From: a virus
Lineage: Duplodnaviria; Caudoviricetes
IMG/VR virus record: IMGVR_UViG_3300022930_000004
Location: 1 to 51,336 of that record
Strand: one strand, 5' to 3'
DNA length: 51,336 nucleotides
Shown here in pieces: positions 1-51,336 of the stretch (position 1 is the first letter of the stretch; each line of letters begins with the position of its first letter). The translations under genes were made by a program, and so were the position numbers. Below the pieces are notes generated by a model. The model saw only the letters and a program-made list of their open reading frames with translations, had not been told where the DNA came from and searched no databases.

Positions 1-127
1 AAAGTTAACAAATAAAAGGCGTAATACCATCCGATAATTACGCCTTTCAAACAAACCAAACTTACTCATGAAAGTAATTGCCTCATTTCTCCTTACTGAT
101 TACTTTCGGATAAGCGAATTGTGATCA
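1..127. repeat. 127-bp terminal direct repeat, left copy (circular assembly overlap)
   Basis: 1..127 is identical to 51210..51336. Confidence 0.95.
14..47 (-). terminator. Intrinsic terminator at the end of the tRNA operon
   Basis: aaaggcgtaat / attacgccttt inverted repeat with a T tract on the minus strand. Confidence 0.7.
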
Positions 128-152
128 GTTCGGTGCTTCATGTAGGACTTTG

Positions 153-223
153 CAAAGGTGGCTGGATTCGAACCAACATCAATAGTTTTGGAGACTATCA
201 AACTACCATTGTTATACACCTTC
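153..223 (-). tRNA. tRNA-Trp(CCA)
   Basis: Acceptor GAAGGTG/CACCTTT, anticodon arm ATAGT-CTCCAAA-ACTAT, T loop TTCGAAT; CCA end not encoded. Confidence 0.9.
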
Positions 224-394
224 ATAATTCTCAGGGCAAACCTCTAATCTTTGTATACTTATGTGATTCCATTAGTTTCCTAAAATAAGCCCAAAAAAAA
301 GAGGTGTCGGTAAAGCCCCAGAATTTAATCCGACGTTGCTCAGTTACTCTCTTCGTGAATCAACATCGAATACCCTCACTGCATATTTTAACTG

Positions 395-468
395 TGTACC
401 CTGATGGATTCGAACCACCGACCTAATGAGTATGAGTCATTTGCTCTAACCAACTGAGCTAAGGGTAC
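395..468 (-). tRNA. tRNA with CAT anticodon (Ile2 or elongator Met)
   Basis: Acceptor GTACCCT/AGGGTAC, D arm GCTCAGTTGGTTAGAGC, anticodon arm AATGA-CTCATAC-TCATT, T loop TTCGAAT. Confidence 0.9.
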
Positions 469-586
469 AAATTCGGGTTGCTTTTGCTGTATCACTCGCT
501 CAGTAGCAACTCCTTCATGGTAAACCCACACTGATCACGCTTTCTATCGGCATCGGCTGCGTGGCCTCATCTTATTTCAGACCGAA

Positions 587-665
587 TGGTGAACAGAGAA
601 GGACTCGAACCTTCAAATCCCCATACACTAAGGTATGGCACGTCTACCAATTCCGCCACCTGTTC
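587..665 (-). tRNA. Atypical tRNA: Leu-like D arm, 8-nt anticodon loop containing TAG, short variable loop, encoded CCA
   Basis: Acceptor GAACAGG/TCTGTTC-A-CCA, D arm GGCGGAATTGGTAGACG, CCATA-CCTTAGTG-TATGG, T arm GAAGG-TTCGAGT-CCTTC. Confidence 0.75.
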
Positions 666-671
666 ATACAG

Positions 672-780
672 CAAACATACACCAATACTTTTTAACTTGC
701 AAATATGTAACAGATATGTTTCAATGTAACATTTATATTGGAAATTTTTAGTGTTGGTTTTTTAGGTGTAGATTGCGGGT
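672..780. promoter_or_regulatory. Divergent promoter region (tRNA operon leftward, ORF781 rightward) with GTAAC box
   Basis: Minus-strand TATGTTTG 672-679; box GTAAC-agatat-GTTTC 707-722; plus-strand TAGATTGC 769-776. Confidence 0.7.
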
Positions 781-1176
781 ATGAAACTAGAACTAAAGCA
801 CATCGCTCCTTATTTGCCTTATAAAGTAAAAGTATATAATTCTAATGCATATCCCTTATGCGGTTTATTTGAAATGAATCACAACGGGGGTGCCGGAATG
901 ATTGCTATATCCGAATTGTTAGCATCTCCTAAGTTATACAAAATTGCTTTGAGGTCAATGTATGATTTAGAAGATTCGTCAAAAAATTACCTTAATCTAT
1001 TGAATGAGTTAGGTCAAAAAGTTGAATATAAAGGAGGTTATTTTTCTGATGGGGTAGCTTTATTTGATGATCCATGTTGGCTTCCTTATGTTAGCTTCGA
1101 ATTTCTGCTAGAAAATCACTTCGACGTTTTCGGCCTCATTGATCATGGTCTTGCTATTGACATTAATCACCTTTAA
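781..1176 (+). CDS. Hypothetical phage protein, paralog of 29391..29819
   Basis: Shared motifs YLPY, LR(S/P)M, PY..LEN.FD..LI..GLA.DIN. Confidence 0.75.
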   Translation: MKLELKHIAPYLPYKVKVYNSNAYPLCGLFEMNHNGGAGMIAISELLASPKLYKIALRSMYDLEDSSKNYLNLLNELGQKVEYKGGYFSDGVALFDDPCWLPYVSFEFLLENHFDVFGLIDHGLAIDINHL

Positions 1177-1270
1177 TATGGAAGTCGCATTGATTTGCTT
1201 CATAGCTATATTCTTGCTGGGAGTAGCAATGGATTGGCCGGAATGGAAACGTAAACAGAAAAATAAGTAG

Positions 1271-1378
1271 TATATTTGTAGTATAGTTAAACGGATGCGG
1301 CCACATTCAATAAAGACATTTTTAAAAACCTTATAGGGGGATTCTGGCCGGATGAACCTTATAAGGTTTTTTCATTTT
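1271..1378 (+). promoter_or_regulatory. Promoter and structured 5' leader (terminator-like hairpin with loop pseudoknot)
   Basis: TATATTTG 1271-1278; stem 1324-1335/1360-1371; CGGCCA 1298-1303 is complementary to loop TGGCCG 1345-1350. Confidence 0.65.
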
Positions 1379-2116
1379 ATGATAGGGATATATAAGATAG
1401 TTTCACCTTCCAGAAGAATATACATAGGACAAAGTATTGATATAGAGAGAAGGTTTGCGAAATACAAAAGGTACAGTCATTGTAAAAAACAAATAAGGCT
1501 TCATAGCTCGTTAATTAAATACGGATCTGAGAATCACTTGTTTGAAGTTATTGAAGAATGCGCTATTGACGAACTGAATAACAGGGAGCGTTTTTGGCAA
1601 GATTATTATGACGTTTTAAGTAAAAAAGGCCTTAACTGTATGCTGACAAAAAGCAGTGATAAATCTGGCAAATCCTCTCCTGAGTCAGTAGAAAAAATGA
1701 AAGCCAAATTGAAGGGTGTTAAAAGAAAACCTCATACTGAAGAATCTAAAATAAAAATTAGTCTAGCTATAAAGGGTAAAAAAAGAACAGAAGAAGCTAA
1801 AGCAAATATGAGAAAAGCATTCGCAAATAGGATGCCTACTTTTGGTTATAAGCACACAGAAGAAGCAAAGAGAAAGATTAGCGAATTAACAAAAGGAAAT
1901 AAACGTAATTTAGGCAGAAAACATACTTTAGCTAATAGGATAATGTGGGCTGAAGTTAGCGCCATTTCGCAAGGAAAAATGGTCTTGAATATGGAGACAG
2001 GAATTTACTACCCTGCTCTATCCCAGGCAGCAAAAATAATAAACGTACATTACAGTCATCTAGCAAGAATGCTTAAAGGAGATAGAAAAAATGTAACCTC
2101 ATTTATTTATGTATAA
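1379..2116 (+). CDS. Free-standing GIY-YIG homing endonuclease with NUMOD3-like repeats
   Basis: GIYKI..YIGQS..R motif and repeated H(T)EE.K.KIS motifs; start moved to ATG 1379 because 1352 lies inside the leader hairpin. Confidence 0.9.
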   Translation: MIGIYKIVSPSRRIYIGQSIDIERRFAKYKRYSHCKKQIRLHSSLIKYGSENHLFEVIEECAIDELNNRERFWQDYYDVLSKKGLNCMLTKSSDKSGKSSPESVEKMKAKLKGVKRKPHTEESKIKISLAIKGKKRTEEAKANMRKAFANRMPTFGYKHTEEAKRKISELTKGNKRNLGRKHTLANRIMWAEVSAISQGKMVLNMETGIYYPALSQAAKIINVHYSHLARMLKGDRKNVTSFIYV

Positions 2117-2118
2117 CA

Positions 2119-2152
2119 AAAACCCCTATAACAATTAAGCTATAGGGGTTTT
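2119..2152. terminator. Bidirectional intrinsic terminator between the endonuclease and capsid genes
   Basis: aaaacccctata / tataggggtttt inverted repeat. Confidence 0.85.
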
Positions 2153-2172
2153 ATCTCTACTCTTACGCGGTA

Positions 2173-3435
2173 CTATGAAGTTACAGCAGTAAATAAACGT
2201 TTAAACGCTTCAGGGAAACGGATTACCAAGGCAACACGACCTTCCAAGCGAATTGTCACGATATTTTTTCCGAAGTTATCCTTGTGTTCGCTTGAGTAAG
2301 CGATCTCCATTGCTTTACGCTGAAAGATAGCTGCACCTCTTGCGAAGTCTCCGACAAGTCCTTCATTTTCATTAAACACGTTCGACCAGTAGATAGGGAT
2401 ACCTCCGATAGTCATAACCCCATCCGATCGTAATATGATTGGGTAAGTGTACTCGTCTGTATTTCCTTTGTTAATCAAAATTTCCATCCACTGGACAGGA
2501 GATAGCACTACTGCTGATGTAGCGCGCTTCAACATCCTAACTTCAGTTATGCCAGCCATAACTTTGTCTATTGCATTCGAGGCACTTGTAACACTACCTA
2601 AAGGTAAAGTTTGGAAGTCAGCCTGAGTCCATAAACCAAGGATAGCCGTATTGCCGCCAGCTCCTTTGTAGATTTGGTAATCCTCGAAGTCCAAATAAGC
2701 TTTCGGAAGCTCGTATGCAATCCATGCTCTAAACCCAACTAGATCCTCAAGCATTTCGTCACTGACGTCCAATAATCCTGCAATCTTCTGAACCAGAGCC
2801 TGTTCCACAGCAGAATCATAACCCAAATCAGGTTTTTGACCTCCTTCAGCAGTATAGCCGTAACCATCAGCATCTGGATCTACAGTGAATTGAACGAACT
2901 TGATTACATCAGAGATCGTAGGGAATACAGGGATAATGTCGCGGGCATGGAACTCATCATGACCAGGGCCTGTAACGGTGGTAAATTGTGGAGCTACGCC
3001 GCCTGTTGGCTTAAGCATTGCTTTTTCTTCAACTTCCATTTCAAGCTTACGACCTTTGAAGAATCCTTTGAGCAATCCTTCTCCTTCCTCTGTGGAAAGT
3101 TTTTCGATAATGAAGTCAGATACTCCTTTAGCGCGATCATTTACCTCTCCTACTTTAGCTCGGTTCAAAGTTTTAGTTACTTCAGCAAGATCAAGTTCGT
3201 ACTTATCAGCTAGCTCTTTCAAAGCAGCAGCGTTAGCATCAGTAATGCCTTTAAGTTCAGCCTCACGCTCAGCTTTCAGTTCTTCCTTCATTGCCTCAAT
3301 AGCTTCCTTAGCCGACTTCTCAGCTTGCTCTTTAATCAGTCCTTGCTCGTAAGCCGACTTTTCATCGAGGTATTTTTCTTTTTGATACTCCGACAGAGCC
3401 TCAAATTCTGATGGTGTTTTCTTTACGAATGACAT
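2173..3435 (-). CDS. Major capsid protein, HK97 fold, with N-terminal coiled-coil delta domain
   Basis: AEGGQKP, KIAGLLDVSDEMLED, GDF and F.KN.VTIRLEGR..L....P.AF motifs; follows the protease gene. Confidence 0.93.
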   Translation of the reverse strand: MSFVKKTPSEFEALSEYQKEKYLDEKSAYEQGLIKEQAEKSAKEAIEAMKEELKAEREAELKGITDANAAALKELADKYELDLAEVTKTLNRAKVGEVNDRAKGVSDFIIEKLSTEEGEGLLKGFFKGRKLEMEVEEKAMLKPTGGVAPQFTTVTGPGHDEFHARDIIPVFPTISDVIKFVQFTVDPDADGYGYTAEGGQKPDLGYDSAVEQALVQKIAGLLDVSDEMLEDLVGFRAWIAYELPKAYLDFEDYQIYKGAGGNTAILGLWTQADFQTLPLGSVTSASNAIDKVMAGITEVRMLKRATSAVVLSPVQWMEILINKGNTDEYTYPIILRSDGVMTIGGIPIYWSNVFNENEGLVGDFARGAAIFQRKAMEIAYSSEHKDNFGKNIVTIRLEGRVALVIRFPEAFKRLFTAVTS

Positions 3436-3446
3436 CTTTTTTGGTT

Positions 3447-4274
3447 TTAAGTTAATAATAAACTAGACTTTAATTTTTGACTGACTTCTGTCGGGTCAAT
3501 TTTATCTTTATTTTCATTCAAGTTGTCATTCGACGGACTCTCTATGATTTCAAATTTAACAGGCAACGTTGGAGTTAACTCATTGCTGCCATTCAGAACG
3601 CAACTGATCTCAATCAATCCGGCCTCATATACGCAGTAGAAATAACCTCTCTCATCCGCCTTTTCAGGATTACCCAACATTGGATAAACCTTATTCCATT
3701 CAGCATAAGCTTCAGGGTAATCTTTGTCATTAAGGGCAAACTTAACGCTGATATATCTCATACCCACAGAATGTTGATCGATGTCTCCGTTCTTATACTG
3801 CTTGAATACAGACTCATTCATTTCTTTTTGGATCTCGCTATATCCAAACAAAGCCTGGGTTTTACCGTCTTTCTCAATCCCTAATTCAGACCATTTAATA
3901 TCCGATTCATATACCTCTAAGAATTTACCGACCTTAGCTGTGATCTGATGAATATGGTCATGAAGGTGAGATATCCGACTTGCATCTTTTTGCGCTAACG
4001 AGGCTTTAAAGCAGTTCTTCATATGAACGTCTTCATGAGAATCCATCCATAAATAAGAATTGCCGACTACAGTACGATAGATTACATCATCCGTATCTTC
4101 ATCATCTCTTTCGGCACCCATTGCTTTTGCGGCAAATCTCTTTACCTCGATGTCGATGCCATTATTCAAAATGAAAGGATCACAAGCTTTAATCTGAGCC
4201 TTTTTTAAGCTGATTATTTCTTTCTGATTATCAATCAGGTATTTGTTGCGCTCCTTAATTGTTTTGAATTCCAT
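3447..4274 (-). CDS. Prohead maturation protease (HK97 family)
   Basis: DSHEDV..F..S, HDH, HSVG (catalytic Ser) and LIEISCV..GSN motifs; directly upstream of the capsid gene. Confidence 0.8.
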   Translation of the reverse strand: MEFKTIKERNKYLIDNQKEIISLKKAQIKACDPFILNNGIDIEVKRFAAKAMGAERDDEDTDDVIYRTVVGNSYLWMDSHEDVHMKNCFKASLAQKDASRISHLHDHIHQITAKVGKFLEVYESDIKWSELGIEKDGKTQALFGYSEIQKEMNESVFKQYKNGDIDQHSVGMRYISVKFALNDKDYPEAYAEWNKVYPMLGNPEKADERGYFYCVYEAGLIEISCVLNGSNELTPTLPVKFEIIESPSNDNLNENKDKIDPTEVSQKLKSSLLLT

Positions 4275-4276
4275 AT

Positions 4277-4390
4277 CTATTTTCTAACTACCTTTCCGAC
4301 TTTATTAGCTGCTTTCAATTCCAATTCCTTAACCTCTTTAGTGGTTAATTTTGGTTTTTCGGCTTCTGTTTTTTCTTTAGGTTGTTTCAT
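4277..4390 (-). CDS. Small Lys/Glu-rich protein (37 aa), first gene of the head operon
   Basis: Manual translation MKQPKEKTEAEKPKLTTKEVKELELKAANKVGKVVRK; ATG is 6 nt after TATTTTTG. Confidence 0.6.
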   Translation of the reverse strand: MKQPKEKTEAEKPKLTTKEVKELELKAANKVGKVVRK

Positions 4391-4419
4391 CGTATTCAAA
4401 AATACGCAATACCTGCTAT

Positions 4420-4435
4420 GTAACAAGATTGTTAC
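4420..4435. promoter_or_regulatory. Palindromic operator box GTAAC-N6-GTTAC
   Basis: GTAACAA-GA-TTGTTAC between divergent promoters. Confidence 0.7.
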
Positions 4436-4491
4436 TAAATAATAATTACCCGTTAATTTGGATATATAAATATTCTATCGTATATTCGTTT

Positions 4492-4689
4492 ATGGATTTG
4501 AAAGAAGCTATAAATGAAATAAAGTCTAGGGTTAAGCCATACAACCAGGCAGGAATACCTCAAAGCACATTCGTTAATACAGTCAGGAATATTGAAGCCG
4601 GACTTGCTAAAAGGAATACCATTGAGTCTTTCATGGCTAAATTCGGGTATAAAGTAGAAAGGATTGAGAAATGGACAAAGAACAGTTAA
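4492..4689 (+). CDS. Small putative HTH-like DNA-binding protein
   Basis: ATG 4492 is 3 nt after TATATTCG; AGIPQSTF...IEAG resembles an XRE-type HTH (weak). Confidence 0.5.
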   Translation: MDLKEAINEIKSRVKPYNQAGIPQSTFVNTVRNIEAGLAKRNTIESFMAKFGYKVERIEKWTKNS

Positions 4690-4836
4690 TATCACACTAC
4701 AGAAGCCGTTTCGAATTGTGCATCCGGTTGTATCGTGAAAGCGGAATGAGTATAGAATCTCACGACAAATGGCATAGGTATTACATTCATTACTTCTGGA
4801 AATTGGAAGATTTGATAAAGCAAATAACATAAAAAT

Positions 4837-5208
4837 ATGAAAAATCCAGCCGGCAGTGTTTCGATTCTTGATAAAGAATTCACGCTTAAAGAATTATTAG
4901 AATTTACCTCTAAATCACGTGGTGATATTAAAGTTTTCAATAGCTGTATGACTTTAGATTACAGTATTTCAGTATGCCTTAAATATAATCCAAAAGATGA
5001 TTTTGAGTCTATCTCAGATGTTATTAGGGATGGAAACAAGTTAATGGCGCTATATGACTTTTCAAACAAGTACAACCCTATTGATATAAACGGTCTTAGA
5101 TTGATACCGTATCTTGATATGAAAATAGAACGGGATGTTGATGATAATTACGTTTTTGAGAATTATAACAAAGCTATTCTTACAGATAAAATATTAGTAT
5201 TACTTTAA
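4837..5208 (+). CDS. Hypothetical protein
   Basis: ORF with A-rich initiation region in a plus-strand operon. Confidence 0.65.
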   Translation: MKNPAGSVSILDKEFTLKELLEFTSKSRGDIKVFNSCMTLDYSISVCLKYNPKDDFESISDVIRDGNKLMALYDFSNKYNPIDINGLRLIPYLDMKIERDVDDNYVFENYNKAILTDKILVLL

Positions 5209-5217
5209 AATAAATAT

Positions 5218-5412
5218 ATGAGTACGTTTAAAAAGAATCCAACAGTAGAAGAACTCCAAAAGGAAGTTGAGCTACTACAATCGCAGGTCATAACGACCAA
5301 TTCAAAGTTAAATGCCGCAATCAAGAAGCTGGACAATCATCCTGCTGCTATTGAATTGTCTTCGGTTAAATCGAAGTGGTGGTATAGGCTTTTTACTTGG
5401 ATTGGATTGTAG
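5218..5412 (+). CDS. Hypothetical coiled-coil protein
   Basis: Tightly packed ORF with a heptad pattern. Confidence 0.6.
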   Translation: MSTFKKNPTVEELQKEVELLQSQVITTNSKLNAAIKKLDNHPAAIELSSVKSKWWYRLFTWIGL

Positions 5413-5415
5413 GTC

Positions 5416-5799
5416 ATGGGAAGAGAGATAAAGTTTAGAGGATTGAGACTTGACGGGAAAGGTCTTGCTTACGGAAGCTTAATACAGACTATAGATGGAT
5501 ATTGCTACATTTTTAGCGGTGATGCTGATGACATACATACTTGTTTTATGAATTTAGTCAATCCAGAATCAATAGAACAATTCATAGGTGTTACTGACAA
5601 GAACGTAATCAAGGTTTTTGAGGGTGATATACTTGAAAATCCTAAAGGCGATAAAGGATTAGTAGTGTTTCATGAAGCCGTGTTCTACTTAAAATCAACA
5701 CGTAGAAATGGATCGGTAATCTATATTCAATTGAATGAGGGATTTATATCCAACAAAAAGATAATCGGAAACTTACACGAAAACCCAGATCTTTTATGA
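5416..5799 (+). CDS. YopX family protein
   Basis: REIKFRG..QFIG..DKN...FEGDIL..IIGNLHENPDLL signature. Confidence 0.85.
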   Translation: MGREIKFRGLRLDGKGLAYGSLIQTIDGYCYIFSGDADDIHTCFMNLVNPESIEQFIGVTDKNVIKVFEGDILENPKGDKGLVVFHEAVFYLKSTRRNGSVIYIQLNEGFISNKKIIGNLHENPDLL

Positions 5800-6077
5800 C
5801 AACCTTCATAACCATATTAGCAACCGCCTTCGTAGTCCAAAGAATAGCCATCTATTGCCTTGACAGGAAAAAAAAGCAGTCATTAGAAAGATTACACGCA
5901 CTGGAAATGAAGCGGGAAAGGAATAAGCAGCTATACGCTTTTAGGATGAGACTGCTACATGAATTCGGAAATGACATTACAGAAGCAATGCCGGAACATA
6001 GGAAGATGTTAGATTCGGATAAGCCATTGGTTGCTAGTGAGTGGGTTGATGTTGATAAACTGGTAAATTTGAACTGA
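5796..6077 (+). CDS. Hypothetical protein with N-terminal membrane anchor
   Basis: ATGA overlap with the previous gene; hydrophobic N-terminus. Confidence 0.6.
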   Translation: MTTFITILATAFVVQRIAIYCLDRKKKQSLERLHALEMKRERNKQLYAFRMRLLHEFGNDITEAMPEHRKMLDSDKPLVASEWVDVDKLVNLN

Positions 6078-6334
6078 TGAGAAAACAAATCAACTCTTGT
6101 GCCGGCAAAGAAGCATACAAAACTAAGCAGCAAGCCAACGTAGCAGCTAAACACTTGAATATGTTAGGCGGTGTAAGAGTTGTTTCTTATAGATGTACTG
6201 TATGCAGTTCGGTTCATATAGGTCATGACGGTAAAGGCCGTAAATTAAAGCCAAAAGGCAAGTATAAAAGAAAAATAATAGATTATGAACATGAGCCTAA
6301 AACTCATGTTGCTGATAGGAGGTTTATAAAATGA
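6077..6334 (+). CDS. Small basic Zn-binding protein
   Basis: C.GK..Y...A...YRC..C...HIGH pattern. Confidence 0.65.
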   Translation: MRKQINSCAGKEAYKTKQQANVAAKHLNMLGGVRVVSYRCTVCSSVHIGHDGKGRKLKPKGKYKRKIIDYEHEPKTHVADRRFIK

Positions 6335-6732
6335 ATGTAAAAGAATTAAGGGTAGGTAGCTTAATAACTTCTAAAACATGGAAAGGAATCCATAAAATAT
6401 CTGCTGTAATTCAAAATAAAAGTAATTTTGACGTGGTTGTGAACGGATTTACGCACATATTTAAGGATGGTTATTTTTGTGAAATAGCGCCAATACCTTT
6501 AAATAAAGAGGTGCTGATTAAGCTTGGATTTGCTCCGTTATCTGATTCGGATCATGGGTTGAGGCTATCTGTTAATTCAGTAGATGAGCTTTCATGGTCT
6601 TTCAATGAGAAGATACTTAAGTATCAAACTAAAGGCTCTGGATTTACACGTGACTATAACATCAAATACGTCCACCAGTTACAGAATTTATATTTCGCGC
6701 TTACAGGTAAAGAATTGGAGGTAAAATCATGA
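6331..6732 (+). CDS. Conserved hypothetical phage protein
   Basis: ELRVG..PIPL..E.LIKLGF..IKYVHQLQNLYFALTG.EL pattern; coupled by ATGA overlap. Confidence 0.75.
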   Translation: MNVKELRVGSLITSKTWKGIHKISAVIQNKSNFDVVVNGFTHIFKDGYFCEIAPIPLNKEVLIKLGFAPLSDSDHGLRLSVNSVDELSWSFNEKILKYQTKGSGFTRDYNIKYVHQLQNLYFALTGKELEVKS

Positions 6733-6974
6733 TCAAAACTCGTAAGTCAAACAAAATATACGCAGTGAGATGTGATGTAACTGCCGATATGGAATATTGC
6801 TTCCCTGACATTCACAAGTTCCTTAAGAAGGATTCGCTTAGAAATCTAAAATTGCCAAAAAATACACTTAAGATTATATTCAAGGATAAAAGACAAGGAT
6901 TTTATGGTGACGGATTTGTAAGGAATGTTAAAACAGTGATTTTTAGATACAATATTATAACTTTTAAAAGATGA
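6729..6974 (+). CDS. Hypothetical protein
   Basis: ATGA-coupled ORF. Confidence 0.55.
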   Translation: MIKTRKSNKIYAVRCDVTADMEYCFPDIHKFLKKDSLRNLKLPKNTLKIIFKDKRQGFYGDGFVRNVKTVIFRYNIITFKR

Positions 6975-7219
6975 CAATAAACGAAATAAAAAAAGCCCTT
7001 TATAAGGAGAAGCCAATGGCTACAATGACTGATGATGGCGTTAGCGGAACAAGAGGCGCTTCTGCTATTACAATAGTTACTTACCATGCTAAATTTTCCG
7101 GAGGCAGCATTGATTTCTGTGTTCCGACTCATGAAATGGGAGCTAATCATTTTGGGAAACAGCAACCTGCTCATTTATTGATAAGGTGGATTGAAGAAAG
7201 TAGATTTAAATCATCATGA
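6971..7219 (+). CDS. Hypothetical protein
   Basis: ATGA-coupled ORF. Confidence 0.65.
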   Translation: MTINEIKKALYKEKPMATMTDDGVSGTRGASAITIVTYHAKFSGGSIDFCVPTHEMGANHFGKQQPAHLLIRWIEESRFKSS

Positions 7220-7665
7220 AAACAACCGAACTACACAAAGAACTAGCCAAGCATCGTAAATTATTGCATCGTGCTGTAGGCAATAGGATTGTGCCTCACA
7301 TAAATTATCATCATTACGAGATCATAAGGATTATCGATGAGATAGAAAAATCTGAAAAAGAAACTAAATACGTTTTTGGATTTCCTTTAATTGGTGTCCC
7401 TGATAGCCATGGTGATATTATGAGTCATGATTTACTTGAAAAACTTAAGAACGCTCATCATGAATGGAACGAAACTCATGTATCCATTTCACCAATGAGT
7501 AATTTACCATCAATTAAAATGATGTATCATGATCAGGAAACTGAGGCCGGAAGAATGTTGTGTGAATCTTACCTAAAATCGGAAGATCTAGCAATTTTAA
7601 CTGGCAATTTCAATACTTCAACGTCAGCAGACGGAACACATTCAGACACTCATACATCAAAATGA
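7216..7665 (+). CDS. Hypothetical protein with a partial XkdF-like (phage head protease) segment
   Basis: VFG..PDSHGDIMS..LEK..H..MYH...G..CESYL resembles the XkdF N-terminal half; the later catalytic region is absent. Confidence 0.45.
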   Translation: MKTTELHKELAKHRKLLHRAVGNRIVPHINYHHYEIIRIIDEIEKSEKETKYVFGFPLIGVPDSHGDIMSHDLLEKLKNAHHEWNETHVSISPMSNLPSIKMMYHDQETEAGRMLCESYLKSEDLAILTGNFNTSTSADGTHSDTHTSK

Positions 7666-8975
7666 TTAAACTTTCAATCCTAATACCATCAGTACATACG
7701 AGATATAACACTTTCCTGCCTAAAATACAAGAGCAGATTTACGGTCAATACAACTCGATATCTGAATTTGATCAGTCACGGGTTGAGATCATAGTATTAA
7801 GCGATACGAAATCAATAATGTTGGGAGAAAAGCGTAATATTATGGTGGATATGGCTAAGGGTGAATACATCGTTTTTGTTGATGATGATGACTTAATTTC
7901 TGATGACTATATCACATCGCTGGTAGAAGCTACCAAATCGGGTTCAGATGTGATCACGTTTACTGCAATGGTATCTATAAATGGAGAATCACCTAAGCCT
8001 TGCTATTACTCAAAGGACAACAAGCACGACTTCAATAAACCAGATGCTTACTACCGTATTCCAAATCATATTTGCTGCGTGAAGAAGGAGGTTTCACTTA
8101 AATCCAGTTTCCCTTCATTGCTTAAAGGCGAAGATAGCGGATATTCTAAGCTTCTTATACGTCACCTTAATACAGAAACAAAGCTTGATAAGGTGCTTTA
8201 CCACTACAATTATAGTGACGCTACCACCGAGACGCAAGAACCCATTGCGTCGGGTATTAGGCGTAGAAATCAATCGCCGATTGTTGATGTAGTGATTATT
8301 TCCTGCGCTAAAAGCAGGAATCTTTACAATATGACGCAAAAAGCAATCGACACTTGCATCGCAGGCGCGAACTCCTTACCTGTTAATGTTGTCGTAGTGG
8401 AGCAAATTCCAGGCGTTAAGTATAAAAACGCGTCCGTTATTTACGGAGATAGGCTATTCAACTATAACGCTTCGGCAAATAAAGGCGCTAAACTCGGTTC
8501 TGCTGAGTGGATTGTCATATCTAATAACGATGTGGTGTTTAAATCTGGCTGGCTTCATTCATTGCTTGTCGCTAACCACCCGATAATGTCGCCTAAGTGC
8601 CCTAATGATTACAGACAAACTGATGTTACAGTCGATGAGATAGGAGATGTTAACGGTCGTAATTTTAGCGGATGGTGCTTTATGATCAAAAGATCATTGT
8701 ACGATCAGATAGGACAGTTTTCCGAAGATATGCGTTTTTGGGGCTCTGATGATGTGACGATTGAGCAAGTTAGATCTATAGGATTTTTACCTATGCTTGT
8801 TGTAGATTCCCTTGTGACTCATTTAGGCAGCACTACATTGGGGACTGTAGATCCAGCAACAAGGAACGATTTAACTTGGAAGGATATTAATACCTTTAAT
8901 GAGAAGTACGGCAAATCAAAGTTTGCGGATAATAAAGATTTTATAAATTGGAAAATTAAAAATGGAATTAAGTAA
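7662..8975 (+). CDS. Glycosyltransferase family 2 with two tandem GT-A domains
   Basis: LSILIPS..GEKRN..AKGEYIVFVDDDD..GEDS; second domain VDVVI..FNYNASANKGA..SNNDV..SGWCFMI..WGSDD. Confidence 0.9.
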   Translation: MIKLSILIPSVHTRYNTFLPKIQEQIYGQYNSISEFDQSRVEIIVLSDTKSIMLGEKRNIMVDMAKGEYIVFVDDDDLISDDYITSLVEATKSGSDVITFTAMVSINGESPKPCYYSKDNKHDFNKPDAYYRIPNHICCVKKEVSLKSSFPSLLKGEDSGYSKLLIRHLNTETKLDKVLYHYNYSDATTETQEPIASGIRRRNQSPIVDVVIISCAKSRNLYNMTQKAIDTCIAGANSLPVNVVVVEQIPGVKYKNASVIYGDRLFNYNASANKGAKLGSAEWIVISNNDVVFKSGWLHSLLVANHPIMSPKCPNDYRQTDVTVDEIGDVNGRNFSGWCFMIKRSLYDQIGQFSEDMRFWGSDDVTIEQVRSIGFLPMLVVDSLVTHLGSTTLGTVDPATRNDLTWKDINTFNEKYGKSKFADNKDFINWKIKNGIK

Positions 8976-9315
8976 CATGATATACTGCATTTTAACAGCT
9001 ATTGCCTTTTTATGGATAGGCAGATTAACTAAAGGTAAACCAAAAACCTCCACTGAAGAGAAAGAGGGGTACAAGGGACAAGTAACATTTGAGGATGTTG
9101 TAGTCAGAAAACGTCATTCTATCGTTTGGATTATGCATGAAAATAAACCAGAAGAAATGGCTGTAAACTATGTTAAGTGTCACATAGGAGTTAACGGAGC
9201 AATAATTGAATATAACCTTAGAAAGATTGATTGGCCTACTGGTTGTATTGGTATCGATAACGTGCCGGAATACAAAATGTTTGATAGCAAAGAGGAGCTG
9301 CTATCTCGATTCTAA
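8962..9315 (+). CDS. Hypothetical membrane-anchored protein
   Basis: N-terminal hydrophobic helix. Confidence 0.6.
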   Translation: MELSNMIYCILTAIAFLWIGRLTKGKPKTSTEEKEGYKGQVTFEDVVVRKRHSIVWIMHENKPEEMAVNYVKCHIGVNGAIIEYNLRKIDWPTGCIGIDNVPEYKMFDSKEELLSRF

Positions 9316-9361
9316 GTAACCAAATCGTTACATACACGTTGACTTTTAATTTGTATGTTTG
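9316..9361 (+). promoter_or_regulatory. GTAAC box and internal promoter
   Basis: GTAAC-caaatc-GTTAC 9316-9331, 22 nt before TATGTTTG 9354-9361. Confidence 0.7.
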
Positions 9362-9404
9362 GTAAAACAAAAATCCTGATCCCATTGACGGGTAATCCGA
9401 TTTA

Positions 9405-9755
9405 ATGGGTCAGTTATTAAAAAAAATTATGAGAAAGATATTTTTCTACCTAACAATGCCATTCAGAATGAATTATTGGGTGACTTTAGATCCGTATAAT
9501 AGAGAATGGGACAAAAAACTAATGCATCTTCTTGATGAGAACGATTTTGTTGTTATTGATTCTTATCGTGCAAAATTAGGTGATAATGTATTGTGGACTG
9601 AAAATCAGCCATACGCTTGTTTTACTAACAGGATAAGCCTAACTAAAAACTACAACATAACGGTTAGACCATCACGTTACACCGCTTATCTTGCCATAAA
9701 AAAGCTAAATAAAGCAGTAAATCTACTTAAGAAACAGGCCGAAAAAAGATTTTAA
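9405..9755 (+). CDS. Hypothetical protein (true start possibly ATG 9429)
   Basis: ORF; the first ATG is sequestered in a leader hairpin and the second follows an A-rich tract. Confidence 0.6.
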   Translation: MGQLLKKIMRKIFFYLTMPFRMNYWVTLDPYNREWDKKLMHLLDENDFVVIDSYRAKLGDNVLWTENQPYACFTNRISLTKNYNITVRPSRYTAYLAIKKLNKAVNLLKKQAEKRF

Positions 9756-9757
9756 CT

Positions 9758-10051
9758 ATGAAAAACAAACAAAACGTCCTAGATTGGGCTAAAGAAAAAG
9801 GAATCCTAGATAAAGCTACTCCTATCGCTCAGGCAGAAAAAACACTTGAAGAGGCTAATGAGCTTATCGAAGCCATAAAAGCAGACGACAAAGCAGAAAT
9901 CAAAGACGCTTTAGGCGACATAATGGTAACAATTATCATAGGCGCTGAAATGCAGGGATGGGATATTGAAGATTGCCTTCAAACTGCATACGATGTGATA
10001 AAAGGCAGGACGGGTAAAATGATTGATGGGCAGTTTGTAAAGGATAAGTAA
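9758..10051 (+). CDS. MazG-like nucleotide pyrophosphohydrolase
   Basis: WA..KG..Q..K..EEANEL..IKDALGD..AYDVIKGR.GKMIDG.FVK motifs. Confidence 0.88.
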   Translation: MKNKQNVLDWAKEKGILDKATPIAQAEKTLEEANELIEAIKADDKAEIKDALGDIMVTIIIGAEMQGWDIEDCLQTAYDVIKGRTGKMIDGQFVKDK

Positions 10052-10714
10052 ATGAACCCGTCAATAGCTATAGCAATCTCAACCAGAAATAGGTCAGAGT
10101 CGTTCTGGTTTTGTCTTAAAATGATTAGGCAATTCACAAAGCTTGATGCTGATATATTCGTGGTTGACGACAATAGCGAGACTGCATATTATAACGCTGA
10201 TTTTACCTTTAATGAAAGGGCTGGAATTAGCAAAGTAAAGAATAAATGCTTAGAACTAACATCAAGATACGACCATGTATTTTTATTTGATGATGATACT
10301 TATCCATTGTCATTTAATTGGTGGATGCCATATGTAAAATCAGGCGCTCATCATTTATCATACAGCTTCAGCAAACCGATCTGGCAGGATGAGAAATTCA
10401 AATACCATCATTACCCGAACGGTTGCATGTTGTATTTTACCAGGGAATGCATTGATACAGTTGGCGGTTTTGATACGAAATTCAACAACAAGTACGAACA
10501 CACCGAATTAAGCAGGCGTATTTATAACGCTGGACTTACATCGCATCCCGCTATGGACTTAGTAGGATCATCTGAATACATTTACTGCATGGATCAGGAT
10601 AATGCAATACAGCGCAGTTTTAGCGATAAAGAAATGAAGCAGTCACTCAGAGAAGGATACGCGCATTTTGAGGCGACAAAGTTTAGGAAAGAATTTATAG
10701 AGTTTAGATCATGA
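10052..10714 (+). CDS. Glycosyltransferase family 2
   Basis: IAISTRNR..VVDDNS..GISKVKN..FLFDDD..VGGFD..YEH motifs. Confidence 0.88.
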   Translation: MNPSIAIAISTRNRSESFWFCLKMIRQFTKLDADIFVVDDNSETAYYNADFTFNERAGISKVKNKCLELTSRYDHVFLFDDDTYPLSFNWWMPYVKSGAHHLSYSFSKPIWQDEKFKYHHYPNGCMLYFTRECIDTVGGFDTKFNNKYEHTELSRRIYNAGLTSHPAMDLVGSSEYIYCMDQDNAIQRSFSDKEMKQSLREGYAHFEATKFRKEFIEFRS

Positions 10715-10902
10715 TCGAAGAAGTAAAACCAAGGAAAGCGGACAACTTAGAGAAGTTCAATCCAGCGAAACACAAAATCAAAAACAGTTCAGTTGCCGGA
10801 CTTATTCCGGTGTGGATTCCCACTGAAAGGATGTATGTTTACGTCAAGTCGGAATCAGATATTGATCGGGTTAAAAGTAAATGGGCTAGTAGGAGTAAGT
10901 AA
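10711..10902 (+). CDS. Hypothetical protein
   Basis: ATGA-coupled last gene before the terminator. Confidence 0.55.
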   Translation: MIEEVKPRKADNLEKFNPAKHKIKNSSVAGLIPVWIPTERMYVYVKSESDIDRVKSKWASRSK

Positions 10903-10905
10903 TTC

Positions 10906-10931
10906 AGGCCACCTTTTTAGGGTGGCTTTTT
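10906..10931 (+). terminator. Intrinsic terminator
   Basis: gccacc / ggtggc stem followed by a T tract. Confidence 0.8.
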
Positions 10932-10948
10932 AATACCCAAACGTCTAC

Positions 10949-12091
10949 TTACAAAACAGGCGGAGCGCTAATCAACTGCCATGTACCTGAAGCACCTAAC
11001 GTAGCCCTAACATATATTGCTCCGCCCAACGTAATCGAAGGACACATTACTCTATATCCAACAGGGGTGTTTGGGTATGTAGCGTTTAAAGTCGTTTTAG
11101 ACAGACCAACCGCAGCATTATTGACTACCATTCCAGGAGTGGCAGTTATTTGAGCTTGCAGATTCTGTAATGCTACCAAAAGACTATTTGAGGCCACTAT
11201 TGGAGTGTTCGTTCCAGTCACATACCCTGTAAGCACTGAATTGAGTCCGAATGCGTCAAGTATTCCGTATCCTGATAAAGTAGTAGGCTTGCCGCTTATT
11301 TCAGAGAAAGGTACATTTCCAGATGCGCGGTATAGTAAGTCGGATTGAGATTTCGTGCTGTAAGCGGATAGGTCTGGTGAATATCCGATTGGCTTATACA
11401 ATCCATCCGCAACCGCTTTAGTAGAATACTGCGACTTCTGAGACAACCAAACCGGATCAGATTCAGATATCAGTCTCCCATTTATCGCTGTAATAATTGA
11501 GTCTAAACGAACAAGCAATCCAGTTATTTGATTCTGAGTATGTGTATGTGCAGATGAAGCAAACGTTGTCGGCTTACCTGTTACCTCAGCCCACGATGGA
11601 ACGTAGCCAATAGGCCTATATAACCCAGCATGATTACCCCATGAGAATGCGGTGTTTCCATTGGTGAAGTACGATGAGTTTATGCCTTTAACGTAAGAGC
11701 TAACTGTTGGGTCTGTTTCTGTTTTAATGTACCCCGCTAAAGAATGATCTCCCCATGCAAAAGCGTTATTCCAGTTTGATATATTAGAGGTAGTTATAGC
11801 CTTGATCCATGATGAAACGCTTGGATCAGATTCAGTGAAAGACTGTAAATACCTGGCATCTGCACCGGACTGAGTGATAAACCCATAATCAGCTATAGAT
11901 ATACGGCCTATCCATCTGTAAGTAGATGAAACTACCAATAAGCTATCTGATGCAGCGCCAATAGGCAAATTCTGAACCCGAAGCCAATTACTCTGCGTTC
12001 TGTATGGTAAAATGTAGTTTGATGTTGCTGGTTGAGCGAATGAAGACACGTATAGTGTCACGAGAAGCAATAGGGAGATTAACTTTTTCAT
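10949..12091 (-). CDS. Tail-fibre-like repeat protein with N-terminal Sec signal peptide
   Basis: MKKLISLLLLVTLYVSSFA-Q signal; E(S/T)DP, N.AF.WG.H and GKPTT(LSGYGI) fibre-shaft repeats. Confidence 0.7.
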   Translation of the reverse strand: MKKLISLLLLVTLYVSSFAQPATSNYILPYRTQSNWLRVQNLPIGAASDSLLVVSSTYRWIGRISIADYGFITQSGADARYLQSFTESDPSVSSWIKAITTSNISNWNNAFAWGDHSLAGYIKTETDPTVSSYVKGINSSYFTNGNTAFSWGNHAGLYRPIGYVPSWAEVTGKPTTFASSAHTHTQNQITGLLVRLDSIITAINGRLISESDPVWLSQKSQYSTKAVADGLYKPIGYSPDLSAYSTKSQSDLLYRASGNVPFSEISGKPTTLSGYGILDAFGLNSVLTGYVTGTNTPIVASNSLLVALQNLQAQITATPGMVVNNAAVGLSKTTLNATYPNTPVGYRVMCPSITLGGAIYVRATLGASGTWQLISAPPVL

Positions 12092-12528
12092 TATTGATTA
12101 TTTATTGCAAGACTAGCAGGTAATGAAAACCACCAGCCCTGATTATCGACTATAATTTTTATATACAACATACCGCTTCCGATATTTGGAGCTACGACAA
12201 TAAACCTGTCAGTAGCATTAGGGTAATCTGCGTTTAAATCGTCATTGAACAACGGTTCAGTACCCATGTATGTAGCGCCTTTGTTTTGTGACCCCGTGCC
12301 GTCACCCCCTCCTTTATAAAAAAGCTTTGAACTGAGCCATGATTCAAGGTCATCTTTATTGTCGAATACTTGACCGTCACACTCAACCTCTTCTATCTTT
12401 GCTGAGATCCCTACCATGGAAACGCCTTCAGGATCTCCGTGATTAACAGTGATAGATCCCTTTTGGTATTCCATTTTATTTATCGAAAAACTGTTGTCTT
12501 TCGTAACAATTCGTATTTTTATTGCCAT
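12091..12528 (-). CDS. Putative virion accessory/adaptor protein sharing its C-terminal domain with the downstream fibre
   Basis: LNADYPN..F.VVAPNI..GMLYIK..G.W aligns with LNATYPN..YRVMCPSI..GAIYVR..G.W; 1-nt overlap. Confidence 0.6.
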   Translation of the reverse strand: MAIKIRIVTKDNSFSINKMEYQKGSITVNHGDPEGVSMVGISAKIEEVECDGQVFDNKDDLESWLSSKLFYKGGGDGTGSQNKGATYMGTEPLFNDDLNADYPNATDRFIVVAPNIGSGMLYIKIIVDNQGWWFSLPASLAINNQ

Positions 12529-12611
12529 GAGAGTAATATATACACAAATATATCATTATTGTTACACTTAACGTAAGAATATCTATTGTATATTGCGAGT
12601 GTAAAATAAAA

Positions 12612-13268
12612 ATGAATATGAAAGTATTAATAGCATGCGAATATAGCGGAACAGTAAGGGACGCATTCATAAAAAGAGGTCATGATGCGATAAGCTGCGA
12701 CTTATTGCCAACAGACAAACCAGGGCCACATTTACAAGGAGATGTGAGTTTTATGTTAGATAAAGATTGGGATTTGATAATAGCTCATCCACCTTGCACA
12801 TATATGAGTAATTCGGGCGTTAGGTGGTTAGTAAAAGACGGCAAGCCATACAATCCTAATAGATGGATTCAGTTGAAGTCGGCTGTATACTTTTTTAACT
12901 TATTTGCTGAACATACATGTAGCAAAATAGCAATTGAAAACCCAATCCCACATAAATACGCGGCACTTCCTTTTGAAACAATGATTATAGAAGGCGAAAG
13001 AATCCCTTTTCAGCAAAAAGGAATAGGCAAACATACCCAAACAATTCAGCCTTATGGATTTGGTCACCTGGAAAGTAAAAGAACTTGCTTATGGTTAAAA
13101 GGCTTACCTACTCTGAAAGAAACAAACAATGTCTACGATGAAATGATGCAACTTACCTATGCTGAAAGAAACAAAGTTCATCATTGCCCGCCCGGTCCTG
13201 ATCGTTGGAAAATTCGTTCTACAACTTATCAAGGTATTGCTGATGCAATGGCTGAACAGTGGGGTTAG
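12612..13268 (+). CDS. DNA cytosine-C5 methyltransferase (compact phage type)
   Basis: VLIACEYSG..RDAF..GHD..SCD, DLIIAHPPC (catalytic PC), ENP, K.TCLW and RS.TY.GIA.AMA.QWG motifs. Confidence 0.8.
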   Translation: MNMKVLIACEYSGTVRDAFIKRGHDAISCDLLPTDKPGPHLQGDVSFMLDKDWDLIIAHPPCTYMSNSGVRWLVKDGKPYNPNRWIQLKSAVYFFNLFAEHTCSKIAIENPIPHKYAALPFETMIIEGERIPFQQKGIGKHTQTIQPYGFGHLESKRTCLWLKGLPTLKETNNVYDEMMQLTYAERNKVHHCPPGPDRWKIRSTTYQGIADAMAEQWG

Positions 13269-14626
13269 CTCGTAAGACCACCACCAGCAGTCCCTTCGTA
13301 AACACTTCTTACCGTAGTCCTTCCGGCTGCGGTATAGTATTCTTTCATATGCGCTAATCCTGTTTCGCCATACTTAAGCGCAACACGAGCCTCATCAAGA
13401 GATATAACGCCTGCCTCGATCAATGGTTTAAGGTAGTCGGCTACCTCTTTCATGTTGACAGCCATTTCCGGCAATTGAGTGTAATCTAACTCAATGATGA
13501 TATCGCCGAATCCTTTACCAACAAACCTGGTTAATGCTTCACCTATCACTTCGCATATAGGCGCAACAGCATCGTATATCAATTGCTTTACTGCTGTTCC
13601 CTGGTTGTTGCTGGTTGATGCTTTCTGATTGTGGTATTGAAGCGGAACGTGGTAAGCCCTGTAGATATCCTCCTGATTTGCGCCTACCAATTCTATAAGC
13701 TGTAAGTCTGCTATCGGTAAGCCCATAGACTGCCAAGCTAAGCTGATAGATGAAGCGAACACTCGTGCCATTTCATCATCAGAACGCCTTGCTGCGGACA
13801 TTTTATCGTGCAACTGTTTCTTTTGATCTGAATCGAGTTGATCTTCTTTGTCACGAGGCGATAGGACGCCAAATACGCCACCGTTTTTGGCTTGCTTACT
13901 AGATTGCGTCTTTCCCTCTTTAATCGTTCTGAGCGACTCTAAATAGGCTCTAAGCGGAGAAACTCCGTATAGGTATTCAAAGTTACGATCTATCGGTGCT
14001 GGATTAGCTGTTTTAAGGTGGTAAATCTCGTCTTTAGTGAATGGGGTTTTGTTGGTGTTCTCTAAGATGTACCCTACAATAGGATCTAATAGATTATCAG
14101 AATCACCGTTTATGGTCATGTTAGGAAAACAGAACAGTTCCGACATGGTTTTTCCTGTCTGATTTCCGTACCAGTACGTATTACCTTTAAGTAAATAGGT
14201 CAATGCCGTAGTCCATAACCACTGACTGCCTGTTTGGTATGGATTAGGGTTCATCAGCAAATCCAGTAGCTTAGGATTATCTACCTCTTCGACTGCATGT
14301 AACTTCAGTAAGTAAGACTGAACCGGATCGTGCTGTTCAAGTGATTTAGCTTGTTGGTATTTCTTTTTGTCTTTAATCTTTTTAAAGCTGTATAGCTTAG
14401 GGGTGATCTTTTTACAGATAATATCAGTTACCTCGTATACAGCTCCGATTGTTTTGAAAGCATCTTCATAGTCCGCATGATCCGGATTAATAGTCGGCAA
14501 TCCCTTATTCATGAAAGCGACAAGGCTGTCAAGTTGTTTAGCGTAACTTCCTGCCAGCTTTGAAGCCAACTGCTCATTTACCCTCTTATCAATAGTTGAA
14601 CTGAATACCTTGTCTAATAAACCCAT
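13265..14626 (-). CDS. Portal protein (HK97 family)
   Basis: LL..PNPYQ..LL.GN.Y, YGVSPL, I..AYHVP and DEAR..L motifs; downstream of TerL. Confidence 0.92.
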   Translation of the reverse strand: MGLLDKVFSSTIDKRVNEQLASKLAGSYAKQLDSLVAFMNKGLPTINPDHADYEDAFKTIGAVYEVTDIICKKITPKLYSFKKIKDKKKYQQAKSLEQHDPVQSYLLKLHAVEEVDNPKLLDLLMNPNPYQTGSQWLWTTALTYLLKGNTYWYGNQTGKTMSELFCFPNMTINGDSDNLLDPIVGYILENTNKTPFTKDEIYHLKTANPAPIDRNFEYLYGVSPLRAYLESLRTIKEGKTQSSKQAKNGGVFGVLSPRDKEDQLDSDQKKQLHDKMSAARRSDDEMARVFASSISLAWQSMGLPIADLQLIELVGANQEDIYRAYHVPLQYHNQKASTSNNQGTAVKQLIYDAVAPICEVIGEALTRFVGKGFGDIIIELDYTQLPEMAVNMKEVADYLKPLIEAGVISLDEARVALKYGETGLAHMKEYYTAAGRTTVRSVYEGTAGGGLTS

Positions 14627-14831
14627 GACTTAATGTTTAGGGTAAAGATAGGGAAAGTAATTGAAATGTTAAGATTCGGGTTATATTTTCATATACCTAC
14701 CCTGCTTTATGGATTCGATTACAACCCTATATAATGTAGGGAAATTTCTTTTAAAAGCGTCGAAATCCTTATTTATCATCATATGATGGAAATTCCTTTT
14801 GAGTATTCTTTCCGCTTGAATGTCATTCATA

Positions 14832-15071
14832 TCAATCTAGTTTTAAATTCCTTGCAATGCCAACAACTCTCCTACCTCTATTCCGGCTAACAACAATCAC
14901 CGCCACATCAACATTACTGTCACGTGCAGCAAAGTAGTCCGATCTGTTGTAAAACTCAACACTGAAAGGTATGCCGTCCTGTTCACATTGAATCTTTGGC
15001 GTGTCTTGCTTACCTGATTCCGATATGATGGTAGGTGTTCGGGTTGTGTTGCCTACTGTTATGTGCCACAT
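14832..15071 (-). CDS. Hypothetical protein
   Basis: ORF in an insert between TerL and the portal. Confidence 0.5.
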   Translation of the reverse strand: MWHITVGNTTRTPTIISESGKQDTPKIQCEQDGIPFSVEFYNRSDYFAARDSNVDVAVIVVSRNRGRRVVGIARNLKLD

Positions 15072-15143
15072 ATTTCATCAAGCCAATTGTTAAACATCCT
15101 GTTAATTTGCTTAGGGTATTTCTCTGTTGCCTTTTTCCATTTA

Positions 15144-15401
15144 TCAGCATGACACCTTAAGCCTGGTCTTACTGATTTTATTTTGTCGGAATCCGGTTTG
15201 AATGGCGCGCCCAATATTTTCTGTAATATCTTCGGTTAATTTTTTAGTCATATGAAGCCACCCTAACATTAATTGATCTAAGCTTTCCTTATTCAAATTA
15301 TCAAAATCAAATTTTTGTCCCTTTGCATAAACCAAGATGCTTTCTAATTGTGATTCAAATGGTTTTAGTATTTCTGGAAGTTGTGATGTTAAAGTTTTCA
15401 T
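15144..15401 (-). CDS. Hypothetical protein
   Basis: ORF downstream of its own TATATTTG promoter (15447-15454). Confidence 0.6.
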   Translation of the reverse strand: MKTLTSQLPEILKPFESQLESILVYAKGQKFDFDNLNKESLDQLMLGWLHMTKKLTEDITENIGRAIQTGFRQNKISKTRLKVSC

Positions 15402-15520
15402 ATCCGCTAAGATTTAATCGCCGAACATCCGGCTGTTTGTATGGTTCAAATATACGAACATTATTTGGATATGCAAATAAACTGCAAACTATTTTATGTA
15501 ACAAAATACACGACATTGAA

Positions 15521-17035
15521 TTAATCCCAGCCGAAGGAGACTTTTTTTGCTTTCTTTGCCAACTCAAATCGCTCTCTCATCATAAACATATCCATTAAAT
15601 CCGGAGAATCGCCATTCAGTTTAGCCTTCATTGCTCCCTTTTTAATTATACACAATTTGCCGTCTTGGTCTAGCTTGTCCTTTTTTATGGCTTTTCTCTC
15701 GTACATGAACCTTTGTCGGATGGTCATCTTATCGTCATACATAGAGTTAGCTACTTTCTCAGATACTTTATATTCACCTGCAGCAACTGATTTGCCAGAC
15801 CTGTAATAGCATTGTGCTTTTATGTGTTCGTATCGCTCTGGCTTCTTTTTGTCGTTCACAGAATCAGGATCAGGCATAGGAGTTCCGCCGTTATGAAAAG
15901 GAACAGCGCCTGGTATAAATCCCTCGACAAAACCACCAACCCCATCGTTATCATAACATATGTTTCTGTTCTGAACCTTCAAGTCCTTAGCCATGCCAGT
16001 AATAGCGTCCACCACTTCTTTACCGTTAGACTTGTCGATCACTTTTATATCGACTAATTCCTTTCCATCCCACCCGCCTATTATAAACTTGTTAGAGCCT
16101 TCCAAAGCGATATCTGCGGTTATATACCTCTCGTCCCTAATAATGTCGTATACGTTGTTAAACATGCCTAAAAACGAAGGGTAATCATATATATCATTAT
16201 CTGATAATACAACTTTCCAGTTTGAGTGCAATAAAGCGGCCTGAACGTCCTTGTCTTGCGCTAATAAGTTACCCAAATAAGCCGGGTTTTCTTTAAGTAA
16301 TTCTTTGTTATCGTAAATACTTCCGCCTATGAATGTTACCGATTTAACAAATTCATTAGGGTCTATTCCAGATTTCTCAACAACGTCTCCTATTATATGC
16401 CATCCTTTCTCTATAACCTCTTGCTTACTGTCTCCCCATATGTAGTTATCGCCATCCACAATGAGGTATCTTAATACACCTCTTCTTTCTGGTATAGCAT
16501 AGCCTGTTTCCTGATCTATCCACCAGGATATGAACTCAGCTACCCATGAATCAGGATCAGGATTGCATGTCGCTCTAACATATGGGTTAACGCCGCAAAC
16601 AGATCTATTACGGGTAAGCAAATAGAAGAACATTTTCTTAGTGAAGTGAGTAAGCTCATCAAAACCTATGAAAGGAATCTGAGATCCTTGCCAGTCATAA
16701 ATATTTTTCTCGTATTCAAGGTGTGAGAATTTAAGCTTTGACTTTTCGAATTGCCATTCAAGATTAGATTGCCTAGGTGTAGCTCCCAACAGGTTGTACA
16801 ATCCCATAGACGTATCCCATAATCCTCCTTCGTTTCTAATCTGAGGATTAGTCCTACGAAATATAACAGACCCGAATCCCTCAACATCTTTATGTCTTAT
16901 CGGTTCAAGAAGCAAAGAGAATGTTTTGCCAACACCAGCAGCTCCACCTCCGATACATATATCAGCAGCAGAAGAGGCGAACTCTAGCTGGTATCCATCT
17001 TGTGGCCGGATTCTTTTTACCGTTGTTTCTTCCAT
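15521..17035 (-). CDS. terL: Terminase large subunit
   Basis: Walker A GGAAGVGKT, Walker B IGFDELTHF, coupling motif ATCNP, nuclease ADIA..D..GVG..SPDLMD. Confidence 0.95.
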   Translation of the reverse strand: MEETTVKRIRPQDGYQLEFASSAADICIGGGAAGVGKTFSLLLEPIRHKDVEGFGSVIFRRTNPQIRNEGGLWDTSMGLYNLLGATPRQSNLEWQFEKSKLKFSHLEYEKNIYDWQGSQIPFIGFDELTHFTKKMFFYLLTRNRSVCGVNPYVRATCNPDPDSWVAEFISWWIDQETGYAIPERRGVLRYLIVDGDNYIWGDSKQEVIEKGWHIIGDVVEKSGIDPNEFVKSVTFIGGSIYDNKELLKENPAYLGNLLAQDKDVQAALLHSNWKVVLSDNDIYDYPSFLGMFNNVYDIIRDERYITADIALEGSNKFIIGGWDGKELVDIKVIDKSNGKEVVDAITGMAKDLKVQNRNICYDNDGVGGFVEGFIPGAVPFHNGGTPMPDPDSVNDKKKPERYEHIKAQCYYRSGKSVAAGEYKVSEKVANSMYDDKMTIRQRFMYERKAIKKDKLDQDGKLCIIKKGAMKAKLNGDSPDLMDMFMMRERFELAKKAKKVSFGWD

Positions 17036-17037
17036 AA

Positions 17038-17062
17038 AAAAAGCTATCCGTAAAGATAGCTT
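17038..17062 (-). terminator. Terminator-like hairpin directly before the terL start codon
   Basis: Minus strand reads aagctatc-tttacg-gatagc-ttttttt-ATG. Confidence 0.6.
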
Positions 17063-17109
17063 AATTCCGCAATATTAACGTTATCGACGGGCTACGGCAT
17101 ATTGAGTTG

Positions 17110-17622
17110 CTACTTTCTGCCATTATCTGGCAGCTCAAATATTGTTACGCTGGCTTGGTTTTTCTTCTGGTCATTGTCTTTCTCAAACAACCCTAAGTGC
17201 TTAGATAATGCTTCTAATGCGCGAAGCTTATCATGCAGCTTTATTTTTCTGTTAGTCCCAAGTTTTTCTCCGACTCTACTTACCTCATCAAACGATTCTA
17301 TTGCTGCTATTGCAGCCGCAGTGTCATCGTCTATTTCATCAATAGACCTCATACCTCCGTCGATAGTTAATATGTTTCTTACGTCACTAAAGGCAATTTT
17401 CCTGTACTCATCTAAAACTCGCTGTTTGCTTATGCCTGATTTTTCGCTGTATTCTGCCTTTAATTCAGAGATATAGCCCTCAACTTCCGGCTCTTGTAAT
17501 AAATTATGGGCTATCTGTCTTGATGTAGCCTCAGAATACCCAGCGTAAATAGCTGATTGACTGCCGTTTAGAGTTTCAAAATACCTGTCTGCAAATCTTT
17601 TCTTTTGTTCTGTTAAGGCCAT
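17110..17622 (-). CDS. terS: Terminase small subunit
   Basis: LTEQKKRF...Y...N..QSA..AGYS...A...L and KIKLHDK..AL..L.KHLG.F motifs. Confidence 0.93.
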   Translation of the reverse strand: MALTEQKKRFADRYFETLNGSQSAIYAGYSEATSRQIAHNLLQEPEVEGYISELKAEYSEKSGISKQRVLDEYRKIAFSDVRNILTIDGGMRSIDEIDDDTAAAIAAIESFDEVSRVGEKLGTNRKIKLHDKLRALEALSKHLGLFEKDNDQKKNQASVTIFELPDNGRK

Positions 17623-17700
17623 GGTCTTGTAAAGTATTGTAAACCAAATTTACGATTTTAGTTTATCAATTGCTAATTGCATTATTTCGGGTCTGCTTAC

Positions 17701-18054
17701 TTACAAATCGTACTTATCAATCACTGAAAAGAATTCATTTTCAGACCGGACGACAATATACGTATTTCCTAATGATTCTGCTAATTTCTGCCACTCCTTT
17801 TGACCTTCTGACTGAACTCCTGTTTCAGTTTTCCACTCTATACAAACCCACTTTCCATTAGGTATCATCATAAGCATATCGGATACACCACCGTATACAC
17901 CCATAGCCTTATTCAGCGCTCCTTTAACCTTATTCTCACTGTTGTTGTTGACAGCAAAAACACGACCTCTTAAATGTGGCCTTTCGTTGTACATCCTGGT
18001 ATATGCTTTTGACTGCATTGCCACTTCATTTTGTTCTCTATTTTCTTGTTTCAT
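17701..18054 (-). CDS. VRR-NUC domain nuclease
   Basis: E..Q..N...MG...GVSD..IEWK...G.QS..QKEW motif. Confidence 0.85.
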   Translation of the reverse strand: MKQENREQNEVAMQSKAYTRMYNERPHLRGRVFAVNNNSENKVKGALNKAMGVYGGVSDMLMMIPNGKWVCIEWKTETGVQSEGQKEWQKLAESLGNTYIVVRSENEFFSVIDKYDL

Positions 18055-18065
18055 AATCGCTGTTT

Positions 18066-18359
18066 AGGTTGTAAGGTTGTAAGATGGTTGTAAGATAAAG
18101 TAAGATCGATCTTACAACCTTTTTTCTCGGTTTATTTATATTTAAATGCTGTTTTTTAGCAAAGGTTGTAAGATAAATTAAAAAATTTAGTAGTTATATA
18201 TTATAGACAACATACAATGATCATCACAATTTTATTTTTTCACGATAGAGAAACTAACACAACATCTTGTATTTATCTTACAACCTTACAACCTTTTTAT
18301 GCTAAATCATTGAATATCAATATTTTGTGAGGTTGTAGGATAACTGTATCTTACAACCT
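18066..18359. repeat. Iteron-like GGTTGTAAG direct and inverted repeats around AT-rich DNA; probable replication origin
   Basis: GGTTGTAAG at 18067, 18075, 18086 and 18164; CTTACAACC at 18111, 18277, 18285 and 18350; immediately 3' of the primase-helicase. Confidence 0.75.
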
Positions 18360-20475
18360 CATACCTATACAAAGTCACTCCTTCTACCTTTTTCCCTACA
18401 CTTTTTCCAAAAATACGTTTCAATTCTGCACCTAATTTTTTTGTTCCCATTATTTTTTGGGTGCTATTCGTCTCTAAAATATCTTTTATCTCAGTAGTTG
18501 TCATCCATTCAGAATACCTTCCTGGTGCCGGAACAGAAAAGAACTTAAGTATTAATTCTCTTTCAGGAGAAACGGTCTGAAACTCATTACCTATAACATC
18601 AAGTTCAGCAAGTTCGTCCTTACTTAGTTGCCACATTTCACCTGATTCGTATGCTCTGTAAGCCTCCATAAATAACTCGTCTTTATCAATACTGTTATAC
18701 AACTCATGGTCTATGGATAGAACTTCTACTGGTAGTATCCTTGTGTTTCCTGTAGGATCATTTATAATCTCTCCATCGTTACTTGTGCCGCATAATACAG
18801 CAAGTCTCTTAAAGTCTTCGTTAGACCGTCCGTATGGCGCTCTAAGTGAGAATATATCCTTACTTGTCAACTCCTTAAAACGCTTTTCATCCTGTTTACT
18901 TTTTCCTCCCATCTCATCATCCATTACAATCAGCTTCTGACACATAAGTATGTCATCATCCTTACCGGCATCAAGTTTAGATTCAGCGTAATATTTCTTT
19001 AAACCTTTTGGTAATAACCTTCTGAACCATTCTGTTTTACCGCTGTTTTGTCCACCTGTAAATGCTAAAACTGACCTAACAGGATAACCGTTATATGCTG
19101 CTATCAGAGATAAAATCCATTTTCTTATAAACACCGACTTCATTCCTGTTTCTGATCTTATAGATTTACACAACAAATCAATATTGCCGGATGATCTCCT
19201 GTGCATATTACGTTCTATATATTCAGATATCGGGTTATATGTATGTATGAAATCAGAAAAAATATAAGACTCGCAAATATCCTTGGTTATTTCCTTTGAG
19301 TTGAAGAACATTCTTGCACGTAGGTATATAGAATTTATCCTTTCCCGTTTAACCTCGTTTCCGTTTTCCTCTATCATCCTTGTTATTGAGTTTATCTTCA
19401 TTGGATGATTTTGCTTCATCCATTCAGAGATCGACTGTATAACTTGTTCAGGTGTGCTTACCTCACGGCTAATATCAATATCATTTCTCTTGAATACCTC
19501 ATTAACAAGTTCGCTGGCTCTTTCTGGGTCTACTCCGTTCATTTCCTGAAGCTGAACTTTTACTGCTTCTGCTGATCTTCCTGAACGCTTACCCATTGTG
19601 GCTATCTGTATAGCTTTCTGGTTTACTTCTGGAGGATGAATACCGACCTGTTTTAGCATCCAGTAAAGCGTACCAACCGTGATACCATGCTTATTACCTT
19701 TAAGAGAAATATTGTATTGTTTCTCGGCATGTCTGCTATCGTATTTTTCAGAAACAGAACAAAGTGAATAAAACCAGCCACGACCGGATTCTCCAAAACC
19801 GTCTGCAATAGCGAACCCAAGTTTCATATAGCTGTCATAATCGTATGCTATATTGTGACCTAAGTTTACGCACTCCATTATCATTTCGCCAACTGTATCT
19901 CCTGGAACTACAATAGGAAGTGACGGTGTTTTTTTAGGCTTATCTACAAGCGTTTTACTTAACTTACTTTTAGTATTCAGGTGCAATTCAGGATCGAAAG
20001 ACACGAATCTAAGGCTGGCAACATTCTGAGGTGCGCTATCTATTTTTATTCCAAAAGAAACGTAATAGTAGTTCTGTAGCCATTTAAAACTTTCCTTATG
20101 TTTAGCTGGGTTTATCTTTACTAATACCGCAAGTCCAGCCCCGCTACTAGACTTCATTACAGCGTATGTATAAGGATCGTTTATTAATTCGGTTTTGTCG
20201 TTAAAATAATCAATGTCAATGCAGATAAATCCGCTATGCTCCATTAACAATTCTTCTTTTCGTTCTCCGAAAGTACCGGAAATAGTAACAGACGGTAACG
20301 ACCTTTTTAACCAAGACCTTTTATCTTTATCTTCCTCTATTCTTATTTTTTCTATTATACTTTTCCATTTTCCGTACTTAACAAGGTTTAAGAAAGATTC
20401 AACCGTTAATCTTTCAGAAGAAATATGAGGTTTGCCTTTATCCGGCAAAGACTTAAATAATGATATGTTACCCAT
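18307..20475 (-). CDS. Primase-helicase (BT4734/VirE-N-like, PriCT-2 and VirE/VapE P-loop ATPase domains)
   Basis: K..LP.VT.SG.F..HSG.ICIDID..S.SG.G..RFVSFDP; YDSYMKLGFA; G.QNSGKT, DDE, R.PYGR and DPTGN.R motifs. Confidence 0.9.
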   Translation of the reverse strand: MGNISLFKSLPDKGKPHISSERLTVESFLNLVKYGKWKSIIEKIRIEEDKDKRSWLKRSLPSVTISGTFGERKEELLMEHSGFICIDIDYFNDKTELINDPYTYAVMKSSSGAGLAVLVKINPAKHKESFKWLQNYYYVSFGIKIDSAPQNVASLRFVSFDPELHLNTKSKLSKTLVDKPKKTPSLPIVVPGDTVGEMIMECVNLGHNIAYDYDSYMKLGFAIADGFGESGRGWFYSLCSVSEKYDSRHAEKQYNISLKGNKHGITVGTLYWMLKQVGIHPPEVNQKAIQIATMGKRSGRSAEAVKVQLQEMNGVDPERASELVNEVFKRNDIDISREVSTPEQVIQSISEWMKQNHPMKINSITRMIEENGNEVKRERINSIYLRARMFFNSKEITKDICESYIFSDFIHTYNPISEYIERNMHRRSSGNIDLLCKSIRSETGMKSVFIRKWILSLIAAYNGYPVRSVLAFTGGQNSGKTEWFRRLLPKGLKKYYAESKLDAGKDDDILMCQKLIVMDDEMGGKSKQDEKRFKELTSKDIFSLRAPYGRSNEDFKRLAVLCGTSNDGEIINDPTGNTRILPVEVLSIDHELYNSIDKDELFMEAYRAYESGEMWQLSKDELAELDVIGNEFQTVSPERELILKFFSVPAPGRYSEWMTTTEIKDILETNSTQKIMGTKKLGAELKRIFGKSVGKKVEGVTLYRYEVVRYSYPTTSQNIDIQ

Positions 20476-20477
20476 AA

Positions 20478-21923
20478 CTAATTTTTAATTTTATAATCCG
20501 TATACTGGCAATTATCAATATCTTCCAGTTGCCTGCTTAACCACCCTCTTTTATACCCTTTTACTGATGCGTATTCCTTTACTGCATCCTCTCCAAGTGA
20601 ACGAATGACACGCCAAATAAACGATGGTTTATATTTCTTGCTTGATTCAAGTAATAGCAATTCCGGCACGTTAAGAGAAGAGGTATTTCTGTCCAGTAAT
20701 TCTGTTGCAATTTTTGGCGTTACTTCAATCATTACGCCTTCTCCTAGAACAGCTTCCTTAATAGGGAAAGGAGTACCGCAATATTTACACTTTACTGCAC
20801 TTATCGGATTTAAACACCCGCACTCAGTATTCGGACATTCCTTTACAGGGGATACAGATTCCTTTTTTTCTCGTGGCGGTTTTAGCTTCCATTCTCTAGC
20901 TTCATTCCACATTCCGAACCTGTCGTGATTCATACCAAAATCCAAACCGATGAATATATTTTTACCAGGATATAACCGTGATCCACGTCCAAAACACTGA
21001 AGAAATAGCGGTAAAGACTTCGTAGCTCGATTCATTATCACGCATTGTATGCTTGGCTCATCATATCCAGTAGTAAGAATACCGCAATTGTTAAGCACCG
21101 AAAAAGCACCATCTCGGAAGGCGGATAAAATTCTGGATCTTTCATCGTCTGGTGTTTTACTTGTTATAAACTCACTGGATATTCCAGCGGCAATAAAAGC
21201 GTTATGAGTATTTATAGTATGCTTAATGTTAACATTGAATACTATCGTTTTCAGTCCATCTGCAAGTTTACGCCACTGGTCAATAACACCATCATAAAGT
21301 TTAGGTTTATCGTAATGAGATATTAGACTAGCATCTGTATACTCTCCGGCTTTGACTTCTAAGTCTGAAAAATCGTCAACCATTTGGTATGCTTTGCAGT
21401 CAACCAAAAAACCTTGCTCAACTAGATCAGGAATGTCAATGTTCTGAACGATATTAGTGTAATACTTAAAGAAGTGTTTGCCTTCTGGTGTTGCAGTCGC
21501 GCCTATTACACGTGACAACGGGAATAAGTCTAAAATCTTGGTAAAATTTCCCTTATGCGCTTCATCTATAATGATTAGATCTGGTCTTAGTCCAGCTAGA
21601 ACATCTGAACGTCTTTTTATAGTCTCAACCATAGCAAGGTAAATTGTAGCCCCTAAATATGTGTTTTTTTTACTTGCGGATATTTCCTCAACTGCTACTC
21701 CTGTATTAGCTAACGCCTTTATTGTTTGCTTAAACAACTCCGTCCTGTCAGTAAGAACAATTGTAACTGTTCCTTTTTCCGCTGCAAGTCTTACCATTTC
21801 AGAGAACACTACTGTTTTCCCTGCGCCTGTAGGCAAACACAAAACCTGCCTTTGATATTTATTAGCAAAACCCTGCCTTAATTGTAATATAGATTCAGTC
21901 TGGTAATTTCTAAGGTTTAGCAT
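20478..21923 (-). CDS. Superfamily 2 DEAH helicase with C-terminal Zn ribbon
   Basis: LRNYQ, PTGAGKT, IIDEAH, TATP, LTTGYD and Q..GRGSR motifs; CxxxxC..CxxC. Confidence 0.93.
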   Translation of the reverse strand: MLNLRNYQTESILQLRQGFANKYQRQVLCLPTGAGKTVVFSEMVRLAAEKGTVTIVLTDRTELFKQTIKALANTGVAVEEISASKKNTYLGATIYLAMVETIKRRSDVLAGLRPDLIIIDEAHKGNFTKILDLFPLSRVIGATATPEGKHFFKYYTNIVQNIDIPDLVEQGFLVDCKAYQMVDDFSDLEVKAGEYTDASLISHYDKPKLYDGVIDQWRKLADGLKTIVFNVNIKHTINTHNAFIAAGISSEFITSKTPDDERSRILSAFRDGAFSVLNNCGILTTGYDEPSIQCVIMNRATKSLPLFLQCFGRGSRLYPGKNIFIGLDFGMNHDRFGMWNEAREWKLKPPREKKESVSPVKECPNTECGCLNPISAVKCKYCGTPFPIKEAVLGEGVMIEVTPKIATELLDRNTSSLNVPELLLLESSKKYKPSFIWRVIRSLGEDAVKEYASVKGYKRGWLSRQLEDIDNCQYTDYKIKN

Positions 21924-22221
21924 TTTCGCCCTCCCTCATTTTAAGGTAAAGCCTCCAATACATAATTTTTCCGTCTAATCCTGTCAGGTCAGGAACGAAA
22001 CCAGACATACCCTTATAAACGTCTATCAACACAACATTTGTAGATATAGCCCAAATTCGCAATTTTATTTCACGAACATCAGGAATTATAGACTGAGATA
22101 CGAACTTAACATACCGATCGCACCCGTTGCAGACCTGTTTAATATGCGGCCCAGCATAAATGAATTTTGCCTCGTCTACCAAACCGCAGTTATGGCACTC
22201 ATGAGGAAATAATAATTCCAT
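21910..22221 (-). CDS. Small Zn-ribbon protein
   Basis: CHNC..GPH...C.GC..YVKF pattern; overlaps the helicase start. Confidence 0.7.
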   Translation of the reverse strand: MELLFPHECHNCGLVDEAKFIYAGPHIKQVCNGCDRYVKFVSQSIIPDVREIKLRIWAISTNVVLIDVYKGMSGFVPDLTGLDGKIMYWRLYLKMREGENAKP

Positions 22222-22335
22222 AATAAAAAATAAAACCTTTATTTGGGATCAGCAGTGGTAGTTGCATCACCCAAATAAAGGCTGTTAAAATGTTTTAATA
22301 CCGGCTACCACTCCGTTTCTTGTAACCCAAATATA
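22222..22335 (-). promoter_or_regulatory. Promoter and structured 5' leader of the replication operon (second copy of the hairpin/pseudoknot motif)
   Basis: TATATTTG 22328-22335; 12-bp stem 22236-22247/22270-22281; loop 22254-22261 is complementary to 22305-22312. Confidence 0.65.
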
Positions 22336-22359
22336 GTTAATAAAAATGGTAAATAAAAG

Positions 22360-22941
22360 TTAGTTTTTAACCTCCATTCTCATACCTTCAGATATAAGCA
22401 CCTGTATCTCTTCATGACTTCGCTTTATATCCGACTTCATAGATTCCAATATCGTTATCGTAAAAGACACATCAGTAACTTGCTTAATATACCACCGCTC
22501 GCCTTTATTTAGCCAAACCTCACCTCGTTTAGGCATAATAACCGATGTATCCGGTATTTGTTCCTGCTTCTCTCTAAAAGCCGGATCAAAAACTTTAACT
22601 TCCGGCAATGCATCAGCTATACAAGGCTGAATGCTGAACTTATGAGAATTCACTAAATGAGATACCGTCAAATCATCCATTGCTTTTTCTTCTTCACCTA
22701 TCGAAACTGAAATATATCTGCCATACAGAAAAGCCGGATAACGGCACATTTTGACTGCTTTTTCTAAATAGATTTCCTCTGCTGATTGTTTGGTGCTTTT
22801 AGGCGGTGTTTTGCCTTCTTTAAAAGCCTGGTCAATCAACTGCATGATACCTCGTTTTAAGGCTGTGCGGTCGTCAATCAGAACGTCGATAACTTCGTTC
22901 AGGTCGGAGTATGTGATTGAGTGGTTACGTTGTTTTGCCAT
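22360..22941 (-). CDS. Hypothetical protein
   Basis: 193-aa ORF coupled to the upstream gene. Confidence 0.7.
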   Translation of the reverse strand: MAKQRNHSITYSDLNEVIDVLIDDRTALKRGIMQLIDQAFKEGKTPPKSTKQSAEEIYLEKAVKMCRYPAFLYGRYISVSIGEEEKAMDDLTVSHLVNSHKFSIQPCIADALPEVKVFDPAFREKQEQIPDTSVIMPKRGEVWLNKGERWYIKQVTDVSFTITILESMKSDIKRSHEEIQVLISEGMRMEVKN

Positions 22942-23330
22942 TACACAATACTTTTAAATCTAAACCCCTTACATTTATATCCCTTAGTTATTGATTCAGA
23001 AATATTTCCAGAACCTATTCCTGTAATTAAAGAGGCTTCATTTATAGAAGGATAAACACATATTAATTTATCATTCCAGTATTTCCCAACAATAACTGTG
23101 TCAGCCCTTTCTTTTGATAAATCCCCTATCCTTTTCGGATTTATTTTGGCGTGTTTCTTTCTAATCTGAAAACCATTTGCTGATAAATCTTCGCCGCTAA
23201 TAACTCTATTTACCTGCGGTTGGTGTGATTTTATTGCTCTAGCGCATTCGCTTATGCTAGAGAACTCTTGCAAAAAATAACCCTGATTATCAAAAAGCAA
23301 TACTTCTATTTTTTCCCTTCCCATTACCAC
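22941..23330 (-). CDS. Tandem NUMOD1-like DNA-binding domain protein with no nuclease domain
   Basis: Two repeats of (F/Y).SI.E..R/L....I.......GF. Confidence 0.7.
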   Translation of the reverse strand: MVMGREKIEVLLFDNQGYFLQEFSSISECARAIKSHQPQVNRVISGEDLSANGFQIRKKHAKINPKRIGDLSKERADTVIVGKYWNDKLICVYPSINEASLITGIGSGNISESITKGYKCKGFRFKSIV

Positions 23331-23545
23331 GATAACTTAAACTGTTTATACTCTGTTACCTTTGTCCTCTCAACCTTAAACCCTTCCGTTTCCAGCATTT
23401 CAATAGTCTGATCTGATGGATTAGAAATGTGAACATGCCTTACCTTACTAAACGTACGCTGCAATCTGTTCATTTCTGCAATACATTTTCTGTACTGCGA
23501 TGATGCGGATAGTTCGCGCATCTTTTCTGCTAGTGGTTGTTTCAT
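23324..23545 (-). CDS. Hypothetical protein
   Basis: Coupled ORF. Confidence 0.55.
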   Translation of the reverse strand: MKQPLAEKMRELSASSQYRKCIAEMNRLQRTFSKVRHVHISNPSDQTIEMLETEGFKVERTKVTEYKQFKLSW

Positions 23546-24189
23546 GATATTTCTTCGTTATTATTTGTTTCCAATTCTGCTTCCCATGCTTCACTGAATT
23601 CACGATCAGCAAATAAAGAAGCTAATCCTGTTACCTGGCATAATCTCAATACCTCATCTGCATCCATACCTAAATGCTTAGCTATCTTAGCATCATTCCA
23701 GTTACGTTTTTTCAGGTGCATAACTATCTCAGACATAGATTCTACGTTGTGTTTACCACGGGCACGATTGTGACGAACTGTAGCGGCCATACGATCTTCA
23801 AGCGCCTCACGATCTCCATTAATAGTGACTACAGGAACGTAACCAAAAACACGTGAATTAACAGCCTGATGTTCCTTAATAACTCTTGTCCTATGGAATC
23901 CATCAACTACCTCTCTGCCTACTTCATTACCCATTGTAACTACTGGCTGCGTAAGGCCGTCAGCTTCTATTGATAAAGCCAGCAAGTTTTGCTCTGTTGT
24001 TGCTGTGGCATTAGGGTTGTAGCTGTTGGCTTGAACGTTATCAGACTTAACCCACTGAACCAAATCTACAGGTTCATTCTTGAACGGGCTAATCTCATGA
24101 ATCTTTAACCTTAATTCGTTTATCGCAGAAACCTTCTCATTTAAAGGTAAATCTGCGATTTGTTTTAATATTTCATCAATTTGTGACAT
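23542..24189 (-). CDS. ibrB: IbrB/YbdM-like ParB/Srx-domain protein
   Basis: EPVD.V.WV..V.AN.YNPN..L..SI..DG.TQP..VVDGFHR..ATVRHNRARGKH..IAKHLGM..DEVLRL motifs. Confidence 0.85.
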   Translation of the reverse strand: MSQIDEILKQIADLPLNEKVSAINELRLKIHEISPFKNEPVDLVQWVKSDNVQANSYNPNATATTEQNLLALSIEADGLTQPVVTMGNEVGREVVDGFHRTRVIKEHQAVNSRVFGYVPVVTINGDREALEDRMAATVRHNRARGKHNVESMSEIVMHLKKRNWNDAKIAKHLGMDADEVLRLCQVTGLASLFADREFSEAWEAELETNNNEEIS

Positions 24190-24536
24190 ATTTTATAGCT
24201 TTTTAAAATTTTAAATCCTAGTTTCAAGTAAATTGGTAGCGCCATATTTGAGCTATTAACCTTCCATGACTGCTCAGGTATATCGTTGTATAGAGCCGAA
24301 AATACACCTTTATTTCTGAATGACGGCCTTGTATAGGCATAAAGTATTGTATCATTTTTGTGACAAATAAAGCCAGTCATTACACCTTCCGAATAAGCAA
24401 AGTACCAATATTGATCGCCTGACCATTTAATAAACTCACCCATTTCAGAGTAAAACACATCACTAATCAGCAATACACCTAATTCACCTGCTATAAAATG
24501 AGCCGACTGACTTTTTACTATTCGTATATTTTCCAT
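24165..24536 (-). CDS. GNAT family acetyltransferase
   Basis: YT.P.FRNKGVFS.L acetyl-CoA motif A and A..IY.KLGF motif B. Confidence 0.8.
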   Translation of the reverse strand: MENIRIVKSQSAHFIAGELGVLLISDVFYSEMGEFIKWSGDQYWYFAYSEGVMTGFICHKNDTILYAYTRPSFRNKGVFSALYNDIPEQSWKVNSSNMALPIYLKLGFKILKSYKICHKLMKY

Positions 24537-25723
24537 TCCGTTCTACGTTTACGCATTAAATTCATGTATTTATTGTATGCAGATGACTTGGTAACTCCAA
24601 ACCCTAAAGTCTTACAATACCAATCATTACGGAGCAGCGTTTTGGCTATCTGCCTCCAAGCAGGAATCTTACCTAACTGCTCCAATTTGTAATCGCCCTG
24701 ATCCGGTATTCCATCTGGATAACCACGTTCACGATACCACTTGATATAAACAGCTATTTTATTCTTGTAATGCTCTGATGTTGTTGGCGGCATTGAGTCC
24801 AATATGAAGTTGCTGAATGATTCCCATGTATGACCTTCTGGTAATGATACATTAGCATTCCCCAATATATTACCTCGTTCCCTGCTGTATAAAGCAGCTC
24901 CATTTATACCGGACATACGGGCTACGAATTTAGACCACGTAACCGGCTCTATGATTTGGTAAATCCAAAGGTTCTTTCTGGCTTCATCACCGAATGGCTC
25001 ATCTATTCTCATTTGAGAAACTGACAATCCAGCCATGTGCATGCGATCATAGACCTTATTGTATGAATTACCGGATTTAGCTATGTAAGTCCAAATATCA
25101 TCTACCTGCCAATCGTAAATCGGGTACACATTCCAAATATTATCTACTGCATTAGTTGTAAACATTTTTCCGTCATAACGGGCTACGTCTTCCCTGGCTA
25201 TAGCTCTGAAGCGGTTCAATGATTCCTGCGCTCTAATACCCACAAATGAAGCTGTTTCCTCCCCTTCGCTATACCATTTAGCGAACAGCGGAACGAATTC
25301 TTCAAAAGTGATTCCTGAATAATAGAATGGATATTTGTATGCATTAGATTTTTCGTGCTTCTGTCTAGTCCATAGATTTTTCTTTCTTTCATCCCATGAA
25401 CGCCATAACGGCTCATAAGCAGAACAAGCAGAACAAGTTTCTACTTCCAATGCGATCCAATGAAGATCAATCCATTCTGCGTACTTAGTAGTCATTTCGT
25501 CTATGTGTTCAATAGTCAAATCGAACTGACATTCCCAATCTATAAACAGAAGCCCTATTTTCCTATTACGCATCTTAGCCTCTTCCAACACTAAATGAAG
25601 CATAACCGTACTGTCTTTACCTCCTGAAAAAGACAAGTATATTTTATTAAAATTGTCGAAGGTGTATTTTATTCGCTCCTTTGAAGCCAACAATACGTCT
25701 GTGTCTAATAATCTTTTTCCCAT
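24518..25723 (-). CDS. ibrA: IbrA/YbdN-like PAPS-reductase-family (PP-loop) protein, DUF3440 type
   Basis: SFSGGKDS PP-loop, FIDWE, GIRAQESLNR, YPIYDW..DIW, YD.M..AG..QMR and ND..C..LGF motifs. Confidence 0.87.
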   Translation of the reverse strand: MGKRLLDTDVLLASKERIKYTFDNFNKIYLSFSGGKDSTVMLHLVLEEAKMRNRKIGLLFIDWECQFDLTIEHIDEMTTKYAEWIDLHWIALEVETCSACSAYEPLWRSWDERKKNLWTRQKHEKSNAYKYPFYYSGITFEEFVPLFAKWYSEGEETASFVGIRAQESLNRFRAIAREDVARYDGKMFTTNAVDNIWNVYPIYDWQVDDIWTYIAKSGNSYNKVYDRMHMAGLSVSQMRIDEPFGDEARKNLWIYQIIEPVTWSKFVARMSGINGAALYSRERGNILGNANVSLPEGHTWESFSNFILDSMPPTTSEHYKNKIAVYIKWYRERGYPDGIPDQGDYKLEQLGKIPAWRQIAKTLLRNDWYCKTLGFGVTKSSAYNKYMNLMRKRRTEWKIYE

Positions 25724-25857
25724 TACAATAAAGTTCTAATAGCTTTTGTTAATGACCCAAACTTTTTTTCTAATAAAGCCTTGTCGGATGGTTTTATGCT
25801 AACTGTAAAAGATTTTACAGATTCTTCTTTTTTTGGTCTGCCTAATTTATTTCCCAT
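25723..25857 (-). CDS. Small ribbon-helix-helix-like protein (44 aa)
   Basis: Manual translation MGNKLGRPKKEESVKSFTVSIKPSDKALLEKKFGSLTKAIRTLL; TAATG coupling to ibrA. Confidence 0.6.
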   Translation of the reverse strand: MGNKLGRPKKEESVKSFTVSIKPSDKALLEKKFGSLTKAIRTLL

Positions 25858-26029
25858 TATTTAAATATTCTATAGCGTCTAGTAATCTGTGAAACGATTG
25901 TCCTGATTGAAAAGAAGCCCTGTTTATTAGTATTGTTGTTGCTTTAACCCTGTTTGAATCATGTTTTTTAGTTCTAGCTTTTGGTTGGGATGCAATATCA
26001 AAAAGTTCGGTAGTTGATAAATTTTTCAT
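25847..26029 (-). CDS. Hypothetical protein
   Basis: First ORF after the minus-strand TATATTTG at about 26049-26056. Confidence 0.55.
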   Translation of the reverse strand: MKNLSTTELFDIASQPKARTKKHDSNRVKATTILINRASFQSGQSFHRLLDAIEYLNNGK

Positions 26030-26083
26030 GTTTTTTTGTTTTGATATTCAAATATACATCTTTTATTTATTTAAACAAATAAA

Positions 26084-26431
26084 TTAATAATCTTTTTCCC
26101 GTTCTTTTATGATTTGTTCTGCTATTTGATTTGCGTTTGACCTTTGTTCTTCTGTTAATTTAAACCATGCTGATCTGGTAACCGATTCCGGAACACCATA
26201 TTCTATGCAACATGCAGCTTGACCTAGCCATGATCTGCGATTAGATTTAACATCAGTAAGGTTTTGTTTAGTTGCTATCGGCCATTCGTTTACAACTCGT
26301 GTCATTGCCTCTAATGGATTGATGAGAACTTCAATTGCTTGCCGTTCTTGTAGTTCAGGATTTATGGGTTTATGCCACATTCCATTTTTCCAGTCTTCCC
26401 AATTTTCATAGTGCGTATAGTATTGTTCCAT
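26084..26431 (-). CDS. Conserved phage protein probably linked to IbrAB modules
   Basis: WED..NGMW..W....NLT...NRRSWLGQAACC..G.PE..TR.AW..L..Q..AN..A pattern; own promoter. Confidence 0.65.
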   Translation of the reverse strand: MEQYYTHYENWEDWKNGMWHKPINPELQERQAIEVLINPLEAMTRVVNEWPIATKQNLTDVKSNRRSWLGQAACCIEYGVPESVTRSAWFKLTEEQRSNANQIAEQIIKEREKDY

Positions 26432-26577
26432 GACTGCAATATATAAATAAGGATCTTGTTTTTATGTAACAAAACTGATATGTAGTTATTTCTTGTAAAA
26501 ATCAATTCTCCCGTAGTTTCTGAACTTTTTGGTGTATCTGTACTCTTTAGATTTTAAAGCTCTTATAATGGCTGTAT

Positions 26578-26925
26578 TTAAGTCTTATCGAAATTAATCT
26601 TACTCTCTATTACTAATGTCATGGTCTTATCTGATTTAACTATGAAAGTAGCGTAAATCCTAATAATTCTTTTTACTGCTTCTTCTGTGATATTAAGAAG
26701 TTCAGATATATCGACTATAGTTTTGCCTATAGCCGACATTTCGATTACCATTGATATTACATCTTTCTGCTTTTTTCTTCCAGACTGTTTGAGTAACCCT
26801 AATTCCTTTCTATCTAAATAGATCATCTTTTCTGTAACACCTAATATCAACCCCATTTCTGGATCTTTCATAGAAGTCCAGTTTGTTTTTATGAAATGAT
26901 ACCTATCAGATTTACTGGTTCTCAT
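26578..26925 (-). CDS. Putative HTH DNA-binding protein
   Basis: GKTIVDISELLNITEEAVKRII HTH-like segment. Confidence 0.55.
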   Translation of the reverse strand: MRTSKSDRYHFIKTNWTSMKDPEMGLILGVTEKMIYLDRKELGLLKQSGRKKQKDVISMVIEMSAIGKTIVDISELLNITEEAVKRIIRIYATFIVKSDKTMTLVIESKINFDKT

Positions 26926-27770
26926 AAGGATTCTATAAACCTCCTGATCTCATCAACACGCCTCTCAACGTTACCCATGCAAGAACGATCCCTGTCTAAT
27001 GCGAAACGCTTAACCCTTAGATCCAATGAAAAATTTGAATAAGTCATTGACGCTTTTATTTCGTCATACAGCTCAACCTCCATTTCTTCTAAACCTAGCT
27101 CATACATTCTTATACGACACTCTCTCTCTACCATTCTTTCAGGAGCATCCATAAGCGTATAGACTAATCCAAATTGACTACGGTCGTAAAGCTCTAAATA
27201 TCCTTGGCCTTGCCAACCGTAACCATCTATAGGAATCTCTTTATTGAATAAAGGAAATGTGTCTTGTGACCAGGAGTTTTTGATGTCCTCTACGGTATCG
27301 GTATTTTCCGGTAAAACATCGCATTCACCTGTTAAGTAGTCATTCCATTTAGGCTCAGTATTTTTTACAGCCCCTTTCCATCCGTAATAATCAGCAGCAA
27401 GGATTATAGAATCTTTTTCGCATTCATTTCCTTTTTCAGTGTATTTTGATCTGAAATTTGTCAGTCTTCCATAAAATTCAGGCTGAGACTTAAGCCATTT
27501 GTACACATGCTCAATACATGTTTTAGACAAATGAATACGATCAGCATTAAGCTTAAGAAGGTCGGTTTTTAAATGAAGGTTAGCTACGTTATCTACTAAT
27601 TTCGCGTAAGTTGCTGTTTCTTTATTTTTCGATTCCGAAATCCTTTTCTCCTTCTCAGCTATACTTTTCATGTGATCTGATAGTATCAGTTTAGGGTGTT
27701 TCTCTTTTGGTTCTGAAAGGATAGCTCCAATCCCAGAACACCTTGCTTTAAACTGTTTCGATAACTGCAT
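26922..27770 (-). CDS. YqaJ/lambda-exonuclease-like PD-(D/E)XK nuclease
   Basis: RCS..KG.E.E..TGECD..DIK.SW..Y.WQ.QGY motifs. Confidence 0.75.
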   Translation of the reverse strand: MQLSKQFKARCSGIGAILSEPKEKHPKLILSDHMKSIAEKEKRISESKNKETATYAKLVDNVANLHLKTDLLKLNADRIHLSKTCIEHVYKWLKSQPEFYGRLTNFRSKYTEKGNECEKDSIILAADYYGWKGAVKNTEPKWNDYLTGECDVLPENTDTVEDIKNSWSQDTFPLFNKEIPIDGYGWQGQGYLELYDRSQFGLVYTLMDAPERMVERECRIRMYELGLEEMEVELYDEIKASMTYSNFSLDLRVKRFALDRDRSCMGNVERRVDEIRRFIESL

Positions 27771-28260
27771 CTTCTATTGATTTAATGATTTCTCCTGAAA
27801 CAGTATACTTTGACTTAAGAAAATCAATAGCGGCCTCTTTAGTCGTTCTTCCTTTTATTACGGCTTCTAAAGTTCCGGCATGAGCCTTACTATTTAAAGG
27901 TAAATCGGGAAGAGCTATTTTTGGCGCAACATCACGAACCCTCAAAGCTTCCATGTTTTCGCCGAACGCCCTTATTTTGATAACGTACAGGGTTATTGGT
28001 TTACCAATCCAGTCCTCTATGAATGGACTTCCTAATGCTTTGGTGATGTTTTTAGCGTTAACGCTATTGACAATCATAGGCTTTTGACCTTTAAGGTAAA
28101 GAACCATGCCTTGGTTTTTTTCAGCGTTCTTTAGTTCTTCTTTTTTTACACCTTCAATAACAGCTACCATTTCATTTGTGGTACCGTCACCATTCATTAA
28201 TTCAAATGCTCCGATGTAGTTCACATCACGGACTTTTTTGTAATGAGTCTTTTGTTCCAT
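27748..28260 (-). CDS. Putative ssDNA-binding/annealing protein
   Basis: Y(I)GA..KPMI.N..N.K.I....GS..IEDW.G..I.L..ALR pattern; adjacent to the exonuclease. Confidence 0.6.
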   Translation of the reverse strand: MEQKTHYKKVRDVNYIGAFELMNGDGTTNEMVAVIEGVKKEELKNAEKNQGMVLYLKGQKPMIVNSVNAKNITKALGSPFIEDWIGKPITLYVIKIRAFGENMEALRVRDVAPKIALPDLPLNSKAHAGTLEAVIKGRTTKEAAIDFLKSKYTVSGEIIKSIEDAVIETV

Positions 28261-28305
28261 TTTACTTTTCTTTAGGGAGGCGTTTTAAACCTCGGTTATT
28301 TTTAT

Positions 28306-28351
28306 GCAATTTAAATTTATTATTAGATTATGAATGTAACGATACAGTTAC
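28306..28351 (-). promoter_or_regulatory. Promoter for the recombination genes with GTAAC box
   Basis: Minus-strand TAAATTGC 28306-28313, 22 nt from GTAAC-gataca-GTTAC 28336-28351. Confidence 0.65.
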
Positions 28352-28520
28352 TCTATCCTTTTAGCCAACTCAATCATGTAAGGCTTAACTGACTGTTTTA
28401 CCGCTTTACTTAATCCGATACCCATCTGTTTACCTACATCAGTTTTAAACTTAACCTTTTCGAGTCGCTTAAACTGTTCGAATATTAGTCGAATCAGCTT
28501 TTTGTCGTGTTCGGTGCCGG

Positions 28521-29252
28521 TCATATATTGCTTATTGTTTTGTAAGCATGAATCATATCTTCTAAATCTGATGGAGATATGTTTATACTGTTACTTCCGT
28601 CAAATATCTTTATTAGATCAACATGAACATTAGCGTTTTTTCCGTTGTGAAGCTTAACTTCTATAGATTTGGGCTTGTTTTGTTCCTGAATCCAAGCTTC
28701 GGCGGCTTCACGGGTGGAGAATTTAGCCCAGTAGTAGATTCCTTTTTCGTCTTTATAATGACTCTCGTGCAACTGTCCAGTACCTACCTCTACGAGTTTC
28801 TCTTCGATTTCAGTATTTGAAAAATCAATAGGGTTGCCAATCCTTGTTTTAACTAAAAAAACCTTGTCGTTCTCGTAAACAGGCGCTCCGTCAACTGTGT
28901 GGTATAAAATCACAGGCACTTTAATCCCAACCTCAGCAGCGAAGTCTGAGAATGACACTCCAGAATAACCCTTTTCGTTTAAATCAAAACCTTCGTCGCA
29001 CCCAATTTCAAGTTGAAGGTACTCTGATTGATACGCAACAAATGTGTTATTATCATTAGGTTCATATAGTCTAGTTTGCCACCTCTTACTCTTATAATGC
29101 TCCATCAGCAACTTGAACTCACGCTCATTGTTAACTTGGATAGCGCATTTGCCTGACAGTATTGATCGTTTCTCTAGCTCAGCACTGAGAGCCTTGCTAA
29201 GCATTTCTTTTGCCTCCTCTAATTTTTCTAGGGCTTCTCTAAGTCTATCCAT
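28521..29252 (-). CDS. Hypothetical protein
   Basis: 243-aa ORF in the leftward early operon. Confidence 0.75.
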   Translation of the reverse strand: MDRLREALEKLEEAKEMLSKALSAELEKRSILSGKCAIQVNNEREFKLLMEHYKSKRWQTRLYEPNDNNTFVAYQSEYLQLEIGCDEGFDLNEKGYSGVSFSDFAAEVGIKVPVILYHTVDGAPVYENDKVFLVKTRIGNPIDFSNTEIEEKLVEVGTGQLHESHYKDEKGIYYWAKFSTREAAEAWIQEQNKPKSIEVKLHNGKNANVHVDLIKIFDGSNSINISPSDLEDMIHAYKTISNI

Positions 29253-29390
29253 CTTATCTAATTTTTATAACTCCGTACTCAATCAACAACACCAACATTC
29301 CGATAGCTAAAGCAGCTACGGCCACACACTGAACAACCGGAAAAGGTTTTACTGGCCTATCCTGATGGATGTAAATAGGTTTTTTGTTTT

Positions 29391-29819
29391 TCATTTCTCT
29401 ACTGTATTAATATCAACAGCTAAACCTTGGCCTATAAGGTCGTTTATGTCGAACAGGTTTTCGATTAGATATTGCGCAGCCTTATAAGGCATCGCACTTA
29501 TGGAAACATCATCTTCGTATTCTCCTCCCTCTATTTCAATTATGAATTCTCTTTTCTGGTCATCATACGAAATCAATCCGCTGAATATCCATTTAAGATC
29601 CATCAAAGTATCTTCCTTATTTAAATCTACCATCGGCCTCAATCTTGGCTTAATATCCGACACAGCACAATACATTCCGTATGTACGAGTTCTGCCTTTA
29701 ACATTAACGGAATCCATTGATATAGTATCCAATTCTTTTACCTCTCCTTGTGTATCTAGGAAAGTTAGTCCGTATGGCAGATACATCGCTATATCAGATA
29801 CTTGTAGTTCTGTTTTCAT
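29391..29819 (-). CDS. Hypothetical phage protein, paralog of 781..1176
   Basis: Shared N- and C-terminal motifs. Confidence 0.75.
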   Translation of the reverse strand: MKTELQVSDIAMYLPYGLTFLDTQGEVKELDTISMDSVNVKGRTRTYGMYCAVSDIKPRLRPMVDLNKEDTLMDLKWIFSGLISYDDQKREFIIEIEGGEYEDDVSISAMPYKAAQYLIENLFDINDLIGQGLAVDINTVEK

Positions 29820-29988
29820 GACCCAAACCCCTTCCTGCTTTCTGCCATTACAACAACTAAAGCGTCTTGCAATTCACATTTAATTCCGGACAGCTTAATC
29901 GACCTATCGATATTACCGTCCTTAATAGCTAACTGATCTTCTTTGTCAAGTTCAGCTATTCTGTTTCTAAGGTATTTTTCTATTGCGT

Positions 29989-30186
29989 TCATATTTTTGA
30001 TAAGATTAAATTTCTTGCTTTCATGTAGGCTGTTTCTTTGATTACTGACTCCTTAAACCTGTTAGAGTTGAGTGGTGCTGAATTCTGAGTATCTCTTTCA
30101 CCCTTAATGAGATTATCCAACTCCTGAATGATCTCGTAAACATCCTGATTAGATAACGATGCGTTTGGTTTTTTCTGTGCGCTCAT
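29989..30186 (-). CDS. Hypothetical protein
   Basis: Packed ORF. Confidence 0.55.
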   Translation of the reverse strand: MSAQKKPNASLSNQDVYEIIQELDNLIKGERDTQNSAPLNSNRFKESVIKETAYMKARNLILSKI

Positions 30187-30187
30187 G

Positions 30188-30466
30188 TTATTCCCCTCCC
30201 AAAATTACCAACCTGTAATATTCAGAACAAGCTAAATCCCAATTAGCCTCAACGTCTAACCACTCACTTACAGGGGTTTCAACATCGTACTCACATGATG
30301 AAGGATCACAAGCTAAACCCGAACCGCATGATTCTAAGTTCATGTTGTGTCTTTCAACGAAAGCTTCTAATTGAGTTGTAGTCAAGTGATTTTGATGACC
30401 GTTAGACAAGTGAAGTGTAACTAATCCTTTTGATTCTTCTGATAATTTGATTGTTGGAGTATTCAT
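30188..30466 (-). CDS. Hypothetical acidic protein, first gene of the leftward early operon
   Basis: Start moved to ATG 30466, which follows an A-rich tract. Confidence 0.6.
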   Translation of the reverse strand: MNTPTIKLSEESKGLVTLHLSNGHQNHLTTTQLEAFVERHNMNLESCGSGLACDPSSCEYDVETPVSEWLDVEANWDLACSEYYRLVILGGE

Positions 30467-30597
30467 GATTTTGTTTTTTTGTTTGTTTCTATAGTACAAG
30501 TATCGGGACAATAAATCATATATGCAAGAAATATTTAAATAAAATTTATTTATTTTTTATTTCTCATTTATTCAGAAATTATTTACTACATTTGTAT

Positions 30598-30765
30598 ATG
30601 TTAAAAACAAAAACAATAAGAATAGACGACAAGTTGCACGAGGCTGCAAGGCTATACGTCACTACATTAGGTATTAGTGGTGGTTTTTCTGCTTATATCC
30701 AGGGGTTGATTGTTAATGATTTTAAAAAGAATGGTGTTAAATTGCCGAAGGAGGATAAGCAATGA
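30598..30765 (+). CDS. Ribbon-helix-helix-like regulator (55 aa), first gene of the rightward early operon
   Basis: Manual translation MLKTKTIRIDDKLHEAARLYVTTLGISGGFSAYIQGLIVNDFKKNGVKLPKEDKQ; ATG is 3 nt after TACATTTG. Confidence 0.65.
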   Translation: MLKTKTIRIDDKLHEAARLYVTTLGISGGFSAYIQGLIVNDFKKNGVKLPKEDKQ

Positions 30766-30855
30766 CCCTAAAAAACCTAACAACCGCCCTAATGATCATC
30801 GGCCTTACTTTAGTCGTTTACTATGTAGGTACTGAGATGGTTAAACACATTTTTA

Positions 30856-31062
30856 ATGATGGCTATTATGAATAAGGTAGAAATAAATTGCACTTCAACA
30901 ATGGGCGGCGACAAAATGATAATAGAGCAAGGCGCTAGATCTAGCGAACTGTCTATTTCAGTTCTTGAAGATCGTTTATTCAAAGATCCCACCACAATAA
31001 CAATCGGCAAGTATGAGGCTGAGGAAATCATCAATGCCTTAAAGGTAAAATTCGACTTATGA
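30856..31062 (+). CDS. Hypothetical protein
   Basis: ORF in the rightward operon. Confidence 0.55.
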   Translation: MMAIMNKVEINCTSTMGGDKMIIEQGARSSELSISVLEDRLFKDPTTITIGKYEAEEIINALKVKFDL

Positions 31063-31198
31063 CTAAAACTCAAAGAACTGACATGCTGAAAGATGTTATA
31101 TCTGATCGCATACGTTCAGCAGCTTACAGGGCTTGGTTTATCCTTAGTTTAAAACCAACAGAAACAGGAACAATTTTTAAAACATTAAATAGATTGAA

Positions 31199-31597
31199 AT
31201 GAAAATACCAAGCAAGGAAGAAATCACTCACAGACAAACATGTTGTAAGTGTAAGGGTCGTACCGCTTTAGTTTCAGGTTTCTGGTTCTATACTCCTGAC
31301 CAAGAACCCTATGAAAATGGTAAAGAGGAAGACTCAGAAGTAGGGGATTCAGAAGCATATATGAATGGATTTGTTTGTGATGAATGTAATACGATACAAG
31401 GTGTATTTATCGATGAACAAAAATATTTGTCAGCAATGCATGCATTACAAGCCAAATCCGACCGGCTGCAAGCTGAATTGGAGCAGGTCAAGGCGGAGAG
31501 GGAAATGTATGAGAAAGCATTTTTTGAGTTAGCTGATAAACTGGACATCAGAACCAGAACTGAAACCCTTAAAGCCCTTCAATCAACCAAACAGTAA
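31199..31597 (+). CDS. Zn-binding/coiled-coil hypothetical protein
   Basis: CCKC..CDEC followed by heptad repeats. Confidence 0.6.
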   Translation: MKIPSKEEITHRQTCCKCKGRTALVSGFWFYTPDQEPYENGKEEDSEVGDSEAYMNGFVCDECNTIQGVFIDEQKYLSAMHALQAKSDRLQAELEQVKAEREMYEKAFFELADKLDIRTRTETLKALQSTKQ

Positions 31598-31814
31598 GAT
31601 TATGTCGAAAGCAAAAGATGCAGTAAGATTTGTTCGCCAACAGCAAGTAAAAGCTATGGAAGATACAATCTATGCGAGAAAACACAATTTTGAATTTGAA
31701 GCGCTTGCTTCTGCAAAACTTGAAAAACAATTGGGCGATATAGCAATGAAGCTCGAAGATATTTTGGGAACCTGATATGTCGGCCACAATTAAAATCACA
31801 AACTAAATAGAGGA

Positions 31815-32078
31815 ATGATGAAAAAATCAGCAGTATATTTTGGAGTTATCTTATTTATATTATTTGGATGCTCAACTGAGCCCATGGACACAAGTAAAAT
31901 TGATAAATATAAATCAGGCGATACGGTTTTTGCTCAGGGAACATTAAGCCCTGTAAGAATAGTTATAGTGAGGAAGTTCGATAAGGAGCAAATCGCAGAA
32001 ATAAAGTACCTGTCTGATGGGGAGGTTGTTTATAAAAGCTACGAGGACATAAACCATTATTTACCTGAAAAATACTAA
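31815..32078 (+). CDS. Putative lipoprotein
   Basis: MKK, hydrophobic stretch and LFGC lipobox. Confidence 0.7.
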   Translation: MMKKSAVYFGVILFILFGCSTEPMDTSKIDKYKSGDTVFAQGTLSPVRIVIVRKFDKEQIAEIKYLSDGEVVYKSYEDINHYLPEKY

Positions 32079-32083
32079 AAACC

Positions 32084-32239
32084 ATGAAAATAAATTACAT
32101 TTTAATTGGCCTTGCCCTATTGCTTTCCGCTTGCAAATCATGCGAGCTAAGCGGTGCTAGTGGCGAAAGAAAATGCGACAACCCAATGTACAAAGGAAGT
32201 TGCTGTTATAAAGGCATAGACACCTGTAAATATGAGTAA
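32084..32239 (+). CDS. Small Cys-rich putative lipoprotein (51 aa)
   Basis: Manual translation MKINYILIGLALLLSAC-KSCELSGASGERKCDNPMYKGSCCYKGIDTCKYE; LSAC lipobox. Confidence 0.65.
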   Translation: MKINYILIGLALLLSACKSCELSGASGERKCDNPMYKGSCCYKGIDTCKYE

Positions 32240-32762
32240 CATGAAAATAATTTCAACAGGCGCAGCAGATATACTGCTGCTGGATTTGCCGGAGGGGTCA
32301 AGAGAACTTAAGGTCTTCAATGATGAAAAGCCATATCTTTCATTCTTTGAAGGACATACTACGCCTAGAATTTATCTCCCTGAAGGCTACAACTACACCA
32401 TTTTAGACGTGTCTGATAAAATGACAGAGGAGCAATGGCAATCGATACTGCCTAATTATGGAGGTAAGATATTCGACTATGATCTTAAGCATTATAATAG
32501 CTATCCAGATTATGAATTTGCAAATCACCCATTTGAAAGTAAGTTCTTCGGTACAGCTATAGAATCCGGGCACTCACTTCTCAAGTCCCAAGGCATATTG
32601 CTTGAGAATCCTTTTGGAGATAAAAGACCAAAAGATTGTTTTTATGCAGAAAATAAAAATGGTTATAGAGAGAAAATTTACGATGGATTTCAAAAAAAAT
32701 GGGATGAATACCAATCCAAAGTCAAAAACCCACTGGTAATTAAAGCAGAGAAAATCACTTAA
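32232..32762 (+). CDS. Hypothetical protein
   Basis: 176-aa ORF. Confidence 0.7.
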   Translation: MSNMKIISTGAADILLLDLPEGSRELKVFNDEKPYLSFFEGHTTPRIYLPEGYNYTILDVSDKMTEEQWQSILPNYGGKIFDYDLKHYNSYPDYEFANHPFESKFFGTAIESGHSLLKSQGILLENPFGDKRPKDCFYAENKNGYREKIYDGFQKKWDEYQSKVKNPLVIKAEKIT

Positions 32763-33342
32763 CTACCCCGTAAACAATCAATCCACCCAAAATAGCCCCA
32801 GCAAAAAACTTCCATCCGGTTTTCTTTTGTTGGGGTTTTACATAAAACGATTCCAGTTCTACGACTTTCAATCCTTTAAATGAATGATTAGCATTCAACC
32901 TGAAATCTTTACCTATAGAATACCTAACTGTATCTACAGCAGACAAAGCCATACGGGTACTGTCAGGCCACGATGTAATATTAGCTGTATAATCCTTGGT
33001 TTTAACTGCTGCATTCCTTATATCGCTTCTAATTGAGTCAGTATTTACGACTACGGTATCAATACGCCATTCGACTACAGTTTTAATGCCCGTTTTAGCA
33101 CCTTTTTTCACCATTTCAGCTAGTTTAGCATCTTTTACGGCTAATTCATGCCTTAACATTTCAACATCTTCAGCGGCAAAAACAGCTTTGCTTACTGATC
33201 CGTCCGGCTCTTTTCGCAAAGTGTCGTTTCTTGCGGTTGATATTTGATCCACATCAGACTTTAAAGGTGAACCTTTGCGCCAAAACAAGGCGACGACCAA
33301 TAATGCGATTACGATATACGGGATACTATTTTTTAGTGTCAT
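32755..33342 (-). CDS. Putative spanin-like lysis protein
   Basis: N-terminal TM, coiled coil, beta-rich middle and C-terminal hydrophobic helix; last gene of the lysis cassette. Confidence 0.55.
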   Translation of the reverse strand: MTLKNSIPYIVIALLVVALFWRKGSPLKSDVDQISTARNDTLRKEPDGSVSKAVFAAEDVEMLRHELAVKDAKLAEMVKKGAKTGIKTVVEWRIDTVVVNTDSIRSDIRNAAVKTKDYTANITSWPDSTRMALSAVDTVRYSIGKDFRLNANHSFKGLKVVELESFYVKPQQKKTGWKFFAGAILGGLIVYGVVK

Positions 33343-33589
33343 CGGATTGATTTTTAATGTCAGGAATGCTAGAGCTCATGTTTACTATAGCTTCGTCCTT
33401 CTTTGCGCTTGACTGGCTAGAACCAAAGAAATAGTTTAGTACTTGTGTTAAAGCCGCTACTATAGCGATTATAACTTGCGGATCAGATTGAGCCTTTCCC
33501 TGAAAATAGGTTATGAAGAAATAGGAAAACGAAAGCACTACCACGAAGAACGCAATAATCACCTTCAGTAGTTCGGTGTTTATTTTCAT
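33326..33589 (-). CDS. Putative holin (2 TM)
   Basis: Two TM helices with YFFGSS..S..KD motif; next to the endolysin. Confidence 0.75.
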   Translation of the reverse strand: MKINTELLKVIIAFFVVVLSFSYFFITYFQGKAQSDPQVIIAIVAALTQVLNYFFGSSQSSAKKDEAIVNMSSSIPDIKNQSDDTKK

Positions 33590-33591
33590 GG

Positions 33592-34035
33592 TTATTTGCC
33601 TTTAAGTTGGAAATGTGGCTTATCCCACCCTTTAGGAAGAGTTTTTGTTGCGGGAAAATTACCGCCCCATTCGATAGCGATACCTAAGCAAGTAGCCGTA
33701 GCCATGATATGAGCTGCAATGATCGGTAACTGTTTGCCTTTGTCATTAAAGTCAATAGCTCCGTTTACGTACGGGTAAAGATCTACGGCGTGCCCAAAAT
33801 TATCTGATTTAACTTGATGGTTTGACTTATTTTTAACTCCATCTGCATTAGTGACAATCCCTCCTGGTTTTGTTCTTCCTTTAGCGTATAGCGCCTGTTG
33901 TTGTGCTGTGGTTCTTACTCCATCAGTTATGGTAAAGTCAACCGGTGTGTTTACGATTGCAGCTTTCATTACTTTCACTAAGTCGGGATGAATTCCTTTT
34001 AGAGTATTTAAACTCTGATTTCCAAATGATGCCAT
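33592..34035 (-). CDS. Endolysin, M15 family L-Ala-D-Glu peptidase
   Basis: L.GIHPDL..G.RT..QQ..LY..GR..SNH...AVD..WGG..D.PHFQL motifs. Confidence 0.92.
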   Translation of the reverse strand: MASFGNQSLNTLKGIHPDLVKVMKAAIVNTPVDFTITDGVRTTAQQQALYAKGRTKPGGIVTNADGVKNKSNHQVKSDNFGHAVDLYPYVNGAIDFNDKGKQLPIIAAHIMATATCLGIAIEWGGNFPATKTLPKGWDKPHFQLKGK

Positions 34036-34036
34036 A

Positions 34037-34396
34037 TTATTTATTTTTAGTAACCTTAAAAAAGAACCTATAAGTGGCGAATATCGCAGACCACAATACC
34101 ACGTTAGTATATAACATTAATTCAGGCCTCACAAACATGTTGCCTCTGCTGAATGGTGGTATCAGAAATAGTATTGTAGGACACAAAGAAGCAACCAATA
34201 ACATACTCCAAAAGTAAACCGGATTATCCTTCATCCATTCCTTATACCTTTTATCGCCCCTTATCCATCCGTTAACTGTAATCCAGTAAATACCACGACC
34301 GTCAAGTCTTACTGATGAAACAAATCGGGTAGCCATGAATACTATTCCTATCATTAAGCAGATTAAAATGAATCCCGAAAGCTGTTCTAATGTCAT
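34037..34396 (-). CDS. Membrane protein (about 3 TM) in the lysis cassette
   Basis: Hydrophobic helices; coupled to neighbours. Confidence 0.65.
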   Translation of the reverse strand: MTLEQLSGFILICLMIGIVFMATRFVSSVRLDGRGIYWITVNGWIRGDKRYKEWMKDNPVYFWSMLLVASLCPTILFLIPPFSRGNMFVRPELMLYTNVVLWSAIFATYRFFFKVTKNK

Positions 34397-34839
34397 GATA
34401 TATCCTCCTGTTCTTCTGTCGTTTGATTGGGAGCGGATTTAACACTTTCAGTAGCAAGAAACGTGCTTAACTTAATTCTTAACCATTGTTTTATTCCGTC
34501 TTTACCTATAACCTCGAATTGGCCGACTAAGAATGTAGCGAAAAGACTGTTTAGGAATAAGTAAATCTCGAATCCGTCACGACCTTTTGGGAACATATAA
34601 TTCCAAACCAATATTGTAAAGAACGACCAGCTTATCGTGCATATCGATTGATACATCAATGAAGCCCATGTAAGCCTATGTTTTCTATGCTCCATTCCAA
34701 GTCTAAGAACGAACGCTAATATAATACATAAAGAATACCAAGCCCAAAGCATAGGGTTTACTATTGCGAAAGGTATGGCTATCACGTTCAGTATTACAAA
34801 ATCCAAAGTAGCGTAGACTATCTTCATTGTGATATTCAT
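34393..34839 (-). CDS. Membrane protein (3-4 TM), possible holin/antiholin
   Basis: Hydrophobic helices with a charged C-terminal tail. Confidence 0.65.
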   Translation of the reverse strand: MNITMKIVYATLDFVILNVIAIPFAIVNPMLWAWYSLCIILAFVLRLGMEHRKHRLTWASLMYQSICTISWSFFTILVWNYMFPKGRDGFEIYLFLNSLFATFLVGQFEVIGKDGIKQWLRIKLSTFLATESVKSAPNQTTEEQEDIS

Positions 34840-35177
34840 GACTTGTTATTTATTGCGCAATGGACAAGGAATGTAACAAATCCTAAACCTAGTATGTAGG
34901 CCATTATGTCGGTATGCCCTATCGAGTATCCTTCGCCTTTATATATGCACCAAACAACATAAAAGCATTGAGATATACAGAAGTATTTTATGTACTCCAA
35001 AAGAAGCCGTCCTGACTCCTTGAATGATTCTACGTTTCTAGCTTCATAACATAAGTAAGCTATAAAGCCGTATTGGGTTATAAGGTTTAATCCTCCCCAA
35101 AACCTGCTATCATCAGCTAAAGGAGTTAAGTAGGCTATGTTTAACATAACAAAAGAAAACAGGACGGCATTCCTCAT
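34836..35177 (-). CDS. Membrane protein (about 4 TM)
   Basis: Hydrophobic helices; ATGA coupling. Confidence 0.65.
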   Translation of the reverse strand: MRNAVLFSFVMLNIAYLTPLADDSRFWGGLNLITQYGFIAYLCYEARNVESFKESGRLLLEYIKYFCISQCFYVVWCIYKGEGYSIGHTDIMAYILGLGFVTFLVHCAINNKS

Positions 35178-35178
35178 T

Positions 35179-35289
35179 CTAGCTGGTCACTTGATCTTCA
35201 ATCGGATCTCCTGTTTCAGGATCAGTAACTGGTTTAGGTTGATCTAAGTCTTCGTCTTTTCTAGGATCTGGTTTTACAGGATCTGGCAT
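35179..35289 (-). CDS. Pro/Asp-rich peptide (36 aa) heading the lysis operon
   Basis: Manual translation MPDPVKPDPRKDEDLDQPKPVTDPETGDPIEDQVTS; stop is 1 nt before the next ATG. Confidence 0.55.
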   Translation of the reverse strand: MPDPVKPDPRKDEDLDQPKPVTDPETGDPIEDQVTS

Positions 35290-35317
35290 AACTTTAGTTT
35301 AATGGTGTAACAATCCT

Positions 35318-35385
35318 TAAAGTTAAGCAATATTTGTAACAATCAGGTTACATAAGAAAAGCTAGTGTTTTATCTCGTATGTTTG
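35318..35385. promoter_or_regulatory. Divergent promoters with central GTAAC box
   Basis: Minus-strand TAACTTTA 35318-35325; GTAAC-aatcag-GTTAC 35336-35351; plus-strand TATGTTTG 35378-35385. Confidence 0.7.
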
Positions 35386-35938
35386 TTTCAGAGAGCGTTA
35401 ATTTAGATTCCATAGTTATCCGGATGGATGCTACGGTTTTTTACCTTTAAATCAACATGAAATGAAACAGATCGAATCAATGAAGTACAATACATTAGAA
35501 AGAATATGCCTTATTATGGTGGCTATTTTATTTACTATTTTAGTAGTATTATTGTCATGAGGTTGCTACTATATCTTGCGCTAGTCATAATAATAATTTG
35601 TGTTATAGGAATAATTTTAACCTCATTCCAATGATAAAAGTAATACTACACAAGCCTCACAACGGGCAAACATATATTTGTTGCAATCATTGCTACCCGA
35701 TGGATTTCGTTGATAAAAAAGGCAATTCGTATGAGATTTTGGTATTGGTTTACAGAAAAGGAGTAGAAGAAACTCTCTATATGAATCAGGTGAAACATAT
35801 AGAGAGTGCTCAGGAATATAGGATAGATTAGTTTAAAAATGTAAGCATACGTTTCATGTTGTTTTTTAGGTAAATGTAGCAAATATCTGTAATAACAAAA
35901 AAGCCCCTCATGACGAAGAGCTTTGAAAGCAAAAACAT

Positions 35939-36142
35939 TTAATTTTTATCTGATTCGATAATTGACTTTTCAATAATTTTTAACTCTTTTTTACTTAGAG
36001 ATTTAACGTATAAATCTCCAATAAATGAGTTATGAATTTCTGATTCTGTCATTCCTTGAGAAACCAATTCATTAATCTTATCAATGTTTTCCTCTACAAC
36101 TTTTTTGTACCTTTCTCCAAAGGTTTGAATATAAAATTCCAT
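35939..36142 (-). CDS. Hypothetical protein
   Basis: Follows the SGNH gene by 1 nt. Confidence 0.55.
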   Translation of the reverse strand: MEFYIQTFGERYKKVVEENIDKINELVSQGMTESEIHNSFIGDLYVKSLSKKELKIIEKSIIESDKN

Positions 36143-36143
36143 A

Positions 36144-37250
36144 TTATAATAAATTTTGTGTATAAAAATTACAAGTTTGAATTACCGGAAATACATTGTT
36201 ATACATTATAACATGTCCTGTATCACCTCTAGGATGCAGCCTGGTTCCTGCTACTGTCTCAGTGAAATTTGAGTTTTGTATATTAAAACCAATACTCATA
36301 TCCGCGTATTTTAATTCTTTGCCGGCATAGTCTGAATCAGCAACTAATGATTGCATAGCAGACCTATATGAAGCAAGATTTGGTGATCTTACAGGATCAT
36401 CAGTTGGAGTCGCTCCAACAAGTATGATTGCTACTTTTGGGGCATTCTGATAATAATAGTTCAATAAAAGCTTCATTTTTGAGATATAGTTCGTAGCCGT
36501 TGCATCACCTCCTTCTGCATCATTTAGCCCACATCCTAATATTACAAATTTTAAACGCGCCCACTCTGATCTTGATCTAGCATAATACCCATTTTGCATT
36601 GCATACACCATAAGTTGAGTAATAGCTCCGCCAAATGATTTATTATTTCTCCATATAGATATTTTTAAATCCTTTTTAAGTTGATTACATATCCTAGCTC
36701 CAAACTGAGTATAACCCAGGTTAGGAACAGTTCCCGTTCCACCAAGTAAACCTAATTGCGTCCATCCTATTGACTCCATAGCGACGTCGCCTACTCCATC
36801 TGCATCAGTATCAGCATCATCAGTAACCATTTCCGCTCCTATTGTCGTTATTTGCAAATTATAACCTGTTACAGCTTCTGTAGCTACTATTCTTAATCCC
36901 AATCTACCGCCCTCTAAGAACTCCACAGCATTTCCCCACGGAATTACTATTTGTCCTCCGCCATTTGGAATATTCATTTCAGGCGTAAGCTTCATTTTAT
37001 CTAACGTTTGTGCTGCATATGCTCTAGAGATAGAGCCTGTTATTCTGCCTCCAAAAGTAGATCTAATCACAATCGATTTTATCCTGCATCTAAATCCAAC
37101 AGGCACAGTTTTGCTCGCAAAATCAATTATACCGCCAATGGCTACTGAATTGCCACTGCCTTGATTAATACTCAAATCACAAAAATCTCCGTACATTGAA
37201 TATAGTTCGTTTTTTGTTAAATTATTAACTACTGGAATCTTCTGTGCCAT
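36144..37250 (-). CDS. Tail-associated protein with C-terminal SGNH/GDSL hydrolase domain (candidate receptor-binding esterase)
   Basis: N.SFGG block II, GLND block III and LHP...GH block V; block I reads MESI instead of GDSI. Confidence 0.7.
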   Translation of the reverse strand: MAQKIPVVNNLTKNELYSMYGDFCDLSINQGSGNSVAIGGIIDFASKTVPVGFRCRIKSIVIRSTFGGRITGSISRAYAAQTLDKMKLTPEMNIPNGGGQIVIPWGNAVEFLEGGRLGLRIVATEAVTGYNLQITTIGAEMVTDDADTDADGVGDVAMESIGWTQLGLLGGTGTVPNLGYTQFGARICNQLKKDLKISIWRNNKSFGGAITQLMVYAMQNGYYARSRSEWARLKFVILGCGLNDAEGGDATATNYISKMKLLLNYYYQNAPKVAIILVGATPTDDPVRSPNLASYRSAMQSLVADSDYAGKELKYADMSIGFNIQNSNFTETVAGTRLHPRGDTGHVIMYNNVFPVIQTCNFYTQNLL

Positions 37251-37555
37251 TACGCGTCTTGTTTAACTGTTACTAAATAATCGATTACATTGTTTTTTGA
37301 AATGAAGTAAGAAGCGCTTCCATCACCAATAGGTGAATCATCTGACGCGACATACTTAATACCATCGGGTTTATTGGTGTCAGCAACTAAAGCTGTGTAA
37401 GTAGCAAAAGGCTGTATTCCTATACTCTCTCGTAGTTCTGATGTTAGATTGACGAATCCTTCGCCATAGTCTGATGCTCTCCAAATATCTCCTGTTTGCT
37501 TATTCAGGTAGAATTGGGCTAAAATTGGGGTTGTACCGTTAGGTAAATTTGCCAT
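37250..37555 (-). CDS. Small tail-tip/fibre adaptor protein
   Basis: C-terminal domain shared with 37591..38019. Confidence 0.6.
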   Translation of the reverse strand: MANLPNGTTPILAQFYLNKQTGDIWRASDYGEGFVNLTSELRESIGIQPFATYTALVADTNKPDGIKYVASDDSPIGDGSASYFISKNNVIDYLVTVKQDA

Positions 37556-37590
37556 TTATTAATTGATGTTATATATTATTAATTATTTTA

Positions 37591-38019
37591 TTAATCTTGA
37601 GCTACTAGTACCTGATAGTATAGTTTGTTTTGAAATGACAAGAAAAAAGATTCCGTACCGTCACCATTTGGTGAATCATCAGATACCACATGATATACTC
37701 CGTCTTGTCTTGGAGTGGTGGCGACTAGCAACGTGTAAGTGCCAACGGAAGGTATTTCAAGCGGAGATCCGGCTTGATCAAAGGGAACCAAACCTCCATC
37801 AGCATAATTATTATTCCACCAATGTACCACGTAACCCCCTACGCTATTCCCTATAGCTACAAACTTACCCTGCCTTACATTTACTCCGTCAGCATCTAAT
37901 GTAGAAGGTAAAGCGTTGTTGGCTTGTGCAATAGAAGCCCATGGCCCCCACCACCAATCCAAGTTACCCGCGTTAAGTAACTTATATCTTTTTGATATAC
38001 TAGTCGGTGTAATTGCCAT
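37591..38019 (-). CDS. Tail-tip/fibre adaptor protein
   Basis: In the tail operon; C-terminal TYT.LVA....DG...V.SDDSP.GDG domain. Confidence 0.6.
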   Translation of the reverse strand: MAITPTSISKRYKLLNAGNLDWWWGPWASIAQANNALPSTLDADGVNVRQGKFVAIGNSVGGYVVHWWNNNYADGGLVPFDQAGSPLEIPSVGTYTLLVATTPRQDGVYHVVSDDSPNGDGTESFFLSFQNKLYYQVLVAQD

Positions 38020-38021
38020 AT

Positions 38022-38759
38022 TTAATCGTCTCCAAGTAAAAACTCATGTTCATTATTTTCATCATACGGGATAGCGTTTTCTAATATGTAAACATCGAAA
38101 TCTATCCCGCCTATTTCCATTATTTCAGGTATATATACATCAGTCAAATCCTCTGATGTAGTTAAGCTAATAACTGATACTATCTTCTTATCAATAGGTA
38201 CAGCCATAACCATTATCCTTCTCGTTCCGGTGCCTACCACAATCGGTGAAGTCGTATATTCACCATTAGTAAGAGCGGTGATTTCTGCTTCTGTTGTCGG
38301 TCTGGTTACTGCATTCCCGTAAAATATCGTATTGTAAATGTCTGGTACTGAAATAACCGTAGTAAATGCTCCGTTACCTTCTAAAGTAACATTCCATGCA
38401 GCAGTAGAATTGACAGCCGCATTAAATCCGCCTGTTCGTATCAAAACATTTCCTTCCAAAGAGAAAGACGGCATACCTACCTGTTTTGTAGCTATACGTA
38501 CACCTAATTGACCACCTGTAAGGAATTTATTCAGTATCGTATTCAACCCTGTTCCGGCCATTTTGATAAGCATGTTGGCGTTAAGCGTGACATTCCACGA
38601 CCTTACACCCTCGATATACTCTTTCCAACGCCCTGATGACTGAGCTGATGCGCCTCGTAAATCTGTTTCAAAAGCCACTTCGCATGAAGTTTCGCAGCTA
38701 ACGAATTCTCCATCGATTTCAACCCCTAACATGTTACCGGACATTTTCGTCTGAGCCAT
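38022..38759 (-). CDS. Second tail-tube-like protein with appended C-terminal domain
   Basis: G.....C.TSC...WKEYI.G.RSW..EG.......TLEG.G tube motifs, similar to 45424..45888. Confidence 0.7.
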   Translation of the reverse strand: MAQTKMSGNMLGVEIDGEFVSCETSCEVAFETDLRGASAQSSGRWKEYIEGVRSWNVTLNANMLIKMAGTGLNTILNKFLTGGQLGVRIATKQVGMPSFSLEGNVLIRTGGFNAAVNSTAAWNVTLEGNGAFTTVISVPDIYNTIFYGNAVTRPTTEAEITALTNGEYTTSPIVVGTGTRRIMVMAVPIDKKIVSVISLTTSEDLTDVYIPEIMEIGGIDFDVYILENAIPYDENNEHEFLLGDD

Positions 38760-38806
38760 GATGTAAAGATAGGTAATTGTAATAATAATAATACAATGAA
38801 TTGCCT

Positions 38807-41254
38807 CTAATTACTAAGCGTTCTTTCATTATCGTTACTTCCGTAGTATTCCAGTGATATAGCTATATCATCATTTCGTGACTCTATGGCATTCAAATCT
38901 ATGGTGCAAGTCTCGGTATTCCAACTACATCCTAAAGGTAAAAGTTTCTGATCAGTCAATCCTTCAATACTATAAACCTCTCCGTACGACCACCCATTTC
39001 CGTATATCGATCCTTCAAAAAGATTAGAAGGCTTATACTTGTTTCGCAATATGGCTTGACTGTTCATTGCTGTCAATGTCAACCCTGAAGCAATACTATC
39101 AGAATAAAACTTCTCTAAACCAGGCTTATCAAAATTAGTCATGTAGTTGGAAACAAAGAAACCATTATGAGATGAGCTTATCTTCATGGTATGCTCTTCT
39201 TTTCCAAGCTTCGACAACGGTTCAAATGTTGCTTTCACTACATCAGAATTACGATCTACATTCAGATAAATGTCATCGAAAAATATAACTGCTCCTGCTG
39301 GTATTTTAATCAATACAGCTAATGCCGGATGCGTAGTCCTTTCAATAGGAATATCAGCAGGCAATGGCAATATGATATCCTGCCTTTTATTGAAATCAAC
39401 CGTAGCTACATCGCCAATAGCAAGTGAATCAACCGATATAGTCACGTCTGTTATGGTCGTTGTCCAATAGCCGAACTCATTCAGGAAATAAGAAGCAGAC
39501 CCTTGTAGGTAAGTCAACCTGATAGTTATATCTAAAGCGCCTGACTGAACCGAATATTTAAATCCGAAGTTTATTGAATCATATAAAACATCGGTATCGA
39601 TAGGTAAAGCCAAACCTCCTTGCAATTGAAAATAAGCATCTGCACCAAAAGTATTATCCACTTTCACTGAATAGCCTCTTGCCTCGCTTAAGCTAGGTTC
39701 GCCTCCCGTAACTAAAGCTGATGAACCAGAACTCATACCCCAATATAAAGGAGAACCAAAGCTGTAAAGATCCATACTTCCGTTTGGTAATATGTTATCT
39801 CTTTGATCCTGTTCGTATGTTGTGATTACGGTTCCTAAAGCCTTAGCCGTTCTTAAATTTTGATTCTCTTCTATGAACGAGTAACTGAAAGCACCACCCG
39901 CACGACCTATTGATTTTAATACTTCCAAAAACCCAGTTGTCACTACCATTCCGGCTAAAGAAGCAGGAGTTTCTTTGTAGTAATACGAACCCTCAGCCAC
40001 ATCATTTATGCGCTCAATAACCCAATACCCATTCGATTGATACAGTCTGGACTGCATTGATCTTGTCATTTCTTCTAAGATATATAGCCCGCTTTTGGTA
40101 TTTCCGTTATAATCCGTAAAACCCTCACCTGTAGGTGCCCATTCTACCGATCCGCTCAGCATGTCTTCTCCTGGATATTCGTCACATTCCAAAGTGTTTA
40201 CCCATCGAATAGGTAATGGCAATCCTAAATTCGAGTCAGCAAATAATATTTGACGGTAATAATTTAGTATACATCTACCTCCAGTAAGGTTATTATGTGA
40301 ATAATCAAGTCCATCAAGTAGTTTAAGTCCATCTGTAGCCGTTATTGTTACGTCATAAGGGAATGCTCTCAACTCTTGAGTTATTCCATCAGGCACAACG
40401 AAACCTATCCATTTTACGGCGCCATTGATATAGAAACGAACCCTGAAATCTCGATCTCCTGCATTCCTTAATTCTTGCAAGTCAACCTGTCCCTGATTAA
40501 AGAACCCGATTTCGGCCATACTGTTCGCTATCGGATCATATGGATCATCTCCAACATCATACCTTATTACACATGCTTGGTTTTCTATGCCTATAATAGG
40601 GATGATATCCCCGACGTACGAATCCTGTATAATATCAACCCTGCAAGCCTCATCGAAATAGTTCTTGTATTCCAGCCTGTACTTAACTGCATACGTAGTT
40701 TCTACATAAGCATTAATAGTGTAATCCTGATCGTCTAAGCAGCCGTTAGAGTCTCTAGCCTGAATATTATACGTAGCAGGAGCAAGTCCATTGAATTCTC
40801 CTGATGACTGCCATGCACCTGAATCCAAACGGTATTCAATACCTCCGTAAGTACTAGTAGCCGAAGCGGTTATTGTTCCGTTATTACCACCTGAACTTAC
40901 CTCATCATTTCCGGTAACTCCTAATGTGATATTACAGCCGCCGGACGAAGAGCAGTAAGGAGAGTCAGGCACCACCGAATCAGTATAAGCAAAAGGGAAA
41001 GTGTTTATTCCTTTTATGATAAATTCACTTCCTAAATAAGATCCAGAACCGCATATACTTTTGATGAACAGCCCATTATATGATGGTGTCATGTCCAAAT
41101 AACTACCATCAGGCGTTATAGGGTCTCCGGTTTCGTAATTTATTGCGGAAACCTGATATAAGTCAGTAGCATTATTAAAAGTTACAGTAACTATATCATT
41201 TGATGAAAAGTCAGATCTAAGACCTGTAAAAGTATATACGAATCTTAATGCCAT
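38807..41254 (-). CDS. Baseplate hub / tail-tip protein with an SprB-like repeat
   Basis: Follows the tape measure; TATDGL..L hub-like motif; G.IT.SA...G..Y.LD...Q.SG.F.GL...Y.I..RDSNGC repeat. Confidence 0.7.
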   Translation of the reverse strand: MALRFVYTFTGLRSDFSSNDIVTVTFNNATDLYQVSAINYETGDPITPDGSYLDMTPSYNGLFIKSICGSGSYLGSEFIIKGINTFPFAYTDSVVPDSPYCSSSGGCNITLGVTGNDEVSSGGNNGTITASATSTYGGIEYRLDSGAWQSSGEFNGLAPATYNIQARDSNGCLDDQDYTINAYVETTYAVKYRLEYKNYFDEACRVDIIQDSYVGDIIPIIGIENQACVIRYDVGDDPYDPIANSMAEIGFFNQGQVDLQELRNAGDRDFRVRFYINGAVKWIGFVVPDGITQELRAFPYDVTITATDGLKLLDGLDYSHNNLTGGRCILNYYRQILFADSNLGLPLPIRWVNTLECDEYPGEDMLSGSVEWAPTGEGFTDYNGNTKSGLYILEEMTRSMQSRLYQSNGYWVIERINDVAEGSYYYKETPASLAGMVVTTGFLEVLKSIGRAGGAFSYSFIEENQNLRTAKALGTVITTYEQDQRDNILPNGSMDLYSFGSPLYWGMSSGSSALVTGGEPSLSEARGYSVKVDNTFGADAYFQLQGGLALPIDTDVLYDSINFGFKYSVQSGALDITIRLTYLQGSASYFLNEFGYWTTTITDVTISVDSLAIGDVATVDFNKRQDIILPLPADIPIERTTHPALAVLIKIPAGAVIFFDDIYLNVDRNSDVVKATFEPLSKLGKEEHTMKISSSHNGFFVSNYMTNFDKPGLEKFYSDSIASGLTLTAMNSQAILRNKYKPSNLFEGSIYGNGWSYGEVYSIEGLTDQKLLPLGCSWNTETCTIDLNAIESRNDDIAISLEYYGSNDNERTLSN

Positions 41255-41257
41255 TTT

Positions 41258-44200
41258 TTAAACCCCTCTTTGTCTTGATCTGTTTGCTCTTTCTAAAACC
41301 AACTGGATATCGTTGCCACTAATCTTAGTGGTAAGCTGACCGAATTCATTTACTTCTACACCTGTTACTACTCCGTTAACTGTTTTTCGGCCAATAATAG
41401 AAGCGGTGTAAGCTAATGCGTTTGCCCTTTCCAGTAAAGCTGTTTGTTTCTTTTGTTCTTCTAATTCCGCTTGCCTTCTTGCTTCTTCTTTACGGGCTTT
41501 CTTAGCTCCAAAAAGACCACCTAAAGCGCCGATAATCCCACCACCAATAGCACCTAAAACAGTGCCTATGCCCGGAATAGCAGAGCCTACTACAGCCCCT
41601 GTTCCTGCTCCTTTTAATGCCCCTCCTAAAGCTTGACCGCCTGAACTTGTTTTAGGGAATAGTCCAGAAACTACGCTACCTAATAAAACAGCAGCTCCTG
41701 CCATAGCCTGTTCTCCTGCGCTTAAATTTCCTATAGCCTTCTCAAAGACATTAGTCAACTGATTTGAAAATGCGGTCATAAAAACATTACCGATAGAATC
41801 AGTTAAGCTTTTAGCTAAATCACCAGCTACACCAGCAATACCTTCTCCGAAATTCTTATACCCTTTCGTGTTGATGTCAATTAATGACTGATATAAATCC
41901 TCACTGAATCTCGCTACTGTACGGCTTAGTTCTCTCTTGAATATTTTAGCCTCTTCCTGAGCTTCTTTATTAATTAAGGACTCCGGTTTCTGCTTAGTCC
42001 TTAAGTCTACCTCTAACTTGGATTTACCCTCCGAATCTAATGCCGGATTTTGTATTCCTGTATTTGCAGATATATTGGATGCTATTGAGGGTAATTGATA
42101 TAACTTCAACTGCTCCTTCTGTAAGTCTTTTACAGCATCAGACTGCCTTCCGAAAGCATTAGTTGCAGCATTTATAGCAGACTGGTAAGCTGATATTTTG
42201 CCTTGATTCCTTTCTCCAAACGTATCTAAAAACTGAACCTCAGTCAATTCAAGAGCCTTATTCAGTTCTCCTACAATATCCTTTAATTCGACCACTTTAG
42301 TCTTAGTTCCTTTTGCAAAACCTTCAGGTGTTTCAGCATTAGACCTAGTGGTATCTTTCTGTTTAGGGGCGAATCCTAATTTCTTTTGTAATGCAAGTAA
42401 GTCCTCGTAATAGGTTTTGGCTTTGTTATATGTTTGAGTGAAATCAACTATACCTCCTTTACCACCTAGATCCTTAAGATCGCCGGATTTTACACCGGCA
42501 GCAAACCTATCCAGAGTTGCTTTAGATTCATCTGCTGTTTTTTTGAGTGCAGATAGATAGTCGTTAAATCTTTTCTGGCCGATAGCAGCAAGTTTCTTTT
42601 CTTGATGTTCAGGAGACCCGCCTTGTGGATATAAAAACCTTTGATTGTCGTTAGTTCTTTTAGTTAAGCTCGCAACACTAGCATTTACCTCAAAAACATT
42701 CCCATTATTGTTTGCTAGTCTGCTGAAAAACTCCTTCCATGATGAAGAGTTTACCAGTTTACCAAATTCACTTAAAGATGTATTTAAACCATCAATAATT
42801 GATTTGAAAAACCTGCCTATAGTTCCCGAACTGGTATAATTTACAAATATGTTTCCTAATTTATCAATACTACCAGCAAGAGTATCGTTTTTTATCTTAA
42901 ATTGATCTGCTGCTTTTGACGCATCGTTGAAATCCCCTGTCGCTTCCTTTATGTGTCCATTTAAAGCTACTTGGTTATTTGACAATGCAGCAACAACCTG
43001 ACTCACTCCTGCGCCTGAAAGCTTCAACGACTTTAGTATAGTGTTAAATGCGACAGTTGAACTTCCACCCTCTTTTAATCCTTTAAAGAACAACTCTAAA
43101 GCTTTCTTGGTGTCGGTGTTAATAATGGTATTGAACTCTTTTAGGGTCAAGTTAGAATCTGCCAATTGAGCCACCTTAAGAAAGCCTGCGCTATTGCTGG
43201 ATAAAGCAGATAACAATCTCTTAAAGGCAGTTCCGGCAACCTCTGCTGATACACCATTTTCTTGCAAAACAGCACCATAAGCCAAAATTACAGGCAAACT
43301 TATTCCAGCTTGCTTAGCCAATCCACCTACACGCTCACCAAAATCAGCAAGAAAATCGCCTGTAGCTAAGCCGGATTGACCTAATCCAAGAATAGCAGAA
43401 CCGATCTGATTGTATGCTTTATTTACATCCCCTGCATTACCTGCTGAAACCTCAAAAACATTATCAAGTACACCTAAAGACTTAGCTATACCCTCAGCCC
43501 CGCCTTGTAGTTCACCACTCAAAGTTACAGCAAGTTGATCTATGGCTTCTGTAAATCCTGCCAACTGATCTTTTGCTATTCCTAATTGGCCGCCAATTGT
43601 AGCGATTCCAAGTAAATCATTAAGACCAGTTCTAGTGCCTAATGCCTTTAATGAAGTAGTCAACTGATCTGCTTCTTTCGAGGTCAATCCAGCTGTCCTT
43701 CTAACATCAGCCAATGAGTCAGATATACGAGCGTTGTTATCTATTACAGCTTTTCCCGCAGCTATAACGGCTGTTACTCCAAGAAATGATCCGATAGTAC
43801 TACCCAATCCTTGCAATGCCCTTTGGTAGTTACCCACTCTTCGCTGGTTATTACCCATTGTTGAGTCGAAATCCTGCAATTGCCTGTTTAGGTTCCTGTA
43901 TTCCCTGATTTGTGATTGTATGGCCGGATTAGTGGATCTAAATCCATTCTCGGACTCCCTGATTGATCTACCTAAAGCAGTCAATCTTTGTTGAGCTTCA
44001 CGATAAGAACCAGCGGCAGCAGTTATAGAACTCCTGTTACGCATCGTTTCAGCACGTAAAGCAGCCATTTGAGCGCCTAATCTTGCCGATTCCGTTCTAT
44101 AGTTTTGAGCCTCTGTCCTTGCTTGTCCGGTCGCCAGGTTCTGTTGCCTCAATTCAGCTGTCAGCCTTGCTGTTTCAGCTCTATATTCTGCTGTTGCAGC

Positions 44201-44473
44201 CCTTGCTGATTCTGTGGCTTGACGTTGCTGAAGTATCGATGCTCTTAAGTCATTCTTGTTAAGTCCTGATAAAGCCGTTGAAGCCTGTCTCGCTGATGAT
44301 GTAATATCGGAAAGAAGTTTCTTCGTTGTAGTTAGAGTGTCATTTAACTTTCGGCCTCCTTTGGTGTCAAAGTTAAGCCCTTTGCTAAAATTACTAAGCT
44401 CTATCTTACTTTCCTTTAATACTCTTTTCAGGTCTGCATTAACTGCGCCTAACTCAATTTCTAAACGTGCCAT
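41258..44473 (-). CDS. Tape measure protein
   Basis: 1071 aa, Ala/Gly-rich and helical; R.VGNY motif, TP901-type core (AGTAF..L..L) and Gly-rich hydrophobic C-terminal segment. Confidence 0.93.
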   Translation of the reverse strand: MARLEIELGAVNADLKRVLKESKIELSNFSKGLNFDTKGGRKLNDTLTTTKKLLSDITSSARQASTALSGLNKNDLRASILQQRQATESARAATAEYRAETARLTAELRQQNLATGQARTEAQNYRTESARLGAQMAALRAETMRNRSSITAAAGSYREAQQRLTALGRSIRESENGFRSTNPAIQSQIREYRNLNRQLQDFDSTMGNNQRRVGNYQRALQGLGSTIGSFLGVTAVIAAGKAVIDNNARISDSLADVRRTAGLTSKEADQLTTSLKALGTRTGLNDLLGIATIGGQLGIAKDQLAGFTEAIDQLAVTLSGELQGGAEGIAKSLGVLDNVFEVSAGNAGDVNKAYNQIGSAILGLGQSGLATGDFLADFGERVGGLAKQAGISLPVILAYGAVLQENGVSAEVAGTAFKRLLSALSSNSAGFLKVAQLADSNLTLKEFNTIINTDTKKALELFFKGLKEGGSSTVAFNTILKSLKLSGAGVSQVVAALSNNQVALNGHIKEATGDFNDASKAADQFKIKNDTLAGSIDKLGNIFVNYTSSGTIGRFFKSIIDGLNTSLSEFGKLVNSSSWKEFFSRLANNNGNVFEVNASVASLTKRTNDNQRFLYPQGGSPEHQEKKLAAIGQKRFNDYLSALKKTADESKATLDRFAAGVKSGDLKDLGGKGGIVDFTQTYNKAKTYYEDLLALQKKLGFAPKQKDTTRSNAETPEGFAKGTKTKVVELKDIVGELNKALELTEVQFLDTFGERNQGKISAYQSAINAATNAFGRQSDAVKDLQKEQLKLYQLPSIASNISANTGIQNPALDSEGKSKLEVDLRTKQKPESLINKEAQEEAKIFKRELSRTVARFSEDLYQSLIDINTKGYKNFGEGIAGVAGDLAKSLTDSIGNVFMTAFSNQLTNVFEKAIGNLSAGEQAMAGAAVLLGSVVSGLFPKTSSGGQALGGALKGAGTGAVVGSAIPGIGTVLGAIGGGIIGALGGLFGAKKARKEEARRQAELEEQKKQTALLERANALAYTASIIGRKTVNGVVTGVEVNEFGQLTTKISGNDIQLVLERANRSRQRGV

Positions 44474-44534
44474 TGATATAAAGGTAGCGATTTATTGTAA
44501 CAAGTTAGATACATTCAGATTAGTTAGATAATTT

Positions 44535-44566
44535 AAAAGCCACCTACATTATGCGGGTGGCTTTTT
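44535..44566. terminator. Intrinsic terminator between the tail chaperone and tape measure genes
   Basis: aaaagccacc / ggtggctttt inverted repeat. Confidence 0.8.
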
Positions 44567-44824
44567 CTATTTAAACTCTTCCAGTAACTTTAGCGCTTCT
44601 TCTACGGTTCTGATAGGTCGAACTAAATCTCGCTTATCTATTAAAGGTATAGAGCGTATCTGTTCAAGTGTAGGTGGCTTTTTAACTCCCATACCGCCAA
44701 ACACCATAATGTCATGGCGTAATATCCTGACTATATCCTGTATTTCGGAATCCGCTTCCATTTCCGCTAGTCTCCGGTCTGAATGTTCAGCTAAAGTCAT
44801 TTTCATAACTTCTCGCTTAGTCAT
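44567..44824 (-). CDS. Tail assembly chaperone C-terminal extension (gpT-like, reached by -1 frameshift)
   Basis: The -1 frame is open from the slippery site at 44869-44875 into this ORF. Confidence 0.75.
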   Translation of the reverse strand: MTKREVMKMTLAEHSDRRLAEMEADSEIQDIVRILRHDIMVFGGMGVKKPPTLEQIRSIPLIDKRDLVRPIRTVEEALKLLEEFK

Positions 44825-44847
44825 TTTCCACCTATAACCGTCAATTA

Positions 44848-45270
44848 CTAGGTCTGCGGTTGTTTGGGCTTTTTTCTTTGCTTACCGCTAACTCCTTTCA
44901 CCTCTAATTCAGCACCGTTCTCAGAATCTGCGGCTGCGATCATAGCGTTTACAGCATCATAACGTTCCTGCATGCTTTTCCCCTGGTAACTTGACTCCAT
45001 GTAAGATTCAGTAATACTATCCCCGACCTCTTTAGGCTGGTCATCTAACCAATTACAGAACTGAGTAAATGAGAAAGGAACTTCATTTGTTTCGTCTTTA
45101 TCCTCATACCAATTCTGAATAGCGCAATAAGCTAATGTAAGGATAACATTGTCCTCTGTCACTCCAAACATGATTTCGGTCAATGACATATTCAAACGCT
45201 TTTCGGCTAAAATGAAGGCTCTAGTCCCCCAGATCAGCCCGCATTTCTCGTTCCTGATTGTTAATTGCAT
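44848..45270 (-). CDS. Tail assembly chaperone (gpG-like)
   Basis: Between the tube and tape measure genes; A-AAA-AAG slippery heptamer near its 3' end. Confidence 0.8.
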   Translation of the reverse strand: MQLTIRNEKCGLIWGTRAFILAEKRLNMSLTEIMFGVTEDNVILTLAYCAIQNWYEDKDETNEVPFSFTQFCNWLDDQPKEVGDSITESYMESSYQGKSMQERYDAVNAMIAAADSENGAELEVKGVSGKQRKKPKQPQT

Positions 45271-45424
45271 TTGTTATTTGCTTGTTAGTAGGTTTTTTAG
45301 TTTGATACATTTTCAGCTTATCACGCTGTATACGGCATTTGCATTGAGCAAGGTGAGTGTAACTAATGTACCACTCACCTTTATTCAATGGTAAAACTTG
45401 TCTTATGGTTAATTGCTCAACCAC
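45221..45424 (-). CDS. Hypothetical protein
   Basis: Fills the gap between tube and chaperone; overlaps both. Confidence 0.4.
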   Translation of the reverse strand: MVEQLTIRQVLPLNKGEWYISYTHLAQCKCRIQRDKLKMYQTKKPTNKQITNAINNQEREMRADLGD

Positions 45425-45888
45425 TAAGAAACGAAAGGAGTTTTTACGAATGTTGGTTTACCTTTTCCGGTAACCTCAAACGTATAAGTCGCTGCTCCAT
45501 CTGTACCGCCTTCTGCCGTAAAAGTGGTAATGATACCAGTTCCTTCAAAAATCCATATATAACCTTCGTTGTAACCTTCAACCTGTGTAGTGCCGAACGT
45601 AAATTCACCAACAGGACTACCTTCAACCATAGCTTCAAGCAAATCCATGTGAGATACTTTGCCTGTAACCTGATCTGCAATCTGATTACCGTCAATACTC
45701 AAAGTCCATGATCTTGAAACCACTTCCGAATCAGTCCACTCGGTATCTGATAAAGATTCTCCTGCTGCTGGCTTGCATGGTGGAGTTTCTTCTACATTCA
45801 CGTTTACAGTAAGCGTTCCCGCTGTTTGGCAATTAACGGGTAATCCGTTAAACGTGCCACTTAATAGTTTACCTTGGTAAGTTGCCAT
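45424..45888 (-). CDS. Major tail tube protein
   Basis: GK......CQT..TL...CK..W......RSW.LS.DG..G...IT.......A.Y.FE..GKG motifs. Confidence 0.85.
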   Translation of the reverse strand: MATYQGKLLSGTFNGLPVNCQTAGTLTVNVNVEETPPCKPAAGESLSDTEWTDSEVVSRSWTLSIDGNQIADQVTGKVSHMDLLEAMVEGSPVGEFTFGTTQVEGYNEGYIWIFEGTGIITTFTAEGGTDGAATYTFEVTGKGKPTFVKTPFVS

Positions 45889-46186
45889 TTTTTATTTCTT
45901 TAATTATTGTTTCAAAATCATTATTTAATTCTCCTGTGATCTGAACTTTGTTTTTTCCGATAATAAACCCCTTAAAAGCAGATTTATTTCCAGCATCATA
46001 CTTAAACATTCCTTTTACATTTCCTTTTAATTCTCCTTTACAGGTAAATGGTTTGGTCATTGTGACTACCAATGTTCTTTTAGCTGTTTTGTCAGGATTA
46101 AGGAAAAATTCCATATCCATGACAGCCTCTCTGCAAGCAGACCAACCGTCAATATGAGATAGAATAACTGAACCCGTTCCGATCAT
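45869..46186 (-). CDS. Hypothetical protein, first gene of the tail tube operon
   Basis: Start moved to ATG 46186, 5 nt after TATCTTTA. Confidence 0.5.
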   Translation of the reverse strand: MIGTGSVILSHIDGWSACREAVMDMEFFLNPDKTAKRTLVVTMTKPFTCKGELKGNVKGMFKYDAGNKSAFKGFIIGKNKVQITGELNNDFETIIKEIKNGNLPR

Positions 46187-46254
46187 AATGATAAAGATAC
46201 GTAATATGTTTGTTACAAAATGAATTGAGTAAAATAATTTGGTAGATTGCGTAC

Positions 46255-46983
46255 ATGAAAACACTACTAATAGGGTCATCTGCAATAAAGGAGTATTATC
46301 CAGAATTCAAAAGAGAGCCTAAAGACATAGATTATGCTTGTGATGAAAGGTATGTGCCTAGAAGCGGTAATACAGAGTATTTGTACAATCCTATCATAAT
46401 ACAATATTCATTAGGAAGGGACTCAATAACTATGAACGACCTTTTAACATTAAAGGTTTCCCACTTGTTTTGGGATATAAATTGGGAGAAACACATGTTT
46501 GATGTTCAGTTTTTATTAAGCAAAGGTCACGCTTACAATTTGCCTTTAATGGAAAAACTTATCGAATTCTGGAAAAAACACCTGCCTTCTATAAGGAGAA
46601 GCGATCTAAAAATGTCAAAGAAGGATTTCTTTAATAATTCTGTAAACAATAACACCAGCCAGCATGATGAGTTTCATTATATGCTTAATCCTGTACCAAT
46701 GTTCACGCTGCTGCTAAAAGAAGGTTCAGAAGTCGAACTTGAAGAGTCTAAGTGGTACGAATTATCTCATACCGATAAGAACAAGGTTGTATGGGAAGAA
46801 ACGGCTGTAATGGCTTTTGAAAGATACCCTAATCTCAACTACAGGAAATCGTTCACACTTCAATTAAAGGACAACATAATAAAGCATTTTCCTTTATATA
46901 TAGCACTTCATGCTATATGCAATTACCCTGAAATTCAAAACTCAAAAATAAATTTTATTAACACTTTAAATCAAAAGAAATGA
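46255..46983 (+). CDS. Putative nucleotidyltransferase-fold protein
   Basis: LIGS.A.......R.PKDID (GS..DxD) motif, then L.TLK.SH..W...WEKH..D and HD..H. Confidence 0.65.
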   Translation: MKTLLIGSSAIKEYYPEFKREPKDIDYACDERYVPRSGNTEYLYNPIIIQYSLGRDSITMNDLLTLKVSHLFWDINWEKHMFDVQFLLSKGHAYNLPLMEKLIEFWKKHLPSIRRSDLKMSKKDFFNNSVNNNTSQHDEFHYMLNPVPMFTLLLKEGSEVELEESKWYELSHTDKNKVVWEETAVMAFERYPNLNYRKSFTLQLKDNIIKHFPLYIALHAICNYPEIQNSKINFINTLNQKK

Positions 46984-47246
46984 CAATTGAAAAAATCAAT
47001 GATGTTCTGTCAAACATGCAGAACCTGGAATCAAAGTTCAAACTCATCAGCCAAGATGTATCAGACGGATATAATGACGAAAAAGATCAGGGTTCGGTAG
47101 GTATGAAGGTTGAAATATTCGACATCGGAGAATCAGACACATTCCTGAAAGTAGTCAGTAACACCGACAGCTATGGCGACAACGAAGCTGTGGTTAAGCT
47201 TCAATTTGTAAAAGCAAACGTAAAAACAGTTATAGAATACATTTAA
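46980..47246 (+). CDS. Small acidic protein
   Basis: ATGA-coupled to the NTase; weakly similar to the next gene. Confidence 0.7.
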   Translation: MTIEKINDVLSNMQNLESKFKLISQDVSDGYNDEKDQGSVGMKVEIFDIGESDTFLKVVSNTDSYGDNEAVVKLQFVKANVKTVIEYI

Positions 47247-47258
47247 ACCAAAAGAAAC

Positions 47259-47549
47259 ATGACGGCATTAGAAATTATTGAAAAAGTAGAAGAGTTAGAT
47301 ATCAGCGTAAGTGAATTCGCTTATGGGGATTTTGAAAACCCATTAGAAGGCGTTGGAGAATGGGAAGAGGTAGATCAGCATGGTGGAGAAGGACAAGGCG
47401 ACGACTGGCACTCGGTGAAACACTTCAAGGATCATGATATCTACATAAAGACCGAAGGATTTTACAGCTCATACCACGGCACTGATTTTGAGTCAGGCTA
47501 CGGAGAAGAGGTAAAGCCAAAGGAAAAAACTATTACGGTTTACGAGTAA
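47259..47549 (+). CDS. Small acidic conserved phage protein
   Basis: GGEGQGD..Y.K..GFYSSY.G...EV.PKEKTITVYE pattern. Confidence 0.7.
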   Translation: MTALEIIEKVEELDISVSEFAYGDFENPLEGVGEWEEVDQHGGEGQGDDWHSVKHFKDHDIYIKTEGFYSSYHGTDFESGYGEEVKPKEKTITVYE

Positions 47550-48326
47550 CTAACCCACCTCAAACCTAATCAAATTATTCTCATCGTAAATAATGGCGTT
47601 CTGTAGGATGTAAATCTTAAACAGAGCGCCTTCTACGTTTATACGATCAGGTTGCAATGTAAACACATCTGTTAAGTTTTCTCCGCTTGTCGTGTTTACT
47701 ACATCCAATAATGACTTAGAATCATGAACCGCGATAACCTGAATCCTTGTCATTCCAGTTCCGTATGTTATAGGAGAATTCAAAACAGATCCACGATTAA
47801 GCGTCAATATATTTGCGCTAGTTGTCGGAACGCTTGATTTAGCGCCATAGAACACGGTCAATTCTATTTCCGGAGTAATTACCTCAACACGATCCAAAAT
47901 ATGCTCAAACTTAACCATTTTGCGGTCTATTGATTGAGTAGTAGTTTCCGCGCTTAAATCCAGTGATTCCAATATCCGCGTATCTTTATTCCTGAAATTA
48001 GGGATCTGTATTCCTGTCCTGACTACGGATATAGCGATTTGCTCAATATCATCCACCTGAGCCGCATTTGAATATCCGGCAACGTTTACATTATAAATGT
48101 TAACATCTACAGTACATGACCACTCAAAGTAAGTGTTTTTGTTTTCTCCTTCACTTGGTTTAGCTATGAGCGTTTCGTTTTTACTTAACGAATCCAGGAT
48201 AATATATTTTGATGGTGCTGTTACATTCTTAGGTATTCTTTTATGCCATACTTTTAATCCTGTAGCGGATTCCAAAGCTGTAATATATGCGGCACGTATG
48301 TATTTGTCTGGATTCAAGAAGTTCAT
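47550..48326 (-). CDS. Tail terminator/completion protein with appended C-terminal domain
   Basis: Position between gp10 and the tube gene; NPDKYIR.A..P..YIIL N-terminal domain; C-terminal domain shared with 38022..38759. Confidence 0.7.
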   Translation of the reverse strand: MNFLNPDKYIRAAYITALESATGLKVWHKRIPKNVTAPSKYIILDSLSKNETLIAKPSEGENKNTYFEWSCTVDVNIYNVNVAGYSNAAQVDDIEQIAISVVRTGIQIPNFRNKDTRILESLDLSAETTTQSIDRKMVKFEHILDRVEVITPEIELTVFYGAKSSVPTTSANILTLNRGSVLNSPITYGTGMTRIQVIAVHDSKSLLDVVNTTSGENLTDVFTLQPDRINVEGALFKIYILQNAIIYDENNLIRFEVG

Positions 48327-48378
48327 GTATATGCATTTGTTACAATCAAAGATACAGATAAAGTTGTATGTTTGGACT

Positions 48379-48522
48379 ATGAAGCCATTAAAATACGACC
48401 ATACGCACGGTGATACTAAGGAAGCTAAAATGTTTAATCATGGTGAACGGAGTATGAAGATAAGACGTATTATGTTTAAAAAAGCTACTAAGAGGGCATT
48501 AAAAGATTTGGACAAGGAATAA
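48379..48522 (+). CDS. Small basic protein (47 aa)
   Basis: ATG 48379 is 4 nt after TATGTTTG. Confidence 0.55.
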   Translation: MKPLKYDHTHGDTKEAKMFNHGERSMKIRRIMFKKATKRALKDLDKE

Positions 48523-48550
48523 ATTATTTGACAGTTTAAAAAAAAATACA

Positions 48551-48754
48551 ATGTATAAATGCGAAAAACACTTGGGATTAGAAAATGAATATTGTTCTGA
48601 TTGTGATAAAATAATTGAGCGTGACCACTCAGACCAATCTTCATCAAGGTTAAAAGATATGTATTATGAATCTAAATCTAGTGGCCATTATGTGACAATT
48701 AGAATCAGACATTGTGATACGTGCGGTGAAATAAACTCTTTAGATTGGGATTAA
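48551..48754 (+). CDS. Small Zn-binding protein
   Basis: C..H..CSDC..CDTC pattern. Confidence 0.55.
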   Translation: MYKCEKHLGLENEYCSDCDKIIERDHSDQSSSRLKDMYYESKSSGHYVTIRIRHCDTCGEINSLDWD

Positions 48755-49170
48755 AACTGTTTTAAATACGTTGTTAATGCTACCTCTAAGTCATCAGTGA
48801 TTTTATCCCGCCTCGATAGGAATGCAGGAAAAAGGAACGGTTGTGGTCGTGTCTTTCCGCTGCCATCCACGTAGAATTCCATGGCGTAGCCGCTATATCC
48901 GGTCGGAACTTCTGTAAACTGTCCTGAACCGAATTCCTGATAAGGCGCATATTTAGCTGAAAAACCAACGGTATACCCGCCATCTATTTTATCAACAAAA
49001 GCAGAAGCCCTCAATAATCCTTTATCGGTCGGAACTCTGGATAAAGCATCTGCCAATATCGCATCAGCAATGGCTTTTATTTCCTTGTCGACTTCTAAGG
49101 GAACAGACCTTTCCATTTTAGTTAAGTCTCTTTGCAGTTCTCTAAGTCCTTTTATCTTGAATTTTGCCAT
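48751..49170 (-). CDS. HK97 gp10-like neck/tail completion protein
   Basis: IKGL.EL..P.D.G.LR.S..YAPY.EFG..PQPFLFPA motifs. Confidence 0.88.
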   Translation of the reverse strand: MAKFKIKGLRELQRDLTKMERSVPLEVDKEIKAIADAILADALSRVPTDKGLLRASAFVDKIDGGYTVGFSAKYAPYQEFGSGQFTEVPTGYSGYAMEFYVDGSGKTRPQPFLFPAFLSRRDKITDDLEVALTTYLKQF

Positions 49171-49244
49171 ATGTAAAGGTAATGAAAAAGCCCCTACAAA
49201 ATGCAGAGGCTAAATCAGATTTTACGTATCCACACGGTCGGTTT

Positions 49245-49427
49245 TTATCTGAGAAACGGATTGCCTTTTTCTCTTAAAATATCCAAATAGGTTACAACTT
49301 TCCCTGATTGTGTTTCATACCATTGAGCGCCTGATCCATTCCTTTGGTTTATAATCTTTTCGCCATTGTACGATTTCAATTGACCTGACGCTGCGTCATC
49401 AACTGTTTTTCTATCTTTTTCGGTCAT
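49245..49427 (-). CDS. Hypothetical protein
   Basis: Start at MTEKD, downstream of TATGTTTG 49450-49457. Confidence 0.5.
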   Translation of the reverse strand: MTEKDRKTVDDAASGQLKSYNGEKIINQRNGSGAQWYETQSGKVVTYLDILREKGNPFLR

Positions 49428-49535
49428 AATTATTATTTTAATGTGAACACAAACATACTCATTAGCTCCGAATACTGAGTGTAACATTTAAGATACATTT
49501 ACCTTTAATTGAGAATGGTTGCTTATGTTTGGGGT

Positions 49536-49706
49536 ATGGAAGAAAAAATAGAACTAGTAAAAAAGATTCTACTAGAAAACGGGATTAGAATTGACTTAGG
49601 TGGTTGCGGATGTTGTGGATCTCCTTGGTTTAAATTTGAGTATAAAGGAGAAATTATACTTGATGAGAATGGTGTTAATATTGATATGTTTGAAAAATCT
49701 GAATAA
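49536..49706 (+). CDS. Small protein with GGCGCCGSP motif
   Basis: ATG 49536 is 4 nt after TATGTTTG. Confidence 0.6.
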   Translation: MEEKIELVKKILLENGIRIDLGGCGCCGSPWFKFEYKGEIILDENGVNIDMFEKSE

Positions 49707-50074
49707 TGGAAACAGGAAAATTAGTAAGTATAGCTATAAATGATAAGCTCATTCACGCTCAACTATCAGAAACCCTAACTCTGGTTACATCAGATAATGT
49801 AAGCGATTGGGATGTTCAGCCTGATAGATCGTGGAGTATGAATTTCAGTGTTAATACTGATGGCTTAGTGAATGCTTGTAATAATGCTATTGACGCATTG
49901 GACTCGCTCAAAATGCGGATGAATAACCTAAAGGCAGAAATTACCATTGACGGCAAAGTTGTTGAACGACAAATAAAATCTTGCGGCAGTAAAATGGTAA
50001 GAAAAATTGAAAGAAATAAGGCTTACGCAAGGCCTGTAATTTATTATATTGAGGAATTTTATTGTAAATTTTAA
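49706..50074 (+). CDS. Truncated tail-tube-like protein
   Basis: N-terminal GKL....N......Q...TLT....W......RSW aligns with the tail tube; C-terminal half unrelated. Confidence 0.5.
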   Translation: METGKLVSIAINDKLIHAQLSETLTLVTSDNVSDWDVQPDRSWSMNFSVNTDGLVNACNNAIDALDSLKMRMNNLKAEITIDGKVVERQIKSCGSKMVRKIERNKAYARPVIYYIEEFYCKF

Positions 50075-50383
50075 GTTATGATATTATTCGAATTTGGCCG
50101 TATAAAACGACATGAATATCCGTTAGCAAAATTATGCATTCGCCTTGATCAGAATTTCAAAATTCACCGATCAATACAATGGTGCTTTATCTATAAAATG
50201 TTTAAGATTGGATTTATTGAAGTTTATTGTGAATCACTAGAATGAAAAAAGTAACAACACACCAAGGATTAAGGATAAGTAGACTTAAAAACGGCCTGCA
50301 CGCTATATATAAAGGTAGATTTGCGTGTTCAATTTACAGGTATAGAACTATTAATGCGTGTAAGGAATAAATAAGGTCTTGGT

Positions 50384-50752
50384 CTAAGAAGAAACAGCAC
50401 ACAACACCTTCAAAAACGTGCATGGATCATCTATTTTAGTTACACTGGTAATCACATAATTCAGTCCATCATACGTTATTCTCATATCTTTAACATGCAT
50501 AAATCCTGCTCTATTCCTTATTATGAAATACTGGTATGTTTCGTAATCTGTTTTGCCGGAATTAAGCAAGTTTTGTGTGTATTGGCTAGGTTCTTCTTTT
50601 CCTGCCCATGTTTCTAGGATTACGTTTTGAGATACCGCAGTGCCACCATAACCATCATCAATAGTTACATCTTCAACGAATTGTATTTTGTGACGGAGAC
50701 GGCCAGCGTCATAGTGTTTTTTCGAGTCGTATGGTGATTTAGGTAAGGCCAT
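50384..50752 (-). CDS. Head closure / head-tail adaptor (SPP1 gp16-like)
   Basis: AGRLRHKI....DDGYGG....WA...F.IR...MRI.Y.G..Y.I motifs. Confidence 0.88.
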   Translation of the reverse strand: MALPKSPYDSKKHYDAGRLRHKIQFVEDVTIDDGYGGTAVSQNVILETWAGKEEPSQYTQNLLNSGKTDYETYQYFIIRNRAGFMHVKDMRITYDGLNYVITSVTKIDDPCTFLKVLCAVSS

Positions 50753-50755
50753 ATC

Positions 50756-51205
50756 TTAAAAAGTTGCGCTCCTTCTCCATTTGTTAACAAGCATTTGCAC
50801 ATCCCAAGGCAACCCAGCGGTATATATATCTTTGTTTTCTGTCAGATAAGTGATTAGCTTATATGCAGCCTCGACAAGCTCTTCTGGTATATTGTCTGGA
50901 TTTGAATAGCCTACTGTAGCATTCAGTACCGTTCCGCTCTTTGCGTAATACGTTTTACTTAACACATGAGCGCATACCCTATCAACAGTCGTACTTACCT
51001 CTAATGGATAATCGTAAATCTCTAGCGAACAACCATCAATGACATATTCCTTTGGCCTTTGATAAAGCATGTGATTGGTATACTTTTCTATATAACCAAC
51101 AGCAGCTTTAATATGCCTGGTTATTTCAGCGTCACGATCAGGGAAATCTATTACTAAGAAATCCTTTGCTTGCTGTAGGGAAATTATGTCTAGTGCTGAT
51201 GCCAT
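50756..51205 (-). CDS. Head-tail connector (HK97 gp6 / SPP1 gp15-like)
   Basis: ISL..AK.FL.ID...D..I...I.AA...IE.YT..GY...P..L..A....YL.EN; start moved to ATG 51205. Confidence 0.88.
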   Translation of the reverse strand: MASALDIISLQQAKDFLVIDFPDRDAEITRHIKAAVGYIEKYTNHMLYQRPKEYVIDGCSLEIYDYPLEVSTTVDRVCAHVLSKTYYAKSGTVLNATVGYSNPDNIPEELVEAAYKLITYLTENKDIYTAGLPWDVQMLVNKWRRSATF

Positions 51206-51209
51206 GTCC

Positions 51210-51336
51210 AAAGTTAACAAATAAAAGGCGTAATACCATCCGATAATTACGCCTTTCAAACAAACCAAACTTACTCATGAAAGTAATTGCCTCATTTCTC
51301 CTTACTGATTACTTTCGGATAAGCGAATTGTGATCA
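51210..51336. repeat. 127-bp terminal direct repeat, right copy
   Basis: Identical to 1..127. Confidence 0.95.

What the first reader, a model, noticed from the sequence alone, without database searches (positions are those of the whole stretch)
10949..12528. Signal-peptide-bearing tail-fibre-like protein paired with a cytoplasmic partner that shares its C-terminal domain
Seen in sequence: the 380-aa protein begins with a classic Sec/SPI signal (MKK-LISLLLLVTLYVSSFA-Q), yet its body is built from phage fibre-shaft motifs (3x E(S/T)DP, 2x N.AF.WG.H, 2x GKPTT, LSGYGI). The coupled upstream 145-aa protein has no signal peptide but ends in the same ~45-aa domain (LNA.YPN...V..P.I..G..Y....G.W). 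The pair is a separate late-type unit between the portal and the protease. Established: tailed virions assemble in the cytoplasm, so exported structural proteins are unexpected. Bacteroidota O-glycosylate exported proteins at D-(S/T)-(A/I/L/V/M/T), and DSL and DSI occur here. Inference: either a fibre matured (possibly glycosylated) in the periplasm that docks on the virion at lysis through the shared domain, or an exported receptor decoy for superinfection exclusion.
Basis: partly seen in the sequence, partly recalled or inferred. Interest (0 to 1): 0.78.

Follow-up and report, generated by a model that had tools for sequence, protein, structure and literature searches.

The report
Phage fibre carrying an export signal
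A complete phage of a Bacteroidota host encodes a tail-fibre-like protein that begins with its host's own secretion signal, so this fibre probably matures outside the cytoplasm, where tailed phages are normally thought to build all their parts.

Summary
The window is a complete 51-kb siphophage. On the minus strand a 145-aa gene (12091-12528) overlaps by one base a 380-aa gene (10949-12091). The 380-aa protein has fibre-shaft repeats and a Sec/signal-peptidase-I leader ending A|Q, the Bacteroidota Q-rule.

The leader is not chance. It is under purifying selection. By my heuristic, 61 of 150 relatives that share the C-terminal domain carry such a leader. A roughly 50-residue N-domain with an invariant Asp-Ser is found only behind leaders.

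The shared domain is an unannotated family that sits at the extreme C-terminus in 149 of 150 listed relatives. It is modelled as a homotrimer (score 0.89, best control 0.00). I read it as a trimerisation knob, not a virion-docking module.

Where the fibre ends up is open: late-joining virion appendage (0.4) or envelope-acting factor (0.3). Three leader-bearing proteins of the cultured Cellulophaga phage phi18:3 are annotated as MS/MS-detected structural proteins. A sister phage keeps leader-bearing fibre genes at the end of its tail operon.

The sequon count in this protein is at chance. This scan has noted the pattern many times. I found no paper on exported tail fibres.

The parts
12529..12611 (-). 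Divergent intergenic region upstream of the 145-aa gene. It holds a candidate Bacteroidota -7 promoter element, TATATTTG, at 12545-12552, 16 nt before the ATG.
   Evidence: At least 95 nt are identical in the related contig L001, while the neighbouring coding DNA differs at 36 of 157 codons. The motif alone is weak evidence, because TAnnTTTG occurs 77 times in the window on both strands. The consensus is recalled, not taken from a call. The sigma-70 scan was not above its shuffles (8 found, 8.7 expected).
12091..12528 (-). 145-aa partner protein without a leader: a beta-rich N-part, a Gly-rich linker (GGGDGTG) and the C-domain.
   Evidence: ORF. No Pfam family and only a faint PHROG match. A 67%-identical homologue lies on the 50,279-base relative contig and directly upstream of the fibre in L001. 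AF2 mean pLDDT is 71.
12094..12252 (-). C-domain of the 145-aa protein (about residues 93-145).
   Evidence: BLASTP to the fibre gives E 9e-5. Profile E-values are 8.9e-7 and 2.4e-9. L98, Y102, Y122 and W133 are invariant in the 35-row alignment A4. pLDDT is 92-95.
10949..12091 (-). 380-aa fibre-like protein, stop codon included.
   Evidence: Close homologues are 94% (P0001) and 82% (P0002) identical.
12035..12091 (-). Sec/SPI signal peptide, residues 1-19, with predicted cleavage SSFA|Q.
   Evidence: The n, h and c regions can be read directly from the sequence. Against L001, codons 1-20 show 4 synonymous changes and 1 conservative change, L10F. The region is modelled as a helix, residues 2-16. 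Leaders of the same kind but different sequence occur in 61 of 150 relatives.
11876..12034 (-). Leader-coupled N-domain, residues 20-72, with the invariant Asp-Ser (DSL49).
   Evidence: A profile of 15 seeds finds the domain in 25 proteins or ORFs. In 24 it lies directly behind a hydrophobic leader; the 25th is a gene call that starts inside the leader. Asp-Ser is present in 15 of 15 seeds and the full sequon in 14 of 15.
11183..11875 (-). Fibre shaft with the repeats, residues 73-303.
   Evidence: Motifs, PHROG tail-fibre families, cyanophage and Alteromonas-phage fibre matches. pLDDT is low in the monomer model.
10952..11182 (-). Neck helix (304-316) plus C-domain (about 320-380): the predicted trimerisation knob.
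   Evidence: pLDDT is 91-96. The homotrimer model scores 0.89 against a best control of 0.00, and the interface includes residues 304-319, 344-351, 357-364 and 370-380. The family has 300 representatives at E<=1e-3.
10907..10931 (.). G+C-rich hairpin between the convergent fibre gene and the + strand block. The T-run lies on the + strand only.
   Evidence: Read. The minus-strand RNA fold contains the hairpin, -16.8 kcal/mol, z -2.0. The terminator scan did not list it.

Best explanation
The 380-aa protein is a phage fibre routed through the host Sec pathway.

What the sequence shows: the protein has a leader, an N-domain, a repeat shaft and a C-domain.

What I infer with good support:
- Signal peptidase I cuts the leader at SSFA|Q. 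The mature protein starts with Gln, as in most exported Bacteroidota proteins.
- Three chains are held in register by the C-terminal knob that the 145-aa protein also carries.

What I infer with moderate support: the fibre folds in the periplasm, possibly with a glycan on DSL49. It meets the cytoplasmically built particle only when holin lesions and lysis merge the compartments. It then attaches through its N-domain as an accessory side fibre.

The 145-aa protein stays in the cytoplasm as a small trimer with the same knob. Its role, perhaps a virion-side partner, is unknown.

The confidence given is for the whole chain, virion fate included. Export alone I put at about 0.85 and the trimerisation reading of the knob at about 0.7.
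For: Export:
- The n, h and c regions and Q+1 can be read from the sequence.
- Codons 1-20 differ from L001 by 4 synonymous and 1 conservative change.
- 61 of 150 C-domain relatives carry leaders by my heuristic, 53 of them with [AGSC]|Q.
- The N-domain is found only behind leaders.
- Sequons run at 1.39 of expectation in 53 leader-bearing relatives and 0.69 in 89 leaderless ones. At least one sequon lies in the first 70 residues in 45 of 53 against 18 of 89.

Trimer knob:
- The homotrimer model scores 0.89 in each of three runs; the best of 3 controls is 0.00. By the tool's calibration, 20 of 30 proteins solved as pairs and 1 of 23 solved as single chains reached the mark. The runs agree in at least 96% of contacts and pLDDT is at least 89.
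- The domain is terminal in 149 of 150 listed relatives.
- It also ends collagen-like proteins (P0111; L005).

Virion fate:
- Cellulophaga phage phi18:3 gp085, gp086 and gp087 are annotated as structural or tail proteins 'based on experimental MS/MS'. All three start with leaders ending S|Q or A|Q.
- In L006, leader-bearing C-domain genes directly follow the gene for a tail protein that is 52% identical to the window's 368-aa tail protein.
- In 5 of 5 other loci with enough context, the gene is the last long gene before small membrane proteins. An endolysin-type domain lies downstream in 4 of the 5.
- Leaderless relatives have baseplate-connector N-termini (phrog_677, E 2.5e-15).
- Long relatives carry tailspike-type enzyme domains: 5 of 25 leader-bearing and 5 of 12 leaderless ones had a Pfam hit at E<=1e-5.
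- This is the only protein of the 60 scanned in this complete genome with tail-fibre PHROG matches.
- The C-domain was found in 1 of 401 sampled genomes of a Bacteroidota MAG's phylum, and only weakly. No integrase appeared in the 60 window proteins scanned.
Against: - No signal-peptide predictor was run, and cleavage is not shown.
- No mechanism for late docking is known, and no virion receptor for the N-domain is identified.
- The cassette lies far from the tail genes and probably has its own promoter. That would also suit a non-structural accessory gene.
- One relative has a lipoprotein-type leader (L012, 287 aa, LFILTG|C). A few others have anchors with no obvious cleavage site (P0129, P0155). 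These would be tethered to a membrane rather than free to join a particle.
- The phi18:3 evidence is a GenBank annotation only. I did not see the proteomics paper or data, and purified virions can carry contaminants. Those three proteins also lack the C-domain.
- This protein's own sequon count is at chance.
- The fold matches for the knob are all below Z 5, so 'trimerisation domain' rests on one model-based prediction. The job was unlike the calibration: three copies and my own alignment.
- My leader heuristic is crude. Relatives are related to each other, so the counts are not independent events.
Confidence: 0.4

Rival explanations
1. The protein is exported but never joins the particle. The trimer acts in the infected cell's envelope. 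It could be a superinfection-exclusion or receptor-masking factor that keeps further phages, or the cell's own progeny, from being wasted on the infected cell and its debris. It would share the tip domain with a cytoplasmic protein encoded next door.
For: - Exported phage proteins usually work this way (T4 Spackle, T5 Llp; recalled, not from a call).
- It is an autonomous unit with a conserved upstream region, flanked by opposite-strand genes.
- There is a lipoprotein-type variant in L012 and anchor-like leaders in some relatives.
- Pairs of a leaderless upstream C-domain protein and a leader-bearing downstream one recur: the window with L001, and L012.
Against: - No outer-membrane translocation signal was found. 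T9SS CTD models do not match at E<=1, so a periplasmic trimer could not reach a surface receptor.
- The two C-domains of the pair are only 33% identical, which is poor for binding one receptor.
- The knob is highly conserved across unrelated shafts (55-67% in alignment A1, apart from one row at 42%), unlike typical receptor tips.
- The same gene type sits in the canonical fibre position in L004-L007 and L012.
- L007 has the pair with no leader on either gene.
Confidence: 0.3
2. It is a moron of bacterial type. Bacteroidota make many secreted, phage-tail-like fibrous surface proteins. On this reading the phage carries one as an adhesin or glycan-binding factor that changes the host surface, and it has no role in the particle or in exclusion.
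For: - The shaft repeats also occur in leader-bearing proteins with bacterial-type domains (PF13884, PF07603, PF09603, PF26696) and on contigs of megabase size (for example P0007 on a 3.5-Mb contig).
- Bdellovibrio displays phage-like trimeric fibres on its surface (abstract of PMC10769870).
- P. gingivalis phages carry Q-rule genes of unknown function, proposed to modify the outer membrane (passage of PMC10367356).
Against: - The defining C-domain was found in only 1 of 401 sampled genomes, and weakly. A pattern scan of 185,579 species genomes gave one weak locus.
- No integrase was found in this complete genome, so there is no lysogen to convert.
- The gene sits in the fibre slot in related phages.
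Confidence: 0.12
3. It is not exported. The hydrophobic N-terminus would be a buried oligomerisation or attachment helix of an ordinary cytoplasmic fibre, or translation would start downstream of it.
For: No predictor or experiment was available. AF2 models residues 2-16 simply as a helix.
Against: - The ATG overlaps the upstream stop (TAATG), and the next Met is residue 321.
- The leader is under purifying selection.
- Leaders of relatives differ in sequence but keep the charge, core, small residues at -1 and -3, and Q+1 (53 of 61). That is the signature of a targeting signal, not of a structural helix.
- Q+1 is a phylum-specific SPI feature (abstract starts of PMC5837995 and PMC10653852, seen in the listing).
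Confidence: 0.07

Closest known systems
Cellulophaga phage phi18:3 gp085, gp086, gp087 (NC_021794)
   Same: These are three adjacent proteins of a cultured Bacteroidota phage. Each starts with an SPI-type leader ending S|Q or A|Q. They form a cluster apart from the main structural block and just before the lysis genes. They are annotated as structural or tail proteins from MS/MS. PHROG places them in virion-structural and tail families.
   Different: The phage is a podophage, not a siphophage. These proteins have no C-domain and no matching shaft. The record does not comment on the leaders. I saw the annotation only, not the proteomic data.
Bacteroidota Sec/SPI substrates that follow the Q-rule, and the Q-rule genes of Porphyromonas gingivalis phages
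   Same: The leader is followed by Gln, which the host cyclises to pyroglutamate (abstract starts of PMC5837995 and PMC10653852 in the listing). P. gingivalis phages are reported to carry five such genes of unknown function (passage of PMC10367356).
   Different: Those phage genes were not described as fibre-like. Cleavage and cyclisation are untested here.
C-terminal trimerisation units of fibrous proteins: multiplexin collagen XV/XVIII trimerisation domain; T4 fibritin foldon (recalled)
   Same: Each is a small domain at the extreme C-terminus of a trimeric fibre, including collagen-like ones. Here it is predicted to trimerise. The collagen XVIII and XV domains appear in both fold-search lists (9bnb Z 3.9 and 4.3; 3n3f Z 3.7 and 3.8).
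   Different: The Z scores are far below significance. There is no sequence similarity: a PDB profile search gave 0 hits at E<=10. This is a functional analogy only, not family membership.
Bdellovibrio mosaic adhesive trimer (MAT) fibres
   Same: They are phage-fibre-like trimers that a Gram-negative cell exports and displays, with modular tips (abstract of PMC10769870).
   Different: They are bacterial genes used for prey recognition. The protein here is encoded by a phage, and its C-domain is nearly absent from the bacterial genomes searched.
Exported phage exclusion factors (T4 Spackle, T5 Llp; recalled)
   Same: They are phage-encoded, carry a signal peptide or lipoprotein signal, and act in the envelope of the infected cell.
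   Different: They are small globular proteins, not 380-aa repeat fibres with relatives that carry tailspike enzymes.

Membership tests
Sec / signal peptidase I substrate (Bacteroidota Q-rule type) | Positively charged n-region, uncharged hydrophobic core of 7-15 residues, small residues at -1 and -3 | tested here: met
   MKK, then LISLLLLVTLYV, then S(-3) F A(-1), read. My heuristic scores it positive.
Sec / signal peptidase I substrate (Bacteroidota Q-rule type) | Gln at +1 of the cleavage site | tested here: met
   Residue 20 is Q. The same holds in 53 of 61 leader-bearing relatives.
Sec / signal peptidase I substrate (Bacteroidota Q-rule type) | Score from a trained predictor (SignalP or similar) | not tested
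Sec / signal peptidase I substrate (Bacteroidota Q-rule type) | Export and cleavage in the cell; pyroGlu at the N-terminus | not testable with these tools
   This needs reporter fusions or N-terminal proteomics.
Phage tail or side fibre | Fibre-shaft repeat families | tested here: met
   phrog_22284 E 1.2e-17 and phrog_9729 E 2e-13, with 16 PHROG families in all. tblastn matches to annotated tail fibres.
Phage tail or side fibre | Homotrimer | tested here: met
   This rests on a model only. Residues 296-380 in three copies score 0.89 against a best control of 0.00.
Phage tail or side fibre | Presence in the virion | not testable with these tools
   The phage is uncultured. The only support is an analogy to phi18:3.
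Type IX secretion cargo | C-terminal sorting domain (type A or type B CTD models) | tested here: not met
   No NCBIfam family matched at E<=1 and no Pfam family at E<=0.1. The same domain also sits on the leaderless 145-aa protein, which does not fit a secretion tag. A very divergent CTD is not excluded.
Fibres with an S74 intramolecular chaperone | Peptidase_S74 (PF13884) domain at the C-terminus | tested here: not met
   The domain is absent from the 380-aa protein. It is present in some repeat-sharing but otherwise different proteins.
Bacteroidota O-glycoprotein | Sequon D-(S/T)-(A/I/L/V/M/T) on an extracytoplasmic protein | tested here: met
   DSL49 and DSI197. The motif is taken from the abstract start of PMC8550257 (listing).
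Bacteroidota O-glycoprotein | Sequon count above chance | tested here: not met
   2 observed against a shuffle mean of 1.14, P 0.31. At family level the ratio is 1.39 with leaders and 0.69 without.
Bacteroidota O-glycoprotein | Glycan attached | not testable with these tools
   This needs glycoproteomics.
Multiplexin-type or foldon-type trimerisation domain | Shared fold | tested here: inconclusive
   The best Z is 4.8 for any chain. The collagen XVIII and XV domains score Z 3.7-4.3. No match reached Z 5.
Lipoprotein exclusion factor (Llp-like) | Lipobox with Cys at +1 | tested here: not met
   There is no Cys in residues 1-30. A lipobox is present in the relative from L012.

The most novel reading that the evidence does not exclude
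Tailed phages of Bacteroidota send a whole class of fibres and tailspikes through Sec. In the periplasm these proteins gain a pyroglutamate N-terminus and an O-glycan on the invariant Asp-Ser of a dedicated, leader-coupled N-domain. They dock onto finished particles only when holin lesions and lysis join the compartments. The small leaderless neighbour with the same knob would be the virion-side adaptor. That would make this an extracytoplasmic last step of tailed-phage assembly.
Probability: 0.3. Interest if true: 0.9.

Novelty: new variant of a known kind. Interest (0 to 1): 0.64.

Why it matters
Textbook tailed-phage assembly happens entirely in the cytoplasm. A fibre that must cross the inner membrane before it can work is either a new late, extracytoplasmic assembly step or a new kind of envelope-acting phage factor built from fibre parts.

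This locus adds three testable handles:
- A leader-coupled N-domain with an invariant candidate glycosylation site.
- An unannotated C-terminal trimerisation knob shared by at least 300 representative proteins, from 59-aa stubs to 1459-aa tailspike-like enzymes.
- Natural pairs of leader-bearing and leaderless proteins on the same knob.

If the fibres do end up on virions, then host-range prediction, phage engineering and virion proteomics for Bacteroidota phages would have to allow for signal cleavage and host glycosylation of receptor-binding proteins. That includes gut and marine groups.

Tried and rejected
Naming the C-domain. None of these gave a name:
- Pfam and PHROGs and NCBIfam at E<=1.
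- A PDB sequence profile: 0 hits at E<=10.
- VIA-align against 48,161 chains: no Z>=5 for either model.
- BFVD Foldseek: nothing at E<=1e-3.
- ESM Atlas: nothing at 0.9 or above.
- tblastn of the domain against 50,697 phage records: no match with the window's copy at E<=1, nor with P0212 at E<=0.01.
- blastn of the locus against phages: no match.

Context surveys stayed small:
- Viral contigs gave 2 loci with the protein and 4 with the profile.
- Genome contigs gave 1 weak locus.
- The word-index search restricted to residues 310-380 found only 4 proteins.

Other points:
- T9SS cargo and S74 chaperone readings were rejected; see Membership tests.
- A downstream start was rejected: the stop and ATG overlap, the next Met is residue 321, and the leader is under selection.
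- A SAR-type weakly hydrophobic anchor was considered and dropped because the core is Leu-rich. That is a judgement, not a test.
- The sigma-70 promoter scan was not above its shuffles, and the terminator scan missed the hairpin that is visible by eye.
- Homology of the 145-aa N-part to other small relatives was not significant (domain E 1.4).
- Look-ups of earlier findings by place and by sequence returned nothing.
- Literature searches that found no paper on Sec-exported tail fibres of tailed phages. They cover open-access papers and bioRxiv only.
- The tree of signal states has 33 changes against 46.1 +/- 3.1 in shuffles, for 140 of 150 rows; the 10 rows under 100 aa were left out. It rests on 70 columns and FastTree, so the number of switches is only indicative.
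Full report
**What is there.** The window is a whole virus record with direct terminal repeats, rated 100% complete. G+C is 37.6%. PHROG and Pfam scans give a siphophage layout on the minus strand:
- small and large terminase at 17110-17622 and 15521-17035
- portal at 13265-14626
- a candidate prohead protease at 3447-4274 (weak hit only) and the major capsid protein at 2173-3435
- a tail module from the head-tail adaptor at 50756-51268 down to the tape measure (41258-44473) and a GDSL-like 368-aa protein (36144-37250)
- three small membrane proteins and an M15 endolysin (33592-34035)

The nearest full-length terminase belongs to Bacteroides phages, at 34.5% identity. No integrase appeared among the 60 ORFs scanned.

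The finding's two genes lie between the portal and the capsid genes. They are fenced in by opposite-strand genes: a DNA methyltransferase at 12612-13268 on one side and an 11-gene + strand block on the other. That block holds two family-2 glycosyltransferases and a MazG-like protein.

**Checking the observation.** The shaft matches tail-fibre PHROGs and the fibres of cyanophages and Alteromonas phages, but only through its repeats. The leader (MKK, a Leu-rich core, SSFA|Q) is the only one of its kind among the 64 gene products of the window by my heuristic. The other hydrophobic N-termini belong to holin-like membrane proteins.

The shared C-terminal domain is real. BLASTP gives E 9e-5. Profiles built from relatives find the 145-aa protein at E 1e-6 to 1e-9, and they find nothing else in the window's six frames. 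Both copies are modelled with pLDDT above 90, and both return overlapping, weak fold-search lists.

**Is the leader real?**
- Against the 95%-identical fragment L001, the first 157 codons differ at 28 synonymous and 8 non-synonymous sites. In codons 1-20 there are 4 synonymous changes and one conservative change. The leader is therefore translated and constrained.
- A profile of the C-domain (alignment A1) was searched against 1.84 billion representative proteins. It found 300 at E<=1e-3 and 63 at E<=1e-10.
- In 149 of the 150 listed, the domain ends within 12 residues of the C-terminus. These proteins range from 59 to 1459 residues.
- By my heuristic, 61 of the 150 start with a leader, and 53 of those have [AGSC]|Q. 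Two more are evident by eye. Among the best 63, 39 have a leader.
- The leaders differ in sequence but keep their architecture, as targeting signals do. Gln at +1 is the phylum-specific Q-rule (abstract starts of PMC5837995 and PMC10653852, seen in the listing).
- On a weak tree of the C-domain, the leader state needs at least 33 changes, against 46.1 +/- 3.1 for shuffled labels. The tree used 140 of the 150 rows; the 10 under 100 aa were left out. Leader-bearing and leaderless N-termini have therefore been swapped onto this knob many times.

**A leader-coupled N-domain.** Behind the leader lies a domain of about 50 residues with an invariant Asp-Ser. A profile of 15 seeds finds it in 25 proteins or ORFs of my set. 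In 24 it lies directly behind a hydrophobic leader. The 25th is a gene call that begins inside the leader.

The Asp-Ser is followed by L, I or V in 14 of 15 seeds, which is the Bacteroidota O-glycosylation sequon (motif from the abstract start of PMC8550257, listing). This protein's own sequon count is at chance: 2 against 1.14.

Across the family, sequons run at 1.39 of the composition-shuffle expectation in 53 leader-bearing mature proteins (174 against 125.4). In 89 leaderless ones they run at 0.69 (111 against 161.5). At least one sequon lies in the first 70 residues in 45 of 53 against 18 of 89. These rows are related to each other, so the contrast is suggestive, not a test.

**What the shared domain does.**
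- It has no name in Pfam, PHROGs, NCBIfam or the PDB and no significant fold match.
- It closes very different proteins. Among 37 long relatives scanned, 5 of 25 leader-bearing and 5 of 12 leaderless ones had Pfam hits: pectate-lyase-like beta-helices, GDSL and SASA esterases, BNR, YadA-head and DUF5907.
- It also closes collagen-like proteins (P0111; L005) and minimal proteins that are only leader, N-domain and knob (L006 127 aa; P0136 and P0144).
- Some leaderless small relatives start with a baseplate-connector-type motif (phrog_677, E 2.5e-15). The knob is therefore the distal end.
- Three copies of residues 296-380 were modelled as a trimer. The score was 0.89 in each of three runs, against 0.00 for the best of three controls. 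The runs agree in at least 96% of contacts and pLDDT is at least 89. By the tool's calibration, 20 of 30 proteins solved as pairs and 1 of 23 solved as single chains reach that mark. The counts hold only roughly here, because I used three copies and my own alignment.
- The interface includes the neck helix and the most conserved residues (L335, Y360, W371 and the terminal ISAPP stretch).

A conserved glycan-binding tip is not excluded.

**Context in other phages.** Eight loci could be read.
- L001 repeats the window's pair.
- In L004, L005, L006, L007 and L012, the canonical C-domain gene is the last long gene before small multi-pass membrane proteins. An endolysin-type domain lies downstream in 4 of the 5: muramidase, M15, amidase_3 and M15.
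- L006 carries a tail gene 52% identical to the window's 368-aa gene. There, two leader-bearing C-domain genes follow it directly. In the window that slot holds only short ORFs. The cassette has evidently moved from the fibre slot to the head region.
- Neighbours upstream in L004 (GDSL, 627 aa) and L005 (941 aa) also start with leaders.
- Adjacent pairs of C-domain genes recur: window and L001 (145 then 380), L007 (143 then 170, neither with a leader), L006 (434 then 127, both with leaders), and L012 (1001 without a leader, then 287 with a lipoprotein-type leader).
- L005 has an integrase.
- The domain was found in only 1 of 401 sampled genomes of the phylum of a Paraprevotella MAG, and weakly. 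It looks phage-borne rather than bacterial in the genomes searched.

**Where does the fibre end up?** This is the open step. gp085, gp086 and gp087 are annotated as structural or tail proteins 'based on experimental MS/MS proteomics analysis'. They lie apart from the main structural block, just before the lysis genes. All three begin with leaders ending S|Q or A|Q.

That observation, the fibre-slot position in relatives, the tailspike-type relatives, and the fact that this is the genome's only fibre-like protein all favour a virion appendage that matures in the periplasm and joins the particle at lysis.

Several points count against this:
- No docking mechanism is known.
- The cassette is autonomous. 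Its upstream region is identical over at least 95 nt in L001 and holds a candidate -7 element, which on its own is weak.
- One relative is a predicted lipoprotein.
- The phi18:3 evidence is an annotation that I could not trace to data.

The main rival is an exported factor that acts in the envelope, for exclusion or receptor masking. Its weaknesses are the lack of any outer-membrane export signal and the low identity of the paired knobs.

**Literature.** P. gingivalis phages were reported to encode five Q-rule proteins of unknown function (passage of PMC10367356). A survey of phage DGR targets noted the absence of signal peptides in phage proteins (passage of PMC6199706). Searches found no paper describing Sec-exported tail fibres of tailed phages. 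They cover open-access papers and bioRxiv only, and I looked at no supplementary files.

This scan has logged 93 notes of the same pattern in at least 83 genomes. Those are unchecked AI notes and I do not count them as evidence.

**Verdict.** Export is well supported, at about 0.85. The shared domain is reinterpreted as a trimerisation knob, at about 0.7. The destination is unresolved. I rate it as a new variant of a known kind, with interest 0.64.

Noticed in passing
window 7662-8975 and 10052-10714 (+), with 9758-10051 (+): Two family-2 glycosyltransferases (PHROG E 6.6e-99 and 2e-52) and a MazG-like pyrophosphatase sit in a + strand block that converges on the fibre gene. Whether they touch host glycans, and so the glycan an exported fibre might receive, or phage DNA instead, is unknown.
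   Followed up: no
window 35178-36143: The slot between the GDSL-like tail gene (36144-37250) and the holin-like genes holds only short ORFs of 78 aa or less. In the sister phage L006 the same slot holds the two leader-bearing C-domain genes. This suggests the cassette was moved or lost from the fibre position.
   Followed up: partly
window 12529-12611 against L001: The divergent intergenic region between the methyltransferase and the 145-aa gene is identical over at least 95 nt in L001, although the flanking fibre gene differs at 36 of 157 codons. It looks like a strongly constrained regulatory region.
   Followed up: partly
L012 5329-6192: A 287-aa relative with the same N-domain and knob has a lipoprotein-type leader (lipobox L-T-G-C) instead of an SPI leader. 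It follows a 1001-aa leaderless tailspike-like protein that ends in a divergent knob.
   Followed up: partly
L005 7212-8162 (also P0111): A leader-bearing protein has a long collagen-like Gly-X-Y shaft ending in the same knob. It lies in a phage that has an integrase (PF00589, E 1e-9).
   Followed up: partly
window 32755-33342 and 34037-35177 (-): Three consecutive small multi-pass membrane proteins lie upstream of the M15 endolysin. A 195-aa protein with an N-terminal anchor lies downstream. These are probably holin- or spanin-type lysis genes, and none has a family match.
   Followed up: no
window 23542-24189 and 24518-25723 (-): A ParB-like nuclease-domain protein lies next to a PAPS-reductase-like protein (PHROG E 2.6e-63 and 1.3e-87). 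This is a pairing often linked to DNA modification; that link is recalled, not tested.
   Followed up: no
window 1352-2116 (+) and 22941-23330 (-): A GIY-YIG-type homing endonuclease lies beside the capsid gene. An HNH-like ORF lies in the replication region.
   Followed up: no
L014 (G204:C21): This is the one bacterial genome among the 401 searched that matched. It encodes a 463-aa ORF ending in a divergent knob (E 6e-10 with the broad profile). It may be a prophage remnant; I did not examine it.
   Followed up: no
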